Positions 1-64,000 of a stretch of 64,000 nt of DNA are shown piece after piece. The position numbers were made by a program, and so were the translations under genes. Numbering within the stretch: position 1 is the stretch's first letter; the number at the start of each line of letters is the position of its first letter. The notes below the pieces were generated by a model. The model was not told where the DNA came from, did not search any database, and saw only the letters and a program-made list of their open reading frames with translations. The stretch covers positions 58,426 to 122,425 of the forward strand of contig JAGOSG010000001.1 in NCBI GenBank assembly GCA_018062445.1. The letters run 5' to 3'. This stretch comes from Minisyncoccota bacterium. Lineage in GTDB: Bacteria; Patescibacteriota; Minisyncoccia; Phycocordibacterales; Phycocordibacteraceae.

Positions 1-323
1 AAACTGCAAAACAAAATGTTTCAGTGAACGGAAAGACCCTTGAAGAATATTTCCGCACCGCAGAATTGGTTCGTATTTCTGTTGCACCACTTTCGCATCA
101 TGAAAAGAAATTCACTATAACCGCAGTTCTTCGTGGGGGTGGTATTGCTGGCCAAGCTGTAGCGCTTTCTCACGGTATCGCGAGAGCAATAGTTGAGTTT
201 GATGCAACATCTCGAACACCTTTGAAGAAGTTGGGACTTTTGAAGCGTGACCCTCGTGCTAAAGAGCGTAAAAAACCAGGTCTCAAAAAGGCTCGCAAAG
301 CAGCTCAATGGAGTAAAAGATAA
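1..323 (+). CDS. rpsI: 30S ribosomal protein S9, 5'-truncated at window edge
   Basis: Frame is open from nt 3. Translation ...VNGKTLEEYF...GGGIAGQA...RDPRAKERKKPGLKKARKAAQWSKR matches the S9 family C-terminal hallmark. Confidence 0.85.
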   Translation, partial: TAKQNVSVNGKTLEEYFRTAELVRISVAPLSHHEKKFTITAVLRGGGIAGQAVALSHGIARAIVEFDATSRTPLKKLGLLKRDPRAKERKKPGLKKARKAAQWSKR

Positions 324-570
324 AGACATATCAACAACAAAAAACTCACATCTAGAATGTGGGTTTTTTGTTGTTACACTTCTACCTATGTTTGAGAAAG
401 GAGTTAGTTCTTTTGCTGTTAAGGAACATTCTTCCATCCCCTTACTTGATAGGCCGATTTCAAAAAACGAAATGCTAGCTTCCGAGCTCGCATTAGCAAT
501 TTTGCTTGCCACCTTAATTCTAGGGAAAAAATCACATAAATAAAGAGCGGAGAAATGCCTAGGTTGATTA

Positions 571-1065
571 ATGCTTTTGGTGGGTGTATTAATAAAAGTA
601 ATGAGCACTGAAGGTTATAGGTTTGAAAATCATGGATTGAAGGTGCATCCAGAAAGAGTTTCTGCTTCTAGAATGGAATCCATTCCCTTGTTTGAGCGCG
701 GTAGTGAGTTTGGAGTGCAGACACTTTCAAGAAGGGTGGGCAGTCAAGAGCAGGGCAGATATACATCTTATGGTGCTCGAAATGAGGAAGGAGATTTTCG
801 TCATGGACTAGGAAAGACTGCTCAAGTAGTTACGCTTGCTATCGTTGAACTATTGGCGAGTGCTACAGCCGTGGTAGCGGGTGGTGTTGTTGCTGCGGGT
901 GGCTTACATTTCCCCTTCGCAGTATATACACTTCTTGCCATGGGTGCGCCGATACCATTTGGAGTGGTTCTGCCAATAACTCTCAGCGTCATCGGTATAG
1001 GTTTGATTGTTGTAGGTGTGAAGCGTATTGGTGCTGCAACGAGAAGGGTCCGTTCTCTTTTTTAA
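571..1065 (+). CDS. hypothetical protein with C-terminal hydrophobic/Gly-Ala-Val-rich segment (alt start 601)
   Basis: 164-aa ORF following rpsI; no recognisable family; C-terminal TM-like stretch. Confidence 0.35.
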   Translation: MLLVGVLIKVMSTEGYRFENHGLKVHPERVSASRMESIPLFERGSEFGVQTLSRRVGSQEQGRYTSYGARNEEGDFRHGLGKTAQVVTLAIVELLASATAVVAGGVVAAGGLHFPFAVYTLLAMGAPIPFGVVLPITLSVIGIGLIVVGVKRIGAATRRVRSLF

Positions 1066-1163
1066 ATTCTTTTTATAAACACACCTCTACCCCTTAGTTA
1101 ACTAAAGGGGTGAGGAAACGAGGATTGTTTTTGCTTTGAGGTGTGTCAGCATAGTCGTCGTTT

Positions 1164-1192
1164 TTGACTTGCGTATCTGTTTGACGCATAAT
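1164..1192 (+). promoter_or_regulatory. sigma70-like promoter of grpE: TTGACT -17 nt- CATAAT, ending 7 nt before the ATG, so a leaderless or near-leaderless transcript
   Basis: -35 TTGACT at 1164-1169, 17-nt spacer, -10 CATAAT at 1187-1192, grpE ATG at 1200. Confidence 0.4.
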
Positions 1193-1199
1193 CTACTTC

Positions 1200-1751
1200 A
1201 TGAGTGAAGAAGACGATATTGTTATTGAATCTGATGATGAAAGCTTAGAGGGAGAAGGCTCTACTGCTGAAAAACTTGCGGAAAAAAACAAAAAGTTACG
1301 CCTAGAGCTTGCAAATTCCAATAAAGAAAAGCAAGAATACTTGGATGGATGGCAGAGAGCCAAAGCTGACTATGTAAATATTCGTCGTCGTGCAGAAGAG
1401 GAGCGCCAAATATTAGTGCGAGATGCCTCTAAGTCTCTCATTGAAGCTCTACTACCTGCACTTGATAGCTTTGACCAAGCAATAGGTACTGCAGAAGGAT
1501 CAGGGTCATGGGTGGAGGGCATAAAAAATACACACAGTCAGCTCATGAAAGCTCTCAAGGCGGAAGGTGTGAGCGCTTTCGATCCTTTAGGTGAAGTATT
1601 TGACCCAGTACAGCATGAACCTGTAGAAAGAGTTGCAGTAAAAAGTCAGGTGGAGGATAATGTTGTTACCAAAGTCTATCAAAAAGGGTACACCCTTCAT
1701 GGTACGATTATCCGCCCAGCACGCATTGCAGTTGGACACTTCGAAGGGTAG
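1200..1751 (+). CDS. grpE: nucleotide exchange factor GrpE
   Basis: Acidic N-terminus, coiled coil, conserved GrpE core (…WQRAKADYVNIRRRAEEER…), directly upstream of dnaK. Confidence 0.9.
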   Translation: MSEEDDIVIESDDESLEGEGSTAEKLAEKNKKLRLELANSNKEKQEYLDGWQRAKADYVNIRRRAEEERQILVRDASKSLIEALLPALDSFDQAIGTAEGSGSWVEGIKNTHSQLMKALKAEGVSAFDPLGEVFDPVQHEPVERVAVKSQVEDNVVTKVYQKGYTLHGTIIRPARIAVGHFEG

Positions 1752-1823
1752 CGTTCAGAAGTTGACAAGCAAAGGTTTTTAGAAAAAAATATTAAAAAAA
1801 TTAATAACTTACGTACATACACT

Positions 1824-3737
1824 ATGGGAAAAATACTCGGCATCGACCTCGGAACTACAAACTCAGCGATGGCTATTGTTGAGGGTGGTGAGCCACGCAT
1901 CATTGAAAATGCAGAAGGAAATCGCACAACACCCTCAGTAGTGGCTATTTCAAAGGCCGGAGAGCGCCTTGTAGGGCTCGTTGCAAAGAGGCAAGCAGTG
2001 ACGAACCCTACAAACACCATATATGGCGTAAAGCGCTTCATGGGTCACAAGCTGAGTGACGAAGCGGTTCAGAAGGACATCTCTACTGCCTCCTACAAAA
2101 CAAAAGAAGCTTCGGGCGGTGGTGTGTCTGTGGTACTCGGAGATAAAGAGTACCGACCTGAAGAAATTTCAGCAATGATTTTGCAGAAATTAAAAGCGGA
2201 CGCTGAAGCAAAGCTCGGTGAAACTATTACTGAAGCAATCATTACTGTTCCTGCATATTTCGACGATGCACAGCGACAAGCTACCAAAGATGCAGGTAAA
2301 ATTGCCGGTCTTGATGTGAAGCGAATTATCAATGAACCAACCGCTGCAGCTCTCGCATACGGCTTCAATAAAAGAAAGAACGAACAAATTATTGTCTACG
2401 ATTTCGGAGGGGGAACATTTGATGTTTCAGTACTCGAGGTAGGAGATGATGTTATTGAAGTAAAATCAACAGGAGGGGATTCACACATGGGTGGAAGGGA
2501 CATTGATCAAAAGATTGTTCAATGGATTGCTGATTCATATAAAAAAGAAAGCGGGATTGATATCACTAAGGATTCACTTGCACTGCAACGCTTGGATGAG
2601 GCCGCAGAAAAGGCGAAGCATGAACTCTCCACTACCATGGAGACGGAAATTAACATCCCGTTCATTACTTCAGATGCGTCAGGCCCTAAGCATCTTCTTA
2701 TGAAGATGAGCCGTGCAGCACTTGAAGAGCTTGCACGAGAATACATTGATCGCTCTATTGAGATCACTAAACAAGTTCTTGAGTCCGCAAAGTTTAAGAC
2801 TTCTGATATCGAAGAAATCATTCTTGTCGGAGGACAAACTCGTATGCCTGCTATTCAGGAGGCAGTAAAGAATGTTTTCGGTAAAGAACCAAACCGTAGT
2901 ATTAACCCTGATGAAGTTGTCGCACTTGGCGCTGCAATTCAAGCAGGCATTATGCAGGGCGATGTAAAGGATGTACTTCTTCTTGATGTTATTCCACTTT
3001 CTCTCGGTATTGAAACAATGGGAGGTGTTGCTACAAAGCTTATTGAAAAAAACACAACTATCCCAGCAACGCGCTCGCAGTCGTTCTCAACCGCAGCAGA
3101 TAACCAAACATCAGTAGAAATCCATGTAGTTCAAGGAGAAAGAGCGATGGCAAACGATAATAAATCATTAGGGCGCTTTATCCTTGATGGTATTCCACCA
3201 GCTCCTCGAGGTCTCCCACAGGTTGAAGTGTCGTTCGATGTGGATGCAAACGGAATTCTCAAAGTGACTGCAAAAGATAAGGCGACAAACAAAGAGCAAT
3301 CTATCCGCATCGAAGCGCGCTCGGGACTCACCGATGCTGACATAGAGAAGATGAAGAAGGATGCCGACATGAATGCCGACACCGATAAAAAGTCAAAAGA
3401 GCTTGTTGAAACAAGGAATCTTGCTGATCAAATGATTTACACTGCTGAAAAAGCTCTTCTTGAACATGGTGCAAAAATCCCAGACAATGTGAAGCAGGAT
3501 GTTACTAATGCTGTTCAAAAAGTAAAAGAAGTAAAGGAAACAGGTGATATCACCGGTATTCAAACTGCAACGCAAGCACTCTCAACTGAAATGCAAAAAA
3601 TTGGGCAGTATATGTCACAGCAGGGTGAGCAGAAGGCGGATTCGACAGGCTCACCGCAAGCAGACGGTGCACAAACACCGCCAACTGATACTCCTCCTTC
3701 GGACACTTCTACCCAAGGACCAGTGACGGATGTGTGA
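1824..3737 (+). CDS. dnaK: molecular chaperone DnaK (Hsp70)
   Basis: [21 protein letters not shown] and other Hsp70 signatures; 637 aa. Confidence 0.97.
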
Positions 3738-3740
3738 AGC

Positions 3741-3828
3741 AGAAGCTTTCAGGTGTCAGCTGTTAGCTTTCAGCTTTTGATTATTTTGAATTTAAAGCTG
3801 GAACCTGTAAGCTAAAAGCTATAAGCTC
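3741..3828. repeat. AGCTTTCAG-type heptad-array repeat (inverted arms) downstream of dnaK
   Basis: agctttcaggtgtcagctgttagctttcagctttt … aagctggaacctgtaagctaaaagct; member of a family seen at 13 or more loci. Confidence 0.7.
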
Positions 3829-4908
3829 ATGAATAAGGATTACTACCAACTTCTCGGTGTCGACAAAAAAGCCTCAAAAGAGGATATAAAGAAAGCATTT
3901 CGTAAGCTCGCACATCAGCACCACCCTGACAAGAAAGGTGGCAATGAGGCGAAGTTTAAAGAAGTGAGCGAGGCCTACAGCATACTGTCTGACGATAAAA
4001 AGCGTGCAGAATACGATTCGTATGGAAGAGTGTTCTCAGGTGGCGCGGGACCTCAAGGGGGCCAAGGAGGAGCTGGATTTGAAGGTTTTGATTTCTCACA
4101 ATTTCAAGGAGGTGCTGATTTTGATGTCGACTTGAATGACATATTCGGAGGATTCTCTGATATTTTCGGTGGCAGGGGCAGGCAAGCTCGTGGCAGAGAT
4201 ATATCGGTTGATTTAGAGCTTTCGTTCAAAGAATCAATTTTCGGACTTACGCGTAGAATGCTCATCACTAAAGATAGTACTTGCTCTAAGTGTGCTGGTT
4301 CAGGAGCAGAACCAGAAACTAAAACAAAAACCTGCCCAACCTGTAATGGTAAAGGACAAGTAGTTGAATCTCGTCGTTCTCCTTTTGGAACATTCTCCGT
4401 GTCGACAGCCTGCACAACCTGCAGTGGGAGGCGTGTTGTGCCTGAGAAACCTTGCACCACCTGTAAAGGATCGGGTGTGCATCGCCGTCAAGAAGAGATT
4501 ACGGTGGTTATTCCAGCAGGAATTGATAACGGACAAGTTATTCGTTTGGCAGGTTTAGGGGAAGCAATTTCTGGAGGAGCAACAGGGGACTTGTATGTGA
4601 AAGTACATGTACGACCTGATGCAAAATTTAGAAAAGAGGGCTTTAACTTAATCACCGATCTTCCTGTAAAAGTTTCAGACGCGTTAATTGGCGCTGAATA
4701 CCAACTCGACACTCTTGATGGCACGGTTACCGTAACAGTGCCCCCACTACAATCAACCGATGAAATTCTTCGCATGAAAGGTAAGGGTGTTCCAACGGAG
4801 AGAGGGAAGCGAGGTGATCTTCTTATACGTGTTCGCGTTGAATTTCCACAAAAGATTTCAAAAGAAGCAAAAGAGTTACTTCAAAAATTGAAGAAGGAAG
4901 GAATCTAA
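3829..4908 (+). CDS. dnaJ: chaperone DnaJ
   Basis: J-domain with HPD (AHQHHPDKK), Gly-rich linker, four CxxCxGxG zinc-finger repeats. Confidence 0.95.
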
Positions 4909-4985
4909 TTATTTACCAGTAGGGAAGCGTGGTATGAGTTATCCGCCCCTCTAAAAATCTGACACGCATAGCGTGGTATGATTTT

Positions 4986-5498
4986 TTGCGTATGAATACA
5001 CTCAACAATTTAGATATAGGTGCACGATTTCACGCAGTTCTCAACTTCATTATTGGCTTTGGTCAAGATTTCCTCCCATTCATAATTGTTGTAGGACTTG
5101 TCGCCGCATTTGCTTTTTTTCTTGGGCGAAATCGTCTTATGCCACTCATTGCTGCAATCTATACAGCTATTCCTCTATATCTCTTTTTTCCTTTTCAAAC
5201 GGCACTACTCCAAGATCACTACATTGCAATAGCGCTCTATCTTTTGTTTGTATTCCTTTCTTTCGTAGCTTTTTCAGGTCTTTCTTACTTCATGGCAAGT
5301 GCTCCTCGATCCTTTCTTCGAGTAGGCGCTATGTCTATACTTGTTGCAGGAACACTTCTCGCTATCGGTATTCACATTCTTCCTTTAGAGCAGATTTATA
5401 CATTTAATAGCGCAACAAAAGCACTCTTTGCCTCAAACCAAGCTTTCTTCTGGTGGCTCCTAGCTCCTTTGGTTGGACTCTTCTTTTTGGAGCGTTAA
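4986..5498 (+). CDS. hypothetical polytopic membrane protein
   Basis: 170 aa, about 5 predicted TM helices, no family recognised. Confidence 0.5.
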   Translation: MRMNTLNNLDIGARFHAVLNFIIGFGQDFLPFIIVVGLVAAFAFFLGRNRLMPLIAAIYTAIPLYLFFPFQTALLQDHYIAIALYLLFVFLSFVAFSGLSYFMASAPRSFLRVGAMSILVAGTLLAIGIHILPLEQIYTFNSATKALFASNQAFFWWLLAPLVGLFFLER

Positions 5499-5676
5499 TA
5501 ATCTATTGTCTTGAGTGGTGCGTCTAAGACGGCCTGCTCACAGTCGACAATATGAATAAATATGCCTTGACTTATGAAGTTAAACGGTGTGGTAGAATAG
5601 AACTCTTGATTCATTTTTTCTAAATATTTCCTTTTTTCAAGAAATTATCTAGATATTTGCTGAAAATCTATCATTC

Positions 5677-6750
5677 ATGTCCGATTTGAAAATTATCGTT
5701 ATTGACGCAAGTACACTGTCGGAATTCAATAACCACAAAAGAATTTTACGCATTGAAGATTCTGCAAGTGGACTTTTGGCATTTATTTCGATTCACAATA
5801 CAAATCGTGGTCCTGCTATAGGGGGAACACGTTATTGGCACTACCAGAAAGAAGAGGATGCCTTGAGGGATTCTCTCCGTCTCTCCCGTGCAATGACATA
5901 CAAATGTGCCATTGCAGAAGTTCCTTTTGGTGGAGCAAAAGGAGTGATTGTAGCTCCGAATAATGCAAGCCAAGAAGAAAAGGATGCAATACTCGTTTCC
6001 TATGCGAAAGCTTTAGCGGAATTGGGAGAGCCTTTTTATACCGGAGAAGACGTGGGACTTAATGAGCATGACGTACAAGTACTCGAACAACATTCAAATA
6101 CCATAGTGGGAAGACCTGAAGTTGGTGGCCTCCCGGCACGATGGGCAGCACTGAGTGTTTTTTATGCCATGGAGGGAGCGCTTGCTATGCAAACAGGCTC
6201 GGCATCTTTTGAAGGTAAAAAAATTGCTATAAAAGGTTTGGGTGGGGTAGGTATTGATCTCTGTGCGCTTCTTGAAAAAGCAGGCGCAAGACTTGTGGGA
6301 GCTGACATTGTTCCTGAAAGAGTCGAGCGTGCTCTAAAAAATCATCCAGCAATTGAAATAGTTGATTCAGCGGTCATACACACCACTGAATCTGACATAT
6401 ATTCGCCGTGTGCTATGGGTAACGAGTTTAATAAAGATACTATTTCAGATCTCAAAACAAAAATTATCTGTGGCGCAGCTAACAATCAGGTGGCCACGAA
6501 AGCTGATGGGCAAGGTTTGTTTGAAGCGGGAATACTCTATATTCCAGATTATGTAGCTAATGCGGGTGGACTGATTAGTGTTGCTGACGAATTACATCCC
6601 TCCGGATATTCAAAAGAACGAGTAGAGAAAAACATTAAACGTATTAGAAACACTGTTGAAAAAATAATAGAAACTTCTCTTAGAGAATTAAGTCCTACCG
6701 GTGAAGTCGCCGATAGAATTGCTGAAGACCGTTTTAAAGAAAGCGTATGA
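5677..6750 (+). CDS. Glu/Leu/Phe/Val dehydrogenase family protein (LeuDH/PheDH-like amino-acid dehydrogenase)
   Basis: GPAIGGTRYWHY and FGGAKGVIVAP catalytic-Lys box, Rossmann GLGGVGIDL; stop overlaps next start (ATGA). Confidence 0.85.
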   Translation: MSDLKIIVIDASTLSEFNNHKRILRIEDSASGLLAFISIHNTNRGPAIGGTRYWHYQKEEDALRDSLRLSRAMTYKCAIAEVPFGGAKGVIVAPNNASQEEKDAILVSYAKALAELGEPFYTGEDVGLNEHDVQVLEQHSNTIVGRPEVGGLPARWAALSVFYAMEGALAMQTGSASFEGKKIAIKGLGGVGIDLCALLEKAGARLVGADIVPERVERALKNHPAIEIVDSAVIHTTESDIYSPCAMGNEFNKDTISDLKTKIICGAANNQVATKADGQGLFEAGILYIPDYVANAGGLISVADELHPSGYSKERVEKNIKRIRNTVEKIIETSLRELSPTGEVADRIAEDRFKESV

Positions 6751-8237
6751 ACAAAAAAGAATCTGACAAGATAGTAGATGATATCCTTACGAAAAAGTCA
6801 GATTTTTGGGAAAAGACCGGAAGAAACACAGCTCTCCGTATATTTAAAAAAGCACGTCACTCTATTTCTGCGTACAAGTTATTTTTGAAAAAAAATAATA
6901 TTTCGATATCTCAAAAAAATACATGGGATGAATTTCAAAAGATACCTACCACTGATAAAAAAACCTACCTGCGCTCTTCGTTACTTTCAGATCTCTGTTA
7001 CTCCCACCTTGCTGGTGGTATCGTCTTCTCTTCGACATCCGGCTCTACCGGTAAACCCTTTTACTTCCCACGCAACGCGACTCTCGATTGGGAGTATTCA
7101 ATCTTTTTAGAATTGTATTTGAAGGGAATATCTACCCAATACAAGAAACGAAGAACTCTGGTCATTATCGGCTTTGGTATGGGTGTGTGGATTGGGGGCC
7201 TCATTACATACAAAGCATTTGAGCTTGTTAATCAACGAACAGGGAACCTTTCTCTTATAACTCCGGGCGTTAACAAAAAGGAAATTTTTAACGCACTCAG
7301 AGAACTTTCGCCACAATATGATCAAACAATTCTTGTCGGATACCCACCTTTTATTAAAGATATTATTGACGAAGCTCAAGAAGAAGCTGTTGAAATAAAC
7401 AAACTCAACATCAAATTTATTTTTGCCGCCGAAGCCTTCACTGAAGCGTTTAGGGAATATCTCGTTGACAAGACGAAGGTAGGGAATCTACACACTGAAA
7501 CAGCAAACATATACGGGACAGCTGATATCGGTGCAATGGCATTCGAGACGCCTACTTCTATACTCATAAGACGTCTGGTTTTAAGTCAACCAACTCTGAC
7601 TGAAAAGGTTTTTGGAAAAATTAACCGTACACCCACCTTAGCTCAATATAATCCTCACTTTGTACATTTTGAAACTATCAAAAATGAGATAGTTCTAACG
7701 GGTGATAGCGAGATACCTCTTGTGCGCTATGCAGTTGGAGATCACGGCGGAACGTACTCGTTTAGAGAACTTAAAAAAATTCTAGCGGAAGCTGGTATTG
7801 ATATAGGAAAAGAAGCGAAGAAAAATAAAATAAAGATCTATGAATTACCCTTTGTGTTTGTTTACGAACGAACCGACCTTTCTACAACTCTCTATGGTCT
7901 TCAAATTTATCCAGAAACCATACGCGAAGTGCTTTTAAGAAAAAAATTCCAATCTTCGCTCACTGGTAAATTTACATTACTCACTACATTTGATGCAGAA
8001 AAGAATCAATTCCTAGAAATGCACATCGAACAAAAGCGCAACAAAAAAATCAACCTAGTTGAACAAGGTCTTTTACTAGAAGCAATAATTCAAAATCTGC
8101 GAATTACTAATTCGGAATTTAGGGAATTATCCGATATGCTAGGTAAGCGTGCAAACCCTAAACTGGTGTTTTGGGACTTGGGCGATCCTACTCATTTTCC
8201 TGTTGGCATAAAACAAAAATGGGTTAAAAAAATATGA
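6747..8237 (+). CDS. adenylate-forming enzyme, phenylacetate-CoA ligase / coenzyme F390 synthetase (PaaK/CapK)-like
   Basis: ANL-type phosphate-binding motif SSTSGSTGKPFYFP and YGTAD motif; 496 aa; translationally coupled to flanking genes. Confidence 0.65.
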   Translation: MNKKESDKIVDDILTKKSDFWEKTGRNTALRIFKKARHSISAYKLFLKKNNISISQKNTWDEFQKIPTTDKKTYLRSSLLSDLCYSHLAGGIVFSSTSGSTGKPFYFPRNATLDWEYSIFLELYLKGISTQYKKRRTLVIIGFGMGVWIGGLITYKAFELVNQRTGNLSLITPGVNKKEIFNALRELSPQYDQTILVGYPPFIKDIIDEAQEEAVEINKLNIKFIFAAEAFTEAFREYLVDKTKVGNLHTETANIYGTADIGAMAFETPTSILIRRLVLSQPTLTEKVFGKINRTPTLAQYNPHFVHFETIKNEIVLTGDSEIPLVRYAVGDHGGTYSFRELKKILAEAGIDIGKEAKKNKIKIYELPFVFVYERTDLSTTLYGLQIYPETIREVLLRKKFQSSLTGKFTLLTTFDAEKNQFLEMHIEQKRNKKINLVEQGLLLEAIIQNLRITNSEFRELSDMLGKRANPKLVFWDLGDPTHFPVGIKQKWVKKI

Positions 8238-9283
8238 AACCTGAACGTATACAATTTAAAGATGTAGAACAGGCTTTAAAAACAAAGAAAGCTTTAGTCA
8301 TTGATGTGTACAGAGAACTACTAGAAGACTTATTTCTTATAAGGAACCCTCGATTTAAATTTGACAAGAACTACATAAAAGAATTTGAAGTATTCATAAA
8401 AGAACACACAGGTGGTCGTGATATGAAGGAATCTGGTTCCTGGTTTTATTTTCCCTGGAATAACCAGCTGGTGCACTACCTGTCTGATTCCGAACATCAG
8501 GAAATTCGCACAACACGAAATAGAAATTTAATCACAAATGATGAGCAGAAGAAACTACGAGATGCACGAATAGCCGTTGCAGGAATGAGTGTGGGGAGTC
8601 ACTGCGCGCTCACACTCAATATGATGGGTATGAGCAGGTATATAAAGATTGCTGATCCTGACACACTCTCAGCTTCAAACATGAACCGCGTGCGATACGA
8701 TTTTACTAAAGTAGGACAAAAGAAAACTTCGGTTGCAAGAGAGTACATTTATCAAATGGATCCTTATGGAGAAGTCGAAGAATACGCAGAAGGAGTTACT
8801 CCAGAAAATATCGATAAATTTCTAAAAGATATTGATGTACTAGTAGAAGAGACCGATCATCTAGAAACAAAAATATTCCTTCGGGAAGAGGCTCGCAAAA
8901 GAGGTATACCAGTTGTGATGGCGACCGACAATGGTGATGGCGTCATTGTTGATATTGAGCGTTTTGATTTAAACCAGGAAACATATCTTTTTAACGGCTT
9001 GATAGGTGATATTACCCTTGAGGAGTTTAAAACATTCCCGCCAACAGAGCTACCGAGACTGGCGACAAAAATTGCCGGTGCAGAGATGGTGGTTCCTCGC
9101 ATGATGTCATCTCTTGGTGAAGTTGGTAAAACCCTCTACTCGTGGCCGCAGTTAGGTGACGCTGCGACCCTCTCGGGAGTAGTGGTCGCCTTTGTAATTA
9201 AACAAATTATACTTGGAATTCCAATTGATTCAGGAAAAATAGACGTAAGTTTGGAGAAGATTTTCCACTCTACACACATATGA
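8234..9283 (+). CDS. ThiF/MoeB (E1-like) family protein with ~105-aa N-terminal extension
   Basis: Rossmann AVAGMSVGS (degenerate GxGxxG), ADPDTLSASNMNRV (DxD…SNLNRQ-like), nucleotide-binding core; coupled ATGA overlaps both sides. Confidence 0.75.
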   Translation: MKPERIQFKDVEQALKTKKALVIDVYRELLEDLFLIRNPRFKFDKNYIKEFEVFIKEHTGGRDMKESGSWFYFPWNNQLVHYLSDSEHQEIRTTRNRNLITNDEQKKLRDARIAVAGMSVGSHCALTLNMMGMSRYIKIADPDTLSASNMNRVRYDFTKVGQKKTSVAREYIYQMDPYGEVEEYAEGVTPENIDKFLKDIDVLVEETDHLETKIFLREEARKRGIPVVMATDNGDGVIVDIERFDLNQETYLFNGLIGDITLEEFKTFPPTELPRLATKIAGAEMVVPRMMSSLGEVGKTLYSWPQLGDAATLSGVVVAFVIKQIILGIPIDSGKIDVSLEKIFHSTHI

Positions 9284-10341
9284 TAGAAAAAGAAGCGCTC
9301 GAGAAAATACTTACTTACGCTGTCCTCGCTCCATCAGGAGATAATTCGCAACCGTGGAAATTTTCTATTCCTTCTCAAAACATCGTTCAAATCTGGAATA
9401 TACCAGGAAAAGATAATCCCATCTTAAACTATCAACAAACAGGGTCATATGTTGCTCACGGCGCTCTAATACAAAACATACGTATCGCTGCTGCAGCGCA
9501 AACTCTTTCTGTCTCAGTAAAATACTTTCCGGGCGAAAAGGACTGCGTTGCAGAAATTACATTTTTTGAAAAGAAAGAAGCTGATACAAGACTTTACGAA
9601 ACAATTAGTAATCGATCTTCAAACAGAAAGCACTATTCAAAAAAACCTCTTTCAGAATCTGATAAGAAAACCCTACTGTTAAGTACACACGGTATTTCGC
9701 CAAGCGTGTCGTTTGTATTTTCAAAAGACGCTGTCGATAAAAACGAGGTGGGGAAGGCACTTGCTACCATGGAAGATATAGCTTTGCAGGTTCCCGAACT
9801 TCATCACTTGTTTTTTAAAGATATTTTATGGGACAAAAAAGGTAACGAGTCCGGTATAGAAGGTCTATACATTAAGTCGTTAGAGTTGCCACCTCCTGCA
9901 CAATTTGCAATGCGCATTCTTAAACATTGGAAAGTAACAGACACGCTCAACAGATCTATTGGGTTATCTAAAAAAATAGCCGCTCAAATGGCTAGTGTAT
10001 ATCGCGACTCTGCAATATATGGCGGTATATTTATTAACAAAAGAACTCCTGAAGCATATGTCCAGGTTGGCGAACTAATGCAACGGGTATGGCTCGAAGC
10101 AACGGCACTGGGTATCGCCGTGCAACCCGTAACCGGTTTAATGTTTTTAACACATCGCGCTGAAGTTAATGACCTAACGCCTATTCCAAAAAAATTTGAA
10201 AAACAAATTCTTGATTCATATCAAAAAGTATTTAATGCATTTGATGCCCCTACAGACTCACACCTAGCATTTCTTATGCGGTTTGGACACAGCAAACCTG
10301 CCAGTGCCCGCTCTCGACGCCTACCCCCTGTTATAGTGTAA
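9280..10341 (+). CDS. nitroreductase-superfamily (SagB/McbC-like FMN oxidoreductase fold) protein, enlarged (353 aa)
   Basis: N-terminal APSGDNSQPWKF (nitroreductase SxxNxQPW box), internal RSSNRKHYS (RRSxRxF-like), C-terminal VGELMQRVWLEATALGIAVQPV. Confidence 0.7.
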   Translation: MIEKEALEKILTYAVLAPSGDNSQPWKFSIPSQNIVQIWNIPGKDNPILNYQQTGSYVAHGALIQNIRIAAAAQTLSVSVKYFPGEKDCVAEITFFEKKEADTRLYETISNRSSNRKHYSKKPLSESDKKTLLLSTHGISPSVSFVFSKDAVDKNEVGKALATMEDIALQVPELHHLFFKDILWDKKGNESGIEGLYIKSLELPPPAQFAMRILKHWKVTDTLNRSIGLSKKIAAQMASVYRDSAIYGGIFINKRTPEAYVQVGELMQRVWLEATALGIAVQPVTGLMFLTHRAEVNDLTPIPKKFEKQILDSYQKVFNAFDAPTDSHLAFLMRFGHSKPASARSRRLPPVIV

Positions 10342-10342
10342 G

Positions 10343-11983
10343 GTGATGGTTTTTTCTTTATCGGCATTTGTTAATCTAGAACTTTTGACTGTCGGCGTTG
10401 TCATTGCCTTCATGGCTGTATTAGGTGCAGTTGTGTATTTTTCTAATACAAAAAGTAGCTCAAATACAATCTTTTTATTTTTCTGCTTCACTTCAATAGC
10501 ATGGAGCGTACTCAACTATCTGTTTTACCAAACACAGGTTGCTGATACCGCTTTTTGGATTATTCGAGGAGTAATCGCGAGCGCTGCGTGGTTTGTATTT
10601 AGTCTTTTTTTATTCCTCTCTACCTTTCCAGAACATAAAATACCATTTAAAAAAACAACCCAGGTCTGGCTATTTCTTTGTGCCGTTTGCGTTTCAATTT
10701 TGAATTTATCCCCGTTCGTATTTACACGCATAGGTACTCTTACCTCAGATGGATCTATCGCAACAATCGTCAATGGTCCTGGAATAGTGATTTTTGGTAT
10801 ATTTGTATTTTTCTGTCTTGTGGGAGGTTTAGTCCATTTCATTTCAAAATTTAAAAAAACCAAAGCACAGGAGCGCACGCCAATGCGTGTCATTCTTGCT
10901 GGTATTGTTATTACATTTACGCTTCTTATTACTTTTAACTTTGTACTCCCGGCATTTTTTGATAATCCTTCGTTTCTCAAGTTTGGAGCTCTATTCATAT
11001 TTCCTTTTATATTTGCAGCATCATTGGCATTACTACGATATAAATTTCTCAACGCCAAAGCCGCGGCAGTCGCGATTCTGACGGCCTTTTTAGCTGTGGT
11101 AATTTTTGGTGAAATAATCTTTTCAAAAGAAACACATTTATTAATTTTTCGCGTAAGCGAATTTCTCCTTGTTCTGTCTTTTGGAATACTACTGATTCGA
11201 GGTGTAACAAAAGAAGTCGAGCAGCGAGAACATATTGAAATACTCGCTGCTGATTTGAGAGTTGCAAACGACAAGCTGAAGGAACTCGACAGACTTAAGT
11301 CGCAATTTCTTTCAATGGCTTCGCACGACCTCCGTGCGCCACTCACCATTATTCGAAACTTCATTTCACTCCTTCTTGATGGTTCATATGGGAAGCTCGC
11401 CCCAGCGGGACAGGAGGGTCTTCAGCAGGTCTTTGATAGGGCAACCGACATGGCAAAATCGGTAGAAACATACCTCGATGTATCGCGTATTGAGCAGGGA
11501 AGGATGAAGTACGATTTTGTAGACATTGAGCTTGTGCCACTTATAAAAAATGCAGTAATGGCGTTCACTCCAAACGCGGAAAAGAAAGGATTGAAATTGA
11601 GCGCCACCTACGATTCTGCACTTGATGGCGTGAAAGCAAAGATCGATGTCTCTAAGATGAATGAAGTCTTGAATAATCTTTTGGATAACACCATCAAGTA
11701 CACACCAACAGGAGAGATGAATCTTAGTGTGAAGCGCATGGGCACCGTTGCTCGTATTTCACTTAAAGACACTGGGGTTGGTATGACAGAAGACACCCTT
11801 AAAAATCTCTTCCAGCTCTTCAGACCAGGCGAGGACTCAAAACGTATCAACCCTGCTTCAACAGGCGTAGGACTCTTCGTCACTAAAGCTCACGTAGAGG
11901 CTCACAGCGGAAAGATCTGGGCAGAGTCTGAAGGTGCAGGAAAAGGCTCCACCTTCATCATGGAGCTCCCGTTGCTTGCCTAG
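10343..11983 (+). CDS. membrane sensor histidine kinase (multi-TM N-terminal sensor, HisKA, HATPase_c); no adjacent response regulator
   Basis: 6-7 TM helices, H-box MASHDLRAPL, N/G1/G2 boxes (NLLDNTIKYT, DTGVGM, GVGLFV); starts 2 nt after preceding gene. Confidence 0.85.
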   Translation: MMVFSLSAFVNLELLTVGVVIAFMAVLGAVVYFSNTKSSSNTIFLFFCFTSIAWSVLNYLFYQTQVADTAFWIIRGVIASAAWFVFSLFLFLSTFPEHKIPFKKTTQVWLFLCAVCVSILNLSPFVFTRIGTLTSDGSIATIVNGPGIVIFGIFVFFCLVGGLVHFISKFKKTKAQERTPMRVILAGIVITFTLLITFNFVLPAFFDNPSFLKFGALFIFPFIFAASLALLRYKFLNAKAAAVAILTAFLAVVIFGEIIFSKETHLLIFRVSEFLLVLSFGILLIRGVTKEVEQREHIEILAADLRVANDKLKELDRLKSQFLSMASHDLRAPLTIIRNFISLLLDGSYGKLAPAGQEGLQQVFDRATDMAKSVETYLDVSRIEQGRMKYDFVDIELVPLIKNAVMAFTPNAEKKGLKLSATYDSALDGVKAKIDVSKMNEVLNNLLDNTIKYTPTGEMNLSVKRMGTVARISLKDTGVGMTEDTLKNLFQLFRPGEDSKRINPASTGVGLFVTKAHVEAHSGKIWAESEGAGKGSTFIMELPLLA

Positions 11984-12008
11984 TTTTAGGCAGGATATAC
12001 TGCACTGT

Positions 12009-12311
12009 ATGAATACACTCATACAGGCGGATATTTTCTTTTTCATTACTGCAATTGCTGTGGTTGTTTGTACTGCAGCGTTTCTTGTTGCGGCGTGGTA
12101 TGTGATTCAAATCCTCCGAGATGTACGTGAAATATCTACGAAAGCAAAAAATGCAGCGGGCAAACTTGAGGTTGATTTTGAGACACTCCGTGCTGATTTG
12201 AAACATAAAGGTACCAAAGTAGGCTCAATTGCTGACATGATTCTTGCCTTTATAGCAAGCTGGATTCCTCACCCTAAGAAAAAGAAGGCAGAAAAAAACG
12301 ATGTGATATAA
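12009..12311 (+). CDS. hypothetical small membrane protein (start uncertain; ORF opens at 11934 but that overlaps the kinase)
   Basis: single TM followed by charged helical tail. Confidence 0.35.
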   Translation: MNTLIQADIFFFITAIAVVVCTAAFLVAAWYVIQILRDVREISTKAKNAAGKLEVDFETLRADLKHKGTKVGSIADMILAFIASWIPHPKKKKAEKNDVI

Positions 12312-12339
12312 TTGAAAAATATTAGAATAATAAACAGCA

Positions 12340-12744
12340 ATGGAAAAAACAAATAATCTAGGAATGAAGGTAGGCATTGCTGCAGGTGTAGCAGCGGCAG
12401 CTGCGGCGGCAGTAGGGGCATATTGGCTTTATGGTGCTAAACACTCAGCAAAGCATCGTAAGATGGCAAAAAGCTGGATGCTCAAAGCTCGCGCTGAAGT
12501 AATGGAGGCTGTAGAAAAAATGGCGGCTATTGATCGCGCTGTATATTTGAAAATCGTTGACGAAGTCATGAAGCGTTACGCTTCAATGAAAGATTCAACG
12601 GCAGATGAAGTAAGTAAGGTTGCTCGTGAATTGAAAAGTTCATGGAGTCATATTCAAAAAGCACATAAGGCAACGAAGAAATCAGCACCAAAAAAAGCTG
12701 GTTCAGCTAAGAAATCAGTCAAAGCTAAGAAGGCTTCAAAATAA
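12340..12744 (+). CDS. hypothetical protein, N-terminal TM (Ala-rich) and Lys-rich C-terminal tail (histone-H1-like KKxxK repeats)
   Basis: 134-aa ORF followed by a strong intrinsic terminator. Confidence 0.5.
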   Translation: MEKTNNLGMKVGIAAGVAAAAAAAVGAYWLYGAKHSAKHRKMAKSWMLKARAEVMEAVEKMAAIDRAVYLKIVDEVMKRYASMKDSTADEVSKVARELKSSWSHIQKAHKATKKSAPKKAGSAKKSVKAKKASK

Positions 12745-12765
12745 TCAAACACACCGCTTGCTAAC

Positions 12766-12792
12766 AAAAGACCCCAAAAGGGTCTTTTGTTT
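12766..12792 (+). terminator. rho-independent terminator
   Basis: AGACCC-caaaa-GGGTCT followed by TTTGTTTT. Confidence 0.75.
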
Positions 12793-12843
12793 TGAATGGG
12801 GGAGATTCTGAAAATTAGATCATTTTCTGCTATTATTGACAGC

Positions 12844-13791
12844 ATGTCAGAAAAGAAAAAGAGACTCCTCACTGGCCTTCAGCCATCTGGGGCTCTTCAT
12901 ATTGGCAACTACTTCGGCACCATCAAACCCATCGTTGACCTCTTCACCGACCACGAAGGACTTCTGATGGTAGCGGACTACCATGCCCTCACAAGCGTCA
13001 GGAATCCGGAAGAACTTCGAAAGAGTATCGTTGAAAATGCAAAAGATTATTTTGCCGCAGGACTGAATCTTGATAACGCCATCCTCTTCCAGCAATCGAG
13101 CGTTCCTGAGCACGCCGAGCTCGCCTGGATATTTGATTGCCTTGTAACGGTATCCTTTTTAGAGTTGGGACATGCATATAAAGATAAAGTTGCAAAAGGG
13201 CTCGAGGCAAACGCCGGACTTTTCACTTACCCAATGCTTATGGCCGCTGACATTCTTTTGTATGACACAGATATCGTGCCGGTAGGGGAAGACCAGCGCC
13301 AGCACGTCGAGTATGCACGTGAAGCGGCTGCTAAATTTAACAACGCCTACGGTACAACCTTCAAGGAACCGCAAGAGTTGATAAGTAAAACGGTGGGGGT
13401 AGTGCCCGGAACTGATGGACAAAAAATGTCAAAGAGTTACAGAAACACAATTCCGCTTTTTGCCACCCGAGATGAAATACAAAAAGCCGTGATGTCTATC
13501 GTAACGGATTCGTCTGGCGACAAGCCGGAGCATGTGTATGCGATACATACCCTCTACAAGACCGATGCTGAACTTACACCTCTTTATGAAGAGAAGAAAG
13601 GAAAATATAAAGACCTTAAAGAGGCGTTGATCGAAGACATCGACACCTATATCGCCCCTATGCGTGAGAAGCGTGCCTCAATCTCCGACGAGGATGTAAG
13701 GCTCGTATTAAAAGAAGGGGGCGAGAAAGCTCGCGCTCTTGCTTCCGCGAAAATGGCTGAGGTGAGAAAAAAGGTCGGGGTTACGTTATAG
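12844..13791 (+). CDS. trpS: tryptophan--tRNA ligase (alt start 12796)
   Basis: QPSGALHIGNYFG (HIGH region) and KMSKS; 315-331 aa. Confidence 0.9.
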   Translation: MSEKKKRLLTGLQPSGALHIGNYFGTIKPIVDLFTDHEGLLMVADYHALTSVRNPEELRKSIVENAKDYFAAGLNLDNAILFQQSSVPEHAELAWIFDCLVTVSFLELGHAYKDKVAKGLEANAGLFTYPMLMAADILLYDTDIVPVGEDQRQHVEYAREAAAKFNNAYGTTFKEPQELISKTVGVVPGTDGQKMSKSYRNTIPLFATRDEIQKAVMSIVTDSSGDKPEHVYAIHTLYKTDAELTPLYEEKKGKYKDLKEALIEDIDTYIAPMREKRASISDEDVRLVLKEGGEKARALASAKMAEVRKKVGVTL

Positions 13792-13793
13792 AA

Positions 13794-13824
13794 TAGCTTT
13801 TAGGTGTCAGCTTCTAGCTTTTAA
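13794..13824. repeat. AGCTTTCAG-type heptad repeat (single arm)
   Basis: atagcttttaggtgtcagcttctagctttt. Confidence 0.6.
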
Positions 13825-13836
13825 CATCAACAGAAT

Positions 13837-15189
13837 ATGGAAAGAATATTAATAAAAAACTTGCCAGAACATATTGAAAAGGAAGTAACCATCCAAGGTT
13901 GGGTGGATGTTCGTCGTGATCAAGGAAAAATGATTTTCTTCGACTTCCGCGATCGCTCTGGCAAAGTGCAGGGAGTAGTATTGCCAGCAAGCTCTGCACT
14001 CGAAACCGCAAAGACATTGCGTCATGAATACGTGGTTGAAGTGAATGCAAAAGTGAATGCCCGTCCCCCCAAAAACGTAAACGAGAAAGTACAAAACGGT
14101 AGTATCGAACTCGAAGTACTCGAAATAAAAGTTCTCGCTGAGGCCGAAGCCTTGCCCTTTGATATGTCTGAATCGGGCTACAATCTTGACCTTACAACTG
14201 AACTTGATCATCGTGCACTGACACTTCGTCATTCGCGTAATCAAGCAATTTTCAAAATACAGGCCGTCATCATTGACTCGTTCCGTGAATACATGAAGTC
14301 GCAAGATTTCCTTGAATTTCAAGCGCCATCAATTACCCCAGCAACCGCTGAGGGTGGGGCAGAGGTCTTTGAAGTTCAATATTTTGGCAAGAAAGCCTAT
14401 CTCTCGCAGTCACCACAGCTCTACAAGCAAATCGTAATGACAGCGTTTGAGCGAGTATTCTCAGTCAACAAAATATTCCGCGCAGAACCATCTGCTACTA
14501 CTCGCCACCTTACGGAAGTAGTTTCACTCGACGCCGAATGGGCATTCATTAAGTCTTGGGAAGACATACGCGATATGTCTGAAAATACTGTCCGGTATAT
14601 CTTGAAACAGTTGGAAGAGCGCTGTGCTACTGAACTTCTGCATCTCAAAGCTGAACTGCCAGTCTTACTTGAGCACACACCGACCATGACCTTAACTGAG
14701 GCACAGGATAAAATTTTCGCATTCAATGGACGAGATGTCCGTGGTGATAAAGATTTAAATGCGGAAGATGAACGCATACTGTGCGATATCGTAAAAAAAG
14801 AAACAGGCTCTGACTTTGTGTATGTGTATGGCTATCCCACAAAACAAAAACCTTTCTATGTATATCCCAATCCTGAAAACCCTGAGTTCAATGAAGGAGT
14901 AGACCTGCTCTGTCGTGGACGTGAATGGCTTTCAGGTGGACGTCGCATTAATAACTACAAACAGCTTTTAAAACACGTAAAAGAGTGGGGTATGGATCCT
15001 GAAAAGATTGCTATGTTCCTTGAGGCGTTTCGCTACGGAGTACCACCCGAAGGAGGTTTTGCATTTGGTGCAGAGCGTATGACTATGCAAATTTTGGGAC
15101 TTGAAAATATTCGTGAAGCAACAATGTTCCCTCGCGACATGAATCGCATAGACTCATCTCTAAGCCAAACGGATTCCGCTCCGGATTAA
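13837..15189 (+). CDS. aspS: aspartate--tRNA ligase, archaeal/eukaryal-type class IIb (about 450 aa; possibly non-discriminating)
   Basis: N-terminal OB anticodon-binding domain, QSPQLYKQ and FRAE motif 2, GxGxERM motif 3; short archaeal-type length. Confidence 0.85.
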   Translation: MERILIKNLPEHIEKEVTIQGWVDVRRDQGKMIFFDFRDRSGKVQGVVLPASSALETAKTLRHEYVVEVNAKVNARPPKNVNEKVQNGSIELEVLEIKVLAEAEALPFDMSESGYNLDLTTELDHRALTLRHSRNQAIFKIQAVIIDSFREYMKSQDFLEFQAPSITPATAEGGAEVFEVQYFGKKAYLSQSPQLYKQIVMTAFERVFSVNKIFRAEPSATTRHLTEVVSLDAEWAFIKSWEDIRDMSENTVRYILKQLEERCATELLHLKAELPVLLEHTPTMTLTEAQDKIFAFNGRDVRGDKDLNAEDERILCDIVKKETGSDFVYVYGYPTKQKPFYVYPNPENPEFNEGVDLLCRGREWLSGGRRINNYKQLLKHVKEWGMDPEKIAMFLEAFRYGVPPEGGFAFGAERMTMQILGLENIREATMFPRDMNRIDSSLSQTDSAPD

Positions 15190-15212
15190 ACAAGCTAGTA
15201 AACAAAAGGTAA

Positions 15213-16595
15213 TTAGAAAGTTTCAATCAGGCGAACGAGGAGACGGATAGGCGTACCAGTTGCGCCTTTTGTGAGCATGTCGTCAGGAATAGATTCCATG
15301 CGAGGGGCAATGTCGATATGTGCCCATTGAGGAAATTTTTCAGCAAATTGCGCTAAGAATATTCCACCATTAATTGTTCCACCGCCAGGTCTTCCAACTG
15401 TGGCATTTGCAAGGTCAGCATGAATACCTCGAACTTCTGCCTCGTACTCTTTCCAAAGAGGAAGTGGCCACACGTATTCTCCCGATTTTTCACCAAGATC
15501 ACGGAGTAGATTTTCTAATGACGGCGTTCTTGTCATAATTGCGGAAGCACGTTTACCGAGCGCAACGAGAGCGGCACCAGTGAGTGTTGCAACATCAATA
15601 ACAAGTCGTGGATCGTATCGCTCAGCATAGGTAAGAGCATCGCCTAAAATAAGCCTGCCTTCCGCATCAGTATTAAATATTTCGACAGTCTTTCCGTTCA
15701 TCGCACGGAGTATATCGCCAGGACGGTACGCAGAACCTGAAACGGCATTTTCAACAGCAGGGACAAGTGCGATAACATTTTTCTTCAACTTTAACTTTGC
15801 AATAATAGCGACCGTAGCAATGACTGACGCACCGCCTGCCATGTCGTGATTCATACCCATGAGTGCATCAGAAGGTTTGAGGTTGATGCCACCTGTATCA
15901 AAGGTAATACCTTTACCCACAAGAACAATTGGTTTTTCCTTACTAGTTTTTCCTGCACCCCAGTACTCAACAATAATAAATTTTGCTGGCTCTATAGAGC
16001 CTTTATCGACACCTAAAATAAGACCCATTTTAAGCTTTTTAATTTCAGCAACAGAAAGGACTGTAACGGTTGCAGAGGTACCTTTAAGTTGAAGTTTGGC
16101 ACTGTTCGCAAGAATGGTAGGCGTCATGTCACCACCAGGTGTATTGGCAAGATCACGACAGTAGTTAATCTCAGTGGCAATTATTTTTCCTTCCTTAAAA
16201 CCCTTCTTAGCGTCTGCGGTTGCTCCCTGAATATAAATTGATTGTACGGTCGGGAAGCCTTCCTTGGGTGGAGTTTTGTATTTCCGAAACTCATAATTTG
16301 CCATTTCAAAATTTTCCGCAAGAATACGTCCAAGCTCATGGTCAGAAATGTCCTTTGTTCCTGCAAATTGAAAATCGAGGAAGGGGATAGAGAGAGCACT
16401 AAATCGGTGTTCATTGGCAATGCGTATAACTTTTCGTGAAATGGTTACAAGTTTCCGACGTGTTATTTCCTCAACTTTTCCAATACCTATTTTTAATACA
16501 ACAACACCGTGCGCATCTTCAACCACTCTAGTAACGTCACCAGCAACAAGGTCAACAGACACGGCGCCTTTGGGTTCAACGAATTCTATTTTCAT
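15213..16595 (-). CDS. pepA: leucyl aminopeptidase (M17)
   Basis: NTDAEGRL signature, metal-binding core, 460 aa. Confidence 0.9.
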   Translation of the reverse strand: MKIEFVEPKGAVSVDLVAGDVTRVVEDAHGVVVLKIGIGKVEEITRRKLVTISRKVIRIANEHRFSALSIPFLDFQFAGTKDISDHELGRILAENFEMANYEFRKYKTPPKEGFPTVQSIYIQGATADAKKGFKEGKIIATEINYCRDLANTPGGDMTPTILANSAKLQLKGTSATVTVLSVAEIKKLKMGLILGVDKGSIEPAKFIIVEYWGAGKTSKEKPIVLVGKGITFDTGGINLKPSDALMGMNHDMAGGASVIATVAIIAKLKLKKNVIALVPAVENAVSGSAYRPGDILRAMNGKTVEIFNTDAEGRLILGDALTYAERYDPRLVIDVATLTGAALVALGKRASAIMTRTPSLENLLRDLGEKSGEYVWPLPLWKEYEAEVRGIHADLANATVGRPGGGTINGGIFLAQFAEKFPQWAHIDIAPRMESIPDDMLTKGATGTPIRLLVRLIETF

Positions 16596-16702
16596 ATAGA
16601 TAGTATATCCGTAGTATTTCTAAAACAAAAATGAATACGGGGCTCTACTTACGGACTTATACAGTCCTAAAAGCCCTATTTCTTGCATGATATAGTTACT
16701 CC

Positions 16703-17428
16703 GTGGAAACAAGCTTTAGCATCAAAACACCCCAATTTGAAGGCCCATTGGAGTTACTATTGAATCTCATTGAAGAGCGAAAGCTTTTGATTTCAGATAT
16801 TTCGCTTTCAAGTGTTGCCGATGATTTTTTAGGATATATTCAGCGCCAAGTCGCATTCCCAATAGGGCAAGCTGCTCATTTCATCCTTGTTGCAGCAACA
16901 TTACTTCTCCTAAAATCTCGTTCGCTACTCCCAGTACTTTCCCTTACTAAAGAAGAGGAGGGGAATGTTAAAGATTTAGAATTTCGTTTGACACTGTACA
17001 AAATATTTCGAGATACCGCTAAAGAAATAAGCACTCTACATTCTAGGATGTTTTTCGGTACTGGCTCTCGAAATACCGAACCTCTTTTTACACCATCAAA
17101 CGATTTGTCGCTTCAAAGCATACAAGAAGCACAAGAGCGTGTTTTAGCAAGTGCACCAAAAGAAATTGGACGAGACGAAGTTGCGGTAAAATCAGTCATC
17201 TCTCTTGAGGAAATGATAGACCGATTATCAGGACGAATTGAACGCGCAATACAAATGACTTTCCGAGATTTTGCAGGAACGAGCGCTGTAAATAAGAGAG
17301 AAGTGGTAGTAAGCTTTCTTGCTATGTTGGAACTTTTTAAACGAGGATTAGTGTTAGTAGAGCAAGAGCAAACATTTGGCGAGATAGCTATTGCATACAA
17401 CGGTAATGCCAAAACCCCAAAGTTTTAA
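16703..17428 (+). CDS. scpA: segregation and condensation protein A
   Basis: N-terminal FEGPLELLLNLIEERKL motif typical of ScpA/kleisin. Confidence 0.85.
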   Translation: METSFSIKTPQFEGPLELLLNLIEERKLLISDISLSSVADDFLGYIQRQVAFPIGQAAHFILVAATLLLLKSRSLLPVLSLTKEEEGNVKDLEFRLTLYKIFRDTAKEISTLHSRMFFGTGSRNTEPLFTPSNDLSLQSIQEAQERVLASAPKEIGRDEVAVKSVISLEEMIDRLSGRIERAIQMTFRDFAGTSAVNKREVVVSFLAMLELFKRGLVLVEQEQTFGEIAIAYNGNAKTPKF

Positions 17429-17429
17429 T

Positions 17430-18005
17430 ATGACACAAAAACCTCCAATTGAAGTAGAGATAGAGGCTGCGCTTTTTTTCCGCGGTGGTGCAATTACAGT
17501 TAAAGAACTCTCCTCACACATAGGGCTTTCAAAAGAAGAAACAGAAATTGGTATTACGAGTCTTGCTATGTCCTTGGAAGGGCGAGGAGTGCGCGTGGTA
17601 CGCGAAGGTGAGACGGTGGCTCTCGCAACTGCACCAGAAACACATGAACTCATTGAAAAGATGCGCCGAGAAGAACTGGAAGGTCCACTTGGTAAGGCAG
17701 GTTTAGAGACTATTAGTATAGTGATTTTCCGAGGACCTATTTCAAGGTCAGATATTGAATATGTCCGAGGCGTTAATTGCTCCTCAATACTTCGCTCACT
17801 CCTTATTCGAGGATTAATAGAGCGAGTTGAAAATACAAGCGACAAACGAAGTTTTTTGTATCGAGCTACCGCAGAGTTACCTGCGTACTTAGGTGTTGCC
17901 ACACTCGCTGATATTCCTGGGTACACTGAAACACGATCAGCTATTGATGAGGTGTTTGCCGGACGCGAAGAGACCTCATCAGAAGAAAGCACTCCGGCAC
18001 TATGA
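17430..18005 (+). CDS. scpB: segregation and condensation protein B (start at MTQKP; ORF opens at 17391)
   Basis: EAALFFRGGAITVKELS winged-helix repeats of ScpB; follows scpA. Confidence 0.8.
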   Translation: MTQKPPIEVEIEAALFFRGGAITVKELSSHIGLSKEETEIGITSLAMSLEGRGVRVVREGETVALATAPETHELIEKMRREELEGPLGKAGLETISIVIFRGPISRSDIEYVRGVNCSSILRSLLIRGLIERVENTSDKRSFLYRATAELPAYLGVATLADIPGYTETRSAIDEVFAGREETSSEESTPAL

Positions 18006-18937
18006 ATCCAAACACGCGCCTAAATTTATTGCTATTGAGTACAGTGTTTTTGAGCGGAACAATTATTTTTTCGGCATGGCCACTTGTTTTTAAGGAGAAT
18101 TCACGCGCAACAGTTTCTGCGTCAGTGTTTTGCGCAAACCTCTCTCCGCAACTCTCTTTGACGGGGAAAGCGGCATATGCACAAGACCTAGACACAGGGG
18201 AAGTTTTGTATGAAAAAAATGCTGATATTCAACTACCTCTGGCTTCACTCACAAAACTTATGACCGCACTCGTTGCGTCTGACGTACTAGAAGATGATGA
18301 TACTGTCATAATATCAAAAGATGCCCTTACACCAGAAGGGGACTCGGGATTTACGTTGGGAGAAAGGTGGCGAGTAAAAAACCTGATAGATTTTACGCTT
18401 GTAACGTCTTCAAACGATGGGGCTCATGCACTTGCACTTGCTACAGAAAAAAAGAAACACGGGTCATCTGAAATGTTTATACAATACATGAACCAAAAGG
18501 CGGTATCTCTCGGAATGTCTCAAACATTTTTTGCCGATGACACCGGTCTTGATATCTCAGAAAATTCCGCTGGAGCCTTCGGGTCTGCTCGTGACATTGG
18601 GAAATTATTTGCGCATATTGTTGAAACAAGGCCACGCCTTGTTGAAGGCACAACGGTAGTTAGAGATACTTTTTTATCGCTCGATAACACAAAACATCGA
18701 GGAACAAATACTAGCTCTGTCATATCCCTTCTTCCTGGTGCCATTGGTTCTAAAACAGGCTTTACAGACATTGCTGGAGGAAACTTAGCGGTAACTTTTG
18801 AACCGCTACCAGGCCATGGAGTAGTTGCAGTTATCTTGGGTTCAACAAGAGAGGGACGAGATGCTGATATGGTTACCTTAACAAATGCACTGAAAACAAG
18901 CATGCGACGCTCTCTTATCTGCAATACAAATCAATAA
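18002..18937 (+). CDS. D-alanyl-D-alanine carboxypeptidase (S11, low-MW PBP)
   Basis: SxxK (SLTKLMT), SxN (SSND), KTG (KTGFT); N-terminal signal/TM. Confidence 0.8.
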   Translation: MNPNTRLNLLLLSTVFLSGTIIFSAWPLVFKENSRATVSASVFCANLSPQLSLTGKAAYAQDLDTGEVLYEKNADIQLPLASLTKLMTALVASDVLEDDDTVIISKDALTPEGDSGFTLGERWRVKNLIDFTLVTSSNDGAHALALATEKKKHGSSEMFIQYMNQKAVSLGMSQTFFADDTGLDISENSAGAFGSARDIGKLFAHIVETRPRLVEGTTVVRDTFLSLDNTKHRGTNTSSVISLLPGAIGSKTGFTDIAGGNLAVTFEPLPGHGVVAVILGSTREGRDADMVTLTNALKTSMRRSLICNTNQ

Positions 18938-18991
18938 AAAGAACCCCGTTTAGGCTCTATATAGTAAAATGAATCACTCGACACACATACT

Positions 18992-20056
18992 ATGATTATT
19001 GACCTTCTTAAAGTTTTTGTCCCATCCGTAATTGCTTTCTGGGTAGGTATTGCCATTGCTCCACTTCTTACGCACTACCTTTATAAGTACCGCGTATGGA
19101 AAAAACAACCAGGAAAAAAAGCCCTCGATGGGCAGGTTGCTGTTGAGTTCGCAAGACTCCACGGAGAAACTGAAACAAAAACTCCACGCATGGGAGGCAT
19201 TCTTGTGTGGGCATCAGTTATTCTTACTATCGCTCTACTTTGGGCTCTTCAATATATTTTCCCAAACTCATCAACTACAAAACTCCTCTTTCTTTCACGG
19301 TCTCAAACATGGATACCTTTCACAACCCTAATTCTTGGCTCATTAGTCGGACTTATTAACGATATTCTCGATGTTGTTGATCGAAATGGTGAGAAAGGTA
19401 TTCCACTGAAAATTCGACTTTTATTTGTTGCCGTACTTTCCTTTTGTATTGGCTGGTGGTTCTATACAAAACTCGACATAGCTTCTATTAGTATGCCGTT
19501 TGGCGATCCTCTCTATATAGGATGGCTTGTCATACCATTCTTCATGCTGGTTTCTTTATTTCTCTACGCATCAGGGGTTATCGATGGAATTGATGGCTTG
19601 TCTGGGGCTGTGTTTGCATCTATCTTCACCGCATACGCCTTTATTGCATTTCACCAAAACCAAATAGACCTAGCCGCATTTTGTGCAACGATTGTTGGAG
19701 CGCTCCTCGCTTTTCTCTGGTTCAATGTACCTCCTGCCAGGTTTTGGATGACAGAAACCGGCACAATGGGTTTAACACTCACCGTTGCTGCTATTGCATT
19801 TATGACCGATACCCTTGGTGAAGGTAGGGGGCTTCCTGCACTACCAATTATTGCGTTCTTACTTGTCGTAACAGTGCTTTCAAATATTATTCAGGTGTTC
19901 TCAAAAAAAGTTTTTAAGAAAAAAGTTTTTAAAATCGCTCCACTCCACCATCACTTTGAAGCAATAGGCTGGCCAGGGTCTAAAGTCACCATGCGCTACT
20001 GGATTCTTTCTATTATTTTTGCAATTCTCGGTGTTTCTCTTGCACTCCTCGGCTAA
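18992..20056 (+). CDS. mraY: phospho-N-acetylmuramoyl-pentapeptide transferase
   Basis: Polytopic membrane protein, conserved PLHHHFE motif, GT4/MraY family. Confidence 0.85.
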   Translation: MIIDLLKVFVPSVIAFWVGIAIAPLLTHYLYKYRVWKKQPGKKALDGQVAVEFARLHGETETKTPRMGGILVWASVILTIALLWALQYIFPNSSTTKLLFLSRSQTWIPFTTLILGSLVGLINDILDVVDRNGEKGIPLKIRLLFVAVLSFCIGWWFYTKLDIASISMPFGDPLYIGWLVIPFFMLVSLFLYASGVIDGIDGLSGAVFASIFTAYAFIAFHQNQIDLAAFCATIVGALLAFLWFNVPPARFWMTETGTMGLTLTVAAIAFMTDTLGEGRGLPALPIIAFLLVVTVLSNIIQVFSKKVFKKKVFKIAPLHHHFEAIGWPGSKVTMRYWILSIIFAILGVSLALLG

Positions 20057-20062
20057 CACCCT

Positions 20063-21169
20063 ATGAGAAAATCGGCACGCCAACATCCAGACCGGATACT
20101 TCTAATGACGGTTGCGACTCTCGTAGTCAGTGGTTTATTTATTTTCCTTTCAGCCTCTTTAGGATTACTCGCATACGATGGTGCCAAATTTTCAAGTGTG
20201 GCGCGCAGTCAGCTAATCTTTGGACTCGGTGGGGGACTCATTGCATTTTTCTTTTGTTTAGCAGTTCCGTATCGCGTATGGAAACGTTTTTCTTTGCATA
20301 TTTTTGGCGCATCCATCGTACTCACGCTTCTTGTATTTATTCCACACCTTGGTCTTACACTGAACGGCGCTACGCGTTGGATACATATTGGTCCAATCAC
20401 GCTACAACCTTCAGAGTTTTTAAAAATTGCCTATATTTTGTACCTTGCTACTTGGTTTTCAAATACAAAATCAAAGATAAATACTATTGGTCAGGGCCTC
20501 ATACCATTCGGAATTATTACTGCAATAACTGGAGCTGCACTTCTTGCTCAACCTGACACAGACACCTTTGTTATTATTGCAGTTGCAGGTGGCGCCATGT
20601 TTATGGCTGCAGGCGCTCGTATTAAACATTTGGCAATTCTAGCTGGCGCAGGCATTTGTCTTTTAATTATTCTAGTTTCTTTCCGTCCTTACCTAGCGGA
20701 TCGACTTACCACATTCCTACATCCGACCCTAGATCCTCGCGGAACAAGTTATCAAGTACAGCAATCCCTTCTTGCTGTTGGCGCTGGTGAGACATTCGGT
20801 CGTGGTTTTGGACAAAGCATCCAAAAATTTGGAAAATTACCAGAACCTATTTCAGATTCAATATTTTCAGTCTTCGCTGAAGAATTTGGTTTTGTTGGGG
20901 GATTGGCGCTTATACTTGTGTATATTACCTTTGCCCTTCGAGGCCTCTGGGTTGCCGCTAGGACGCCAGATATGTTTGGGGGATTAGTTGCCGTAGGTAT
21001 TGTGGTGCTTATTACGGCCCAATCATTTTTAAACATCGGCGCAATGCTTGCTCTCCTGCCACTTTCAGGACTCCCTCTTGTGTTTGTAAGTCACGGAGGC
21101 ACTGCACTCTTGGTGTCCCTCGGAGCTGCAGGAATTTTGCTGTCAATCTCTCGTTCAATAACAAAGTAA
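20063..21169 (+). CDS. ftsW: SEDS family peptidoglycan polymerase FtsW/RodA
   Basis: 10-TM SEDS core, SIFSVFAEEFGFVGG motif. Confidence 0.85.
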   Translation: MRKSARQHPDRILLMTVATLVVSGLFIFLSASLGLLAYDGAKFSSVARSQLIFGLGGGLIAFFFCLAVPYRVWKRFSLHIFGASIVLTLLVFIPHLGLTLNGATRWIHIGPITLQPSEFLKIAYILYLATWFSNTKSKINTIGQGLIPFGIITAITGAALLAQPDTDTFVIIAVAGGAMFMAAGARIKHLAILAGAGICLLIILVSFRPYLADRLTTFLHPTLDPRGTSYQVQQSLLAVGAGETFGRGFGQSIQKFGKLPEPISDSIFSVFAEEFGFVGGLALILVYITFALRGLWVAARTPDMFGGLVAVGIVVLITAQSFLNIGAMLALLPLSGLPLVFVSHGGTALLVSLGAAGILLSISRSITK

Positions 21170-21245
21170 AAATGTCACTAGTTACCCAACCATTACTCCT
21201 AGCTCATATGCATTACTGGACTTATACTTTACAAGAGATATGAAT

Positions 21246-21358
21246 CCCGTTAGAAATCACGGACGCATATCAATACGTATCACTATGGCACAATCGAACA
21301 TTACACATCTAGCTGTTATAGGCACTGACGCAGTGGCGTTCGTGTCCTATTTCTAACG
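21246..21358 (+). other. intergenic structured element: 12-bp perfect inverted repeat CCCGTTAGAAAT/ATTTCTAACGGG extendable to about 21 bp, enclosing about 70 nt upstream of murG
   Basis: cccgttagaaatcacggacgc … gcgttcgtgtcctatttctaacggg; the inner 9-bp extension contains one G·U wobble. Confidence 0.4.
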
Positions 21359-21360
21359 GG

Positions 21361-22500
21361 ATGAAAATTGTTTTTACTGGGGGCGGAACTGGAGGTCATT
21401 TTTACCCAGTTATTGCTGTTGCTGAAGCAATCCATGAAATCGTAAAAGAGAAAAAACTTCTCGACCCTCAACTCTACTTTTTTGGACCCACGGCGTTTGA
21501 TGAACGAGCACTGTACGAAAACAACATTACTTTCGTACAAACACCCGCAGGGAAAATGCGTCGTTATTTTTCAATTCTCAATTTTTTTGATTTCTTTAAA
21601 ACAGGATGGGGGATACTCCAAACAACTCTTGCTCTTTATCAAATATTTCCTGATGTTGTTTTTTCAAAAGGAGGATATGGAAGCGTGCCAACACTTCTTG
21701 CGGCAAAATGGCTTCGCATCCCCGTAATTGCACATGATTCCGATGCCGTGCCAGGGCGCGCCACCATACTTGCCCTACCTTTTGCAAAACAGATCGGTAT
21801 TTCATACGAAGAAGCATACGAATATTTCCCAGAAAAGTTTCGACCAAAAGTAGCTCTCGTTGGCAATCCTGTACGCACTGAGCTTAAAAATCCTGCCCGT
21901 GAAGGAGCGCAAGAATTTTTGGAACTTGAACGCAATGTTCCCGTACTTCTTTTTCTTGGCGGTTCACTTGGGGCAGAGAAGCTTAACAACACTATCCTCG
22001 AGGCACTGCCAGAACTTATTGATCATTTCCAAGTTATACATCAGGCAGGGCAGGTACATATTAAATCTGTTGCTGAAACAGCCCATGTCATTTTAGGAAA
22101 AAATGAAAAACGATACCGCTATAAACCGTATGGATATCTTTCAACTCTTGCATTAAAGATGGCTGCGGGAGCTTCTGACTTAGTCATCACTCGCGCAGGA
22201 TCAGGTTCTATTGCGGAGGTTGCTTCGTGGAAGAAAGCCTCAATCCTTATCCCTATACCTGAAGAGGTAAGTCGGGATCAGCGCTCAAATGCTTTCGCAT
22301 ATGCTCGCTCAGGTGCCGCAATTGTTATGGAGCAACAAAATCTCACCCCCCATCTGCTACTTGCAGAAATAGAACGCCTTTTTACTAATCCAAAAGCACG
22401 AAACGACATGGCAGAGGCAGCGGGAAAATTTGCAAAACCAGATTCAGCAAAAGCAATTGCGCAAATAATTCTGGATACTGCTCTAGAACATGAAAACTAA
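21361..22500 (+). CDS. murG: UDP-GlcNAc:lipid I GlcNAc transferase
   Basis: N-terminal GGGTGGHFYP motif and GT28 C-terminal domain. Confidence 0.9.
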   Translation: MKIVFTGGGTGGHFYPVIAVAEAIHEIVKEKKLLDPQLYFFGPTAFDERALYENNITFVQTPAGKMRRYFSILNFFDFFKTGWGILQTTLALYQIFPDVVFSKGGYGSVPTLLAAKWLRIPVIAHDSDAVPGRATILALPFAKQIGISYEEAYEYFPEKFRPKVALVGNPVRTELKNPAREGAQEFLELERNVPVLLFLGGSLGAEKLNNTILEALPELIDHFQVIHQAGQVHIKSVAETAHVILGKNEKRYRYKPYGYLSTLALKMAAGASDLVITRAGSGSIAEVASWKKASILIPIPEEVSRDQRSNAFAYARSGAAIVMEQQNLTPHLLLAEIERLFTNPKARNDMAEAAGKFAKPDSAKAIAQIILDTALEHEN

Positions 22501-22539
22501 CTAGGTGCCAGAGTATAGCTTCCAGGGTTTCAGCTTTTT
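22501..22539. repeat. AGCTTTCAG-type heptad repeat (single arm)
   Basis: ctaggtgccagagtatagcttccagggtttcagcttttt. Confidence 0.55.
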
Positions 22540-22575
22540 AAATTTCTTAAATCAAATAAAGACAAAAGAGCGGTG

Positions 22576-22611
22576 TATAGTATAATTTAACGATCGTTAA
22601 ATTATACTATA
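22576..22611. repeat. 36-bp perfect palindrome TATAGTATAATTTAACGATCGTTAAATTATACTATA (copy 1 of 4)
   Basis: Perfect dyad centred on CGATCG; related copies at 32309, 33926 and 39893. Confidence 0.85.
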
Positions 22612-22742
22612 TCGTTAAAAACTAAAAAAACTGGCACCTAAAACCTACAAAGAGACTTTATAGCTGTCACTCACTCGGGGAAGGGCAATAATGCCCCTCT
22701 TCCCACTCGCTTCGTTAGGCTGTAACCTATACACTAAGCTCT

Positions 22743-24188
22743 ATGAAAGTAATTACCCGCTTCGCTCCCAGTCCCACAGGCTTTATGCATATCGGCGGTG
22801 TCCGTACGGCACTATTTGCCTATCTTTTTGCCAAGAAAAATGAAGGCACGCTAATACTCCGTATCGAGGATACCGATCAAGCTCGGGCAATAGAAGGCTC
22901 CATTCAACATATTCAAGACTCTCTTTCGTGGCTTGGTATTGATTGGGAATATGGCCCCGACAAACCAGGGCCTTTCGGTTCTTGCATTCAATCAGAGAGA
23001 ATGGACTCATATAGAGCATTTGCACAGAAGCTCATGGACGCGGGCCATGCGTATCCCGATCCGTACACTCATGATGAAATAACGGCATTTAGAGAAACGG
23101 CTAAAGCTGAAAAACGACCGTTTTTATTTCGAGATCATCGCCCCGAAACATTTTCTGTATGGGACGGGAAGGCACCACTTCGCTTTAAGGTACCGGAAAT
23201 AAAAAGATACAAGTGGAATGACGCTGTCCGAGGTGAGCTTGAAGCAGGCGAAGAAGCTCTTGATGACTTCATTCTCATGAAGGGCGATGGGTACCCAACG
23301 TATAACTTTGCACATATTGTTGACGATCACCTCATGGGTGTTACTCATATTTTTCGTGCGGACGAATTTATTTCTTCAACGCCACGATTTCTTAGTTTGT
23401 ACGATGCTCTTGGTGTTCCGGCGCCTGTCTTTGTAACACTCCCTGCCATACTTCGCGACGATCGCACTAAAAAATTAGGAAAACGAGATGGCGCAAAAGA
23501 TGTTCTTGAATACAAAACTGAAGGCTATCTTCCGAGTGCTATGGTGAATTACCTCGCACTCATTGGATGGAACCCAGGAACCGATGAGGAAATATTTTCA
23601 AAAGACGAATTAATACAGCGGTTCAGCGTGGATCAAATCCAAAAGAGCGGGGGAGCCTTCAATGAGATGAAGCTCAAATGGTTTAATAGGGAACACATCC
23701 TAAAATTATCTTCTGATGAATTTTTGAAGCACGCCTCTCTGTTTCTTTCAAAGGAAACGTATACCGCACTTAATAAAAAGAATCTTCTTGAGAGTCTTGT
23801 CCCTCTTATGCGTGAACGCATACAAACCTTCTCTGAATTGAAAGACATGGATGAAGCAGGAGAATTTTCCTTTTATGCAGAGGCACCCACATACCCAGTC
23901 TCAGGACTATTACCAAAAGATGATATGGATAAGCAAAGAACTGCGACACGCTTGAAGCAAGTTATGTCACTCCTTAATACCTTGAACGATTCTGAATGGC
24001 ATGATCAAAAAATTAAAGAGGTTGTTTGGCCATACGCTGAAGAAAAGGGCAGGGGACTTGTGCTGTGGCCGTTTAGGTTTACGCTTTCAGGTAGAGGTAA
24101 ATCCCCTGACCCATTTACCATTGCGGGTGTCATAGGTAAGAAAGAAACAATAACCCGTATTGAAGACGCTATTCGTGCCCTCGGATAA
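22743..24188 (+). CDS. gltX: glutamate--tRNA ligase
   Basis: PSPTGFMHIGG (HIGH) and KLGKRD (KMSKS-like); 481 aa. Confidence 0.92.
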   Translation: MKVITRFAPSPTGFMHIGGVRTALFAYLFAKKNEGTLILRIEDTDQARAIEGSIQHIQDSLSWLGIDWEYGPDKPGPFGSCIQSERMDSYRAFAQKLMDAGHAYPDPYTHDEITAFRETAKAEKRPFLFRDHRPETFSVWDGKAPLRFKVPEIKRYKWNDAVRGELEAGEEALDDFILMKGDGYPTYNFAHIVDDHLMGVTHIFRADEFISSTPRFLSLYDALGVPAPVFVTLPAILRDDRTKKLGKRDGAKDVLEYKTEGYLPSAMVNYLALIGWNPGTDEEIFSKDELIQRFSVDQIQKSGGAFNEMKLKWFNREHILKLSSDEFLKHASLFLSKETYTALNKKNLLESLVPLMRERIQTFSELKDMDEAGEFSFYAEAPTYPVSGLLPKDDMDKQRTATRLKQVMSLLNTLNDSEWHDQKIKEVVWPYAEEKGRGLVLWPFRFTLSGRGKSPDPFTIAGVIGKKETITRIEDAIRALG

Positions 24189-24190
24189 CA

Positions 24191-25558
24191 ATGAAATGGA
24201 TACCTCCATTTAAGAATTCTATTTCTTTTGTATCGGTTTTTATCGGACTTTTTTTGTTTTTTGGGATTCTAGGATTTTCTCAAACCTCACCTACGATAGT
24301 TTTTGGTGATACCACCTCAGACATCCAAGAAAAAATAACTGAACAGAATGCCAAAATCGCAGCATTGGAAAAAGAAATTGCACAGTACGAAAGCACGCTC
24401 TATCAAATAGCCGGAGAAAAAACAACACTGCAAGGAGAAGTAAACAGAATTGATGTTTCTAGAAAAAAAATAGGAGCAACTATTTCAGTTACAGAAAATA
24501 AAATTGCTTCGGCAACACTACAGCTCAAACGCCTCGGTGGGGCTATTGATGATAAAGCAAAACGTATAGAAACTTCCAAGAAGACAATGGAGCAATCTTT
24601 CCAAGCTCTCTATCAGATAGGTGAGACCACGATAGTTGAACAACTCCTGAGTGCAGATGGGATGATTGAGGTCTGGCAAGAAGTAGATCGTGTAGAGCAA
24701 CTCAGTAGTGTTCTCAGAAATGAAGTTATTGATCTTCAAAATACAAAAGAATCTCTTACGGCGGACTATAGCACTACAGAAAAAGAGAAAGCGAAACTTC
24801 TTTCTTTGAAAAAGCAATTGTCTGATCAAAAAATACTTCTCGATCAAAATCGCAACGAGCAGGCCACACTACTTGCACAGACAAAAAATAAGGAATCTGC
24901 GTTCCAAAAACTACTTGCAGATAAACAGGCCGCAAAAGCTCAATTTGAAAAACAACTTAATGACTACGAAGCGAGCCTGAAATACACACTTGATCCAACA
25001 AGTATCCCAAAGGCAGGTAGCGGAGTTCTTTCATTTCCACTTGATTCTGCCTTTATGCTTCGCTGTAGGGATCGCACCAATACATTCAAAAATATATATT
25101 GTCTTACGCAATACTTTGGCAATACTGCATTCGCTCAAAGTGGTGCATACAATGACAAAGGTCACAACGGTGTAGATTTTGGAGCACCTGAAGGAACGCC
25201 TATTGTTTCAGCCTTGGGAGGTGTCGTTGTCGATACGGGCAACACAGATCTTTTCCGTGGTTGTTACTCATACGGTAAATGGGTATATGTACGCCATAAC
25301 AACGGACTAGGCACTATTTATGCCCACCTATCAGTCATTAGCGTCTCTAAGGGCTCTACAGTAGGCACAGGGAGTCTCCTTGGGTACAGCGGTAAGACAG
25401 GATACGCCACCGGACCACATCTCCATTTCAGCGTATATGTGGCAAGTGCCGTTAAAATTATTAAGCTTGGTGATGTGAAATCAATAACAAAGTGTGCTGG
25501 AGCCTATATGCCAGTAGCCCCTACGGAGGCCTATTTGAATCCGATGAAATACCTTTAG
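24191..25558 (+). CDS. M23 family metallopeptidase with N-terminal TM and long coiled coil (EnvC-like)
   Basis: GHNGVDFGAPEGTPI and HLHFSVY motifs of LytM/M23. Confidence 0.8.
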   Translation: MKWIPPFKNSISFVSVFIGLFLFFGILGFSQTSPTIVFGDTTSDIQEKITEQNAKIAALEKEIAQYESTLYQIAGEKTTLQGEVNRIDVSRKKIGATISVTENKIASATLQLKRLGGAIDDKAKRIETSKKTMEQSFQALYQIGETTIVEQLLSADGMIEVWQEVDRVEQLSSVLRNEVIDLQNTKESLTADYSTTEKEKAKLLSLKKQLSDQKILLDQNRNEQATLLAQTKNKESAFQKLLADKQAAKAQFEKQLNDYEASLKYTLDPTSIPKAGSGVLSFPLDSAFMLRCRDRTNTFKNIYCLTQYFGNTAFAQSGAYNDKGHNGVDFGAPEGTPIVSALGGVVVDTGNTDLFRGCYSYGKWVYVRHNNGLGTIYAHLSVISVSKGSTVGTGSLLGYSGKTGYATGPHLHFSVYVASAVKIIKLGDVKSITKCAGAYMPVAPTEAYLNPMKYL

Positions 25559-25612
25559 CTAGGGGTTAGGGTATAGGGTTTAGCGATTAGGCGACGCCCC
25601 GTCGGATCCGAA
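25548..25612. repeat. composite repeat: TTAGGG-like heptamer array plus tandem-hairpin element (reverse orientation)
   Basis: gctaggggttagggtatagggtttagcgattaggc + cgacgccccgtcg + ggatccgaagggatc. Confidence 0.7.
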
Positions 25613-25665
25613 GGGATCATTTATTATGGAGATGCAAATCCGAAACCTCACACCGCAAACAAACT

Positions 25666-26187
25666 CTAGTGGTGGTTTTTATTAAGATACAAAAGCCTAA
25701 CGAGAATAGGGAGGTCGCTCTTTGTTTTTTCTCCCCCCTCAATTCTCTTGAGTAAATCTAAAGGTTTAAACCAAAAAGATTCAAAGAAATCAGTTGGATT
25801 GTAGTCTGGTACAGTATCCATTTTCAATTCAAATATCATTTGAAACGCTTTGAGTCCATGCTCTCCTCCTTTAAAATACCCAATAACTTTGTAAGGAACC
25901 ACTCCAGTGTCAATATTTAACTCTTCCGCCATTTCACGCCTAAAAGTTTGTTCATATGTTTCTCCACTTTCAACATGACCACCCATACTCATATCGAGCC
26001 CAAGAGGTGCAATTTGTTTATGAGCTGTGCGTCTAGGAATCCATAACTCTCCGCTTGAATTCACAATAAAGGCATTTACCGCTCTGAAGTTATTTAGATG
26101 TTTAGCGTGCACCTCAGAACGCTTTTCTCGTCCTATGACTAGGTCATTTTCATCAACAAGATCAAGATACTCGTCGGTGTTATCCAT
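25666..26187 (-). CDS. Nudix hydrolase
   Basis: Nudix box GGHVESGETYEQTFRREMAEELNI. Confidence 0.8.
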   Translation of the reverse strand: MDNTDEYLDLVDENDLVIGREKRSEVHAKHLNNFRAVNAFIVNSSGELWIPRRTAHKQIAPLGLDMSMGGHVESGETYEQTFRREMAEELNIDTGVVPYKVIGYFKGGEHGLKAFQMIFELKMDTVPDYNPTDFFESFWFKPLDLLKRIEGGEKTKSDLPILVRLLYLNKNHH

Positions 26188-26367
26188 AACGCTTATATAT
26201 ATTTCATTAAATATATCACGCTACCAAAAGTAAAATTTGACCTCACCAATCGAGTTAGAAAAAAACAATCCACACCGACAAGTTAAGTATCCTTGCGAAG
26301 GTTATTTTAGGTGTTCAATGTATTAGTAAAGTCATTATTAATAGTTTTAGATAATTAATATATTTAT

Positions 26368-26607
26368 ATGAAGTATTTGCATATGCTTGCGTTCCTACTC
26401 CTTGTAGTAGGCGGACTCAATTGGGGTCTCGTAGGCCTTGGTGGTTTTATGGGTAGCGACTGGAATGTCGTTAGCATGCTCCTTGGCACGTGGCCAATGG
26501 TGGAATGGGCTGTATATGTCCTTGTAGGACTCTCAGCACTCTGGCTTGTACTAGGACACAAGAAAGAATGTGCTTGGTGCATGGGCGGACCAAAGCCAAT
26601 GACCTAA
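26368..26607 (+). CDS. DUF378 (YuzA-like) small membrane protein
   Basis: GGLNWGLVGLGGF motif, two TM helices, 79 aa. Confidence 0.6.
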   Translation: MKYLHMLAFLLLVVGGLNWGLVGLGGFMGSDWNVVSMLLGTWPMVEWAVYVLVGLSALWLVLGHKKECAWCMGGPKPMT

Positions 26608-26630
26608 AGAATCTCAGGCTATTCTATTTT

Positions 26631-26662
26631 AAAAACCCTCCAGCTCGGAGGGTTTTTTATTT
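26631..26662. terminator. bidirectional intrinsic terminator
   Basis: AAAAA-CCCTCC-agctc-GGAGGG-TTTTTT. Confidence 0.75.
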
Positions 26663-26899
26663 TATGTTAAATATTTTTTGTATAAGTTTTTTCCCCGCTG
26701 TCGGATTAGCCTCTAGATCACCAAAAAAGTTTCTTCGAAAAAAGACATTGGCACACCTAGCAATGTGCGCATTCCGTATTTTTCTTATTTTTGTCCGGGC
26801 AGAAGCCCTCCTGACTATAATAGTCTTCTTTGATGACAAGCCTTCCAGCTCCTCACGAAGAGCATCCAACAGTGGAGTGGCTCCAGTGCGTACCTCCAT
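26657..26899 (-). CDS. hypothetical small protein (start uncertain; 80 aa from MEVRTG…)
   Basis: ORF only; stop sits inside the terminator T-run. Confidence 0.25.
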   Translation of the reverse strand: MEVRTGATPLLDALREELEGLSSKKTIIVRRASARTKIRKIRNAHIARCANVFFRRNFFGDLEANPTAGKKLIQKIFNIK

Positions 26900-27219
26900 A
26901 CGATTCAGATTTGGTAACATTTTTATATAACAACATAATATTTGCTTTTTGCAAGTAGTCACTGTGGAAAAGAGGGGAGTGAGATATTTTAAGTTTCTCT
27001 GACAACATAATCTTAATACTCTAAGCTCGAGAGGAAGCAAAGAATATGTCACAGTCAACACAGAATGAGAGAGAATAAATAGACAGTTTATACAAAAGGC
27101 CAGCCGAAGACGCAGGCTGAAAGTTCAGTATTTAGCTATATAGTAACTTCGTAAAAGATATATTGTGCGAAGTACTCCTAATCCTGTTCCCCCTAGCAGA
27201 GACCAGTTAAGAGGCGGAT

Positions 27220-27390
27220 TTAATCTTCGTCGTCTTCTCGAGCAAGTCTCCTTTCATCTCGTTCAAGAACGTTTTCAAAACGAGCACCGCCACGACGGAC
27301 AGCAGGAGGAGCTCCGTAGTACCGATGATCCTTTGCTTTCTGAGTAAAGTGACGACGCCTTCCTTGTACCTTTTCAAATCTCTTTGACAT
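27220..27390 (-). CDS. hypothetical small basic protein (56 aa), acidic C-terminus
   Basis: MSKRFEKVQGRRRHFTQKAKDHRYYGAPPAVRRGG…; GGGGAG about 14 nt upstream; below the ORF-track size cutoff. Confidence 0.3.
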   Translation of the reverse strand: MSKRFEKVQGRRRHFTQKAKDHRYYGAPPAVRRGGARFENVLERDERRLAREDDED

Positions 27391-27417
27391 GATGATTAAT
27401 CTTGCTCCCCTTGTGCG

Positions 27418-27555
27418 TCAAGAGAAAGACCGGATTACGCAGGAGTAACCGCAATACCCACAAAATGCAACCTCGCCTTTTGAGCAATGCCTCTGACATT
27501 TTTCAAAATGACCTCCTATCCCTTCACCGGCTCCTACGCTATTTTTTAAAGCCAT
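27418..27555 (-). CDS. hypothetical Cys-rich small protein (45 aa; C-x3-C-x9-C-x2-C-x3-C)
   Basis: MALKNSVGAGEGIGGHFEKCQRHCSKGEVAFCGYCGYSCVIRSFS; AGGAG upstream. Confidence 0.3.
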   Translation of the reverse strand: MALKNSVGAGEGIGGHFEKCQRHCSKGEVAFCGYCGYSCVIRSFS

Positions 27556-27587
27556 AACTTTGTTTAATTTTCTCCTTTTTATTAATC

Positions 27588-27722
27588 TTAATGATGTCTT
27601 GGTGGCGGAGGCTCTACTGCTTCGACTTTCTTTATATCGCAATTCCAACAAAGAGTGCTTCCTGGTTGATTGATAGCTCCACACTCATCACATATCCAAC
27701 AACTTCCTTTTTCACGACCCAT
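27588..27722 (-). CDS. hypothetical 44-aa zinc-ribbon peptide with RanBP2-type zinc-finger pattern
   Basis: MGREKGSCWICDECGAINQPGSTLCWNCDIKKVEAVEPPPPRHH fits W-x-C-x2-C-x3-N-x6-C-x2-C exactly. Confidence 0.35.
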   Translation of the reverse strand: MGREKGSCWICDECGAINQPGSTLCWNCDIKKVEAVEPPPPRHH

Positions 27723-27735
27723 GCAACTTTAGTAA

Positions 27736-27921
27736 TTACTCTTCGTCGAAAAGCCCTCGGGTTGAAAGACGATCTTTATTTCCCTTATGAATTTCCCTTT
27801 GGTGACTATTACGACTAGCATTTCCCACGGCAAGTTTTCCATTCCTTCGTGGAGACCGCGTGCCTTCAAAAATTCTACCCGCCTTTGGAGAACGCTCTTT
27901 ATCAAAACTTCCTTGTCCCAT
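27736..27921 (-). CDS. hypothetical small basic protein (61 aa)
   Basis: ORF in tight tandem (13-nt gap) with the zinc-ribbon ORF; no SD. Confidence 0.25.
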   Translation of the reverse strand: MGQGSFDKERSPKAGRIFEGTRSPRRNGKLAVGNASRNSHQREIHKGNKDRLSTRGLFDEE

Positions 27922-28124
27922 GTGATTTTTATAGTACTGACATTCAAAATAATGTCAATAATGCACAGATTCTAGAGCCTAAAGAGCTTTACTCAGTTCA
28001 CTACCTGTGAGAACATTAGGAATGATAGAAAATGATATAAGTCACTGGCTCAACTTGGCATTCTTTGCCATCGTCATACTTGCCTTTTTGAAGGATAGTA
28101 ATAGTTAATTTTCATTTCAGTAGC

Positions 28125-28463
28125 TTGAGCGCTATTTTGCTATACTGCGTCTTATTCGTAACAATTACTCCCATGCCACAAGAATTTGATTTCAACTCTG
28201 TTCCTTCAAAGCTTTTTGTCGATACTGTTAATGTTCGAGTTATAAATGGACTCTTGCACCTTGCGGTAGAGTCGGGTCAGGCAACCTCATGCTTCTTACT
28301 CCCCTTACCTGCCGCGAAGATGATTGCAAAGGCAATTACTCAACAAGTAGAAGAAATAGAGCAGAAAAATAACATCAAATTTGATGATCGCCTCCCCAAC
28401 GAACCCGTCTTAAGCCCTTGGACATCCAAATCTGGAGGAGAAAACCCTGAACAAAAGAAATAG
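28125..28463 (+). CDS. hypothetical protein (alt start 28173)
   Basis: 112-aa ORF, no confident family. Confidence 0.4.
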   Translation: MSAILLYCVLFVTITPMPQEFDFNSVPSKLFVDTVNVRVINGLLHLAVESGQATSCFLLPLPAAKMIAKAITQQVEEIEQKNNIKFDDRLPNEPVLSPWTSKSGGENPEQKK

Positions 28464-28529
28464 CGAGACAGAAGTCTACACACCTAAGGCTCAGCTGTTA
28501 TACTGGAATCACCTTATTATTTTAGTTTT

Positions 28530-28937
28530 TTGAGTATGGATAAATACGCATCCGCTTTAGCACTTGTTGGTCGCCTCGCTCTTGCAGGCATCTTCGTGAT
28601 TTTTGGTTTTACTAAGATTTCTGGTTTTGCAGGCATGGTTGCCTATGCAGCCTCTGCCGGGGTTCCCTTCCCTGAGCTTGCAATAGTACTTGCAATTGCC
28701 ATAGAACTTCTCGGTGGAATCATGCTTGTCATAGGATTCAAAACAAAGTGGGTAGCTCTCGCTATTGCCCTCTTTCTTATTCCAGTTACCTACTACTTCC
28801 ACACTGACTTCACTAATCCAGTAAACATGATAATGCTCTGGAAGAATGTCTCAATTATAGGAGGCATGCTTGTCCTCACGGCTCACGGTGCAGGCAAATA
28901 TAGTTTAGACGCCATGCTCGCAAAAAAGAGCTACTAA
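28530..28937 (+). CDS. DoxX family membrane protein
   Basis: 4-TM DoxX pattern (…LAGIFVIFGFTKISGF…ELLGGIMLVIGF…). Confidence 0.75.
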   Translation: MSMDKYASALALVGRLALAGIFVIFGFTKISGFAGMVAYAASAGVPFPELAIVLAIAIELLGGIMLVIGFKTKWVALAIALFLIPVTYYFHTDFTNPVNMIMLWKNVSIIGGMLVLTAHGAGKYSLDAMLAKKSY

Positions 28938-28948
28938 ACGCTTTTATT

Positions 28949-28979
28949 AAAAAACCTCCCCGCATGGGGAGGTTTTTTA
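28949..28979. terminator. bidirectional intrinsic terminator
   Basis: AAAAAA-CCTCCCC-gcat-GGGGAGG-TTTTTT. Confidence 0.8.
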
Positions 28980-28998
28980 ATACTTCCTATTCCACAAT

Positions 28999-29949
28999 TT
29001 ACTTTTTTGAAGCTGGCGTAGAAGAAAACGAAACTCCGAATTTCTTCTCTAATGCTTCTTGATACTTAGATGAACGAGCAGACTTCAACATCTCGGAAAA
29101 ATAATACTGAACCGCTACATCAGCCATAATTTCTTTCATTGACACTTCTCGTCCCTGAGACGAAAGCTCTTGTTTGAAAATTATCTCCAGACCTTGCAAA
29201 GCAAAACCGAATGCTTTCTCGAGCGAGATTGGTTCTTCTGCTTCACGCTCTATGCGTATTTCTTGGAAGAGTGCTTGTATTCCCTGAAAAACACGGGGAT
29301 GTTCAATAATCACTTTAACCTCATTAATGGGAATAGCACCACCAATAGAACCTGTCTGATCGAGGTTTGCAAAGGTATTGATACCTATGACTTCATCTTT
29401 TGCATTAAGCATAACCCCACCAGAACTTCCTGAACGAATGTCAGCATCTGTTCTGAAGGCGAACTGTTCATGGCCATCAGGTACTGAAGTAACAGTCCCT
29501 TGAGAAAAACTTCCTCCTACACCAAGAGGGTTCCCAGCAATTGTAATTGTTGCTCCTCTCTTTACCTTATCTGAATCCCCAATGGTAAGTGGCTCATGTT
29601 TAGTTCCTGCGACTTTCAAGAGTGCAAAGTCACGCACGGGGTCTATATAAAAAACTTCTGCCGTTAGTTTTTTCTTTGAATCCAATTGCACCACCAAAGC
29701 CTCATCTTGGCTACCACCTGACACGACATGCCTATTAGTCACAATCATTCCATCCTTTGATACAAAAAAGCCGCTCCCTTCAGCTGTTGGAACCCAGTGA
29801 GACTCTTGTGTTCGTTCGGGATTCTTTGGATGCACTGACCCTTTAACTTCTTTAAAAACCTTCACACTAACTACCGAGTGTGCCACACGCTCGACAGTAC
29901 GCTCCAATGGAGTCTTTTCTGTATGTGCTTCATTCATAATTTTTTGCAT
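28999..29949 (-). CDS. trypsin-like serine protease (S1C/HtrA-like catalytic domain, no obvious PDZ)
   Basis: GSGFFVSKDGMIVTNRHV (His box), DADIRSGSSGGVM (Ser box). Confidence 0.8.
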   Translation of the reverse strand: MQKIMNEAHTEKTPLERTVERVAHSVVSVKVFKEVKGSVHPKNPERTQESHWVPTAEGSGFFVSKDGMIVTNRHVVSGGSQDEALVVQLDSKKKLTAEVFYIDPVRDFALLKVAGTKHEPLTIGDSDKVKRGATITIAGNPLGVGGSFSQGTVTSVPDGHEQFAFRTDADIRSGSSGGVMLNAKDEVIGINTFANLDQTGSIGGAIPINEVKVIIEHPRVFQGIQALFQEIRIEREAEEPISLEKAFGFALQGLEIIFKQELSSQGREVSMKEIMADVAVQYYFSEMLKSARSSKYQEALEKKFGVSFSSTPASKK

Positions 29950-29967
29950 TGTACCTTAGATTGATGT

Positions 29968-29998
29968 ATATGTCAATACCCACCTAAAGGCGGGTATT
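29968..29998. other. 8-bp-stem hairpin CAATACCC-N10-GGGTATTG in the 5' region of the protease gene
   Basis: Perfect inverted repeat 20-50 nt upstream of the protease start; no T-run. Confidence 0.3.
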
Positions 29999-30025
29999 GA
30001 GTAGTCAATTCTGTATTAAAAAACT

Positions 30026-30457
30026 TTATTTTTGAGCCAGCGTAGCTCCTTCTGTCGATTTCTTTGAGAGAGGTCCCCAACAAGCTTTAGAAGATGCCCA
30101 AGGCTTTGTACCCTCTTTCTCATACAAACGCTTAGCGTAGGCAAGGTTACCGTCAAGGGTGTGCAAGTCGAGATTCATAGCCTCTGCTTGCTCTTCATGA
30201 TACTTGGTATTAATTTGCATCACCCCTATATCCTTAGGATTGACGACGCCACGCAATATATCGCCCTCTTTATCGACATGACGAATTCTGGACTCACACC
30301 ATGCTATATCGGCCAAAATAGGCGTATCAGCGTAGTACTGCTTCACATACTGTCCTAAGGTTTCCACCTTTGGACCTTCTGGGTTTGTGGTCGTAGAAAG
30401 TGCTGTGGGCGTAGACATGGCAACGCTCGCTAGCAATAGCATAATTGGTAAGAACAT
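30026..30457 (-). CDS. secreted lysozyme-like / lytic transglycosylase-domain protein
   Basis: Signal peptide; …IAWCESRIRHV…GVMQIN…YHEEQA…GNLAYAKRLYEKEG…CW resembles the transglycosylase-like domain. Confidence 0.55.
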   Translation of the reverse strand: MFLPIMLLLASVAMSTPTALSTTTNPEGPKVETLGQYVKQYYADTPILADIAWCESRIRHVDKEGDILRGVVNPKDIGVMQINTKYHEEQAEAMNLDLHTLDGNLAYAKRLYEKEGTKPWASSKACWGPLSKKSTEGATLAQK

Positions 30458-30545
30458 ACGATTTAATGATTTTGGCCCATAGGGGCCGTTAGTGATGATG
30501 TAAACCTGCTTTGAGTTCCCCTTCGTAATAATCGAAATTGGGGTA

Positions 30546-30572
30546 CTAAAAAAGCCGGCCCGAAAGCCGACT
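30546..30572 (-). terminator. minus-strand intrinsic terminator about 220 nt downstream of the LOG gene
   Basis: On the minus strand: AGUCGGC-uuucgg-GCCGGCU followed by UUUUUU. Confidence 0.5.
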
Positions 30573-30729
30573 ACCTCACTACGCTAGCACTGGGAACTTT
30601 TGGTGTCAAGGCTTGCGGAACCAAAAAACACTCTTCTACGGCTCTACAGAGCCACAAAAATGCTGGTGGGGAAATAGAGGTTTTTAAGATATTTTCGACG
30701 TTGAACCCTCCCGCGAAAACGACGAGGCT

Positions 30730-30789
30730 TGTTCCCTACGGAACCGACGAGGCGTCGCCTAAACGCTAAACCTTACCCTCTATCCCCTC
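30730..30789. repeat. composite repeat: tandem-hairpin element plus CCCTAAA-like heptamer tail
   Basis: GTTCC-ctac-GGAAC, CGACG-agg-CGTCG, then cctaaacgctaaaccttaccctctatcccc. Confidence 0.7.
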
Positions 30790-30792
30790 TTC

Positions 30793-31524
30793 TTAGCATT
30801 TGACGAGCTTCAAAATTTCCTGATGAGCCTCTTCAGGAGTGTCAGCCACCACAAAAAGGTCTAAATCTTCCTTGTTGATGGTCTGATACTTAATGAGGAG
30901 GTGTTCTTTAAAGAAGTTGAGGAGTGGTGTCCAGTATTCCCTATTGTAGAGAATTATAGGAATCCGCTTGATTTTGTTGGTTTGAACTAAGGTCAAGATC
31001 TCAAACAACTCATCCATAGTCCCAAAACCGCCCGGGAAGTAGATATATACCTCAGAGGCAAAGGAAAGCATCACTTTCCGAGTGAAGAAATAATTAAAGA
31101 GGGCCGTGTCGGTGAGGTAGGGATTAACGTGCTGTTCAGTTGGAAGTTTGATGTTAAGCCCTACAGATTGCCCTCCTGCTTCAAATGCTCCCTTACTTGC
31201 AGACTCCATAACACCTCCTGCACCACCTGTAATAACCACAAATCCTGATTTAGCGAGCTTCTCCGCAAGCAATCGCGCATCTTCATATACCTTTGGATTC
31301 ATATGAGAACGAGCTGAACCAAAGAAGGTCGCAGCCAGACGATATTTCCGGAGCATGGAGAATCCATCAATCAATTCACCCATTATCTTAAAAATACGCC
31401 AAGACTCCATGTCTTTAGTGTGGTCAGTTTTTTCAGGATCACAGACACGAAAATCCCCTTCCATGCGATGTTCGCCAGGAGGATTTACTATTCGGTATTT
31501 TCTTTGCGGATCAGACATGGTCAA
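30793..31524 (-). CDS. LOG family protein (TIGR00730; cytokinin riboside 5'-monophosphate phosphoribohydrolase-like)
   Basis: GGAGGVMES… and PGGFGTMDELFE (PGGxGTxxE) motifs. Confidence 0.85.
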   Translation of the reverse strand: MTMSDPQRKYRIVNPPGEHRMEGDFRVCDPEKTDHTKDMESWRIFKIMGELIDGFSMLRKYRLAATFFGSARSHMNPKVYEDARLLAEKLAKSGFVVITGGAGGVMESASKGAFEAGGQSVGLNIKLPTEQHVNPYLTDTALFNYFFTRKVMLSFASEVYIYFPGGFGTMDELFEILTLVQTNKIKRIPIILYNREYWTPLLNFFKEHLLIKYQTINKEDLDLFVVADTPEEAHQEILKLVKC

Positions 31525-31544
31525 AGTGTAACATTTGAAACTAC

Positions 31545-31581
31545 TAGCTTACAGCTTTCAGGTGTCAGCTTTCAGCTTTTT
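31545..31581. repeat. AGCTTTCAG-type heptad repeat
   Basis: tagcttacagctttcaggtgtcagctttcagcttttt. Confidence 0.6.
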
Positions 31582-31594
31582 GGGGAAAGAAAAA

Positions 31595-32194
31595 CTACTT
31601 AGAAAGCCAAGGGATTGGAAAAGGAGAGAACTCTGGGAGAAGAGGCTTTCTGTAGAGGATCCGTGAAGCAACTTCAGCGTGCGAGAGGGCGCCAGTGAGA
31701 GCATTATGGGGCTTCGGCTCTTCTGGAATACCTACATATTTAAGAGCGGTGTCTAGAGTCAGTTTTGTGTGATGTTTCTCCTCATCAAACGGAGGGGTAA
31801 TTCCTCGTTCCACCATATGCATGTAGGTAAGGGTGTGAGTATCAATCGTTCGGTGCGCAAAAGGAAAATTAATACCTCCCCTCTCGCAAGCGGCAATCAA
31901 GAAGTCTCTATCAAAAGATGGATTTTGTCCTACAAAAGTTCGATCATGAACAGCAAGTGTCCATGAAATAAAATCTTGCACCAGTTCTATTTCGCTTTTC
32001 TTTGAAAGATCAATGGCTTGTGCGTGTGAAAAACCGTTAACCCCAAGTGCTTCTTCATTAATATGAGCTCCATCCCACACCCTACACTCGCCATAAAAAC
32101 GATTAGCAGGAGTAGCAACATCGATTCCCCCAATTGAGAGTATCGAATTCTTATGAGGCTCTGTGCCTGAGCATTCAATGTCTAGAGCAATCAT
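31595..32194 (-). CDS. DEDD-family 3'-5' exonuclease (DnaQ/RNase T-like)
   Basis: Exo I motif MIALDIECSG, 199 aa. Confidence 0.8.
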   Translation of the reverse strand: MIALDIECSGTEPHKNSILSIGGIDVATPANRFYGECRVWDGAHINEEALGVNGFSHAQAIDLSKKSEIELVQDFISWTLAVHDRTFVGQNPSFDRDFLIAACERGGINFPFAHRTIDTHTLTYMHMVERGITPPFDEEKHHTKLTLDTALKYVGIPEEPKPHNALTGALSHAEVASRILYRKPLLPEFSPFPIPWLSK

Positions 32195-32195
32195 T

Positions 32196-32240
32196 TTAGT
32201 TAGGGGTTAGTGTTTAGGGTATAGGGTATAGGGGTAAATG
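32196..32240. repeat. TTAGGG-like heptamer array
   Basis: ttagttaggggttagtgtttagggtatagggtataggggtaaatg. Confidence 0.7.
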
Positions 32241-32308
32241 TACAATAAAATGAGAGCTGGTGTGTAGATATCTTCTCACTCAAAATTAAGAGTACACACG
32301 CTCAAAGA

Positions 32309-32352
32309 CCTGTATAGTATAACTTAACGATCGTTAAATTATACTATACAGG
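32309..32352. repeat. 44-bp palindrome CCTGTATAGTATAAcTTAACGATCGTTAAATTATACTATACAGG (copy 2)
   Basis: One mismatch to a perfect dyad; followed by a T-run. Confidence 0.85.
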
Positions 32353-32388
32353 GTTTTTAATTTTTATATTTGACTTAATTTGAAAAAT

Positions 32389-32423
32389 TGAAAGCTAGAA
32401 CCTAGAAGCTAGCACCTAGAGCC
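32389..32423. repeat. AGCTTTCAG-type heptad repeat (opposite arm)
   Basis: tgaaagctagaacctagaagctagcacctagagcc. Confidence 0.55.
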
Positions 32424-32427
32424 TTCT

Positions 32428-32832
32428 TCACATCCCATTACAACGGCCAGCGTGGTAGCCGGCACCCTCAGCGGAAACCCTACTGCTGAAATAAATTCTG
32501 TCCATTGAAGAAATCTTTACCGCAAGTGGGCACCATGGGAAAAAGTAAGTACTTCCTATCTTCGACGCTACAAAATAGCCCGCAACCTGAGGTAGTGGCG
32601 GTAAGGTAATTTCCTCTCTAATACCACCAACACCCAAGAATCCAGTGAGAGCTGAAGCACTTTGACCATTTGGATAGATCACCTTAAATTGGCCTTTTTC
32701 TCCGTAGAAAACAGATAATCTCCCAAGCCCAAAGGCCAACGATGCAACTAACACAATAACGATAACAATTAGTGTGTTTTCCCATACTCTCGCCCCTAGA
32801 GCCTTGATTTTATTAATGAAATCACGAAACAT
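32428..32832 (-). CDS. hypothetical protein with N-terminal TM helix
   Basis: 134-aa ORF, no family recognised. Confidence 0.45.
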   Translation of the reverse strand: MFRDFINKIKALGARVWENTLIVIVIVLVASLAFGLGRLSVFYGEKGQFKVIYPNGQSASALTGFLGVGGIREEITLPPLPQVAGYFVASKIGSTYFFPWCPLAVKISSMDRIYFSSRVSAEGAGYHAGRCNGM

Positions 32833-33020
32833 ATTGAGTAGATTTCAGTTATACCCTGTTAAATCTGGCTCAAAGCCAGCCAGCTTGAAATTTTCCCTGA
32901 AAACAGTTATATTCTATAGTATAGAGTACGCAATGAGCGGTTTTCTATACACCTGAGTCCAAGCTGGATTTAACAGGGTGTAAGAATTTCTAAGCTCGAT
33001 ACTCGCTAAGAACTTCTAAC

Positions 33021-33293
33021 ATGGCAACAAAAAAAGCAGCCGGCTCCGCTAAAAATCTTACCGATTCCAATCCACAATACTTGGGCGTTAAGCTCTATGA
33101 GGGTCAGAAGGCAAAGAAAGGTTCAATCATCATCCGTCAGCGCGGTACAAAATTCATGCCAGGAAAGAATGTTGAGGTAGGTAAAGACCACACGCTCTAC
33201 GCAGTTGAAGAAGGCACTGTCTCTTTCCGCCTTGCTCGAAAAACAAAATTTGACGGTTCAACCATCAAGCGAAATGTTGTTGACGTAAAATAA
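33021..33293 (+). CDS. rpmA: 50S ribosomal protein L27
   Basis: …[26 protein letters not shown]… matches the L27 signature. Confidence 0.92.
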
Positions 33294-33315
33294 GCATCCG
33301 TCCCGCATCAATAAA

Positions 33316-33346
33316 CAAAAACTCCGCACATGTGCGGAGTTTTTTA
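33316..33346. terminator. bidirectional intrinsic terminator shared by convergent rpmA and rplI
   Basis: AAAA-ACTCCGCACA|TGTGCGGAGT-TTTTT, a perfect 20-nt palindrome. Confidence 0.8.
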
Positions 33347-33793
33347 ATTGGTAGTCGTTAAGGAAACTGAAATTTCCGCAAAAGCACCTTGAATTTTTAC
33401 TTCAACTCGGTGAGAGCCGAGCTTTTTTATTGGGCCATCAACAATCAAGATTGAATCTTCAGGCACTGACATCTTAAATTGCTTCAAAACAGCTTGGGCA
33501 ACTTGTTTTGCATGAATAGACTCAAAGAGTGTCCCCTTGTCATTTGCTTTAGCCTGAATTTCAAGCACTTTTCCGTCAATCTCAGCAAGTGCCTTTTTAG
33601 CTAAGGTGGTATCCATAGCCACTTTATCTTTTGCGCTCTGATTTCGTTTTTCAAAACTACGGATATTCTCAGCTGTAGCAGGTAAAGCCAACTTCTTTGG
33701 AATCAAGACATTCTGAGCGTAGCCATCAGCCACAGTAATCAGAGTTCCTCGTTGACCTACCTTCTTAACATCGGCGAGCATTATGACTTTCAT
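33344..33793 (-). CDS. rplI: 50S ribosomal protein L9
   Basis: MKVIMLADVKKVGQRGTLITVADGYAQNVLIPKKLA N-domain. Confidence 0.9.
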   Translation of the reverse strand: MKVIMLADVKKVGQRGTLITVADGYAQNVLIPKKLALPATAENIRSFEKRNQSAKDKVAMDTTLAKKALAEIDGKVLEIQAKANDKGTLFESIHAKQVAQAVLKQFKMSVPEDSILIVDGPIKKLGSHRVEVKIQGAFAEISVSLTTTN

Positions 33794-33886
33794 ACCTAAT
33801 AGCTTACCGTCTAACGAGCCGAGGGGGAAGAGAGGAAATTTCTCTCTTCCCCGAGCGAGAGCTGACGGAAAACCACTTTGTGGTTT

Positions 33887-33915
33887 ACAGGTTTCAGCTC
33901 TCAGGTGCCAGTTTT
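33887..33915. repeat. AGCTTTCAG-type heptad repeat
   Basis: acaggtttcagctctcaggtgccagtttt. Confidence 0.5.
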
Positions 33916-33925
33916 CTTTGTTCTT

Positions 33926-33968
33926 ACCTGTATAGTTTAATCTAACGATCGTTAAGTTATACTATACA
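33926..33968. repeat. 44-bp palindrome family, diverged copy 3
   Basis: cctgtatagtttaatctaacgatcgttaagttatactatacag. Confidence 0.8.
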
Positions 33969-34022
33969 GATCTTTTTATCTTTAGGGTTCCCCTGTTTGG
34001 CTTAGAGAATTGAAAAACCAGA

Positions 34023-34078
34023 TGATCCCTTCGGATCCGATGAAGTATCGCCTAGTCACTAAACGCTAAACCCTTCTA
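34023..34078. repeat. composite repeat: tandem-hairpin element plus CCCTAAA-like tail
   Basis: GATCC-cttc-GGATC, CGAT-gaagt-ATCG, then cctagtcactaaacgctaaaccc. Confidence 0.7.
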
Positions 34079-34079
34079 C

Positions 34080-35294
34080 TTACTTTCCTGTAATCAAAAA
34101 CTCCGCAGCCCTTTCTAGTTGAGGGTCACGCTTTGCATCTATATCTTCCTCAGTAACTGCCACTTCAATATCAGGAACTATACCCTCATGAGAAATAGAG
34201 ACTCCATTAGGGGTTAGCCAGCGAGCAATAGTTATTTTTAATGAAGTATCTGCGGTTACATTAAAAAGTTGCTGTACCGACCCTTTACCGAATGATTTTC
34301 CACCAATAAGAGTTGCCTTGCCATGATCACGGAGTGCTCCCGCTAGAATCTCTGATGCAGAGGCGGAACCTTCGTCAATTAGAATCGCAAATTTTACCTT
34401 GTCAGAAAAAACATCATACCCACGACTTCGACTAACATCAGGAGCCTGCTTAGAACCAAAATCTTCGGTAACTATCACCTTCCCTACTGGCAAAAACCAA
34501 CTAGCAATGTCAACGGCCACCTCCAAGTAACCACCAGGGTTACCACGAAGGTCAATAATCATTTTATTGGAACCTGAATCAGCAAACTCACGGATAGCCT
34601 GACGGAACTTCTCGGGAGCATTTGCATTGAATGTAAAAAGGCGGATTACAAACACGCCATCAGGTCGCGATGTTGTCTTAATGGTTGGGAGATTGATAGT
34701 GGCTCGAACTAGCGTTACATCAAATGGAGCATCTTTGCCACGAATCACTGTGATAGTGACCGGCGTACCAATTTCTCCTCGAATAACACTGACTGCATCA
34801 TCAACAGATATGCCTACAGTATCTTTACCTTCAATTTTTAGAATGATGTCCCCGCTCCTCATTCCAGCCTTTGATGCAGGCGTACCTTCAAGTGGCGCTA
34901 CTACGGTAAGGATTCCATCTTTAAGACCTAACTCCATCCCAACACCACCAAAATCACCTTGAACTTGGCTATCAAAAAGCTTTTTCTCTTTTGGAGGGAA
35001 AAAGGTTGTATAAGGATCACCATAAGAAGAAGCGAGGCCTTCTATCATTCCCCACAACCTATCTTCATCGGTACTCGTTGCCGTAGTGGTGGATGGAGTA
35101 AAATTTTGATCAAGTAATTCCCACGCCTTAAATAATGGCTGTAGATCCGCCTTTGAATAATCTGTAGCGCCACGCGCCTGAGTTGTCCAAGGAACCATTC
35201 CTCCAGCTTCTGTACCAACAAAGAAGGCAACAATGGCAACAAGTACTACCGCTATCAGTGCAGTGCGAAGTCCAATTTTAGAATTGTCTTTCAT
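34080..35294 (-). CDS. ctpA: carboxyl-terminal processing protease (S41) with PDZ domain
   Basis: N-terminal TM, PDZ, S41 core IDLRGNPGGYL. Confidence 0.88.
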   Translation of the reverse strand: MKDNSKIGLRTALIAVVLVAIVAFFVGTEAGGMVPWTTQARGATDYSKADLQPLFKAWELLDQNFTPSTTTATSTDEDRLWGMIEGLASSYGDPYTTFFPPKEKKLFDSQVQGDFGGVGMELGLKDGILTVVAPLEGTPASKAGMRSGDIILKIEGKDTVGISVDDAVSVIRGEIGTPVTITVIRGKDAPFDVTLVRATINLPTIKTTSRPDGVFVIRLFTFNANAPEKFRQAIREFADSGSNKMIIDLRGNPGGYLEVAVDIASWFLPVGKVIVTEDFGSKQAPDVSRSRGYDVFSDKVKFAILIDEGSASASEILAGALRDHGKATLIGGKSFGKGSVQQLFNVTADTSLKITIARWLTPNGVSISHEGIVPDIEVAVTEEDIDAKRDPQLERAAEFLITGK

Positions 35295-35326
35295 TGTTTC
35301 CTATTATGCCACAGAGAAGCGTTTAG

Positions 35327-35403
35327 GGTTTAGGGAATAGCGTTTAGGTTTGTGAATCTCTAAAATTTTTCCCCTAAACGCTGACCACTAAACACTAACC
35401 CCT
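35327..35403. repeat. inverted pair of TTTAGGG/CCCTAAA heptamer arrays in the divergent ctpA/corA promoter region
   Basis: agcgtttagggtttagggaatagcgtttaggtttg … cccctaaacgctgaccactaaacactaacccc. Confidence 0.7.
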
Positions 35404-35420
35404 GCTGGTATACTGTTCTG

Positions 35421-36335
35421 ATGATAAACCGTTACGAATACGAGGGCATAATTTGGATAGACATAGAAAATCCAACCGCTGATGAAATTGCCGAGGTCGG
35501 GCAAGAATTTAACCTTGGACTTTTACTCCGACAAGAGCTGTTGGCACCAACAATAAAGCCCCGTGTAGATTTATATCCCGAGATTGTCTACACACTTCTT
35601 CATTTCCCAGCACGAAGACACACGCACAATGTACAAGAAAGTCAGGAGGTCGATTTCGTTATCGGCAAACACTTCATCATTACGGTGCACTATGACACCA
35701 TTGATGCTCTTGTTGATTTTGCTCGATCATTTGAAGCCGCGATGCTTCTTAAGCGCACGACAGGGAAATTCCACAGTGGACATGTACTCTTGGAACTTAC
35801 GCAACGACTCTACCAAGAAGTGGAATATGAATTAGATTCCCTTGAAGATTCTGTAACTGCGATTGAAACGGCAATATTCTCAGGACGTGAGAAAGACATG
35901 GTCTTAGCAATATCGCGTGTCACTCGTGAACTCATTGATCAAAAACGCACACTCTCCATGCATGCTGAGGTTCTTGCTTCTCTAGAACAAGCGACTACGA
36001 CCTTATTCGGTGAACACTTCACCGAATATCTCCGTGGAGTATCTGCATTTCACTACCGTGCGCACCAACGAGCACTTGCCATGATGGATATCGTCACCGA
36101 ACTTCGAAAAACAAACGACTCCCTCTTGACCACACGCCAAAACGAAATCACAAAAAACCTTACTATCATGGCATTCATTACCTTTCCGCTTTCCGTGGTA
36201 GCAGCGGTGTTCGGAATGAACACTGAACACACACCCATCGTCGGATCCCCGAACGGTTTCTGGATCATCACGGGAGCCATGGTCGTCCTTACCGCAGTCT
36301 TTTTCATCTACTTTAAGATTAAGAAGTGGTTCTGA
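35421..36335 (+). CDS. corA: magnesium transporter CorA
   Basis: Two C-terminal TM helices with the GMN motif (AVFGMNTEH). Confidence 0.88.
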   Translation: MINRYEYEGIIWIDIENPTADEIAEVGQEFNLGLLLRQELLAPTIKPRVDLYPEIVYTLLHFPARRHTHNVQESQEVDFVIGKHFIITVHYDTIDALVDFARSFEAAMLLKRTTGKFHSGHVLLELTQRLYQEVEYELDSLEDSVTAIETAIFSGREKDMVLAISRVTRELIDQKRTLSMHAEVLASLEQATTTLFGEHFTEYLRGVSAFHYRAHQRALAMMDIVTELRKTNDSLLTTRQNEITKNLTIMAFITFPLSVVAAVFGMNTEHTPIVGSPNGFWIITGAMVVLTAVFFIYFKIKKWF

Positions 36336-36342
36336 GGCACAA

Positions 36343-36366
36343 AGTGCCAGCTTATAGCTTCTAGGG
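36343..36366. repeat. AGCTTTCAG-type heptad repeat (short)
   Basis: gtgccagcttatagcttctaggg. Confidence 0.45.
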
Positions 36367-36398
36367 AGGAAATGAAGGGATGCTCTGGTTTTTTTCTT

Positions 36399-36435
36399 GC
36401 CCTAAACCCTATACCCTAGTGGCTAAACCCTAATT
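36399..36435. repeat. CCCTAAA-type heptamer array
   Basis: gccctaaaccctataccctagtggctaaaccctaatt. Confidence 0.7.
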
Positions 36436-36506
36436 CAGATGTGCAAAACTCCGTGTACAAACCTCCGCATAACGGCTCTTTTTATAGATTTCTTTAAAAA
36501 CGACGA

Positions 36507-37904
36507 GTGCTACAATGCACTGCTATGGCAAACCAAGGTGCACGAATTCCTCCACAATCCACTGAAGCAGAGCGAGCACTTTTAGGCTCAGTGATGATCA
36601 AGCCTGACTCAATTCATGAAGTCACCGACTTTGTATCGGCAGATTCTTTCTATGTAGAAAAACACCGCCTCATTTATCGAGCATTCACTGACCTTACAAC
36701 TGGCGGAAATCCTATTGACCTATTGTCTACTGCAAACCGCCTCAAAGAGACAAATGACTTAGAGCGTGCTGGTGGTAACGCGTACCTAGCTGAACTCGTG
36801 AGTGCAGTACCAAGCTCAGCAAACCTCAAACACTATGCTGAAATTGTTCAGAAAAAATCAATGATGCGTTCCCTCATTTCCGCATCGTCAGACATTGGCG
36901 AGATGGGCTATGACGAATCACAAGACATTGATGAACTGTTAAATAGCGCTGAAAAAAGAATCTATGAAGTGACCAGCTCCCCTTCTGTTAGAAAGTTCGT
37001 TGCGATCGGTGATGCCTTGGGAGAGGCGTGGGAGCGTTTTGATAACCTCCACAAGGGTGACTACCAAATGCGAGGCATCCCAACAGGCTTTGATGCCCTC
37101 GACAACATGCTTGCAGGCTTTCAACGCTCTGACCTCATCATCCTTGCCGCTCGTCCTTCCGCAGGTAAAACCGCTTTTGCCTTGGACATCGCGAGGCAAA
37201 CCGCCATTAAGCACGGCACACCAGTGGGAATTTTTTCACTTGAAATGAGCGCCCAGCAGTTAGTCGACCGCATGCTCGCAGCTGAGGCTCGAGTAGACGC
37301 ATGGAAACTCCGTACTGGAAAAATTTCTACTGATGAAGAATTTGAAAGAATCCGCGATGCTATGGGTCGTCTGTCTAAAGCTCCAATTCACATCGATGAT
37401 CAACCTGCAACAAATGCACTCGGTATGCGCTCTGCAGCTCGTCGATTAAAACGAGAGCACGGCATTGGCCTCCTTGTGGTTGACTACCTTCAGCTCATGA
37501 GTCCAACATCATCTCGCTCATCAGACTCAATGGTTCAGCAAGTCACCGAAATCTCTCGTTCTCTAAAAACCCTTGCTCGTGAACTCGACGTTCCCGTACT
37601 TGCACTCTCCCAGCTTTCGCGTGCCATTGAACAAAGACGAGGCCGTCCTCGCCTTTCAGACCTTCGTGACTCTGGTTCAATTGAGCAGGACGCCGATGTG
37701 GTTATGTTCATTCACAATGAAGATAGATACAATGACAACAAAGAAGAGCGAAGTAATGTTACTGAAATCTTGATTGAAAAACACCGCAATGGTCGTACAG
37801 GGAAAATAGATCTCTTCTTCGATGTAGAACGAGCAACATTCTTACCTATTGAAAAATCAGGCTTTAGTGGAGGCGCCCCAGGAAACGCACAGGATGATTT
37901 TTAA
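36507..37904 (+). CDS. dnaB: replicative DNA helicase DnaB (alt start 36525)
   Basis: N-terminal domain …PPQSTEAERALLGSVMI…, Walker A GARPSAGKT, RecA-like core; no intein. Confidence 0.92.
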   Translation: MLQCTAMANQGARIPPQSTEAERALLGSVMIKPDSIHEVTDFVSADSFYVEKHRLIYRAFTDLTTGGNPIDLLSTANRLKETNDLERAGGNAYLAELVSAVPSSANLKHYAEIVQKKSMMRSLISASSDIGEMGYDESQDIDELLNSAEKRIYEVTSSPSVRKFVAIGDALGEAWERFDNLHKGDYQMRGIPTGFDALDNMLAGFQRSDLIILAARPSAGKTAFALDIARQTAIKHGTPVGIFSLEMSAQQLVDRMLAAEARVDAWKLRTGKISTDEEFERIRDAMGRLSKAPIHIDDQPATNALGMRSAARRLKREHGIGLLVVDYLQLMSPTSSRSSDSMVQQVTEISRSLKTLARELDVPVLALSQLSRAIEQRRGRPRLSDLRDSGSIEQDADVVMFIHNEDRYNDNKEERSNVTEILIEKHRNGRTGKIDLFFDVERATFLPIEKSGFSGGAPGNAQDDF

Positions 37905-37911
37905 TTTAAAA

Positions 37912-37988
37912 AGGTGTCAGGTTTCAGCTGTCGGCTTTCAGCTTTGAATTCAGAAAAAGCTGGCACCTGGCACCTGAAAGCTGTAACC
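37912..37988. repeat. AGCTTTCAG-type heptad repeat, both arms (near-identical to the copy at 53139)
   Basis: ggtgtcaggtttcagctgtcggctttcagctttgaattcagaaaaagctggcacctggcacctgaaagctgtaacc. Confidence 0.75.
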
Positions 37989-37996
37989 TATTCAAT

Positions 37997-38593
37997 ATGC
38001 GTCCCACACAAGATCTCATTGAACACATTGCGGAGTTCCCCGGCATTGGCCCAAGACAAGCTCGTCGTGTAGTGCAATTTCTCCTCTCTGCAGGAGTACC
38101 TTTCCGCGAAAAATTAGCAAACCTCATTATTGAATCTGGCAAATCAACATCCCCCTGCACTACATGCTTTCGTTTCGATGACGCACGAGACTCAGGCGTA
38201 TGTTCAATTTGCTCTGATTCTCTCCGCGATCACACAACACTGATGGTAGTTGAAAAAGATATTGATATAGAAGGTATAGAAGGCTCTGGGGCGTATAGAG
38301 GAATCTATTTCATTCTAGGAGGGCTCAAAACTATGACGGAGAGAAAAAACTCTCGGATGGTGCGAACAAAAGAGCTACTAGAGCGTGTAGCAAAAAACGA
38401 CACAAAAGAAATTATTTTTGCTCTTTCAACCACACCCGAGGGTGACTACACAGCCCGTGAACTTTCAAAAGAAATACAAAAAGCACATCCTGATAAAAAA
38501 GTAACCCTTCTTGGGCGAGGGCTTTCAGTAGGGGCTGAAATTGAGTACGCAGATTCGGAAACACTCAGAAGTGCTCTTAGAAATCGGTCTTAA
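37997..38593 (+). CDS. recR: recombination protein RecR
   Basis: HhH (FPGIGPRQARR), C4 zinc finger (CTTC…CSIC), Toprim. Confidence 0.9.
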   Translation: MRPTQDLIEHIAEFPGIGPRQARRVVQFLLSAGVPFREKLANLIIESGKSTSPCTTCFRFDDARDSGVCSICSDSLRDHTTLMVVEKDIDIEGIEGSGAYRGIYFILGGLKTMTERKNSRMVRTKELLERVAKNDTKEIIFALSTTPEGDYTARELSKEIQKAHPDKKVTLLGRGLSVGAEIEYADSETLRSALRNRS

Positions 38594-38957
38594 ATACGAG
38601 TGCGATTCTGCTTTCGACGCGCATGACGACCGACTATCTTGTCTGCTCGTTCTTCAGGCATACCACCAGGCAGAAGACCATCAAATCCTGATAGCCAAGC
38701 CTTCAAAAAAGACCCGAAAAGACTAGTTTCTGGGATACGCTTTCTTTCTGGAAGTAATGGCATATGTAATATGTAATTTAATATCTTAATAAACCTAGGA
38801 AAAACCGTCTTATTTTTTCTCCATTAGAAGCTCTGTAAATATTATTATATCTCTTCGCAGCATGCTCTGCTCTGCCGGGAGGTAAACCACGCTGGCGGTA
38901 CTCTGCCTCTACTCCATGTAAAAAGAAAGTGGACATAGCAACAAACGAGAAAAGAAT

Positions 38958-39269
38958 TTAAACGCTCTCAATCTTCACTTTCATGTTGGGCTGTTTGTGC
39001 CCTCGTTTCTTGTAGTATCGGCTTTTTGCTTTGTACTTTACAACAACAACCTTAGGAGCGCGTCCTACCATCAAAACGGTACCAGTAACTTTTGCACCTG
39101 AAACAGTTGGAGCACCAACTGATGCTTTTGCTCCATCGTCAGTAAAAAGGACAGCATCAAAGGTGATTTTGTCGTCTTTCTTGACATTAGCTATTTTTTC
39201 AATCGTAATCAAAGAACCCTCTTTTACAAGGTACTGCTTCCCTCCTGTCTTTATAACCGCAATATTCAT
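38958..39269 (-). CDS. rplU: 50S ribosomal protein L21 (start at MNIAVIK; ORF opens at 39305)
   Basis: MNIAVIKTGGKQYLVKEGSLITIEKI matches the L21 N-terminus. Confidence 0.88.
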   Translation of the reverse strand: MNIAVIKTGGKQYLVKEGSLITIEKIANVKKDDKITFDAVLFTDDGAKASVGAPTVSGAKVTGTVLMVGRAPKVVVVKYKAKSRYYKKRGHKQPNMKVKIESV

Positions 39270-39309
39270 ATCAGAGCATCGTACCAAAAAAGCCCTAAAA
39301 AGCAACTTT

Positions 39310-39350
39310 CCTTAGGGTCTAGGGGTCAGCGTTTAGGGTTTAGGTATTAG
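39310..39350. repeat. TTAGGG-type heptamer array just upstream of rplU
   Basis: ccttagggtctaggggtcagcgtttagggtttaggtattag. Confidence 0.7.
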
Positions 39351-39351
39351 T

Positions 39352-39531
39352 TTTTAAAGCTGAACGTCGGCCTCAGGCGCCCTTCTACTTAAAGTACGCA
39401 AAAGTCCTGCAATCAAATGGGCAGGTATTTTATCTAGAGACTCAGGTCTCGCAAGTGCATTTGCCCGCTCTGGCCGAGTTCCACGACGCCCACGCTTACG
39501 CCTAGAAACAGTTTCGTTCTTTGCTTCATTC
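39352..39531 (-). CDS. hypothetical 59-aa Arg-rich protein upstream of rplU
   Basis: MNEAKNETVSRRKRGRRGTRPERANALARPE…; ORF only, below the ORF-track cutoff. Confidence 0.25.
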
Positions 39532-39581
39532 ATGCGGATATACTATATCGGCTGACAATGACCTGTCAAAAAGCCGAAAAA

Positions 39582-39839
39582 CTACTTTGCTCCTTCAATC
39601 AATTCAGGACGCAAGACTGTCTTTGTAGGGTGGAATAATCGTCGCACAAATCTCTCTGAAGCAGTAGACGCTAGACCTACTTTCCCATGGCGAAATAACG
39701 CCGCCCAAAAGACTGTTTTCTTGATGACACGACTATCTAAGTTCGGCTCTAGAGAATCCTCAGGAGTATAAAACATGTCGTGCTGAAGCCACGGGCTTGG
39801 ATCTGTAAACATAGTTAAAAAGCACTGTACCGTAACCAA
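39582..39839 (-). CDS. hypothetical protein (start uncertain)
   Basis: 85-aa ORF, no family. Confidence 0.3.
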   Translation of the reverse strand: MVTVQCFLTMFTDPSPWLQHDMFYTPEDSLEPNLDSRVIKKTVFWAALFRHGKVGLASTASERFVRRLFHPTKTVLRPELIEGAK

Positions 39840-39892
39840 AGCTTTCTGTCGTCATTCACTCAGTATCCTCCAAGCCACACCCTTCATGTTTG

Positions 39893-39938
39893 TACCTGTA
39901 TAGTATAATTTAACGATCGTTAGATTATACTATACAGG
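39893..39938. repeat. 44-bp palindrome family copy 4 (ACCTGTATAGTATAATTTAACGATCGTTAgATTATACTATACAGGT)
   Basis: One mismatch to a perfect dyad; T-run follows. Confidence 0.85.
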
Positions 39939-39975
39939 TCTTTTTCGCCTTTTATCCGATTATTTGATTTAAGAG

Positions 39976-40100
39976 GTGGAGAGGCTGACACCTATTCTAC
40001 GCAAGCAGAGCTTCTTCTTATTGTTCGCTCGGAAATATTCAAACCTAACACCTCCCATTTATTCTACGCAAGCAGAGCTTCCTCTCATCGTTCGTTCGGC
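39976..40100. repeat. two-copy tandem direct repeat (about 63-bp period) downstream of glmS
   Basis: acacctATTCTACGCAAGCAGAGCTTCttcttattgttcgctcgg / acacctcccatttATTCTACGCAAGCAGAGCTTCctctcatcgttcgttcgg. Confidence 0.6.
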
Positions 40101-40133
40101 ATTATCCAAGCCGAGCTTGTCTACTGCCCTCAC

Positions 40134-41954
40134 TCACTCGACAGTGACTGACTTCGCAAGATTACGAGGGCGGTCAACATTGAGTCCCTTATCCGCCGCA
40201 AAGTGATAGGCAAAAAGTTGGAGCGCGATTATGGAAAGCACTACTGAAAGTTCTTCAGATGCTTTTGGAATGTATATAACATGATCAGAGACCTCTTTGA
40301 TTTTCTCATCACCAGCAGTGGCAATAGCAATCACTGGTCCTTTACGGGTACGTATCTCTATCATGTTAGAAACAGTTTTCTCGTACACTGAATCTTGAGG
40401 AACAATGGCAACTGTTGGGAATTTCTCATCAATCATTGCAAGTGGTCCGTGCTTCATCTCCCCTGCCCCATATCCTTCCGCGTGTACGTATGAAACCTCT
40501 TTGAGCTTCAGTGCTCCTTCTAAGGCTGCGGGATAACTAAACTTGCGACCAATAAAAAGGAAATCTCGTGAATCTTTATATACATTAGCAACTTTACGAA
40601 TTTCTTCAGACTGTTCCAACACTTTTTTTGCTAACTCTGGCAAACTTTTAAGTGCATTAGCCAATGCAACACCATCATCTTTAGAGAGTGAGCGAGTACG
40701 GCCAAGGAAGAGTGCAACGAGTGAAAGAATAACCACTTGAGAAACAAGAGCCTTGGTGGAAGCAACGCCAATTTCGGGGCCTGCATGGTTATACACTCCA
40801 GCGTCTGTCTCACGAGCAATCGTAGAGCCTACGGTATTCACAATGCCAAGAGTAAGTGCACCGTGTCGCTTTGCTTCACGGATAGCTTCAAGTGTATCGA
40901 GAGTCTCGCCTGACTGGGAGATTGCCAAGACTGCGGTGTTTGGTCTGATAACTGGCTTTCTATAACGAAATTCCGAAGCAAGTTCCACTTCAACAGGAAC
41001 ACCAGCAAGGGATTCAATTAAATACTCACCAATGAGTCCTGCGTAGTATGCGGTTCCACAACCAACAATAATAAGTCTGTCGATATTTTGAAGCTCTTTT
41101 TCAACTGCTTCTAGTCCGCCAAGTTTTGCCTTCCCTTCTTCCATAATAAGCCTGCCTCGAAGTGCATTCTCTATAACCTCAGGCGATTCCATCATCTCTT
41201 TCAGCATGAAATGTGGATATCCCCCGCGTGATGCCTCCCCAACATCCCAAGTAATGGTTTCAGATGGGCGATCAACCTCGGTTTCTAAAAGTGTACGCAC
41301 ACGGTGCGTTGTAGGCGTGATAATCGCAACGTCTCCATCAGAGAGAAACATCATTTGCTTCGTGTGTTTCAAAATTGGCGTTGCATCAGAGGCAATAAAA
41401 TTCTCTCCGTCTCCTAAGCCCACGACAACAGGAGAACCCATTCGTGCAGTAATAATGGTGTCGGGATCTTTTGCATAGGAAATCAGAAGACCATAAGTGC
41501 CTCGAAGTTTCTTCAGGGTATCGATAACAGCATCTTCAAAATTAAGTTTGTCTTTCAGAGCTCCTTCAATAAGGTGCGCAATCACTTCAGTGTCAGTCTC
41601 TGATTTAAATGTATGACCTCCCGCTAAAAGCTCTTCTTTTAACTCACGGAAGTTTTCAATAATGCCATTGTGAATTACAAACACATCTCCATCACAGTCG
41701 CCATGTGGGTGCGCATTGACTTCATTTGGGGCTCCGTGAGTTGCCCAGCGTAGATGCGCTATCCCAGAAGTCGCAGGATAGTCTTTTGTCATTCTTTTGG
41801 TAAGCTCTGCAACCGCGCCAGGGGTCTTCACCACATCAAAGCCAGGCATATATATTCCTGCAGAATCATATCCTCGGTACTCAAGCATTGAGAGCCCTTC
41901 GAGAAGGATTGGTGACGCTTTTTTAGAGCCAGTGTAGGCAAAGATTCCGCACAT
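40134..41954 (-). CDS. glmS: glutamine--fructose-6-phosphate aminotransferase
   Basis: N-terminal MCGIFAY (Ntn Cys), two SIS domains, 606 aa. Confidence 0.95.
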   Translation of the reverse strand: MCGIFAYTGSKKASPILLEGLSMLEYRGYDSAGIYMPGFDVVKTPGAVAELTKRMTKDYPATSGIAHLRWATHGAPNEVNAHPHGDCDGDVFVIHNGIIENFRELKEELLAGGHTFKSETDTEVIAHLIEGALKDKLNFEDAVIDTLKKLRGTYGLLISYAKDPDTIITARMGSPVVVGLGDGENFIASDATPILKHTKQMMFLSDGDVAIITPTTHRVRTLLETEVDRPSETITWDVGEASRGGYPHFMLKEMMESPEVIENALRGRLIMEEGKAKLGGLEAVEKELQNIDRLIIVGCGTAYYAGLIGEYLIESLAGVPVEVELASEFRYRKPVIRPNTAVLAISQSGETLDTLEAIREAKRHGALTLGIVNTVGSTIARETDAGVYNHAGPEIGVASTKALVSQVVILSLVALFLGRTRSLSKDDGVALANALKSLPELAKKVLEQSEEIRKVANVYKDSRDFLFIGRKFSYPAALEGALKLKEVSYVHAEGYGAGEMKHGPLAMIDEKFPTVAIVPQDSVYEKTVSNMIEIRTRKGPVIAIATAGDEKIKEVSDHVIYIPKASEELSVVLSIIALQLFAYHFAADKGLNVDRPRNLAKSVTVE

Positions 41955-41957
41955 AAA

Positions 41958-41991
41958 CTAGGGTTTAGGGTTTAGTGAATAGTGTTTAGAG
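41958..41991. repeat. TAGGGTT heptamer array immediately upstream of glmS
   Basis: ctagggtttagggtttagtgaatagtgtttagag. Confidence 0.7.
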
Positions 41992-42039
41992 AAAGACTCA
42001 GCTAATACTACCTGAAAGACACGCATTCGGTAACAGCAA

Positions 42040-43128
42040 TTAATCTTCATCTCGGGTAGGTGCGTCAATAACAGGCATTGCAATCCCTGGGGCATCACCA
42101 GTAATGCGCATCACATCCTTATCAATCTTTTTAAATTCCTTACCTGAGTTATTGAAATGGTTCACCACGGTGCCAAGTGCGTTTCCAAGTTTCGCATGGT
42201 ATTCCTCAAAGGTTTTTAAGTGCTTACCAAGCTCCCCCACTCGCTGAACAATGTCCTTTGCCTGCTCCTCTATTTGCATAGCACGGAGCCCCTGCAAAAC
42301 CGTCTGCAAATACGCCAAGAATGATGTGGGTGAGACGATGATTACCTTATACCTTCCCGCAGCGCGCTGAATGAGGTTCTCGGTGTCTTCTGTTACAGCG
42401 CCAATTTTGTTGATGAGCAAATCGTAATAAATAGCTTCATGGGGAATAAACATGAACGCAAAATCCATAGTGCCTTCGCTTGGACGAATGTACTTTGCTG
42501 TTTCTTGAATACGAAGCTTTAAGTCGTTCACAAACAGTTTTTCCAATCGTAATTTCTCTGATGGGTCAGTAGCCTCCGTAAGACGATTATAGTTTTCAAG
42601 TGAGAATTTGGAATCAATTGGAATGACTTTGTCTTTCACAAACACCGCCGCATCCACTATCTCACCATTAGCAAACGCATACTGCATTTGATACTGCCCT
42701 GGTGGAAGAACATTTTTGAGCAATGTTTCCAAATAATACTCACCTAATATTCCTCGCTGTTTAGGATTCTTCAGAATGTCCTGCAAGTTTTGAAGTTGAT
42801 CCGCAAACGAAACTACTTGCCTGTTAGTTTCATCAAGCTTCGTAAGACGCTCTGTCACATCACGAATAATGCGATTGGCTTCAGTAGATTGAGCTTGGGT
42901 TGAGCGCATCAAATTCTCCGATGTCTTGTCGAGTCGCTCATCCAGTGTTCGAGAAAGTTCGGCAATACGCTGATTTATCATAGTAACCCCCTCCCCTTGT
43001 CCGGTGTCCTTTTTTCTAGAGAGGAAAAACACCACCGCTCCTGCGTTGAGAATTAAGAGTGCTACCACCAAAACAATAAGCAAAGTTTCCATCCCGTTGA
43101 TTATAACAGAGTGCCAATGTATGCTCAT
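42040..43128 (-). CDS. rmuC: DNA recombination protein RmuC
   Basis: N-terminal TM, long coiled coil, C-terminal RmuC nuclease-like domain. Confidence 0.8.
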   Translation of the reverse strand: MSIHWHSVIINGMETLLIVLVVALLILNAGAVVFFLSRKKDTGQGEGVTMINQRIAELSRTLDERLDKTSENLMRSTQAQSTEANRIIRDVTERLTKLDETNRQVVSFADQLQNLQDILKNPKQRGILGEYYLETLLKNVLPPGQYQMQYAFANGEIVDAAVFVKDKVIPIDSKFSLENYNRLTEATDPSEKLRLEKLFVNDLKLRIQETAKYIRPSEGTMDFAFMFIPHEAIYYDLLINKIGAVTEDTENLIQRAAGRYKVIIVSPTSFLAYLQTVLQGLRAMQIEEQAKDIVQRVGELGKHLKTFEEYHAKLGNALGTVVNHFNNSGKEFKKIDKDVMRITGDAPGIAMPVIDAPTRDED

Positions 43129-43131
43129 TTT

Positions 43132-43308
43132 ATGAATATCGAACGCCTTATCCCTGATACCCTTTGGGAGTCATTTGAAAACGCACTAGCGTCATTACGA
43201 CAGGCTGAAAATGAAGGAGCCGTGGGAAGCCTAGACTATGTAAGCGAGTTAGATAGATTAAGCCGACTCGGAGATCTCGCAAAATTTTTCGAAATTGATT
43301 TTAGATAA
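43132..43308 (+). CDS. hypothetical small helical protein (58 aa), divergent from rmuC
   Basis: ORF only. Confidence 0.25.
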   Translation: MNIERLIPDTLWESFENALASLRQAENEGAVGSLDYVSELDRLSRLGDLAKFFEIDFR

Positions 43309-43335
43309 AGAGATATTCTGAGGTAAAATAAACAC

Positions 43336-43788
43336 ATGCTACAAACACAAATCAAATCTGACATGGTGACCGCGATGAAGGCACGAGAAGCTCTCAAGGT
43401 TGAAGTGCTTCGTGGACTTATGTCTTCATGCACTAACGAGCTCGTCTCTTTGAAGCGCCTCCCGACGGAAGAGCTTTCTGATCAAGAAGTGCTCGCAGTT
43501 ATTCGCAGAGAAGTTAAGAAGCGTAAAGACGCGTTCGAGCAGTTCACTAAGGGTAACCGCCCTGAATTAGCACAAAAAGAAGAAGCTGAGCGCGTCATGC
43601 TCGAAGCCTATCTTCCTGCCATGATGAGCCAAGACGATATTCGCAAGATTGCGGAGGCTAAAAAAGCAGAAATGGGTGTCACGGACAAAAAAGAAGCGGG
43701 TAAATTTATGGGGGCTTTAATGAAAGATCTCCAAGGCAAGGCTGACGGCACGGATGTGAAAGCCGTCATTGACTCACTGTTCAATTGA
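43336..43788 (+). CDS. GatB/YqeY domain-containing protein
   Basis: 150 aa with the YqeY N- and C-terminal helical domains. Confidence 0.85.
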   Translation: MLQTQIKSDMVTAMKAREALKVEVLRGLMSSCTNELVSLKRLPTEELSDQEVLAVIRREVKKRKDAFEQFTKGNRPELAQKEEAERVMLEAYLPAMMSQDDIRKIAEAKKAEMGVTDKKEAGKFMGALMKDLQGKADGTDVKAVIDSLFN

Positions 43789-44153
43789 TCCGCTAAATTG
43801 TATGTCACACGAAATTGGCGTACACAAAAAACATCGCATAACTTCAGCTGATAGATTTCGAGGACAAACCTTTCAAAGAGTTGCTTCGGGCACAAGAGAT
43901 ATCATTACCGCAACTAAAAAATGGGCAGAGGTTCAGCATGAAATGTTGTCACTCAAAGCTAAAAGAATTAAACACAGAAGAAACCGACGAAAAGACCCCG
44001 ATATGTGGGCATAGACAAAACGAACGACCTACAAGGTCGTTCATATTTTCCAGAGGTTAATGGCAGACATACGATGTCTGCCATAGGGTCGTTTATCTTG
44101 TGACTATGTTGGGTTTCGTAAATCCAACACAATAACAATAAGTAGATCTATGC

Positions 44154-45128
44154 TTATGCTTCTTCTCGAGAGGCGAGGTAGCACACTAACCCTGCACTTT
44201 CTTGATGCTCTGGTTTCTTTGGGAATAGGATGATGCCGTTCAATGGTGAGTGCACAGGAATGCCTCCTTGATGCCCAATAACTTCACCTTTTGTTATAGG
44301 GGCAAACCCTCGTTCCTTCCCTTCTGCAAATACAAATGGTCGGCTCGCATCGTACGGAATTGATGTCATCACAGTATATTCAGAACCCGCTAGAGGAGGC
44401 TCTGGCAATACGCCTTCTACCATCCCTCTCTCAATCATGATGGCGCGAATGGCTTCAAATACAGGAACGATGTTCCGCATATCAGTTGCCTGTCCTGATT
44501 CGTAGCAAATACCAACTTTCCCAAAATCATCTGCCGCTTCATCAATAGAGCCACCTCCACCTGAAACTATTCTTTCAGGGTCAAGCACCACAGACTCCCG
44601 TGGAAGCCATTTGTAGACCGAACTATGCTCCTCATCTCCAAGCGCACACACGAACGCTGGCGACGGCCTATTGGTTGAATGGAGATCAATAACGATGTCC
44701 GACGAGCGAATAGCCTCGGTAATTTTTTGTGCACGACGCCCTTCCCACCCTTTATCTTCCCTACCTGAAATAACTGATGGCAGAAAAATTCTGTTCAAAT
44801 CAACTCCTCCTGGGGCTGTTCGCTGGTCAGCCTCTATTGCACGTGTATTTCCAAGGGTAAGTTGTACTTCTCCAGATTTGAGCATCAATGCTCCAGTCTC
44901 CAAGCTTTCACGGAGAAGATCTGCAACAAGAACACCAAGAACTTCATTTCCATGAGTACCGCCGATAATAAGAATAGAAGGTCCAGCTCTCTCGCCAGAA
45001 TATCTCAATGTTTTTTCACCAAAGGTACGGAGTGCTTCAAGAACACGCTCTCTGACTTCAGGTTCTCGAGTTTCTCCTGCAATATTCATAGGTTTATTTT
45101 CGTGTCCATTTCTCATATGTTTTACCAT
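44154..45128 (-). CDS. succinylglutamate desuccinylase/aspartoacylase (AstE/AspA) family zinc hydrolase
   Basis: ILIIGGTHGNEVLG zinc-binding motif. Confidence 0.8.
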   Translation of the reverse strand: MVKHMRNGHENKPMNIAGETREPEVRERVLEALRTFGEKTLRYSGERAGPSILIIGGTHGNEVLGVLVADLLRESLETGALMLKSGEVQLTLGNTRAIEADQRTAPGGVDLNRIFLPSVISGREDKGWEGRRAQKITEAIRSSDIVIDLHSTNRPSPAFVCALGDEEHSSVYKWLPRESVVLDPERIVSGGGGSIDEAADDFGKVGICYESGQATDMRNIVPVFEAIRAIMIERGMVEGVLPEPPLAGSEYTVMTSIPYDASRPFVFAEGKERGFAPITKGEVIGHQGGIPVHSPLNGIILFPKKPEHQESAGLVCYLASREEA

Positions 45129-45340
45129 TTTTCATGGCAGTAGTTATTCATCGTGTAGAGTCCAATAAAAGAAAAACAGCCCCCTTCGAGGCTGCTCCAG
45201 AATCTTTATTTTTTAAATTTAAAAATCCGCGAACAACCTCAAAGGAGGCTTCGCTTTGCTGAACTCAAAACTGTCATTGATGTGTGCCCATTCATGCCTT
45301 TATAGTATGTATCGTTTTTATAGGTGTGTCAATAATGCCG

Positions 45341-45871
45341 TTAGAATAACTGAACAAGCAGGGGTAAAACATACAAGTAACTGAGATACGCGCTCACAAT
45401 GCCAATGAGGCACCCTGCAAGCATGTCCGATGGATAGTGCACACCTGCCATAACTCGCGCAGTGGCAATACCTATAGTGATGAGAAGAAATATAACTCCA
45501 AGTAAGGGGTAAAAGAAAAGAACAAAGGTTGAAAGTGCGAAGAAAAAGAGTGCGTGTCCGGAAGGAAACGAAGGTGACTTCAAGTCAATGAGCGGTTTCA
45601 ATGCATGTGTCACTCTCGGTCGAGGCACGGGATGAAAAAATCTGATTAAACTTCCAAAAATAAGTCGAGCAATCAATCCTGCAACGAGCCCCGAAACAGA
45701 AAGGATAATCCCCTCTCTCATCGAAGTTTGTACAAGGAAGAGATACAAAGGAAATGCTACAGCAAGTGGGTATGCGATGTACGAGCCAAAAAACAGTATT
45801 AAAAAATCACCGCGTTTGCTCTTATGGGCAAAGCTGTTCAATTTAAAAAAGAGTTTTGTATCGAGGTTCAT
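45341..45871 (-). CDS. PAP2 family phosphatase (membrane)
   Basis: PAP2 motifs KPLIDLKSPSFPSGHA…; about 5 TM. Confidence 0.75.
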   Translation of the reverse strand: MNLDTKLFFKLNSFAHKSKRGDFLILFFGSYIAYPLAVAFPLYLFLVQTSMREGIILSVSGLVAGLIARLIFGSLIRFFHPVPRPRVTHALKPLIDLKSPSFPSGHALFFFALSTFVLFFYPLLGVIFLLITIGIATARVMAGVHYPSDMLAGCLIGIVSAYLSYLYVLPLLVQLF

Positions 45872-46040
45872 GACTTACCTACCTTTTTAGGTTTCCAATT
45901 TAGAAAACTCTTCAATACACTCTTCCACGTTATGGATGTACGAAGTTCATCTAGTGCTTCAACAAAGGGAGCAAACACTGGAGGCGGAAGCTCTGACATA
46001 GAAACATTCTACTCCTCTACCTTCTAATAAGACAGAACCC

Positions 46041-46349
46041 TTAGAAGAATCTGGATAGAAACAGACATGCAAAGAGAATCGCCGTAATGACTGCAAATGC
46101 TCCTACTGTTTGTAGGGCGAGGTTGACTCCTCTGGCTTTCTCACCTTCCATATACATAAGCACTGGCTGATAGAAAAATACAAATGCCATTACTGCAACG
46201 GAAAGTGAAAATAGACACAACATTGCAATGGGTACCAACACGGTTTCTTCTATGGGAACTGCTAATGAGGAGCCGAAGAACATAATCGATGCAACTATAC
46301 ATATGTAGAGCACGGCGCTAAGCGCATTGAGAATTGGGTTTTTAGTCAT
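46041..46349 (-). CDS. hypothetical 3-TM membrane protein
   Basis: 102 aa; GGGG Shine-Dalgarno 9 nt upstream. Confidence 0.4.
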   Translation of the reverse strand: MTKNPILNALSAVLYICIVASIMFFGSSLAVPIEETVLVPIAMLCLFSLSVAVMAFVFFYQPVLMYMEGEKARGVNLALQTVGAFAVITAILFACLFLSRFF

Positions 46350-46382
46350 GTCTACCTAACCCCAATTACTTCAGTGAAGTTA

Positions 46383-46526
46383 CTAAGCTAAACAGGTACC
46401 TCCGCAGTGACCACACGATAGGTCGCCATGTAAACAGTGCTTACCTGCATCTTTACACTTACGTACATGGGATGGAAATGCTTGGTGTGGAGGGCGCCCC
46501 CCAGGACCTTTGTCTATACTACTCAT
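46383..46526 (-). CDS. hypothetical 47-aa Cys-rich peptide (C-x6-C-x6-C-x2-C-x3-C; contains CGHC)
   Basis: MSSIDKGPGGRPPHQAFPSHVRKCKDAGKHCLHGDLSCGHCGGTCLA, immediately upstream of the membrane protein; no SD. Confidence 0.25.
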   Translation of the reverse strand: MSSIDKGPGGRPPHQAFPSHVRKCKDAGKHCLHGDLSCGHCGGTCLA

Positions 46527-47055
46527 AGAAAAATCGTACTCTTCTAAAATGGGTTATGCAAGTAGTTTTTTGACCCCCTCACTTGAGCCTAGAATATAAA
46601 TGCGTATACTGCCCCTGATGCCACACGAATCAGACAAAACTATTCTTGCACGACTCCAAAGAAAACCTTCTGATGGTGAAAGGCCATTTGGAGGGATGAC
46701 TGATAAGGAACGCGCTCTACGCAATCAACAAAGGCTTAAAGAAATGCTGGCTGACGACGGTGACCTTGATGGCGACAGTGATGCTGAATTGGATTGGTAA
46801 GGCCTGCGTTTTAGATCAACTACTACTTATACTACCTGCATGTCTCACGAATCATTTGAAGATGCCCTTGAAAGAGTTCTAGCGGAGCAAATAAAAAACC
46901 CACCCGGAATAAGGAGTGCGGAGAAAGTTGCTGAACGCAACAGAGCAATATTCGAGCGAACTATGGATGATGATTATCAGGATTGAGAGGAAGTCTCGCA
47001 TCAAATTAAAAACAACACACCTCTAGGTGTGTTGTTTTTAATAATCTGAGATATT

Positions 47056-47403
47056 TTATTGATTGAACCAGCTCCTCCTCCAGTCCTTCATCATCTGTAT
47101 CTCCCCTGTCTGGGCAGTAACGATGTCGTTGCCGAGCTTGATGAGCTCTGGGCGCTTTGTACCCTTAAGAAGGGTTTGTGCCATCTCAACAGCTCCTTCG
47201 TGATGAATAATCATTCCGTCCAAGAATGCTTTATCAAGTTCGTCGCCTGTCTTTCCCTCAAGACCAATTGTCATACCATTCATGGCACCATGCATGCTGG
47301 ACTGATCTTCCACTAGAGGGCGATTACCAATAAAGTACCCTATCCCTAAACCGAAAAGTAATGTGACGAGGCCGATAAAGAGTATGTTGTTTTTTGCTTC
47401 CAT
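47056..47403 (-). CDS. DUF305 domain protein (secreted or membrane-anchored)
   Basis: MIIHHEGAVEMAQ (HHxGAxxMA) motif. Confidence 0.7.
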   Translation of the reverse strand: MEAKNNILFIGLVTLLFGLGIGYFIGNRPLVEDQSSMHGAMNGMTIGLEGKTGDELDKAFLDGMIIHHEGAVEMAQTLLKGTKRPELIKLGNDIVTAQTGEIQMMKDWRRSWFNQ

Positions 47404-47624
47404 GATTTTGAACTTTTTGTAAACCTATTGTGCAACAGCCAATGCCACGCCGAGGTAGTACGGCCAGATGATAAGAGCTAACACTCCTTTCCAAAAAGTA
47501 AGCTGTAAGTAGCCTACGGTGAAAAGCCATGCTGCAATCCAAAATCCTCCTGATAGCGTGTGGTGTTCTATTTTTATTTTTTCCATGATTCTTTTAAATA
47601 ATGGGAACTATATACAATACTACC

Positions 47625-47873
47625 CTAGTTAGAGTGCTTTCGTTCGTGCCGAGTTACTGATTTTTCGGTTGCCGTATCCTTCTCAGCTTCTTGCTGTTCT
47701 TTTTTGTGTTTTTCTACAAGAGCGTCAATTTCTTTTGCATCCTTTGCCACTCTTCCTAACCAAATAAAAACTGCACCGACTATAAAAAGCCACAGCCACC
47801 AAAGAAACGGGAACGTGATAACGAAAATCACTCCTCCGGTGATTATAACGATAGCCCAGCCTATGAATTGCAT
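47625..47873 (-). CDS. hypothetical small 2-TM membrane protein with charged tail
   Basis: 82-aa ORF. Confidence 0.4.
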   Translation of the reverse strand: MQFIGWAIVIITGGVIFVITFPFLWWLWLFIVGAVFIWLGRVAKDAKEIDALVEKHKKEQQEAEKDTATEKSVTRHERKHSN

Positions 47874-47903
47874 AGGCTTTTATTATGCCATGTTTTTAAA
47901 TGA

Positions 47904-48107
47904 TTATTGATGATGTGCGTGTTCAGGGATGATAAAAGTAGCAATGATGTAGGCAACGATGCCTGGCACGACCCCAGTAAAGATTACCACTAAGACCCAA
48001 ATAAGGCGCAGTAACACGGGGTCGATGTCGAAATATTCTCCAAGCCCTCCGCAGATTCCTGCGAATACTTTATTGGCGTTGCTTTTGTAGAGGTGTTTAT
48101 GGGGCAT
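47904..48107 (-). CDS. PspC domain-containing protein
   Basis: FAGICGGLGEYFDIDPVLLRLIWVL is the PspC signature. Confidence 0.7.
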   Translation of the reverse strand: MPHKHLYKSNANKVFAGICGGLGEYFDIDPVLLRLIWVLVVIFTGVVPGIVAYIIATFIIPEHAHHQ

Positions 48108-48164
48108 AGAGGTATAGGAGACACGCTCAGTGTATTTGTTAAATTTTAAAAGAAAAGCGTACTT

Positions 48165-48626
48165 TTAGCCTATAACCATGTATGGATATGCGAGGAAATA
48201 AAATAGCACTTGAGATATAAAAAAACCGCCCCCAACAATAAGTATCTTCTGGAACAGTGAGTCACGTGCACTCAACAACTTGAATGCAACATAGAGTATA
48301 ATCGCGAGCACAATACTAATAAAAAGTCCGTGGAACCAAGGCGTTATTACATGTGTGACACCCATACCTAATTGTGCATCCAATCCAGTCCAAATGGATC
48401 TTGGCCCTACGCCACTCATAATGACGAGTGAAGGGTTTGTAAGTAGCGTAAGGAAAAGAATGCAACCATATATAGAAGCCCAAAGAAAGGCGTGCTGGTT
48501 CCGACTCATCATATATTTCAACTTGTCCCAGAAGAACCAGCATCCGAAATACGCAGCTGTGAGCATACTTTCATAGTACCTTTTCATGAGCGAATCAGCG
48601 AGGAGAGAATTCAGATTAGCTACCAT
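48165..48626 (-). CDS. hypothetical polytopic membrane protein
   Basis: 153 aa, 4-5 TM. Confidence 0.45.
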   Translation of the reverse strand: MVANLNSLLADSLMKRYYESMLTAAYFGCWFFWDKLKYMMSRNQHAFLWASIYGCILFLTLLTNPSLVIMSGVGPRSIWTGLDAQLGMGVTHVITPWFHGLFISIVLAIILYVAFKLLSARDSLFQKILIVGGGFFISQVLFYFLAYPYMVIG

Positions 48627-48934
48627 TCCTTAAACCAAGAATGAAACCGGTCACAAGTAAATTTCTAGGAAATTTCTCGCGAAGTCTTTGTGGTCAAAAA
48701 ACCACGAAGAACTGGTCACAGATAAAATGCCTGCCGTCGCAGGCATTTTTCCGCGACCCCGCCTCGCCAAGCATTCGCTGGGCTCCGGCTTTCGATTAAC
48801 CACGGGGAATCTCTCCTTACAGGAGCTGTACACCTTGTGGATTTTTTCTTTCGGAGGCTCAGAAAAAATGCGCACAAGGTCTTCGATTCCCCGCCGTAAA
48901 GCTCCCAGCTTTACTTGGGGTCACAAACTGAAAA

Positions 48935-48960
48935 AAGCCCGACTAAGGGCTTGTTTTCTA
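48935..48960. terminator. bidirectional intrinsic terminator immediately 3' of the tRNA
   Basis: AAAAAA-GCCC-gactaa-GGGC-TTGTTTT. Confidence 0.6.
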
Positions 48961-48965
48961 GTTTG

Positions 48966-49037
48966 TGACCCCACGGGGAATCGAACCCCGATTCCATCCT
49001 TGAGAAGGATGTGTCCTAACCGTTAGACGATGGGGCC
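48966..49037 (-). tRNA. tRNA-Glu (anticodon CUC), 72 nt, CCA not encoded
   Basis: Cloverleaf GGCCCCA / TC / GTCT-AACGGTTA-GGAC / CATCC-TTCTCAA-GGATG / GAAT / CGGGG-TTCGATT-CCCCG / TGGGGTC-A, with a G2·U71 wobble. Confidence 0.85.
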
Positions 49038-49190
49038 GAACGAGAAGGAAAATGAACTTCAATATTCATTTTCTTCGAGAGAGGCCCCGCTTAGCCTATA
49101 CCTTATAGGCGACTGGGGCCGTTTTCAATTTCGACGACCGAAAGCTTAAAATACAGCATTCTTAGTCTTTTCTCAACTGCTCCCCTTCTC

Positions 49191-49233
49191 CTGAAAAGCT
49201 GGAAGCTGACAGCTGGCACCTGAAAGCTACTAG
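49191..49233. repeat. AGCTTTCAG-type heptad repeat (opposite arm)
   Basis: ctgaaaagctggaagctgacagctggcacctgaaagctactag. Confidence 0.6.
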
Positions 49234-49242
49234 AAACTTTTC

Positions 49243-50049
49243 TCAACCTCTTGCAAGCTCGGTTGCAAAAACTTTTCCTGTGATTTCTACAATGGGTTCG
49301 TGTATGTGCGGTGTTGAAACAACAATGCCACCCTTAAACATATCTTTTTCTGCACCAACAAGATCGGTAATCCGTGCACCGGCTTCTAGTGCGATTACCA
49401 TTCCTCCTGCGATATCCCACGCCTTGAGTCCGCGATGTGCCATGGCATCACTCTCTCCAGAGGCTACAGCGCAGATTTCCAAGCTTGCTGCCATTTTTGA
49501 TTCAACAACAGCACCCGCCTCAGTACATCCTTCTCTAATCGCACCGTGCATGCGAAGCGTTTGTTCACTTGCTCCTGTATCCAAAAGAATGTGTGCGCCT
49601 TTCATAGACTCACATGAAGACACTAATATTTTTTCTCCGTTTAAAAATGCACCGCCCCCTCGCTTACCACTATAGAGTTTATTTTCCGCGGGAGAGTACA
49701 CCACGCCAACCTCGGGTACTCCGTCTACAATAAGCCCGATTGAAATAGCGAAGTAGGGGTTACCACTCGAAAAGTTTTTAGTGCCGTCAATTGGGTCGAC
49801 AATCCACATTGAGTTACCCTCTGGCATACCCTTCACCTCTTCGCTGAGAATTGGATACTCAGGAAACTCTTTCCGCAAGGCATCAAGGACATAGGTGTTC
49901 ACCGCAAGGTCAGCAACGGTAAGAAGCGAGCCGTCATCTTTAATACTTCTGTCTGCATCCGTTATCTTTCCAAAATATTGGAGCGCAATATCACCAGCGC
50001 CACGAACGATTACTTCTAGTTTTTCTAAAGAAATATCAGACATACTCAA
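49243..50049 (-). CDS. suhB: inositol monophosphatase family protein
   Basis: WIVDPIDGTKNF and other IMPase motifs. Confidence 0.85.
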   Translation of the reverse strand: MSMSDISLEKLEVIVRGAGDIALQYFGKITDADRSIKDDGSLLTVADLAVNTYVLDALRKEFPEYPILSEEVKGMPEGNSMWIVDPIDGTKNFSSGNPYFAISIGLIVDGVPEVGVVYSPAENKLYSGKRGGGAFLNGEKILVSSCESMKGAHILLDTGASEQTLRMHGAIREGCTEAGAVVESKMAASLEICAVASGESDAMAHRGLKAWDIAGGMVIALEAGARITDLVGAEKDMFKGGIVVSTPHIHEPIVEITGKVFATELARG

Positions 50050-50052
50050 TAA

Positions 50053-51357
50053 TTATCGAATACTCCACTCAGCGTCTTGACGTACTAATAGATCTTTTGC
50101 TTTTTCGGGTTCAGCCATCAAGGACTTCACTACCCTCTCCATACGCATCGATTGCGAGCCTTTAACGAGGATTACATCGCCTGATTGAATAAGAGATAGA
50201 AGCTCGGTTGAGGCATCAGATCCTCTCTCACATTCAATAATCATGTTTTCGGGCATACCTGAAGTGCGTGCACCTTCTGCGATGCCTTTTGTGCGCACAC
50301 CCACCGTTACCAGTATGTCTGCTGACTCTGCAACAAGCGCACCAATGCGATTGTGTTCAATGACTGAAAAACCTCCGAGCTCAAGCATATCGGCGAGGAC
50401 GGCAATACGACGACCTGTCCGTGGAATATCACCAAGCGCAATGAGTGCTTCCTCCATCGCTGCAGGAGAAGCATTGTAGGTGTCATCAATAATCACCGAA
50501 TCCCGCATGCCTTTTATTAAACGCATTCTGCCCGAAGGGGTTTCATGTTTTTGAAACGCCCCTGTTGCTTCTTCAAGTGAAACTCCAACACTAAGCGCAA
50601 CGGCAATACCTGCGAGTACTGAGTACACATGAGAGCGACCAGCAACATCTGGAATGGATACCGTCACCTTTTCATTACCATAACTGATATCAAAAGAAAT
50701 TCCGCTTGGCATGCCATCCTCGCTTGTTGCGCGAAGATTTTCCGCTTTCAAATTTGCACCCTCTCCAAAACCGAAAGAAAGACGAGTAACTCCTGACGCC
50801 GTAGGCGCACCCTCAGCCCGCTCATCGTCTTCGTTGAAAACAAAGATTCCACCAGATTGGAGCCATCCCACAGGAGCGAGCTCTTCTTTAATTACATCTT
50901 CTGGAGAAGCGTAAAATTCAACATGTACAGAAATCTCAGGAAATCTCGTTGCAACCACAACGTCAGGCTTTAACCATGAAAGAGACTTGGTTATGTCGCC
51001 TGGTCTGTCTGCCCCCACCTCAACTATTAACCACTTTGGATACGGAGTAGTGAGGATAAGAAGCGAAATACCGTCTATGAGGTTTCTTATCCACTGGAAT
51101 ACATTAGACCAACCATTCCGAACACCAAGCACCGTTAGAGGAACGCCGATGTCGCCATTAAAACTCTTTTCACTCCTTCGTACAAAAAATGATTTAGAGA
51201 GCGCTGTATAAATGGCATCTTTTGCAGAGGTTTTACCCACACTCCCTGTTACGGCAATTATTTTTGGACGATGCTTCCGAAGTACAAGCTTTGCCTCAAG
51301 CGTGAGCAGGAATACTATTACTTGGCGAAAAAGTTCTTTTAGATTTCCCATAGTCAA
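50053..51357 (-). CDS. murF: UDP-MurNAc-tripeptide--D-Ala-D-Ala ligase
   Basis: IAVTGSVGKTSAKD P-loop, Mur ligase domains. Confidence 0.9.
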   Translation of the reverse strand: MTMGNLKELFRQVIVFLLTLEAKLVLRKHRPKIIAVTGSVGKTSAKDAIYTALSKSFFVRRSEKSFNGDIGVPLTVLGVRNGWSNVFQWIRNLIDGISLLILTTPYPKWLIVEVGADRPGDITKSLSWLKPDVVVATRFPEISVHVEFYASPEDVIKEELAPVGWLQSGGIFVFNEDDERAEGAPTASGVTRLSFGFGEGANLKAENLRATSEDGMPSGISFDISYGNEKVTVSIPDVAGRSHVYSVLAGIAVALSVGVSLEEATGAFQKHETPSGRMRLIKGMRDSVIIDDTYNASPAAMEEALIALGDIPRTGRRIAVLADMLELGGFSVIEHNRIGALVAESADILVTVGVRTKGIAEGARTSGMPENMIIECERGSDASTELLSLIQSGDVILVKGSQSMRMERVVKSLMAEPEKAKDLLVRQDAEWSIR

Positions 51358-51368
51358 TTAGACCTAAG

Positions 51369-53108
51369 TCATCCTCCAGTTTGTGCACGGTCAGGAGGGA
51401 TCTCGTAATAGTTTATAAGAAAATGCACAGTATTCATAAAGGGCAATGTCCACGTCTCTGAAGCGTACTGTGCTCCCTTAGGATACACCGCAAAAAAGAA
51501 GACGAGAAACTTTGGATTGTAGGCTGGGAAGTAGCCAAAAAATGAGTGGAGGTAGCGGTCGGCGTAGTACCCACGGGCGTCAGGGCGGGCAACCTGCGCC
51601 GTTCCCGTTTTTGCGGCAATGCTGTAGTCGGCCATTTTTATTTTTCCACCCTGAAGAGCGTCATCTACTACCGTTACCAACATTCGCGTAATGGCTTCAT
51701 CACTCTCTTTACTTATTGCTTGCATAGGGGGACTCCATCCGAGTTTTTTAGTTATACCTCCACCATAGCGAAGCTCAACGCCAACATGTGGTGCAGGCAC
51801 TACCCCACCATTTGCAAGCGTAGCGAGTGCTCGAGTCATAGCGATGGGAGAAATTGCAATACCCTGCCCGAACGAGGCAGTTGCATATTCAACGGCACGA
51901 GGACTTTTAAGGTTGCTCACAAGTGGTGATGCTTCGTTAGGAAGATCAATACCTGTTTCGCTCGCAATGCCAAATTTTTCTAAATAACCAGCAAATTTTG
52001 CAGTGCCCATTCTAGCAACCACAAATGAAACACCAGTATTGAGCGACTGATTCAACACCTCCTGCATAGACACTACTCCACGTGCTTTATGGTCGTAGTT
52101 ATTAATGCGCAGTCCATCCAAGACGAGGAACCCTTTGTCGTTGTAAGTGGTAGTAGGAGTAACCGCACCTGAATCAATTCCTGCAGCCATGGTTATAGGC
52201 TTCATAGTGGAGCCAAATTCATATACGCGCTCAACCAAGGGGTTCGCAAATGCATTTGGGTCTGCATTTTTAAAATCATTCAAATCAAAGCCTGGGCGTG
52301 ATGCCATTGCAATAATGGCACCGGTTTTTGGATCCATAATAATTCCGCCAACCGTGTCAGAGTTCCACGCCTCATCATATTTTTTCAAAGCATCTTCAAG
52401 AAATTGCTGTACTGATGGTTCAATTGAGGTGACTAAATCAGCACCCGGCTCTACTGTGTCAGGAGAAAATTTTGCACGAATGTTTGTAAAGAGATCCGCA
52501 AAGAAGTTTACATACAGTCCTCCGTCTGAGCGAGACAAAGCGCCATTGTAATAGCGTTCCAAGCCGTATTGCCCCGCAACACTTTTACCATCAGCACCAA
52601 AACCCAAAAAGCCAATAGATTGCGCGGCAAGAACACGCCCAGGGTAAAAACGCCAGTGTGAAGCAAGTACCTGCACTCCAGTTATTTTTAACGCAGAGAT
52701 AGCAACCCCAACCTCTGGCGTTACCTGCTTGGCTATTTCAGCGTATACACTGTCTTTCTTTCGAGCTTTTTCAAGAAATACTGATTCATCAAGGTCGGGC
52801 AATAATTTTTTTAAAGCAGGGTAGACATTTTCTGGATCTCCAAGCCGTGAGGGATTAATAACAATAGTGTTCCCCGCTGCGATGGTTGCCGCCGAAATAA
52901 GTGAACCATCACGAGAAGTAAAAAAGATAGTACCTCGGTCAATTTGGTTGGTGCTTTGTTGCACATACTGACTTTCTGCCTTTAGGCGATACTCTTTGCC
53001 GTGAACCACTTGTAAAAAATACAAGCGTACCAAAAGCACTAACGCAATCAATAGAATAAAACCAGCGATAATGCGTATACGAAAAGCGAAGTTAGACTTA
53101 GCGGACAT
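51369..53108 (-). CDS. ftsI: penicillin-binding protein, class B transpeptidase (FtsI/PBP3-like)
   Basis: SxxK (STMKP), SxN, KTGTA; N-terminal TM; sits in the dcw cluster. Confidence 0.9.
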   Translation of the reverse strand: MSAKSNFAFRIRIIAGFILLIALVLLVRLYFLQVVHGKEYRLKAESQYVQQSTNQIDRGTIFFTSRDGSLISAATIAAGNTIVINPSRLGDPENVYPALKKLLPDLDESVFLEKARKKDSVYAEIAKQVTPEVGVAISALKITGVQVLASHWRFYPGRVLAAQSIGFLGFGADGKSVAGQYGLERYYNGALSRSDGGLYVNFFADLFTNIRAKFSPDTVEPGADLVTSIEPSVQQFLEDALKKYDEAWNSDTVGGIIMDPKTGAIIAMASRPGFDLNDFKNADPNAFANPLVERVYEFGSTMKPITMAAGIDSGAVTPTTTYNDKGFLVLDGLRINNYDHKARGVVSMQEVLNQSLNTGVSFVVARMGTAKFAGYLEKFGIASETGIDLPNEASPLVSNLKSPRAVEYATASFGQGIAISPIAMTRALATLANGGVVPAPHVGVELRYGGGITKKLGWSPPMQAISKESDEAITRMLVTVVDDALQGGKIKMADYSIAAKTGTAQVARPDARGYYADRYLHSFFGYFPAYNPKFLVFFFAVYPKGAQYASETWTLPFMNTVHFLINYYEIPPDRAQTGG

Positions 53109-53138
53109 CTTTGTATTCTAGCGTATGAAGCAACTATT

Positions 53139-53215
53139 AGCTGTCAGGTTTCAGCTGTCAGCTTTCAGCTTTGAATGCAAAAGCTGGCACCTGGAAGCTG
53201 GCACCTGGAAGCTAC
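53139..53215. repeat. AGCTTTCAG-type heptad repeat, both arms
   Basis: agctgtcaggtttcagctgtcagctttcagctttgaatgcaaaagctggcacctggaagctggcacctggaagctac. Confidence 0.75.
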
Positions 53216-53219
53216 TACA

Positions 53220-53597
53220 TTATCTTGCATCTTTAAACGCCACACTTGCCTTGCTCACAAAAGAGCGATCACGCACAGATACAAAGCCAAGTGAGCGAGC
53301 GTACGGCTCAGTAATGGTTTGTGTTTTTGATAGATACGCAGTCTCAAGAGTCGCAACCTCAGCGGACGCGCGCGAAGCAGACCGAACAAGCTCTTGGCGG
53401 GCAGCGACATGTACCACCGAGGAAATCATGAAATAAATATAGAGGACCGACAAAAGAAGGAATGCGACACCAAACACTACTACTGTGCGACGTTCAAATA
53501 CATTTGCATACGCCAATATCCCCGAACGGGTGTTTCTAGAAAACGGCAGTGAACCTTGATGTTCTGATACTTTTTTGGTGTTTCGATTTTTGTTCAT
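53220..53597 (-). CDS. ftsL: cell division protein FtsL-like (single TM plus coiled coil); start at MNKNRN
   Basis: Position between rsmH and ftsI, TM helix, 125 aa. Confidence 0.5.
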   Translation of the reverse strand: MNKNRNTKKVSEHQGSLPFSRNTRSGILAYANVFERRTVVVFGVAFLLLSVLYIYFMISSVVHVAARQELVRSASRASAEVATLETAYLSKTQTITEPYARSLGFVSVRDRSFVSKASVAFKDAR

Positions 53598-53601
53598 GGT
53601 T

Positions 53602-54525
53602 TTATTTTTTGTTTTTTTCAAAAATTCTAAGCTTGGCACTTCTGGCGCGAGGATTCTTTTTCCTCTCCGCCTCACTCGGCACAATGGGTTTTTTGGTAAT
53701 TCGGACACCAATATCAGCATCTTCGGCTTGTCGAAATGCGTGCTTCACAATTCTGTCTTCAAGGCTATGAAATGAAATGACCGCGAGTCTTCCATTAGGA
53801 GCCAAAAGATCGAGCGCTTCTTTGAGTGCTTCTGTAAGAGCGCCAAGTTCATCATTCACTGCGATACGAAGCGCTTGGAATGTTCTTGTTGCGGGATGAA
53901 TTTTCCCATTTCTGTAAAAACTAGGGACAGCCGAAGAAATTATGTCTGCGAGTTGTTTTGCAGTATCAATACTCTGCTTTCTTCGCTCTTCAACAATGAC
54001 GCGAGCAATGCGTCCTGAAAATTTCTCTTCTCCGTATTCTTTGATGATTCGTGCAATCTCTTCTTCATCCCAATCTTTAATGATGTCCTTTGCGGTATAG
54101 AGATGCCCGTCACCAGAGCCGAGTGTCATCAAGAGTGGTTCATCGCTTTTAAATGAAAGCCCCCGACCAGCATCAAGTTGTTCTGAATGCCACCCTAAAT
54201 CAAATACAATCCCTGCAGGGTTAGTAATACCAGCACTCTCTGCGAGAGATTTGATGTTACGAAAATTTCCTTGTACATACATAACTTTCCCTGGTGCATC
54301 GCTCAGACGCTCACGGGAGCGAGTTAAAGAGTTTTCATCAAGATCAAGAACGAGCAGTGTTCCCTTCTTTCCCAATATCTTCGAAATTTTTTCCGAGTGC
54401 CCTCCCGTTCCTACCGTTGCATCTATCGCAGTCGCTCCTGCCTTCAATAGCAATCCATCAACGGTTTCATCCAAAAGAACCGTTTCGTGTTTTATTTCTT
54501 TGATTGCTGTATCTGTTTTTTTCAT
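53602..54525 (-). CDS. rsmH: 16S rRNA (cytosine1402-N4)-methyltransferase
   Basis: AIDATVGTGGHSE SAM-binding motif; follows mraZ. Confidence 0.92.
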   Translation of the reverse strand: MKKTDTAIKEIKHETVLLDETVDGLLLKAGATAIDATVGTGGHSEKISKILGKKGTLLVLDLDENSLTRSRERLSDAPGKVMYVQGNFRNIKSLAESAGITNPAGIVFDLGWHSEQLDAGRGLSFKSDEPLLMTLGSGDGHLYTAKDIIKDWDEEEIARIIKEYGEEKFSGRIARVIVEERRKQSIDTAKQLADIISSAVPSFYRNGKIHPATRTFQALRIAVNDELGALTEALKEALDLLAPNGRLAVISFHSLEDRIVKHAFRQAEDADIGVRITKKPIVPSEAERKKNPRARSAKLRIFEKNKK

Positions 54526-54537
54526 TTTTTTTTCTTA

Positions 54538-54574
54538 AAGCTGGAAGCCGAAAGCTGTAACCTGAAAGCTTTTA
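54538..54574. repeat. AGCTTTCAG-type heptad repeat between mraZ and rsmH
   Basis: aaagctggaagccgaaagctgtaacctgaaagctttt. Confidence 0.55.
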
Positions 54575-55006
54575 TATGACACCAATCTCCCCGAGCTTCG
54601 CAGCCATCGCGTCTCCCTGCGACTCAATCTGCTCTTTGTAGGATGCCCAGCGTTTCTTATCCCAAACTTCAATACGGTCATTCACACCTGCAAGTACGAC
54701 ATCAGTTTTAAGCGTTGCAAAATCTTTCAGATAATCAGGAATAAGAATGCGTCCTGCAGAATCAACATCAGCCTCTACTGCGCCTGCAAGCATGAAGCGA
54801 TTAAAACCTCGTGTATCAGATGAGCCTATAGAAAGCTGACTAAACTTCTCTGCAAGTTTTTTCCATGATGTTACTGAGAAAACAAAAAGACAGTGGTCGA
54901 GTCCTCGAGTAACGATAACGGTCTTACCAAGTTCTTTACGAAAGCGAGCCGGAAGTGAAAGGCGTTTTTTTGGATCAAGCGTGTGCTGGTATTCGCCAAT
55001 GAGCAT
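54572..55006 (-). CDS. mraZ: transcriptional regulator MraZ (start at MLIGEYQ)
   Basis: MLIGEYQHTLDPKKRLSLPARFR and second DUF-MraZ repeat. Confidence 0.88.
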   Translation of the reverse strand: MLIGEYQHTLDPKKRLSLPARFRKELGKTVIVTRGLDHCLFVFSVTSWKKLAEKFSQLSIGSSDTRGFNRFMLAGAVEADVDSAGRILIPDYLKDFATLKTDVVLAGVNDRIEVWDKKRWASYKEQIESQGDAMAAKLGEIGVI

Positions 55007-55040
55007 GAAAATAAAGGGGATTTTGTGGCTCAAAACTTAT

Positions 55041-55115
55041 ATGCCACTTTGTCCCACTTACTTCGTATTATATGCCACTCTGCCCCACTTTATGTTTACT
55101 TATCCCCACTTTGGA
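55041..55115 (-). promoter_or_regulatory. mraZ promoter with MraZ-box direct repeats (five AGTGG[G/C] motifs, two pairs at 10-bp period) flanking a TATAAT -10 element
   Basis: Minus strand: aaGTGGGgataagtaaacataaaGTGGGgcagaGTGGCaTATAATacgaagtaaGTGGGacaaaGTGGCat. Confidence 0.55.
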
Positions 55116-55155
55116 GAGCCAGGTTGTAGGTGTGAGGTGTGAGCTTTCAGGTAAC

Positions 55156-55185
55156 AAAAAATCCCCACCGTTGGTGGGGATTTTA
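55156..55185 (-). terminator. intrinsic terminator of lysS (also reads as a hairpin on the plus strand)
   Basis: ATCCCCACC-gtt-GGTGGGGAT with TTTTTT on the minus strand. Confidence 0.7.
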
Positions 55186-55213
55186 GACTTTAAAAATGGC
55201 TATGAAAATGAAA

Positions 55214-56806
55214 TTAAGAAACTTCTTTGAGGCGGGAAATCACGAATTCCCTATCCAAAACACTAAGGAACCACCCCACCTTAGGGCCATGGTCTTTCCC
55301 TAAGAACGCTTGATAGATTGCCCCGAAGAAAGCTTTAGGTTCTATGGCGTGTCGCTTTCGTATCTCATGAATTTCTGTGTGGAGTGCTAAACCATCAAGC
55401 TTCTCATGACTCTCTATGAAAGTGAGCAATTCCACTAGCGTACTCTTCTGCTCGAGAGACAAATTCTTTGCAGATTCAGGAACACTATCCATTGAAAGCG
55501 AAAATTTAAATTCATCAGAGGCTGATTTCTCCAGCCAAATCTTGGCGTACTTTGCTCGAAGCTCTAGCTCTTCTCTATCAAGTGGTGTTATTGCCCCTCC
55601 CTTTAAGCGGAGCATTTCAGACTCCAAATCAAGGTGTGGCATCTGCACAAGGAATGCTACTTGCGAGAATCTCGGGAGAAATCGCTTTCTACTTTTGAGC
55701 GCAACCCGTTCGACTGGTGTATGAATATATTCAAATAATCGTGAATCATCATCAACAATTCCTGACCAGTACTTCTCCGCAAGAGTGTCATAGGTATCAA
55801 ATAACACTGGAATAGTGTCACCAGCTGGATCAAAGTTAATTTGCTGATTCATATCCTTGCCAAAAAGTGCAAGTCTAAATATTTGCGGAGGCAAAAGATC
55901 AACAATCTCACGTGCCGAGGATCCTGCACCTTTTGAGGAAGACATTTTTTTGCCTCCCACTAAAAAGAATTCATTTGGTACACCGAAGGGTTCAGGGTAC
56001 TCGAACACTTCCTCCGAAATACGGCGCGCAACATCTCTCGCACCCCCTTTGGAGTAGTGGTCTTTACCACCACCTTCAACATCAACGCCCATCACTTTCC
56101 ATTTTGCAGCCCATTCAACCTTCCATGGCAATTTTGCTTTGCCATCAAACGGAGATACTTCTCCTTTGTACCCACATCCAACTGCCCACTTCACGGCAGT
56201 GGGATAACAGGCGTAGGTGACTTTTTCTCCGTCAAACAGAGTTGCTTTCGTTGTACCTACTTTCCCGCACTGCTCGCAAATGATTGAAATTGGAAGCCAT
56301 GTGTCGGCGCGCTCTGCTCCTGAAATTTCTTTATAGATTTGGCGAATGAGTGGTGCTTTCTCAAGTGCGGTACGAATAACTCCATTCATCCGTCCTGAAA
56401 GATACAATTCACTTGCGCGATAAAACTCTGGAGTAAAACCAGCATCATGAATTGCCTCTCTGTATTCGTTTGCAAAATATTCAGCAAAGTTTTCTGCCGA
56501 CAGATCAGGAGATGGGACATGCAAGAGTGGCTTTCCCATGTGCTCGGTGTACACCGATGCGTCCAAGTAGACAGGAAGACCATCCATTGGGTCGAAGTCG
56601 TTTATTTCGTATTTAAAAATGTTTGGAACACCAGCTTCTGTAAGTCGTTCTGAAAGTGCAGCGTGAAGTGCAAGTGCGCGCATGGAACCCACATGCACAC
56701 GACCAGATGATGTTTTTTCATCACGAACCGTAAGCGTGTTGCCTGACGCTATTTTTTCTTTAAGCGAAGTTCCTAGTTGTTCGTATACCCTATCAAGCCA
56801 GAACAT
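55214..56806 (-). CDS. lysK: lysine--tRNA ligase, class I (archaeal-type LysK)
   Basis: …TSSGRVHVGSMRA… (HIGH-like) and KMSSSKG (KMSKS); about 530 aa colinear with Pyrococcus-type class I LysRS. Confidence 0.88.
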   Translation of the reverse strand: MFWLDRVYEQLGTSLKEKIASGNTLTVRDEKTSSGRVHVGSMRALALHAALSERLTEAGVPNIFKYEINDFDPMDGLPVYLDASVYTEHMGKPLLHVPSPDLSAENFAEYFANEYREAIHDAGFTPEFYRASELYLSGRMNGVIRTALEKAPLIRQIYKEISGAERADTWLPISIICEQCGKVGTTKATLFDGEKVTYACYPTAVKWAVGCGYKGEVSPFDGKAKLPWKVEWAAKWKVMGVDVEGGGKDHYSKGGARDVARRISEEVFEYPEPFGVPNEFFLVGGKKMSSSKGAGSSAREIVDLLPPQIFRLALFGKDMNQQINFDPAGDTIPVLFDTYDTLAEKYWSGIVDDDSRLFEYIHTPVERVALKSRKRFLPRFSQVAFLVQMPHLDLESEMLRLKGGAITPLDREELELRAKYAKIWLEKSASDEFKFSLSMDSVPESAKNLSLEQKSTLVELLTFIESHEKLDGLALHTEIHEIRKRHAIEPKAFFGAIYQAFLGKDHGPKVGWFLSVLDREFVISRLKEVS

Positions 56807-56893
56807 CAGTCAATCCTAAGCTAAAGAAGCTTGATATACAAGAAAATTCTCCCAAGGTAGGGAGAATAAGAATGCCTAAATTATTTAAGAAAG

Positions 56894-57061
56894 CTAATTT
56901 TTCTTTCGGCTCTTTGCTTCTCTATCTAATTTTTCCTGCTGTTTCTTCTTCCACCCTGTTTTAGTCCATTTTGGAAAGCCGTCTATTCCTCCTGCTGTTT
57001 CAGCCTTCGTTACTTCAACGCCCGTAATGTAGAAGGTCCCGTGACTTTGTTCTATGCCCAT
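56894..57061 (-). CDS. hypothetical 55-aa Lys-rich protein, starts 5 nt after the greA stop
   Basis: ORF only (MGIEQSHGTFYITGVEVTKAET…). Confidence 0.25.
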   Translation of the reverse strand: MGIEQSHGTFYITGVEVTKAETAGGIDGFPKWTKTGWKKKQQEKLDREAKSRKKN

Positions 57062-57065
57062 GGAC

Positions 57066-57557
57066 TTAAGAAATCTCAATAACAGTGTACTCCTGTCTTC
57101 CGCTTGGAGTTGAGAATGTAAATGTCTCACCCTTCTTTTTGTTCATCATTGCTTCACCGAGTGGCGAGAGGTGAGAAATCTTGTGCTGACGCATATCTGC
57201 TTCCTCACTTCCTACAATGGTGTATGCATGCTCGCCTTTGTCACCTTTTTTGCGAATCGTAACTGTTGAGCCAAAACCTGCAACTCCTTTTTTCTTTTCT
57301 GAAATAATGACCGCTGATTTTATGATGTGCTCGAGCCTGCGAATGCGCTCTTCCGTCGCTGCTTGCAGTTCACGCGCTGCCTGATATTCAGCATTCTCTG
57401 AAAGGTCGCCAAGAGAGCGTGCGTACTCAAGGCCTTCTGCGATTTCTCTTCTTGCAACGGTAACTAAACGCTCGAGCTCCAACTTTAATTCATCAAATTT
57501 TTCCTGAGAAAGAAGATTTTGTTCTTCTGATTGATCACCTTTTGTACGTGCTTTCAT
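57066..57557 (-). CDS. greA: transcription elongation factor GreA
   Basis: Coiled-coil N-domain …LGDLSENAEYQAARE…, FKBP-like C-domain. Confidence 0.88.
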   Translation of the reverse strand: MKARTKGDQSEEQNLLSQEKFDELKLELERLVTVARREIAEGLEYARSLGDLSENAEYQAARELQAATEERIRRLEHIIKSAVIISEKKKGVAGFGSTVTIRKKGDKGEHAYTIVGSEEADMRQHKISHLSPLGEAMMNKKKGETFTFSTPSGRQEYTVIEIS

Positions 57558-57680
57558 AGTGGTATGCGATATTGTAAGTGGCATTGCAAAAATACGCAAT
57601 GCCCACGAATTAGAACATATTTTAGATAGAAAAAATCCTATCTCTGCTCTCCTTTTCTGTAGTCCTTGTGGATCTGATGA

Positions 57681-57720
57681 GGTGTCACCTGAAAGCTGAA
57701 AGCTGGCACCTGAAACCTAC
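57681..57720. repeat. AGCTTTCAG-type heptad repeat
   Basis: ggtgtcacctgaaagctgaaagctggcacctgaaacctac. Confidence 0.6.
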
Positions 57721-59444
57721 TTCACCATCTCTGGTCTTTCACTAACAATAAAACGAAGCACCTCTCCCATCACCGCAGGTGCCCCTTGCGGTGTGCCTGC
57801 CTTTGCGCGTTCCATCACCACCGCAAATGCATACTTAGGACTCTCATAGGGGAAGAATCCAACAACAAGTGAGTTGATGGATTCTTTACGCGCGCCAACT
57901 TCTGCAGTCCCTGTCTTTGCAGCGGCACGCACCCCAGGGACAGCGAGCGCTTGCGCCAAGCCTTCCGTAACAGCAAGTCGCATACCTTCCCGAACAACCT
58001 CTAAGTTACTAGAACTTACTGCGACATTTGTATGTAATCCATTTTGTCCTACTTCAATCACTGGTGTAATTAACATTCCATCGTTTGCAATCGCTGCAGT
58101 GCTCCGAACTAACTGCATCACCGTTACCTGAAAGCCGTACTGCCCAATTGCTGTGTGGTATGTGTTTCCAAGAAACCACCGCTCTCCATCAAACATGTTT
58201 GCTTTCCACTCTGGGTCTGGAACTGTACCAAATTCTTCACCTGACATTGGTACACCTGTTTCTTTTCCAAAACCAAACATACGCATGTACTTATCAATTG
58301 TTGCAATGCCAAGTCCCGCTTGGTCTTGATACCCGCCACCTATCGCGTAGAAATAAACATCAGACGACACTGAGAGCGCTTTGCGAATATCAACCCACCC
58401 ATGTGCTTTCCAATCTTTAAAGACAGAGGGCTTAGAAGGATCATACGGATTGGGAATGGAAATTGATCCAGTCGATAAAATTTGCTTGGTGGGACTAATG
58501 ATGCGCTCTTGGAGTGCGGCACTCGCCATAAAAGGTTTTACCACCGAGCCCGGCGTGTAGAGCCCTGAGACTGCCCGATCAAGAAATGGTGAACGATCAC
58601 TGGCAAGGAGTTTTGCAACAGCATCTTTAGGTGAACCGCTCGACATAACTTCAGGATCAAACGACGGATAACTCACTACCGCTAAGAGCTCCCCTGTTTG
58701 TACATCCATAATTACACCAGAACCACCACGCCATTTTGACTCCTCAGACCGATTGGCAATGGCTTCATGCATTGCCTTTTGAAGACCTGCATCAATGGAA
58801 AGACGAATGTCACTCCCAGTCTTTGCGGTGCGCACCATACTGCCTGAAACCACATTTCCCGATGCATCTGTTTCAGCAATACTGAGACCATTCGTCCCAG
58901 AGAGTGCCTCATCATACAAAGACTCAACTCCAACAACACCTGCCGTGTGATCTTGGTACCAATACCCATTTTGATCCGCTTTTGGATACGACACATACCC
59001 CACCAACACTGACGCAGAAGAACCAAAAGGATATTTCCTTGTTGCAAAAAGGCCGAGAGGCGCATCTTTTTTTGTCGTTGAAGAAGCGAGTGTTTCTGAT
59101 ATTCCCGCTGTATTACCTGCCAAGACTACTCCAGTACGATCAAGAATAAGACCACGGTCAGCAATAATTACTGAATGTGCAAGTCGATTGGCTTCAGCGC
59201 GCGCAGATAAAGACTGATATTGGACAATCTGTAAATTAATCAGTGCTCCTATAAATATGACCCCAACAAGCAAGACAATAGAAAAAAAACCAGTGAATAC
59301 GGAAGTACCTACAGGCCTCTCAATTCTTCCTTCAAGTCTAGAGGTATCGAACGCAGGCAGGTTTGCTGCATCAATAAGAATTTCGTCAGGTTCAATTTCC
59401 TGATATCGTTTTTTTCGATTAAAGATGCGACGAAATATAGTCAT
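57717..59444 (-). CDS. mrdA: penicillin-binding protein 2 (elongasome transpeptidase)
   Basis: SxxK (SVVKP), SxD, KTGTAEV; adjacent to mreBCD. Confidence 0.88.
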   Translation of the reverse strand: MTIFRRIFNRKKRYQEIEPDEILIDAANLPAFDTSRLEGRIERPVGTSVFTGFFSIVLLVGVIFIGALINLQIVQYQSLSARAEANRLAHSVIIADRGLILDRTGVVLAGNTAGISETLASSTTKKDAPLGLFATRKYPFGSSASVLVGYVSYPKADQNGYWYQDHTAGVVGVESLYDEALSGTNGLSIAETDASGNVVSGSMVRTAKTGSDIRLSIDAGLQKAMHEAIANRSEESKWRGGSGVIMDVQTGELLAVVSYPSFDPEVMSSGSPKDAVAKLLASDRSPFLDRAVSGLYTPGSVVKPFMASAALQERIISPTKQILSTGSISIPNPYDPSKPSVFKDWKAHGWVDIRKALSVSSDVYFYAIGGGYQDQAGLGIATIDKYMRMFGFGKETGVPMSGEEFGTVPDPEWKANMFDGERWFLGNTYHTAIGQYGFQVTVMQLVRSTAAIANDGMLITPVIEVGQNGLHTNVAVSSSNLEVVREGMRLAVTEGLAQALAVPGVRAAAKTGTAEVGARKESINSLVVGFFPYESPKYAFAVVMERAKAGTPQGAPAVMGEVLRFIVSERPEMVK

Positions 59445-59453
59445 ACTACTATT

Positions 59454-59711
59454 TTATTCTGAAAGAGTTCGGTGAAGATACCATGAAAATATAACGAGCA
59501 TGAAAAAAAGTGCTGTGTAGAGATACTGAAATCCTCCAAATGGAACCATTGGTGCACCAAAAACTAAATCCATACAGATACCCCCAATAATGACGAGTAC
59601 GCTGGCTTCAAAAAGTGAAAGCAAAAGAATACCCAAAGCTACAGTGAGCCACCAAGGACAGAAAAACACACTCGCGAAAAACGCCACACTCAGTCCTATG
59701 CGGGCAATCAT
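59454..59711 (-). CDS. mreD: rod shape-determining protein MreD (small polytopic membrane protein)
   Basis: Position after mreC, 85 aa, 3 TM. Confidence 0.55.
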   Translation of the reverse strand: MIARIGLSVAFFASVFFCPWWLTVALGILLLSLFEASVLVIIGGICMDLVFGAPMVPFGGFQYLYTALFFMLVIFSWYLHRTLSE

Positions 59712-60475
59712 CGGGTAGGAATAATTCGAATAAAATCAAGTTCAGAAAATGAAAATGGAATGGTGAATCGTACTATTTGAGATACATCACGTACCTCGGC
59801 AGAAATACTTTGAACAACGCCAGCAACAAGCGACTCAGTTGCAGGAAATCGTACTGAATCTCCTATTGCAACTTTTACACCTTGAGGGACAGAAACTTCA
59901 AACGCGCCACCGCCCAAACCTTTAGCTACTGCAACCGCGCGTGGATCGCCGAGAATGACATCATGCGAAACACCTGAACTTGAAAACAAAGTCACTGTCG
60001 CACTATTGCTATCAACAGCACTAATGCGCCCAAGCACCACACCTTGATATATAGCCACATCATTTTCATTGATACCGCCCGATTTCCCTACATCAATGAG
60101 GAGTGTGTCGTAATTTGTTCGAGGAGGTCTCGCAATAACACGAGCGGTAACGCCATGGGGAGTTGCCACTGCACTCACCGACTCACGAAGCGATGCATTT
60201 TCATTCGCCAAGAGACTATATAAAAGCGCCTGATAGTGCGTGCGCTTCAATTCAGCATCGGCAATATTGAGGCGAGCGATGAGTGCATTTTTCGACAGTG
60301 CACTATACTCATCGGCCTTTGCGCGAGGAGCTACAACATTTGCCACAATTCCCCTCATGAACGAACCGATGTTCGAGCTAAATACAAACACAATAACCAA
60401 ACTTGCCAGCGCAATAGCGCCAGTAAGAAAATGGAGTCGTGTTTTAGAACCCCGCGAGTACACCATCATCGTCAT
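59708..60475 (-). CDS. mreC: rod shape-determining protein MreC
   Basis: N-terminal TM, coiled coil, beta-rich C-domain; follows mreB. Confidence 0.7.
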   Translation of the reverse strand: MTMMVYSRGSKTRLHFLTGAIALASLVIVFVFSSNIGSFMRGIVANVVAPRAKADEYSALSKNALIARLNIADAELKRTHYQALLYSLLANENASLRESVSAVATPHGVTARVIARPPRTNYDTLLIDVGKSGGINENDVAIYQGVVLGRISAVDSNSATVTLFSSSGVSHDVILGDPRAVAVAKGLGGGAFEVSVPQGVKVAIGDSVRFPATESLVAGVVQSISAEVRDVSQIVRFTIPFSFSELDFIRIIPTR

Positions 60476-61505
60476 CGACTAATACTGCGCGATATTTTTC
60501 AACATCTTCGAGCACAATGCCGGTCCCACGAACAACCGTAGTGAGTGGGTCATCGACTACATGAATAGGTACCTTAAGCTCTGATGCCAAAAGCTCAGGC
60601 AACCCTCGAAGTAAGGCACCTCCACCCGTAAGGAAAATACCGAGACGCATCACATCAGAGACCACTTCAGGAGGAGCTGTTTCGATTACTTCTTTTATCG
60701 CTTCAACAATCGAAATAATAGAGGAGCCAGTGGCTTCTCGTATATCTGCATCAGTAATAACAATTTCACGGGGAAGTCCCGTCACTAAATCACGACCTCG
60801 AATGTGTGTCTCTAGTGCCACTGGTAACTTGATTGCTGAACCAACTGCAACTTTTACATCCTCAGCAGTGCGCTCACCAATTAAAATTTTGAATTCGCTA
60901 CGAATGTAACTCGCAATATCATCATTCAAAACATCTCCCGCGATTCGAATATTCTTTGCACGAACTATTCCACCCAAGGACATGAGCGCGATGTCGGTAG
61001 TACCTCCACCAATGTCCACGAGCATTGTCCCCACAGCGCTCTCAACAGGAAGCCGTGCGCCCAAAGCTGCAGCCATAGGCTCTTCAATAATTAATACTTC
61101 CCTCGCACCAGCATTTTTTGCAGCATCTCTGACGGCGCGAATTTCTACATTGGTAATACCTGAAGGAACACCAATAACAACACGGGGTCCTAACAACATT
61201 CGCTCCGTTTGTGCTTTTTGAATCAGATAGGTAAGCATTTCTTCGGTCACTTCGAAATCAGAAATAACACCCTCAACGAGAGGTCTAATGGCAGTGATGT
61301 GTGTCGGGGTCCTCCCTATCATGTCTCTCGCGGAAGCTCCGACAGCAACCACTTGTCCAGTTTTCTGATTCAACGCCACAACCGATGGCTCGGTGATGAC
61401 AATTCCCTTACCTTTCAAATACACCAAGGTATTAGCGGTACCAAGATCAATACCAATATCCTTTGAGAACCGCTCTGCTATTTTTCGCGGTAATTTAAAA
61501 GCCAT
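60444..61505 (-). CDS. mreB: rod shape-determining protein MreB
   Basis: Actin-fold motifs IGIDLGTANT, DIGGGTTD. Confidence 0.95.
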   Translation of the reverse strand: MAFKLPRKIAERFSKDIGIDLGTANTLVYLKGKGIVITEPSVVALNQKTGQVVAVGASARDMIGRTPTHITAIRPLVEGVISDFEVTEEMLTYLIQKAQTERMLLGPRVVIGVPSGITNVEIRAVRDAAKNAGAREVLIIEEPMAAALGARLPVESAVGTMLVDIGGGTTDIALMSLGGIVRAKNIRIAGDVLNDDIASYIRSEFKILIGERTAEDVKVAVGSAIKLPVALETHIRGRDLVTGLPREIVITDADIREATGSSIISIVEAIKEVIETAPPEVVSDVMRLGIFLTGGGALLRGLPELLASELKVPIHVVDDPLTTVVRGTGIVLEDVEKYRAVLVDDDDGVLAGF

Positions 61506-62748
61506 AATTTTGAGTTAACAGTGCCCGTTTTGATACCGTCTTTTTTAGTCCATCAACACGTCTCACAATTTCAAATGAATCTTCGGTCGACTGTCGTCCT
61601 ACCACTATGCGGTATGGCATACCTAAAAGATCTGAATCTGCAAATTTCTCTCCCGCGCGCGTATCTCGCTCATCGTACAAAACCTCAACACCAACAGCTT
61701 GAAGTTCTTCATATAAAGAATCCGCAAGCGCGCGTATTTTTTCATCCCCTTGTGAGAGCTCAACAAGATGAACATCGAAGGGTGCAATAGAAGCAGGCCA
61801 GACAATTCCCTTCTCATCGCACAATACTTCCACCACGGTGCCGAGAAGTCGTCCTACGCCTATGCCGTATGAGCCCATGTGTACCTCGGCATCTTTCCCG
61901 TCTTTGTCCTTGTATTTGAGACCAAGAGCATCAGCGTACTTCGTGCCGAGTTTAAAGATGTTACCCACTTCAATAGATTTTGCTTCTACCAACTTATTGC
62001 GATCAAGCGAGAGCTCTTCAAGCACTTCCTCTGTCATGACTTCATCGTTCACTGCAATCCGCTTTTCCGTGTCTATATATATAGTGTCTTCACCTGCAGT
62101 TGAAACCGTTTGGAACTCATGACTGAATTTTGAAAATACTCCGCCTGACGCAAATGTGAGGTAGGTAATATCACCCAAGCCAACACGACGGAATATATTT
62201 TCATAGGCGATACCCACCTCTTTATAAAATGCATCGAGCTCTTCTTCTGAGCGACAAAATGAATATAAATCTTTCATCACAAACTCGCGCCCACGCATGA
62301 TGCCGGATTTGGTGCGAAGTTCGTTTCGAAACTTTGACTGAAAGTGGTACACATATCGAGGTAAATCACGGTAGCTCGATACCTGCATGGCAACCGCTTT
62401 TGTGATTGGTTCTTCATGCGTAAAAGAAAGTCCAAGCTCCCCTCCTGATTTCAGTTCAGTCTTAAACCAATTATCTATTTTTTTATCGTCCCAGCGATCA
62501 GTCGCCTTCCAGAGTTCTGGATTCTGCAAAACAGAAAAAGAAACTTCCTGCCCGCCAAGTGCATTCATTTCCTCTCGAATAATGTTTTCAATTTTTTTAA
62601 AAACACGAAGTCCGAGTGGAAGTAAATCGTACACACCAGCCATTTCCTTGTGAATGTAGCCACCTCGAATCAGAAGCTGAGCATTCTCGGAAACCTCATC
62701 TTTTGGGGCATCCTTGCGGGTTTTAGTAAAGAGATGTGACTGCTTCAT
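61495..62748 (-). CDS. proS: proline--tRNA ligase, short bacterial-type lacking the INS editing domain (417 aa)
   Basis: Class II motifs and ProRS N-terminus MKQSHLFTKTRKDAPKDEVSENAQLLIRGGYI. Confidence 0.88.
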   Translation of the reverse strand: MKQSHLFTKTRKDAPKDEVSENAQLLIRGGYIHKEMAGVYDLLPLGLRVFKKIENIIREEMNALGGQEVSFSVLQNPELWKATDRWDDKKIDNWFKTELKSGGELGLSFTHEEPITKAVAMQVSSYRDLPRYVYHFQSKFRNELRTKSGIMRGREFVMKDLYSFCRSEEELDAFYKEVGIAYENIFRRVGLGDITYLTFASGGVFSKFSHEFQTVSTAGEDTIYIDTEKRIAVNDEVMTEEVLEELSLDRNKLVEAKSIEVGNIFKLGTKYADALGLKYKDKDGKDAEVHMGSYGIGVGRLLGTVVEVLCDEKGIVWPASIAPFDVHLVELSQGDEKIRALADSLYEELQAVGVEVLYDERDTRAGEKFADSDLLGMPYRIVVGRQSTEDSFEIVRRVDGLKKTVSKRALLTQNYGF

Positions 62749-62765
62749 TCTCGAAATAGTACAGC

Positions 62766-63101
62766 CTAAAAGAGCTTTCCGCCAACAATGGCAGAATCAT
62801 TGCTTGGGACAACAAGAATTGCCTGCCCTTCCGAATCGGGCACACCGAGCGTCAAACACTCTGAAACAAAAGGTCCAATTTGCCGAGGAGGAAAATTGAC
62901 TACACCAAGAACCTTCTTGCCGAGAAGTTCTTCTTTTGTGTGATGTTTCACAAGCTGTGCGGATGAATGTTTGATGCCAATATCAGATCCAAAATCAATG
63001 GTCAACTTATACGCAGGCTTTCTTGCTTCGGGAAAATCAAACACTTCAATAATTTTTCCAACCCTAATATCTACAATCCCCAAATCATCTATAGTTGCCA
63101 T
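62766..63101 (-). CDS. csaA: tRNA-binding protein CsaA/Trbp111-like (EMAP/OB-fold domain)
   Basis: VDIRVGKIIEV… OB-fold tRNA-binding domain, 111 aa. Confidence 0.8.
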   Translation of the reverse strand: MATIDDLGIVDIRVGKIIEVFDFPEARKPAYKLTIDFGSDIGIKHSSAQLVKHHTKEELLGKKVLGVVNFPPRQIGPFVSECLTLGVPDSEGQAILVVPSNDSAIVGGKLF

Positions 63102-63107
63102 AAGTAA

Positions 63108-63431
63108 TTACTGTAAGCTATTAATATTTTTCTCATCTCTCCTCAGCGCTCTCCACAACCTTCTCATTTTCACATCTAAGAGCTCTATGGAGTATGGAAT
63201 GAGGTGGAGATTCTTAGAAGTATCTCCTGCGTCCAACCATTCACGAAAGCGACTCTGTCTCGCTTCATATATACCAATTGAAGCCTTGAGGTGCTTCACG
63301 TGTCTTAGAAGACGCTCTTTCTTCTCCGAAGCACTCTCAGATTGACGGCGTGCACTTTTGAATTTGCGCCGTTCTTTTCTTCTAACAACATCAGTGAGCC
63401 TAGAAGAATCATTTTCTAATATTCTGAACAT
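63108..63431 (-). CDS. hypothetical basic protein (108-aa form starting MFRILEN); the longer 134-aa ORF would overlap the T-box core
   Basis: ORF begins about 70 nt downstream of the T-box motif; no family recognised. Confidence 0.3.
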   Translation of the reverse strand: MFRILENDSSRLTDVVRRKERRKFKSARRQSESASEKKERLLRHVKHLKASIGIYEARQSRFREWLDAGDTSKNLHLIPYSIELLDVKMRRLWRALRRDEKNINSLQ

Positions 63432-63737
63432 ATTCGTGTAACTAATTACCTCATAACGCCAACCCTTCGAATTTCTTCGAAACGTAAGGGGCGCAAAGCA
63501 GCGCGGTACCACCCTTTAGTAATCCCAAACAAAAAGCGCCTACCGGCGCGTGCTTGGAATCCTCAGTGCTCCTGCCTTTCGGCTGACACACGTAGACGCG
63601 TTTTTACGGTTGTCCTCCGTCGCACTTATATCCACCGTGGAATTTCGTGCGCAGCTTGTTTGGCTGGGTACCAAACTCAAACGCCTGTATGTAACTAAAA
63701 CTAGTGTACCAAAAGAAGCGAGAGTGTCAAAACTAAC
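63432..63737 (-). promoter_or_regulatory. T-box riboswitch leader (minus strand) upstream of the hypothetical-csaA-proS operon; candidate promoter TTGACA-16-TACACT at its 5' end
   Basis: Exact T-box core 5'-AGGGUGGUACCGCG-3' is the reverse complement of 63502-63515; candidate specifier-loop ACCCA (Pro CCC codon); GCGCC-ggua-GGCGC-UUUUU hairpin nearby. Confidence 0.55.
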
Positions 63738-64000
63738 TTAAGAAACTAAACGAAAGATATCGTGAGCAGTTACTGCAAGCATAAGAATAATGAGCACACC
63801 AAACCCAGCAACATTTATGATGTCAGAAACTCGTGCAGGAATCTTGCGTCGAGAGATTGTTTCAATACAGAGGAGTGCTAATCGTCCGCCATCAAGAGCT
63901 GGAAACGGAAGCAAGTTCACAATTGCCAAGTTCATTGAAATTAACGCTGCGAGAGAAAGAACGGAACCCAAGCCAAACCCGCTAGCATCTCCAACAAGTG
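63738..64000 (-). CDS. rseP: site-2 protease RseP (M50), C-terminal part only; gene continues past the window end
   Basis: C-terminal NLLPFPALDGGRL motif of M50 proteases. Confidence 0.7.
   Translation of the reverse strand, partial: LVGDASGFGLGSVLSLAALISMNLAIVNLLPFPALDGGRLALLCIETISRRKIPARVSDIINVAGFGVLIILMLAVTAHDIFRLVS

Follow-up and report, generated by a model that had tools for sequence, protein, structure and literature searches.

The intergenic spacers of an uncultured Candidatus Paceibacterota bacterium, a tiny member of the CPR, are filled with degenerate arrays of 7-base units that often form two inverted arms. We assign these arrays with high confidence to the class of intergenic heptanucleotide repeats known from cyanobacteria (STRR), Xanthomonas and Beggiatoaceae, of which they are a degenerate member that has undergone a lineage-specific burst. 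Equally high is our confidence that the basic unit is an imperfect palindrome, consisting of a G/T-rich AG arm, a short loop and a C/A-rich CT arm, and that this unit sits where the ancestral spacer measured a few bases from a stop codon to the next start. With moderate confidence, we infer that the arrays are most likely self-propagating DNA and not dedicated signals. The account as a whole, a burst of a known class that is most likely self-propagating, is folded out of the transcript and is at most modulatory on the mRNA, stands in our estimate at an even chance.

Repeat unit and census

All positions refer to the 64 000 nt stretch of DNA that was analysed (the window). In these 64 kb, 26 period-7 arrays with an invariant AG are present against about two expected: the pattern (AGNNNNN)≥3AG and its complement are each found 13 times on the + strand, and in 200 Markov shuffles they averaged 0.8 and 1.0 and never exceeded 5 and 4, respectively. 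The AG/CT anchor shows period-7 specificity, with counts of 13/13 at this period and 0–2 at periods 5, 6, 8, 9, 10 and 11. Together with the unit order and the homologous loop that the copies keep, this bears out an earlier judgement that the repeats are not due to chance. Heptad arrays are present, at the coordinates given, at all 13 loci listed in the preliminary description, whose '13 or more loci' are real but understated: a second flavour was missed, as were the extra arms at 22631 and 22720, and the family totals about 27 arms in about 18 spacers (Table 1). Although 84% of the window is coding, the convincing arrays are 100% intergenic, as had been claimed; the only matches outside spacers are three weak three-unit ones (5443, 10925 and 63562), which look chance-like.

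The units follow each other head to tail, as in the heptanucleotide repeat class, and conform to 5′-A-G-S-K-K-H-Y-3′, with usually four units and a closing AG making up about 30–35 nt. Unit number peaks sharply at four (three units in 11 arrays, four in 38, five in 4 and six in 1, counted over the window and the relatives L135, L136 and L005). In a matrix of 87 heptads, positions 1 and 2 (AG) are invariant and preceded by a pyrimidine (YAG), and positions 3–7 are two- to three-fold degenerate. The a-flavour arms of separate loci share the unit order AGCTTTC-AGGTGYC-AGCTKTC-AGCTTYC-AGCTTTT, and their AG arms terminate in CAGCTTTT. The b flavour (AGGGTTT/AGGGTAT/AGCGTTT) is found at 25561, 30758(−), 32202, 34051(−), 35318/35371, 36400, 39314 and 41960. 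Flavours are mixed within one genome, even inside single arrays. An Rfam covariance-model search returned only tRNA at gathering score, and no array was matched even at E ≤ 1.

Table 1. Heptad arms and associated elements in the window.
Positions	Strand	Description
3744–3778	+	AG arm, 6 nt after dnaK stop
3794–3827	−	Partner arm (CT on +), ends 1 nt before dnaJ ATG; pairs with 3744–3778 as hairpin
13795–13822	+	Solo AG arm, 3 nt after stop, in 45-nt spacer of two aminoacyl-tRNA synthetase genes; unstructured (z 0.01)
22503–22539	+	AG arm, 2 nt after stop
22631–22646	−	Short CT arm CTGGCACCTAAAACCT; closes 10-bp stem with 22503
22720–22742	−	CT arm, ends directly at ATG of gene 22743
25561–25618	+	b-flavour AG arm, 2 nt after stop, then small two-hairpin module (CGACGCCCCGTCGGATCCGAAGGGATC)
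30731–30788	−	b arm and hairpin module as at 25561, 4 nt after stop of gene 30793–31464
31546–31581	+	Solo a-flavour arm, flanked by two − strand genes
32202–32234	+	b-flavour arm; CT on gene strand, ends 7 nt before ATG at 32194
32391–32424	−	TAG-flavour arm (AGGCTCT AGGTGCT AGCTTCT AGGTTCT on −), 3 nt after stop at 32428
33889–33915	+	a-flavour arm in long rplI (L9)/protease spacer
34024–34074	−	b-flavour AG arm and GGATCCGAAGGGATC module, 5 nt after S41 protease stop
35318–35348	+	b-flavour hairpin arm, divergent protease/corA spacer
35371–35403	−	Partner b-flavour arm, 17 nt upstream of corA ATG
36349–36364	+	Short AG arm, 13 nt after corA stop
36400–36431	−	b-flavour CT arm upstream of dnaB
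37912–37945	+	AG arm, 7 nt after dnaB stop
37956–37989	−	Partner arm, ends 7 nt before recR ATG
39314–39350	+	b-flavour arm upstream of rplU (L21)
41960–41989	+	b-flavour arm; CT on gene strand, ends 5 nt before glmS ATG
49195–49228	−	Solo a-flavour AG arm, 14 nt after stop of inositol-phosphatase-like gene
53139–53172	+	Focal AG arm: AGCTGTC AGGTTTC AGCTGTC AGCTTTC AGCTTT
53173–53179	.	Focal hairpin loop GAATGCA; homologous to loops 3779–3793 and 37946–37955
53180–53213	−	Focal second arm: AAAGCT GGCACCT GGAAGCT GGCACCT GGAAGCT on +
54537–54570	−	Solo AG arm filling 46-nt mraZ–rsmH spacer, 1 nt after mraZ stop; unstructured (z +1.25)
55121–55155	+	Degenerate arm; lysS terminator on one side, mraZ promoter/operator region on the other
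57685–57718	−	AG arm; first unit begins with TAG stop codon of PBP2 gene

The focal copy at 53139 lies within the dcw operon, with an ftsL-like gene and ftsI on either side. Its AG arm, which is a CT arm on the (−) strand of the genes, ends 30 nt upstream of the start of the ftsI-like PBP gene at 53108, and its second arm, an AG arm on the − strand, begins 6 nt after the stop codon of the 125-aa ftsL-like gene. Counted by hand unit by unit, the two arms are about 70% complementary to each other, which is exceeded by the complementarity of arms from separate loci (86–89%). The copies at 37912 and 53139, previously put at close to 90% identity, are in fact 81% identical over 80 aligned columns; the left arm and loop alone give 91%. 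In L133, which is 99.7% identical over 12 kb, a 27/28 copy of the other arm stands in place of one focal arm; the sequence is a k-mer assembly, in which an error may have produced this variant.

Orientation relative to genes

The AG strand, read 5′-AG..-3′, points away from the nearest ORF end in 18 of the 22 detected arrays; the arm at 31546 is one of the four exceptions to this 5′-abutting rule if the neighbouring gene starts at 31464. Within 15 nt of an ORF, 14 arrays lie against the ORF on their 5′ side (nine stops and five starts) vs one on the 3′ side. The rule is symmetric about the spacer, applying at a stop or a start boundary alike, and since AG reads away from the nearest gene end, paired arms are always arranged as AG arm, then CT arm. 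Viewed from the coding strand, the G-rich sequence lies on that strand after stops and on the non-coding strand before starts, in line with the published rule of the class. The proposal that the copies lie mostly 3′ of a gene holds for the AG arm, but the complementary arm is likewise systematically placed just upstream of start codons, and '3′-end element' is incomplete as a description of a family with five start-abutting cases beside the nine at stops.

Further explanations were discarded. A replication-strand effect does not agree with the presence of both array orientations within one replichore, the orientation tracking the adjacent ORF end. The arrays do not substitute for Shine–Dalgarno (SD) sequences: the genome lacks these nearly everywhere, array or none (motifs in 2 of 71 genes), and in SD-using genomes (L016) the arrays lie upstream of the SD. 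A guarding of ORF boundaries by stop codons in all three frames was dropped: TGA, TAA or TAG is found in many CT units, but the focal CT arm (CTGGCAC/CTGGAAG) contains none, and the published G-rich heptamers likewise lack stops.

Folding

When paired, the arms form long bulged hairpins that are mismatched once per heptad, with folding energies of −27 to −40 kcal/mol and z scores of −1.9 to −4.7 on either strand; of these, the dnaB–recR hairpin (37912/37956) folds best (−35.7 kcal/mol, z −4.7). The loop is common to the three full copies (3741, 37912 and 53139). Solo arms, with z scores of 0 to +1.25, lack structure. The first unit of the 22503 arm pairs with 22631–22646 around a 39-nt palindrome, and the small hairpin within 30731–30788 shows a compensatory A–U to U–A change. 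At all three a/a loci the + strand folds better whatever the gene direction, and a strand-specific selection of the RNA via G–U pairs was rejected on this ground.

Turnover and distribution

Near-identical assemblies have identical arrays, save for the one remodelled locus in L133; in the five with arrays in the compared span, no difference is seen in 23–157 array bases. Slippage is not directly observed because unit-number polymorphism is absent among these assemblies, and its only hint is a unit-level rearrangement of a CT arm in L006. On the same lack of polymorphism, together with the housekeeping nature of the neighbouring genes, phase-variable contingency loci were rejected. Strains at 92–97% identity keep the position and polarity of the arrays and swap their flavour or sequence: orthologous spacers in L005, L006, L135 and L136 retain arrays of altered flavour and length. 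The 35371 arm, for example, is nearly the same in L135 and L136 and of TAG flavour instead in L005, and the 39314 arm has AGGTTTT/AGGTGCT units in L135. The dnaB–recR spacer of L006 contains a cassette of about 130 nt that is homologous to part of the rplI–protease spacer of the window. The window, L135 and L136 contain 4–9 arrays per 10 kb.

The burst is restricted to a species-level lineage. Arrays are present in the close strains and absent from relatives with RecR at ≤69% identity, where matches occur only at about the chance rate. In array-free relatives the dnaB–recR spacer measures 2–30 nt, and such 'empty' spacers are found only in distant relatives; absence and short spacers point to arrays that are recent and dispensable. 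The shared unit order and loop, the narrow lineage and the filling of spacers that are this short in relatives all favour the suggestion of a proliferating miniature repeat. With regard to MITEs, inverted arms are present, and a target-site duplication is not definable because whole spacers differ.

At least 120 loci in many bacterial phyla and at least 120 in viral contigs share this heptad type (AG-S-T-K-T-Y), and the polarity and the arm cognacy are seen there as well. The AG..CT polarity is found 32 to 2 times, and the arms are cognate (3.25 vs 1.99 of five variable positions, typically 4/5). By crude longest-ORF gene calls, arrays lie nearer the 5′ ORF (149 vs 68), and solo arms also abut it (82 vs 51).

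Relation to known repeat classes

Knowledge of intergenic heptanucleotide repeats goes back to about 1990, in the case of STRR reportedly to the work of Mazel in that year, and to our knowledge they have no accepted function yet. The GGGAATC repeats of Xanthomonas and the STRR-type GGGGA(C/T)T repeats of Nostoc show a strong intergenic bias, a preference for four units and inverted pairs; the same gene pairs flank them in related genomes while length and sequence vary extensively, and they have no tie to gene function or IS elements and no known function (Rehm et al., 2015; PMC4692102). The present arrays share with them the 7-nt unit, intergenic bias, strand rule, four-unit preference, inverted pairs and variation between close relatives. 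They differ in that their units are degenerate and of several flavours per genome, in that most arms are unable to form G-quadruplexes, and in that they fill whole minimal spacers of a reduced CPR genome in a burst at species level. We speak of a degenerate member and not of a classical simple-sequence repeat because only AG is invariant and the units within an array are not near-identical, as those of a simple-sequence repeat would be. The preliminary description named a known terminator type in this lineage as grounds for its refutation; taken more broadly, as a known type of element, this is partly the case, as the arrays match published intergenic heptanucleotide repeats (PMC4692102, PMC4679880).

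The TAACTGA (= CTGATAA) direct repeats of marine Beggiatoaceae, some Cyanobacteria and Bacteroidetes are near-perfect copies of one heptamer with 2–6 units per set and one indirect repeat in 170 sets; their hosts are poor in SD sites, their phylogenetic distribution is sporadic and the downstream genes show no prominent functional class (MacGregor, 2015; PMC4679880). Common to both are CT-anchored heptads (CTGAxxx) on the coding strand a few nucleotides upstream of start codons, SD-poor hosts, a similar number of units, a sporadic distribution and the lack of a functional class downstream, whereas in the present case inverted pairs are the basic unit and a complementary arm follows stop codons.

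REP and REPIN elements are RAYT-associated short imperfect palindromes of intergenic DNA that, within operons, frequently follow a gene directly on its 3′ side. The spreading unit appears to be the inverted doublet with its long imperfect hairpin, singlets look like remnants, and any influence on mRNA stability or translation is incidental. The arrays resemble them as dispersed imperfect palindromes with inverted doublets that form a hairpin; they differ in their heptad periodicity, which we know of in no REP, and in the exchange of one flavour of arm for another within a locus. The genes called in about 66 kb of the 259-kb contig (window positions 1–64000 plus 721 bp upstream) were found to include no RAYT (Y1 transposase) gene.

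Origin and spread

The shared unit order, the complementarity between loci, the shared loop, the L133 arm and the L006 cassette suggest copying between loci rather than local origin. As self-propagating DNA, the arrays would gain and lose units by slipped-strand events favoured by the heptad periodicity, and whole arms and flavours would spread and be replaced through ectopic copying between arrays (gene conversion or template switching). Other small cassettes may later end up between the arms, each arm staying against its own ORF. The transcript would fold the insert out as a bulged hairpin, rejoining the upstream stop and the downstream start, and this may be why inserts are tolerated in tight SD-less housekeeping operons. 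One mismatch per heptad would avoid both long perfect dsRNA and perfect DNA palindromes. Present-day effects would then be side effects, with downstream translation damped or coupled, or the upstream 3′ end protected. We can only infer the mode of spread because neither a mobilising enzyme nor a target-site duplication was found. Persistence at orthologous spacers through complete sequence replacement and the tight four-unit length could equally mean selection for function, and decay of a partner arm accounts only loosely for the solo arms that abut the 5′ ORF across phyla.

Alternative functions

Tentatively, the paired arms may be a cis-regulatory hairpin of polycistronic mRNA that occludes downstream initiation unless its stem is opened at the base by a ribosome that terminates upstream, resulting in translational coupling; the hairpin could in addition shield the upstream cistron from 3′ exonucleases and so lead to unequal expression within an operon (DnaK above DnaJ, FtsL against FtsI). 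The hairpins are stable and their base joins stop and start, with the AG arm beginning 2–7 nt beyond the stop and the CT arm ending 0–7 nt short of an SD-less start. They are found in operons with expected unequal stoichiometry, and orthologous spacers retain arrays despite sequence turnover. SD motifs are absent from 69 of the 71 genes, and leader structure should therefore dominate initiation. In E. coli, an effect on translation has been reported for REP elements located no more than 15 nt from a stop codon. At the focal locus, however, the CT arm stops 30 nt short of the ATG and a free leader remains, the strand favoured by G–U pairs is antisense, and the hairpin is lost in L133, subject to a possible error in that k-mer assembly. 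Solo arms are without structure, the 55121 arm sits between a terminator and a promoter, and arms also occur in divergent or convergent spacers (35318/35371 and 25561). The a/a element is present in both orientations relative to transcription, the variable positions of the two arms of a locus do not co-vary, with better pairing between loci, and spacers of 2–30 nt suffice in relatives.

The HutP site of the Bacillus hut operon is a single-stranded RNA of the form (UAG-N4)3. The arrays likewise have an NAG triplet with exactly 4-nt spacers (period 7), in the form of four to five YAG-N4 in arms that are unstructured when solo. By this analogy they might be bound by a multimeric nucleic-acid-binding protein with one YAG per subunit every 7 nt, which we consider unlikely. 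A factor resembling S1, Csp or CsrA could recognise the complementary C/A-rich heptads upstream of starts; binding of the closely related CTGATAA heptads by such factors was proposed by MacGregor (2015; PMC4679880). A binding protein would fit the strict period, the invariance of the pyrimidine-preceded AG alone while the other five positions drift, the anchor number tightly fixed at five AGs and the single-stranded state of solo arms. The HutP site differs in having 3+3 anchors instead of five and in being one leader instead of dozens of loci, and neither a HutP-family gene nor a terminator/antiterminator partner structure was found in the region examined. The genes called in the same 66 kb include neither HutP nor Nop nor any further candidate family of RNA-binding proteins; ten unannotated window proteins gave no informative Pfam match except an Rv2179c-like exoribonuclease domain, and no candidate emerged from them. 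Readers would moreover be needed for both strands, because mRNAs carry AG arms at their 3′ ends and CT arms at their 5′ ends. The distribution among close relatives is patchy, and the occurrence of the same heptad type in unrelated phyla and viruses argues against a lineage-specific factor.

It is just as doubtful that the arrays are cis-sites of an unknown cross-phylum machinery, either an enzyme mobilising heptad palindromes at stop/start junctions or a boundary-marking protein that reads YAG with period 7. If true, this would explain the AG-then-CT polarity, the four-unit length and the single mismatch per heptad, and the Paceibacterota lineage would represent a very recent invasion caught in progress.

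The arrays are not transcription terminators, contrary to one function proposed initially, and an unusual type of intrinsic (Rho-independent) terminator or attenuator is highly improbable. Many arms lie directly 3′ of stop codons, where such terminators also place their hairpin; CAGCTTTT ends the a-flavour AG arms, and behind b arms there is a small GGATCCGAAGGGATC hairpin, which precedes a U-rich run and was flagged as weakly terminator-like. The heptad stems, in contrast, are AU- and mismatch-rich and have no U-tract, the CT arm running straight into the next start codon. The hairpins are internal to operons (dnaK–dnaJ, dnaB–recR and ftsL–ftsI in the dcw operon), solo arms do not fold and 5 of the 14 ORF-abutting arms are at gene starts. 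Canonical terminators with a GC stem and U-tail exist elsewhere (28945, 33344, 26631 and 30572), and no heptad hairpin is among the terminator-like sites scanned in 22001–42000. Annotators should score heptad hairpins neither as terminators nor as novel structured RNAs.

G-quadruplex formation, proposed for the GGGAATC and GGGGAYT heptamers (PMC4692102), has a similarly low probability here: the b-flavour unit AGGGTTT equals the plant telomere repeat and four units would supply the four G-tracts required, but a-flavour arms lack any G3 tract, by inspection only two of nine b-flavour arms have four, and G-poor flavours show the identical four-unit preference. A TIGR array (TIGR-Tas) or C/D-box guide was suggested by the recurrent CUGA of CT arms and one CTGATGA at 57672; we judge the resemblance a coincidence because box C periodicity is lacking, the Pfam tables of the region examined list neither a Nop-domain nor a tas gene, and the arrays are dispersed, unlike the single locus of TIGR arrays (units of about 36 nt, box C/box D, two spacers, adjacent tas). 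Restriction/modification decoys were dismissed, as neither AGCT (284 observed, 280 expected) nor CAGCTG is avoided in the genome.

Implications

The arrays add a CPR representative to the heptanucleotide intergenic repeats, and add to the evidence on this class that the unit is an imperfect palindrome of fixed polarity. In a reduced genome with minimal spacers, insertion between essential genes must be harmless. Absent at RecR identities of ≤69% and present and turning over in a cluster at 92–99% identity, with a clear ancestral 'empty' spacer, the family offers a dated natural experiment.

Structure and reality of the heptad arrays

The focal locus (53139-53215), between the ftsL-like gene and ftsI, consists of a 7-nt unit arrayed in inverted orientation on both sides of a 7-nt loop (gaatgca): AGCTGTC, AGGTTTC, AGCTGTC, AGCTTTC and AGCTTT on one side and AAAGCT, GGCACCT, GGAAGCT, GGCACCT and GGAAGCT on the other. 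Arrays of units starting with AG are called AG arms, their complements CT arms and unpaired single arms solo arms. Loci 37912 and 3741 are built alike, and their loops are homologous to this one. An alignment of 80 columns puts the identity between 37912 and 53139 at 81%, not at about 90% as stated previously; restricted to the left arm and loop, the value is 91%.

Arrays were called neutrally as at least three AGNNNNN units closed by AG on either strand, using first-order Markov shuffles as background. The two strands of the 64 kb carry 13 + 13 arrays compared with about 0.8 and 1.0 in the shuffles, well beyond the shuffled-sequence expectation. The signal is restricted to the AG/CT dinucleotide and a period of 7, while periods of 5, 6 and 8–11 give 0–2 arrays. 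Inspection of each of the 13 loci in the preliminary description confirmed a heptad array at all of them. Three matches of three units each appear to be due to chance, and two of these lie in ORFs; all other arrays in the window are intergenic, as had been claimed. The family is thus real and built from an AG-anchored heptad.

The unit matrix (87 units) is A-G-S-K-K-H-Y, in which AG is the sole invariant part and A is nearly absent from the other positions. Besides flavour a, two further unit-sequence variants (b and TAG-type) occur in the window, and the family is therefore larger than originally listed. Among the arrays of the window and three close relatives, 11 have three units, 38 have four, four have five and one has six. 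Length is tightly held: a typical array closes with AG after four units and spans about 30–35 nt. The unit order AGCTTTC-AGGTGYC-AGCTKTC-AGCTTYC-AGCTTTT is common to a-flavour arms of different loci, and arms of different loci are 86–89% complementary, compared with about 70% within the focal locus (manual unit-by-unit count). Array copies are thus related across loci and, judging from their sequences, the arms look like copies of a dispersed ∼35-nt element rather than products of independent growth on the spot.

Features of the window (minus strand indicated by −)
Feature	Position	Remarks
a-flavour units		AGCTTTC / AGGTGTC / AGGTGCC
b-flavour arrays	25561, 30758 (−), 32202, 34051 (−), 35318/35371, 36400 (−), 39314, 41960	AGGGTTT / AGGGTAT / AGCGTTT / AGTGTTT
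TAG-type arrays	32391 (−), 36349	AGGTTCT / AGCTTCT
Arms missed by strict detector	37912, 54537, 30758, 36349	same positional behaviour as detected arrays
Third chance-like match	63562	
Classical GC-stem/U-tail terminators	28945, 33344, 26631, 30572	
Exact (TTTAGGG)2, plant telomere type	41960-41975, 35325-35338	within some b-flavour arms; probably coincidence
(Near-)perfect palindrome CCTGTATAGTATAATTTAACGATCGTTAAATTATACTATACAGG, 39-44 nt	22573-22611, 32309-32352, 33927-33969, 39895-39938	also in L006 and L135
Two-hairpin module CGACGCCCCGTCGGATCCGAAGGGATC	25592-25618 (+), 30731-30757 (−), 34024-34050 (−)	also in L006, ~195-225
GC-rich hairpin, ~60 nt (..ctcggggaag..cttcccc..)	22670-22730, 33799-33859	copies 77% complementary; no Rfam match
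53-nt tandem direct repeats (n = 2)	39993-40045, 40060-40112	85% identical; immediately downstream of glmS; single copy there in L135
Putative MraZ operator	55034-55120 (−)	upstream of mraZ
T-box-like leader	63484-63690 (−)	28.6 bits, E 0.018; gathering score 93

Position, polarity and gene context

The window lies within a 259-kb contig of the Candidatus Paceibacterota (CPR/Patescibacteria) metagenome-assembled genome GCA_020049755.1. The arrays are located in housekeeping operons: a hairpin separates dnaK from dnaJ in grpE-dnaK-dnaJ and dnaB from recR, a solo arm lies between two tRNA synthetase genes, and in mraZ-rsmH-(ftsL-like)-ftsI-murE a solo arm follows mraZ and the focal hairpin precedes ftsI, where ftsL-like denotes an assignment from synteny.

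With gene ends taken from public gene calls, the G/T-rich AG strand points away from the closest ORF boundary in 18 of the 22 detected arrays. It lies within 15 nt of that ORF in 14 cases (abutting a stop codon in nine and a start codon in five), with one case on the opposite side. Seen from the mRNA, the stop codon is directly followed by an AG arm, and a CT arm stands directly ahead of the next start. Two-arm loci always have the AG arm first and the CT arm second, and this order is identical on either strand. Since both orientations occur in one replichore, the polarity rule tracks gene ends, not replication. Shine–Dalgarno (SD) motifs precede two of the 71 genes in the window, 70 of which start with ATG; leaders are A/T-rich and G-poor, and this organism evidently starts translation without SD motifs.

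Recurring GTGGG/GTGGC boxes and two GTGGCATATAAT motifs ahead of mraZ look like an MraZ operator that would overlap the dcw promoter. The T-box-like match, weak and far below its gathering score, lies upstream of genes for a tRNA-binding-domain protein and a class II aminoacyl-tRNA synthetase.

Folding

The arrays fold only when paired. Paired loci are predicted to form long hairpins on both strands (−27 to −40 kcal/mol, z −1.9 to −4.7), with five or six pairs and one mismatch or 2x2 loop per heptad, and solo arms are unstructured (z 0 to +1.25). The + strand is a few kcal/mol more stable at all three a/a loci, irrespective of gene direction. The outer arms of long spacers need not be each other's pairing partners. 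No Rfam family matches the arrays, even at E ≤ 1. The arrays are not a terminator, which was one of the roles suggested earlier: none of the heptad hairpins is followed by a U-tract and solo arms lack structure, while classical terminators occur elsewhere in the window.

Other elements in the array spacers

TATAAT is present on both strands of the palindrome CCTGTATAGTATAATTTAACGATCGTTAAATTATACTATACAGG. Its copies lie 75–140 nt upstream of a gene, usually flanked by an AG arm on one side and a CT arm on the other, and a T-run follows on the + strand in three of four copies; possible identities are a promoter or operator working in both directions, a terminator or a piece of a mobile cassette. 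The small CGACGCCCCGTCGGATCCGAAGGGATC module lies directly 3′ of b-flavour AG arms, past stop codons. Its 30731 copy shows a compensatory A-U to U-A change (GGTTCC GTAG GGAAC), and two copies were flagged as weakly terminator-like. The GC-rich hairpin, found just upstream of a 481-aa gene (22743) and of rplI (L9), is a possible leader or regulatory element.

Behaviour in relatives

Arrays are stable over very short divergence: in five array-covering assemblies with coding sequences differing by at most 0.1%, no differences were found in 23–157 array bases. The assembly L133 is 99.7% identical to the window over 12.2 kb, and the sole large difference is the focal locus (L133 11307-11428 versus window 53109-53219). 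Here, the stop-proximal arm has given way to a directly oriented copy (27/28) of the other arm, leaving two direct CT-type arrays and abolishing the hairpin. Either a genuine recent conversion or an artefact of the k-mer-based assembly would account for this.

Over moderate divergence arrays are replaced wholesale. In L005, L006, L135 and L136 (92–97% nucleotide identity) arrays occupy the same spacers with polarity kept, but their flavour is often exchanged; spacers without arrays are still alignable. In the dnaB-recR spacer, the window has a/a where L005, L135 and L136 have b/b; upstream of rplU, b in the window corresponds in L135 to units of the AGGTTTT type; and at the 31546 spacer a gives way to b. 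In L006 the dnaB-recR spacer is enlarged to 255 nt and has gained a cassette of a b arm, a GGATCCGAAGG hairpin and a 44-nt palindrome, homologous to part of the rplI-protease spacer of the window; the CT arm of the dnaB-recR spacer is kept but rearranged at the unit level.

In relatives found via RecR at ≤69% identity, dnaB still adjoins recR with a spacer of 2–30 nt and no arrays occur above chance. The arrays are therefore recent, dispensable additions to ancestrally minimal spacers.

Occurrence in other phyla and viruses

Scanning one genome per species for three exact AGSTKTY units plus AG gave at least 120 matches against about nine expected by chance (our own estimate). Among the matches listed are Acidobacteriota, Bacteroidota, Desulfobacterota, Planctomycetota, Cyanobacteria, Chloroflexota, Actinomycetota and several Patescibacteria. 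The listed genome loci contain 206 further AG-anchored arrays; a single Markov shuffle of these loci gives 16 arrays, whatever their type. ORFs for the statistics on these loci are crude longest-ORF calls. The AG strand is nearer its 5′ ORF in 149 cases versus 68, and among paired arrays in 67 versus 17; the orders AG..CT and CT..AG occur 32 and two times. Arms of one locus share flavour, agreeing at 3.25 of five variable positions versus 1.99 ± 0.13 (reached in none of 5000 permutations); the typical match of 4/5 corresponds to one mismatch per heptad.

Heptad arrays are also common in viral contigs (IMG/VR), where the same scan gave at least 120 matches. Two contigs of about 2.5 kb (L190 and L227) carry arrays at both ends.

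Discussion

The arrays have fixed length and polarity and abut ORF ends. Our preferred reading, to which we give an even chance, is that of a tolerated, self-propagating repeat with incidental effects on RNA. Elements would spread and be replaced by copying between arrays, with unit number shaped by slippage. Their persistence in tight SD-less operons may be due to the palindromic insert folding out of the mRNA, which would rejoin stop and start, and the periodic mismatch would avoid long perfect duplexes.

That the hairpin itself is under selection as a translational-coupling or stabilising device is the main rival, although we consider it rather unlikely: the focal locus has a free 30-nt leader, its hairpin is lost in L133, solo arms exist, an arm lies between a terminator and a promoter, the arms show no nucleotide-level covariation and the a/a element is found running both with and against transcription. 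A protein reading YAG with a period of 7 is an improbable option; it would suit the invariant AG and the anchors fixed at five, but there is no candidate gene among those called in about 66 kb of the contig. It is very improbable that the arrays are terminators or, equally, quadruplex formers.

Intergenic heptamer repeats have been described before. Rehm et al. (2015; PMC4692102) reported two of them, GGGAATC in Xanthomonas and GGGGAYT in Nostoc; their G-rich strand lies within 50 bp past stops on the coding strand or ahead of ORFs on the non-coding strand. Four units are preferred, inverted pairs are present, and close species share occupied spacers with variable sequence; there is no link to gene class, and function was left unresolved, with a G-quadruplex proposed. 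In Beggiatoaceae, cyanobacteria and Bacteroidetes, MacGregor (2015; PMC4679880) found TAACTGA (= CTGATAA) repeats shortly before start codons that lack an SD motif, proposed S1, Csp or CsrA as binders and cited Mrazek's suggestion that polymerase slippage favours heptamers. The Paceibacterota arrays share the defining features of this class except for unit identity, as their units are degenerate. We found no paper on such arrays in CPR bacteria.

The Paceibacterota arrays extend a known, functionally unexplained repeat class to a new phylum in degenerate form. They provide a clean evolutionary time series together with an 'empty site' in relatives, and the patterns that recur across phyla (polarity, a length of four units, and arms that are cognate yet mismatched) sharpen the old question of heptamer repeats without resolving it.

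Follow-up and report, generated by a model that had tools for sequence, protein, structure and literature searches.

A predicted proline T-box leader with a truncated Stem I upstream of orf107-csaA-proS in a Minisyncoccota genome

Introduction

Canonical class I T-boxes (RF00230; for example the B. subtilis tyrS and glyQS leaders) carry a common 14-nt T-box and a bulged antiterminator with UGGN, a K-turn at the base of Stem I, a specifier followed by a purine, Stem II, a IIA/B pseudoknot and Stem III, and they control genes for the cognate aminoacyl-tRNA synthetase as well as biosynthesis genes. The leader described here resembles them in each of these respects (its K-turn being a prediction), and the terminators of its relatives likewise use the antiterminator 3' strand and are followed by a U-tract. 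It differs from them in that Stem I is a 7-bp hairpin without a tRNA-elbow docking platform, the specifier lies in the terminal loop and not in an internal Specifier Loop, the host belongs to the CPR (Paceibacteria), the RF00230 scores amount to 27-57 bits and the copy analysed here has no terminator U-tract.

Proline T-boxes of Firmicutes, such as the B. subtilis proBA and proI leaders, combine a proline specifier with a long canonical Stem I and control proline biosynthesis genes. The same genetic logic was found in three CPR loci (L003, L006 and L175, with proA, proB and proC), whereas the CPR leaders control in addition proS, csaA, ornithine cyclodeaminase and small helical proteins.

According to a review (PMC7583486), a long Stem I with a tRNA-elbow platform is generally required for transcriptional T-boxes, and a truncated Stem I is the hallmark of the slower, translational ileS switches of Actinobacteria. 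In PMC7583486 and PMC11297988, which summarise Sherwood et al. 2015, the ileS leaders of M. smegmatis, M. tuberculosis and N. farcinica are described as class II, translational T-boxes with an ultrashort or short Stem I that lacks the elbow-binding platform; the K-turn, Stem II and the IIA/B element are kept, presumably compensating for the lost contact, and Stem III together with a bulged helix serves as discriminator. The CPR leaders share these elements, the K-turn as a prediction. The ileS leaders, however, act by sequestration of the Shine-Dalgarno (SD) sequence and respond to isoleucine in Actinobacteria, whereas most members of the CPR class have intrinsic terminators with U5-7, the genome analysed here is without SD usage, and the specificities are Pro and, in sister leaders, Trp, Arg and His. 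Moreover, the Stem II internal loop of the leader analysed here (GAAAU/UAUAA) is not the textbook AGUA/GAA S-turn, and a GC hairpin with a U-run lies inside Stem III.

The locus was analysed within a 64,000-nt stretch of contig JAGOSG010000001.1 from a Minisyncoccota bacterium (the window). An earlier note on this DNA had proposed a proline T-box controlling a hypothetical gene, csaA and proS; this proposal is now supported by the architecture of the leader, by covariation across 16 homologues and by the proline genes that follow the leader in relatives.

Results

The T-box core and family-model scores

The exact 14-nt core that the earlier note had reported on the minus strand was recovered at 63515-63502, where 5'-AGGGUGGUACCGCG-3' matches the consensus AGGGUGGNACCGCG exactly. 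When AGGGTGGNACCGCG was searched with at most one mismatch, this site was the sole match in the window, and none of 100 dinucleotide shuffles yielded any core match at the same tolerance. The cmsearch run that the note had suggested gave a full-length alignment of RF00230 (model 1-219) to 63690-63484 on the minus strand (E = 1.2e-4 in a 421-nt search space), but its 28.6 bits are far below the Rfam gathering score of 93. The low score is explained by the missing distal Stem I, where 76 model positions are replaced by 9 nt in the alignment. At gathering thresholds, the sole Rfam match in the whole window was a tRNA, and the T-box surfaced in E-value mode only. Other class members scored 27-57 bits against the same threshold of 93, which means for annotation that the Rfam T-box threshold passes over the entire CPR class.

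Promoter and architecture of the leader

The region could be modelled as a full T-box leader, with a truncated Stem I and the specifier in its terminal loop. The predicted elements upstream of the genes are as follows.

63703-63730, minus strand: sigma-70-type promoter; TTGACA (63730-63725), 16-nt spacer, TG-extended TACACT (63708-63703)
63487-63696, minus strand: predicted T-box sensor RNA, 210 nt long; begins with the conserved 5' AGUUNNAUANA and ends with the antiterminator 3' strand
63653-63685, minus strand: Stem I base and putative K-turn (GA motif); base helix GGC (63685-63683) with GCU (63655-63653)
63658-63676, minus strand: truncated Stem I; hairpin of 6-7 bp, GUUUGG(U)/(G)CCAAAC, capped by a terminal loop of 7 nt, UACCCAG (63670-63664)
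63621-63651, minus strand: Stem II; CGCAC/GUGCG, internal loop (5' GAAAU, 3' UAUAA) and UCCA-CGG-UGGA tip
63594-63620, minus strand: Stem IIA/B pseudoknot; IIA ACGG/CCGU (63620-63606), IIB GGAC (63615-63612) with GUCU (63597-63594)
63566-63591, minus strand: linker hairpin between pseudoknot and Stem III; GUGUGUC-A-GCC-GAAA-GGC-A-GGAGCAC (helices 6-8)
63521-63561, minus strand: Stem III; lower stem of 11 bp, GAUUCCAAGCA/UGUUUGGGAUU
63549-63536, minus strand: GC-rich tip of Stem III; GCGCC-GGUA-GGCGC followed by U5 (63535-63531), terminator- or pause-like
63487-63515, minus strand: antiterminator; A1 AGGG/CCCU, A2 GCGC/GCGC, 7-nt bulge UGGUACC (63511-63505)
63456-63494, minus strand: competing helix in terminator position; GCGCC (63494-63490) with GGCGU (63460-63456)

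The candidate promoter TTGACA-16-TACACT named in the earlier note was borne out at 63730-63703: it matches at 10 of 12 positions, carries an upstream TG and is the best promoter match in the final 19 kb (45001-64000). A TTGAC-N17/18-TAnAnT promoter lies at an equal distance in all homologous leaders, and the leader RNA would start about 7-10 nt downstream of it.

The base helix of Stem I covaries, its outer pair occurring as GU, AU, UA, UG and GC (helix 1). The putative K-turn has a 5' strand UGA-G, with GA at 63678-63677, and a 3' strand C-AA at 63658-63656 that reads C-GA in L005, L007 and L008; as modelled, the tandem of the window would be G-A/A-A rather than G-A/A-G. Both putative strands align to the GA-motif columns of Rfam (consensus gCgaU.GA...GAGc). 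In the window, as in the majority of the 17 aligned class members, Stem I consists of a 19-nt hairpin, and all seven pairs show double-sided changes (helix 2). Neither a distal platform nor an AG bulge nor a distal loop was found in the window's Stem I by RF00230 alignment and loop comparison. Stem II shows double-sided changes in 4/5 and 4/4 pairs (helices 3 and 4). Compared with the S-turn (loop E, AGUA/GAA), which in class II T-boxes clamps the duplex of codon and anticodon, it has the 5' GAA but 3' GAUAUAA in place of AGUA; in L006 and L008 it is a short hairpin only. IIA is identical across 17 sequences (helix 5), and IIB covaries (GGAC/GUCU, GGGC/GCCU, AGGC/GCCU, AGGG/CCCU, AGGA/UCCU and AGUC/GACU), its pairs having been read directly, since several rows of the model alignment have the 3' strand displaced by 1-3 columns.

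Stem III has a predicted energy of -20.9 kcal/mol and shows double-sided changes in 15 of 16 pairs (helices 9-12); its tip stem alone (5 bp) is predicted at -9.2 kcal/mol. The GCGCC-GGUA-GGCGC-U5 hairpin, which the earlier note had considered odd and misplaced, is present at 63549-63531 but forms the tip of this long Stem III. Together with its U5 it ranks second among the terminator-like sites in 19 kb, and 15 of 19 class members have a GC hairpin followed by U5-7 at this place. The A1 and A2 helices of the antiterminator (predicted energy -9.5 kcal/mol) are 98-100% paired in 17 sequences and show compensatory changes (helices 13 and 14).

Homologous leaders and covariation

A covariance model of our own (R1) was built from 7 leaders and detected the window's leader at 236 bits along with 16 others, which makes 17 leaders with scores of 18-236 bits. 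On the 17-sequence alignment, 93.9% of paired cells could pair, compared with 36-41% when partners were slid. Double-sided (compensatory) changes, counted on this model-fitted alignment, were present in 47 of 56 pairs, and none of 500 shuffles reached any of the measures; the covariation for which the earlier note had proposed to look is thus found among the 16 homologues. Applied to an unfitted MAFFT alignment, RNAalifold recovered Stem I, Stem II, the linker hairpin and A1/A2, along with IIB, for which the de novo prediction contains 3 double-sided changes.

The leader was detected in 6 of 80 CPR proS loci by nhmmer and the covariance model. A metagenome scan with the pattern GACGGN{5,7}AACCGTAAAAA returned 120 stretches, about 11 of which are T-box leaders, most of the others being chance matches. 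The window's sub-type comprises six leaders (window, L004, L005, L007, L008 and L115) whose ProS identities reach as low as about 67%; each keeps the T-box core (with one substitution in L008), the specifier and every helix.

Specifier and amino acid specificity

The terminal loop of Stem I contains CCA (63667-63665) followed by G63664, and, in an alternative frame, CCC (63668-63666) followed by A, which is also a proline codon. Loop positions 4-6, followed by G, are the only frame that gives a proline codon in every homologue (CCA in the window, CCC or CCG elsewhere), and every Pro leader combines CCN and G at these positions with UGGU in the bulge. The ACCCA element, expected by the earlier note to present CCC, does lie in the hairpin loop (63669-63665) and CCC does specify proline, but the frame kept by the homologues is CCA followed by G. 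The UGGU of the window's bulge predicts A73 on tRNA-Pro through a putative pairing with ACCA-3'. A search for tRNA-Pro genes found none, either in the window, whose only tRNA gene is tRNA-Glu-CUC, or in the 68 fetched loci that were scanned.

Specifier, bulge base and downstream genes change together across the sister leaders. The Trp leader has the specifier UGG and the bulge UGGC and precedes trpE; the Arg leader has CGC and UGGU and precedes argH-argG-argS; the His leader (L165) has CAC and UGGG and adjoins a tRNA-His(GUG) gene with C73. The rule linking UGGN to the discriminator base was verified for this last sister leader alone (UGGG versus C73).

The downstream operon and its counterparts in relatives

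Three genes follow the leader.

63108-63431, minus strand: orf107, first downstream gene; basic protein of 107 aa, predicted all-helical
62766-63101, minus strand: csaA; tRNA-binding domain protein of 111 aa (PF01588, 3.8e-13)
61495-62748, minus strand: proS; prolyl-tRNA synthetase of 417 aa

The gene order given in the earlier note was confirmed by NCBIfam matches above cutoff: CsaA matched NF007495 at 140.8 bits (cutoff 117) and TIGR02222 at 134 bits (cutoff 120), and ProS matched the bacterial-type model TIGR00409 at 419.8 bits (cutoff 306.7) in two separate stretches. The distance from the T-box core to the ATG at 63431 is 70 nt, in agreement with the roughly 70 nt of the note. Its description of the first gene (63431-63108) as uncharacterised, basic and adjacent to csaA holds, the length being 107 and not 108 aa. 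Only two homologues of orf107 were found (100% and 86% identical), and the identity to orf93 of L004 is 42%. Pfam returned only a sub-threshold DUF349 match for orf107 and NCBIfam no match; the AF2 model (pLDDT 85) consists of three helices and had no PDB fold match below E = 0.1. A 134-aa ORF with a GTG start (63512-63108) was rejected as a gene start, being an in-frame run through the leader.

The leader precedes proA-proC-proB-csaA-proS in L003, a locus with flanking genes of about 99% identity. It stands before proA-proC-proB-proS, without csaA, in L006, before ornithine cyclodeaminase-csaA-proS in L008, before proB-proA in L175, and before csaA and an archaeal-type proS in L105. From about 63476 to csaA (63110), no DNA similarity to L004 was detectable despite flanks of 93% identity. 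The proline supply genes (proA-proC-proB, ornithine cyclodeaminase) appear as an exchangeable cassette under T-box control beside proS.

The competing helix

The GCGCC strand of the competing helix consists of the A2 3' strand and the first C of A1, so that the overlap with the antiterminator is only 5 nt. The helix encloses an independent hairpin at 63485-63462 (ACGUUUCGAA-GAAA-UUCGAAGGGU) and is followed by UAUGAGGUAA (GGCGU-UAUGAGG), a UUAU tail without a U-tract. It is predicted at -15.4 kcal/mol, of which -8.3 belong to the independent inner hairpin. Together, the antiterminator (-9.5) and the inner hairpin (-8.3) come out slightly ahead of the competing helix in predicted stability, and the switch may for this reason sit mostly ON. 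The GCGCC/GGCGU helix is kept in L005. A hairpin in the same position is followed by CUUUUAUU in L004, the only one of the six sub-type leaders with a U-rich tail. In ten relatives, terminators use the antiterminator 3' strand, each followed by U5-7.

Of the window's 45 long ORFs, only 4 have an SD-like 4-mer within 22 nt upstream, and for the ATG at 63431 no Shine-Dalgarno sequence was found at a functional distance. The GAGG nearest to this ATG is 17 nt away, and 25 nt separate the ATG from the end of the competing helix upstream. SD sequestration was rejected as the output because the genome barely uses Shine-Dalgarno sequences and the helix stops short of the start codon; the translational mechanism that the earlier note had suggested as an example is therefore not upheld. 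A mini-ORF, AUG-AGG-UAA (63454-63446), lies 8 nt after AAGGG. It was dropped as a candidate for a regulated leader peptide because L005 keeps the mini-ORF (AUG-AAG-UAA) but loses AAGGG, and because AAGGG of the window is paired in both conformations.

Discussion

Judged on its sequence and that of its homologues, the leader is very probably a genuine proline T-box sensor, and it is likely that the RNA from 63696 to 63487 on the minus strand senses uncharged tRNA-Pro and controls orf107-csaA-proS by the following steps. For the window's leader, we infer both the binding of tRNA and the output step. Transcription would start just downstream of the TTGACA/TACACT promoter. The K-turn would position the truncated Stem I, whose 7-nt loop would present CCA (or CCC) to the tRNA anticodon, and Stem II with the IIA/B pseudoknot probably substitutes for the lost tRNA-elbow contact, by analogy to the actinobacterial ileS T-boxes. 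Stem III and the bulged antiterminator would form the discriminator, in which UGGU of the bulge would pair with the free ACCA-3' of uncharged tRNA-Pro, so that the antiterminator is stabilised. With charged tRNA-Pro, GCGCC of the antiterminator would instead pair with GGCGU (63460-63456), giving a lower expression by default. The tip hairpin of Stem III with its U5 is most plausibly a pause site of RNA polymerase or a partial early stop, and such a pause would give the platform-less Stem I time for tRNA capture.

The ancestral mechanism may be assumed to be transcription attenuation because in most relatives the competing helix takes the form of a strong intrinsic terminator. In the window, where this helix has only a UUAU tail, attenuation would be expected to be weak and leaky, and we give weak attenuation about an even chance of being the output. 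Alternatively, the sensor may be intact but the switch disabled, the U-tract having been lost after the cassette exchange (proA-proC-proB in L003 versus orf107); transcription would then pass constitutively through the leader, a 5' UTR with hardly any regulation or none. The missing U-tract, an antiterminator and inner hairpin predicted to equal or exceed the competing helix in stability, and the loss of DNA similarity even to L004 between about 63476 and csaA agree with such a loss. A dead switch, however, should not show the conservation seen in the six sub-type leaders, which keep core, specifier and all helices with compensatory changes; one leader of this sub-type, L008, stands before a genuine gene of proline synthesis, and the GCGCC/GGCGU helix is conserved in L005. 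We consider the disabled switch unlikely on these grounds. The proline T-box reading is also hardly threatened by the notion that the 14-mer is a chance match without T-box function: apart from the RF00230 score below the gathering threshold, the evidence (no match in 100 shuffles, the full architecture, the covariation in 16 homologues and the link to proline genes) speaks against it and leaves it a probability close to nil.

Two further alternatives place the output elsewhere. The effective stop could be the tip hairpin of Stem III with U5 (63549-63531), in which case most transcripts would be RNAs of about 165 nt carrying the codon-presenting module, and the T-box downstream would fine-tune rare read-through. 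The rank of this site among terminator-like sites in 19 kb and its occurrence in 15 of 19 class members would suit this idea, as would the fact that it is the sole hairpin with a U-run in the window's sub-type. Lying upstream of the T-box bulge, however, it cannot sense tRNA charging; its stem has just 5 bp at -9.2 kcal/mol, and the covariation of lower Stem III, which needs sequence 3' of the U-run, indicates that full-length leaders are under selection. This makes a main stop in Stem III very unlikely. A translational switch like that of actinobacterial ileS, with an alternative helix hiding the ribosome entry of orf107 unless uncharged tRNA-Pro stabilises an anti-sequestrator, would agree with the missing U-tract and with the truncated Stem I, which has so far been tied to translational T-boxes (PMC7583486). 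Yet the genome is not SD-reliant (4 of 45 ORFs), the competing helix leaves the ATG uncovered, with the nearest GAGG 17 nt from it, and the terminators are unambiguous in close relatives that carry the same sensor; we therefore regard translational control as likewise very unlikely.

The leader belongs to a CPR-wide T-box variant without the long Stem I arm. This class was seen in Paceibacteria and Gottesmanbacteria with the specificities Pro, Trp, Arg and His; across these four specificities, many CPR genomes have the truncated architecture followed by strong intrinsic terminators. Our searches, of incomplete coverage, found no literature on T-boxes in Patescibacteria, CPR or Parcubacteria, nor on Rfam riboswitches in Patescibacteria. 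Tentatively, and with less than even expectation, we suggest that the CPR may hold an undescribed class of T-boxes that act by termination without the Stem I elbow platform, a Stem III pause compensating for slower tRNA capture. The Stem III GC hairpin with its U-run would then be a pause or a partial first terminator, and the copy in the window, with its U-tract lost and in a genome without SD usage, would use another output step. Since truncated Stem I and terminators occur together in the CPR, these natural sequences can be used to test the need for the elbow contact in co-transcriptional decisions, and also whether a programmed Stem III pause offsets the missing contact. The leaders place amino-acid-responsive regulation in ultra-small CPR genomes.

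A second UGGUACC, identical to the T-box bulge, lies within Stem I of the window. It is regarded as a coincidence; the homologues do not keep UGGUACC there.

Identification of a T-box leader upstream of orf107-csaA-proS

Judged by its sequence, architecture and genetic logic, the leader upstream of the orf107-csaA-proS operon is a T-box riboswitch. The earlier note had read the region as a proline T-box in front of a hypothetical-csaA-proS operon, and this main reading was borne out by the core, the architecture, the covariation and the proline genes in relatives. The core AGGGUGGUACCGCG, the promoter, the GCGCC-GGUA-GGCGC-U5 hairpin, the ATG, csaA and proS were all found where it had placed them. 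The core occurs once in the window, with one mismatch allowed, and none of 100 shuffles contained a match. The promoter was the top-scoring match in a scan of the window's last 19 kb. The following features were located.

63730-63703, minus strand: promoter TTGACA-16-TACACT with upstream TG
Minus strand: Stem I base helix GGC/GCU with K-turn-like motif UGA-G // C-AA
63676-63658, minus strand: Stem I hairpin, 19 nt, loop UACCCAG (7 nt)
63651-63621, minus strand: Stem II
Minus strand: Stem IIA ACGG/CCGU, whose loop GGAC pairs with GUCU (63597-63594) as a pseudoknot
63591-63566, minus strand: linker hairpin
63561-63521, minus strand: Stem III, 41 nt
63549-63531, minus strand: Stem III tip, GCGCC-GGUA-GGCGC, then U5
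63515-63502, minus strand: T-box core 14-mer AGGGUGGUACCGCG, exact match
63515-63487, minus strand: antiterminator AGGG-UGGUACC-GCGC-UGCUUU-GCGC-CCCU
63108-63431, minus strand: orf107, 107 aa, start ATG at 63431
63101-62766, minus strand: csaA
62748-61495, minus strand: proS

The segment UUUGGUACCCAG in Stem I holds the heptamer UGGUACC (63670-63664), identical to the T-box bulge (63511-63505, minus strand). This sharing is probably a coincidence, because the homologues (UGGUUCC, UGGUUUC) do not keep the heptamer.

The host belongs to the CPR bacteria. An identical copy of the orf107 protein is encoded in a Candidatus Pacebacteria MAG, and ProS has 100% protein identity with that of Parcubacteria bacterium Greene0714_7. 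A full-text search of incomplete coverage found no literature that links T-boxes to the candidate phyla radiation, to Patescibacteria or to Parcubacteria, and an earlier description may exist.

Comparison with the Rfam model and covariation

The Rfam T-box model RF00230, which the earlier note had proposed to run on the minus strand, gave no match to the leader at gathering thresholds. In E-value mode the entire model (positions 1-219) aligned with 63690-63484; the score of 28.6 bits (E = 1.2e-4) stood far under the gathering score, which is 93. The score is low because 76 Stem I model positions are represented by 9 nt; the GA motif, Stem II with GAA, the IIA hairpin CGG...CCGU, a Stem III and the antiterminator all aligned. 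All class members found scored 27-57 bits, likewise below the gathering score.

Among 80 CPR loci retrieved with ProS, six carried the leader, namely the nearest ProS relatives (L003 to L008; L-coordinates are positions within each locus). A search of metagenomes with the IIA/B motif further yielded L115, L175, L100, L105, L156, L140, L171, L172, L124 and L165. A covariance model (R1) was built from seven leaders with a structure drawn by hand, and 17 leaders were aligned with it. In this R1-fitted alignment, standard pairs occupied 93.9% of pair cells, compared with 36-41% when the 3' partners were slid by 1-3 columns; changes on both sides occurred in 47 of 56 pairs, including covariation of all seven Stem I pairs, and none of 500 shuffles attained any of these measures. 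Since this alignment was fitted to R1, an unfitted MAFFT alignment was analyzed with RNAalifold, which independently found Stem I, Stem II, the pseudoknot helix IIB, the linker hairpin and the antiterminator helices A1/A2. Read by eye, the IIB pairs covary as GGAC/GUCU, GGGC/GCCU, AGGC/GCCU, AGGG/CCCU, AGGA/UCCU and AGUC/GACU.

Specificity and regulated genes

The proline leaders carry the Stem I loops UACCCAG (window, L003, L004, L005), UACCCCG (L006, L008, L115), UUCCCCG (L007), UUUCCCG (L175) and AUUCCGG (L105), and the bulge UGGU in every case. A single frame, loop positions 4-6 with G next, encodes proline throughout, and in the window it reads CCA. The CCC specifier followed by A, as proposed in the earlier note, likewise encodes proline there.

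Genes downstream of the proline leaders
L003: proA-proC-proB-csaA-proS; flanks ~99% identical to the window
L006: proA-proC-proB-proS; no csaA, a 41-aa ORF between
L008: ornithine cyclodeaminase-csaA-proS
L175: proB-proA
L105: csaA and an archaeal-type proS
Window, L004, L005: one small helical ORF, csaA, proS
L007, L115: small helical ORFs, proS; no csaA

The ornithine cyclodeaminase (L008:2583-3593; NF005762, 406 bits), which provides a one-step route from ornithine to proline, replaces proA/B/C or the small ORF. Comparison of the window (63108-63700) with L003:264-3650 showed a cassette exchange in near-identical genomes: csaA-proS-mreB is ~99% and the M50 protease gene end 88% identical, yet in L003 a Stem III-less leader with a strong terminator and proA-proC-proB (3.4 kb) takes the place of the window's long-Stem-III leader and orf107 (0.6 kb). 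Just upstream of its leader promoter, L003 also contains a near-perfect 50-nt inverted repeat (L003:167-237; TTCCTCAAAACATTCCAACATTCT...AGAATGTTGGAATGTTTTGAGGAA), absent from the window, which gives spurious sub-threshold Rfam matches to plant and animal microRNA families.

Sister leaders had other specificities. A Trp leader with specifier UGG and bulge UGGC precedes trpE-G-D-C in Candidatus Gottesmanbacteria and recurs at further trpE loci of this group; an Arg leader (L156; CGC, UGGU) precedes argH-argG...argS; and a His leader (L165; CAC, UGGG) adjoins the gene of a tRNA-His(GUG) bearing C73, and hisS follows downstream. Specifier, bulge and downstream genes vary jointly across these leaders, and this agreement is the strongest functional argument obtainable without experiments.

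In L165:1554-1914 the His terminator ends near 1830, the tRNA gene follows within ~12 nt (1842-1914) and hisS lies ~1.3 kb beyond; it is unusual for a T-box to stand immediately before the gene of its cognate tRNA. In the Gottesmanbacteria Trp leaders L140, L171, L205 and L203, two or three near-copies of the hairpin arms (C/U)CCCGAU...AUCGGG(G/A) occur per leader, located in the Stem I/II region, at the tip of Stem III and within the terminator, and in the window GCGCC...GGCG(C/U) occurs at both the Stem III tip and the competing helix. Such repeated arms could allow alternative long-range pairings.

Output of the switch

In canonical transcriptional T-boxes, Stem I is long and its distal platform docks on the tRNA elbow. 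Transcriptional T-boxes generally need this platform, and a Stem I of intermediate or "ultrashort" length typifies translational T-boxes, the actinobacterial ileS switches (PMC7583486; likewise PMC11297988). The leader differs from the canonical family by the missing distal platform and the RF00230 score under the gathering threshold, and from the ileS class by the lack of SD sequestration, one of the features that define that class. What sets it apart is a truncated Stem I that carries the specifier in its loop, a Stem III resembling a terminator, the lack of a U-tract in this copy, and its occurrence in a CPR bacterium.

Ten relatives possess long GC-rich hairpins that use the antiterminator 3' strand and are followed by U5-7 (in L003, predicted -29.1 kcal/mol for the terminator versus -4.9 for the antiterminator); transcription attenuation is accordingly the putative mechanism of the class as a whole. 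The window's leader falls in a sub-type that also comprises L004, L005, L007, L008 and L115; here Stem III is long, the post-antiterminator hairpin overlaps the antiterminator by only 1-6 nt, and a U-tract is found in L004 alone. The window's competing helix joins GCGCC (63494-63490) to GGCGU (63460-63456) around an independent hairpin and has a predicted total of -15.4 kcal/mol; this inner hairpin (-8.3) is compatible with the antiterminator (-9.5), for a predicted sum of -17.8 kcal/mol. Given these energies and the tail UAUGAGG after the competing helix, attenuation in the window would be expected to be at most weak and leaky.

The earlier note had given a translational mechanism as an example. 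A switch that acts on translation in the manner of the actinobacterial T-boxes is unlikely, as the competing helix stops 25 nt short of the orf107 ATG and Shine-Dalgarno use is almost nil: in only 4 of the window's 45 ORFs of at least 150 aa do the 22 nt before the ATG contain a motif like GGAG, GAGG or AGGA. That the switch is fully dead is also unlikely, for the six sub-type leaders retain all sensor elements with compensatory changes, and one of them (L008) sits before a real proline-synthesis gene.

The GCGCC-GGUA-GGCGC-U5 hairpin, whose position 5' of the core had seemed odd in the earlier note, is the Stem III tip and lies 5' of the T-box as Stem III always does. It is terminator-like by hairpin scan, and 15 of 19 class members have a GC-rich hairpin with U5-7 at the place of Stem III. 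Its location 5' of the T-box bulge precludes a response to tRNA charging; the lower helix of Stem III depends on sequence past the U-run and covaries. The hairpin and U-run may act as a hairpin-stabilised pause or a partial early stop, which would leave a Stem I that lacks the platform longer to capture tRNA ahead of the polymerase's decision point.

Further observations on the locus

The orf107 protein is basic, with one proline only and three long predicted helices (pLDDT 85), and its gene adjoins that of the tRNA-binding CsaA. Family and fold searches gave no match for it. A search of 5.8 billion proteins yielded two homologues only; L004 holds a 42%-identical counterpart, and the small helical ORFs at this position in L007 and L115 have ~20% identity to it. 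The sole tRNA gene in the window, tRNA-Glu(CUC) (48965-49037, minus strand), lies beside a palindromic hairpin (48935-48952) that is terminator-like on both strands.
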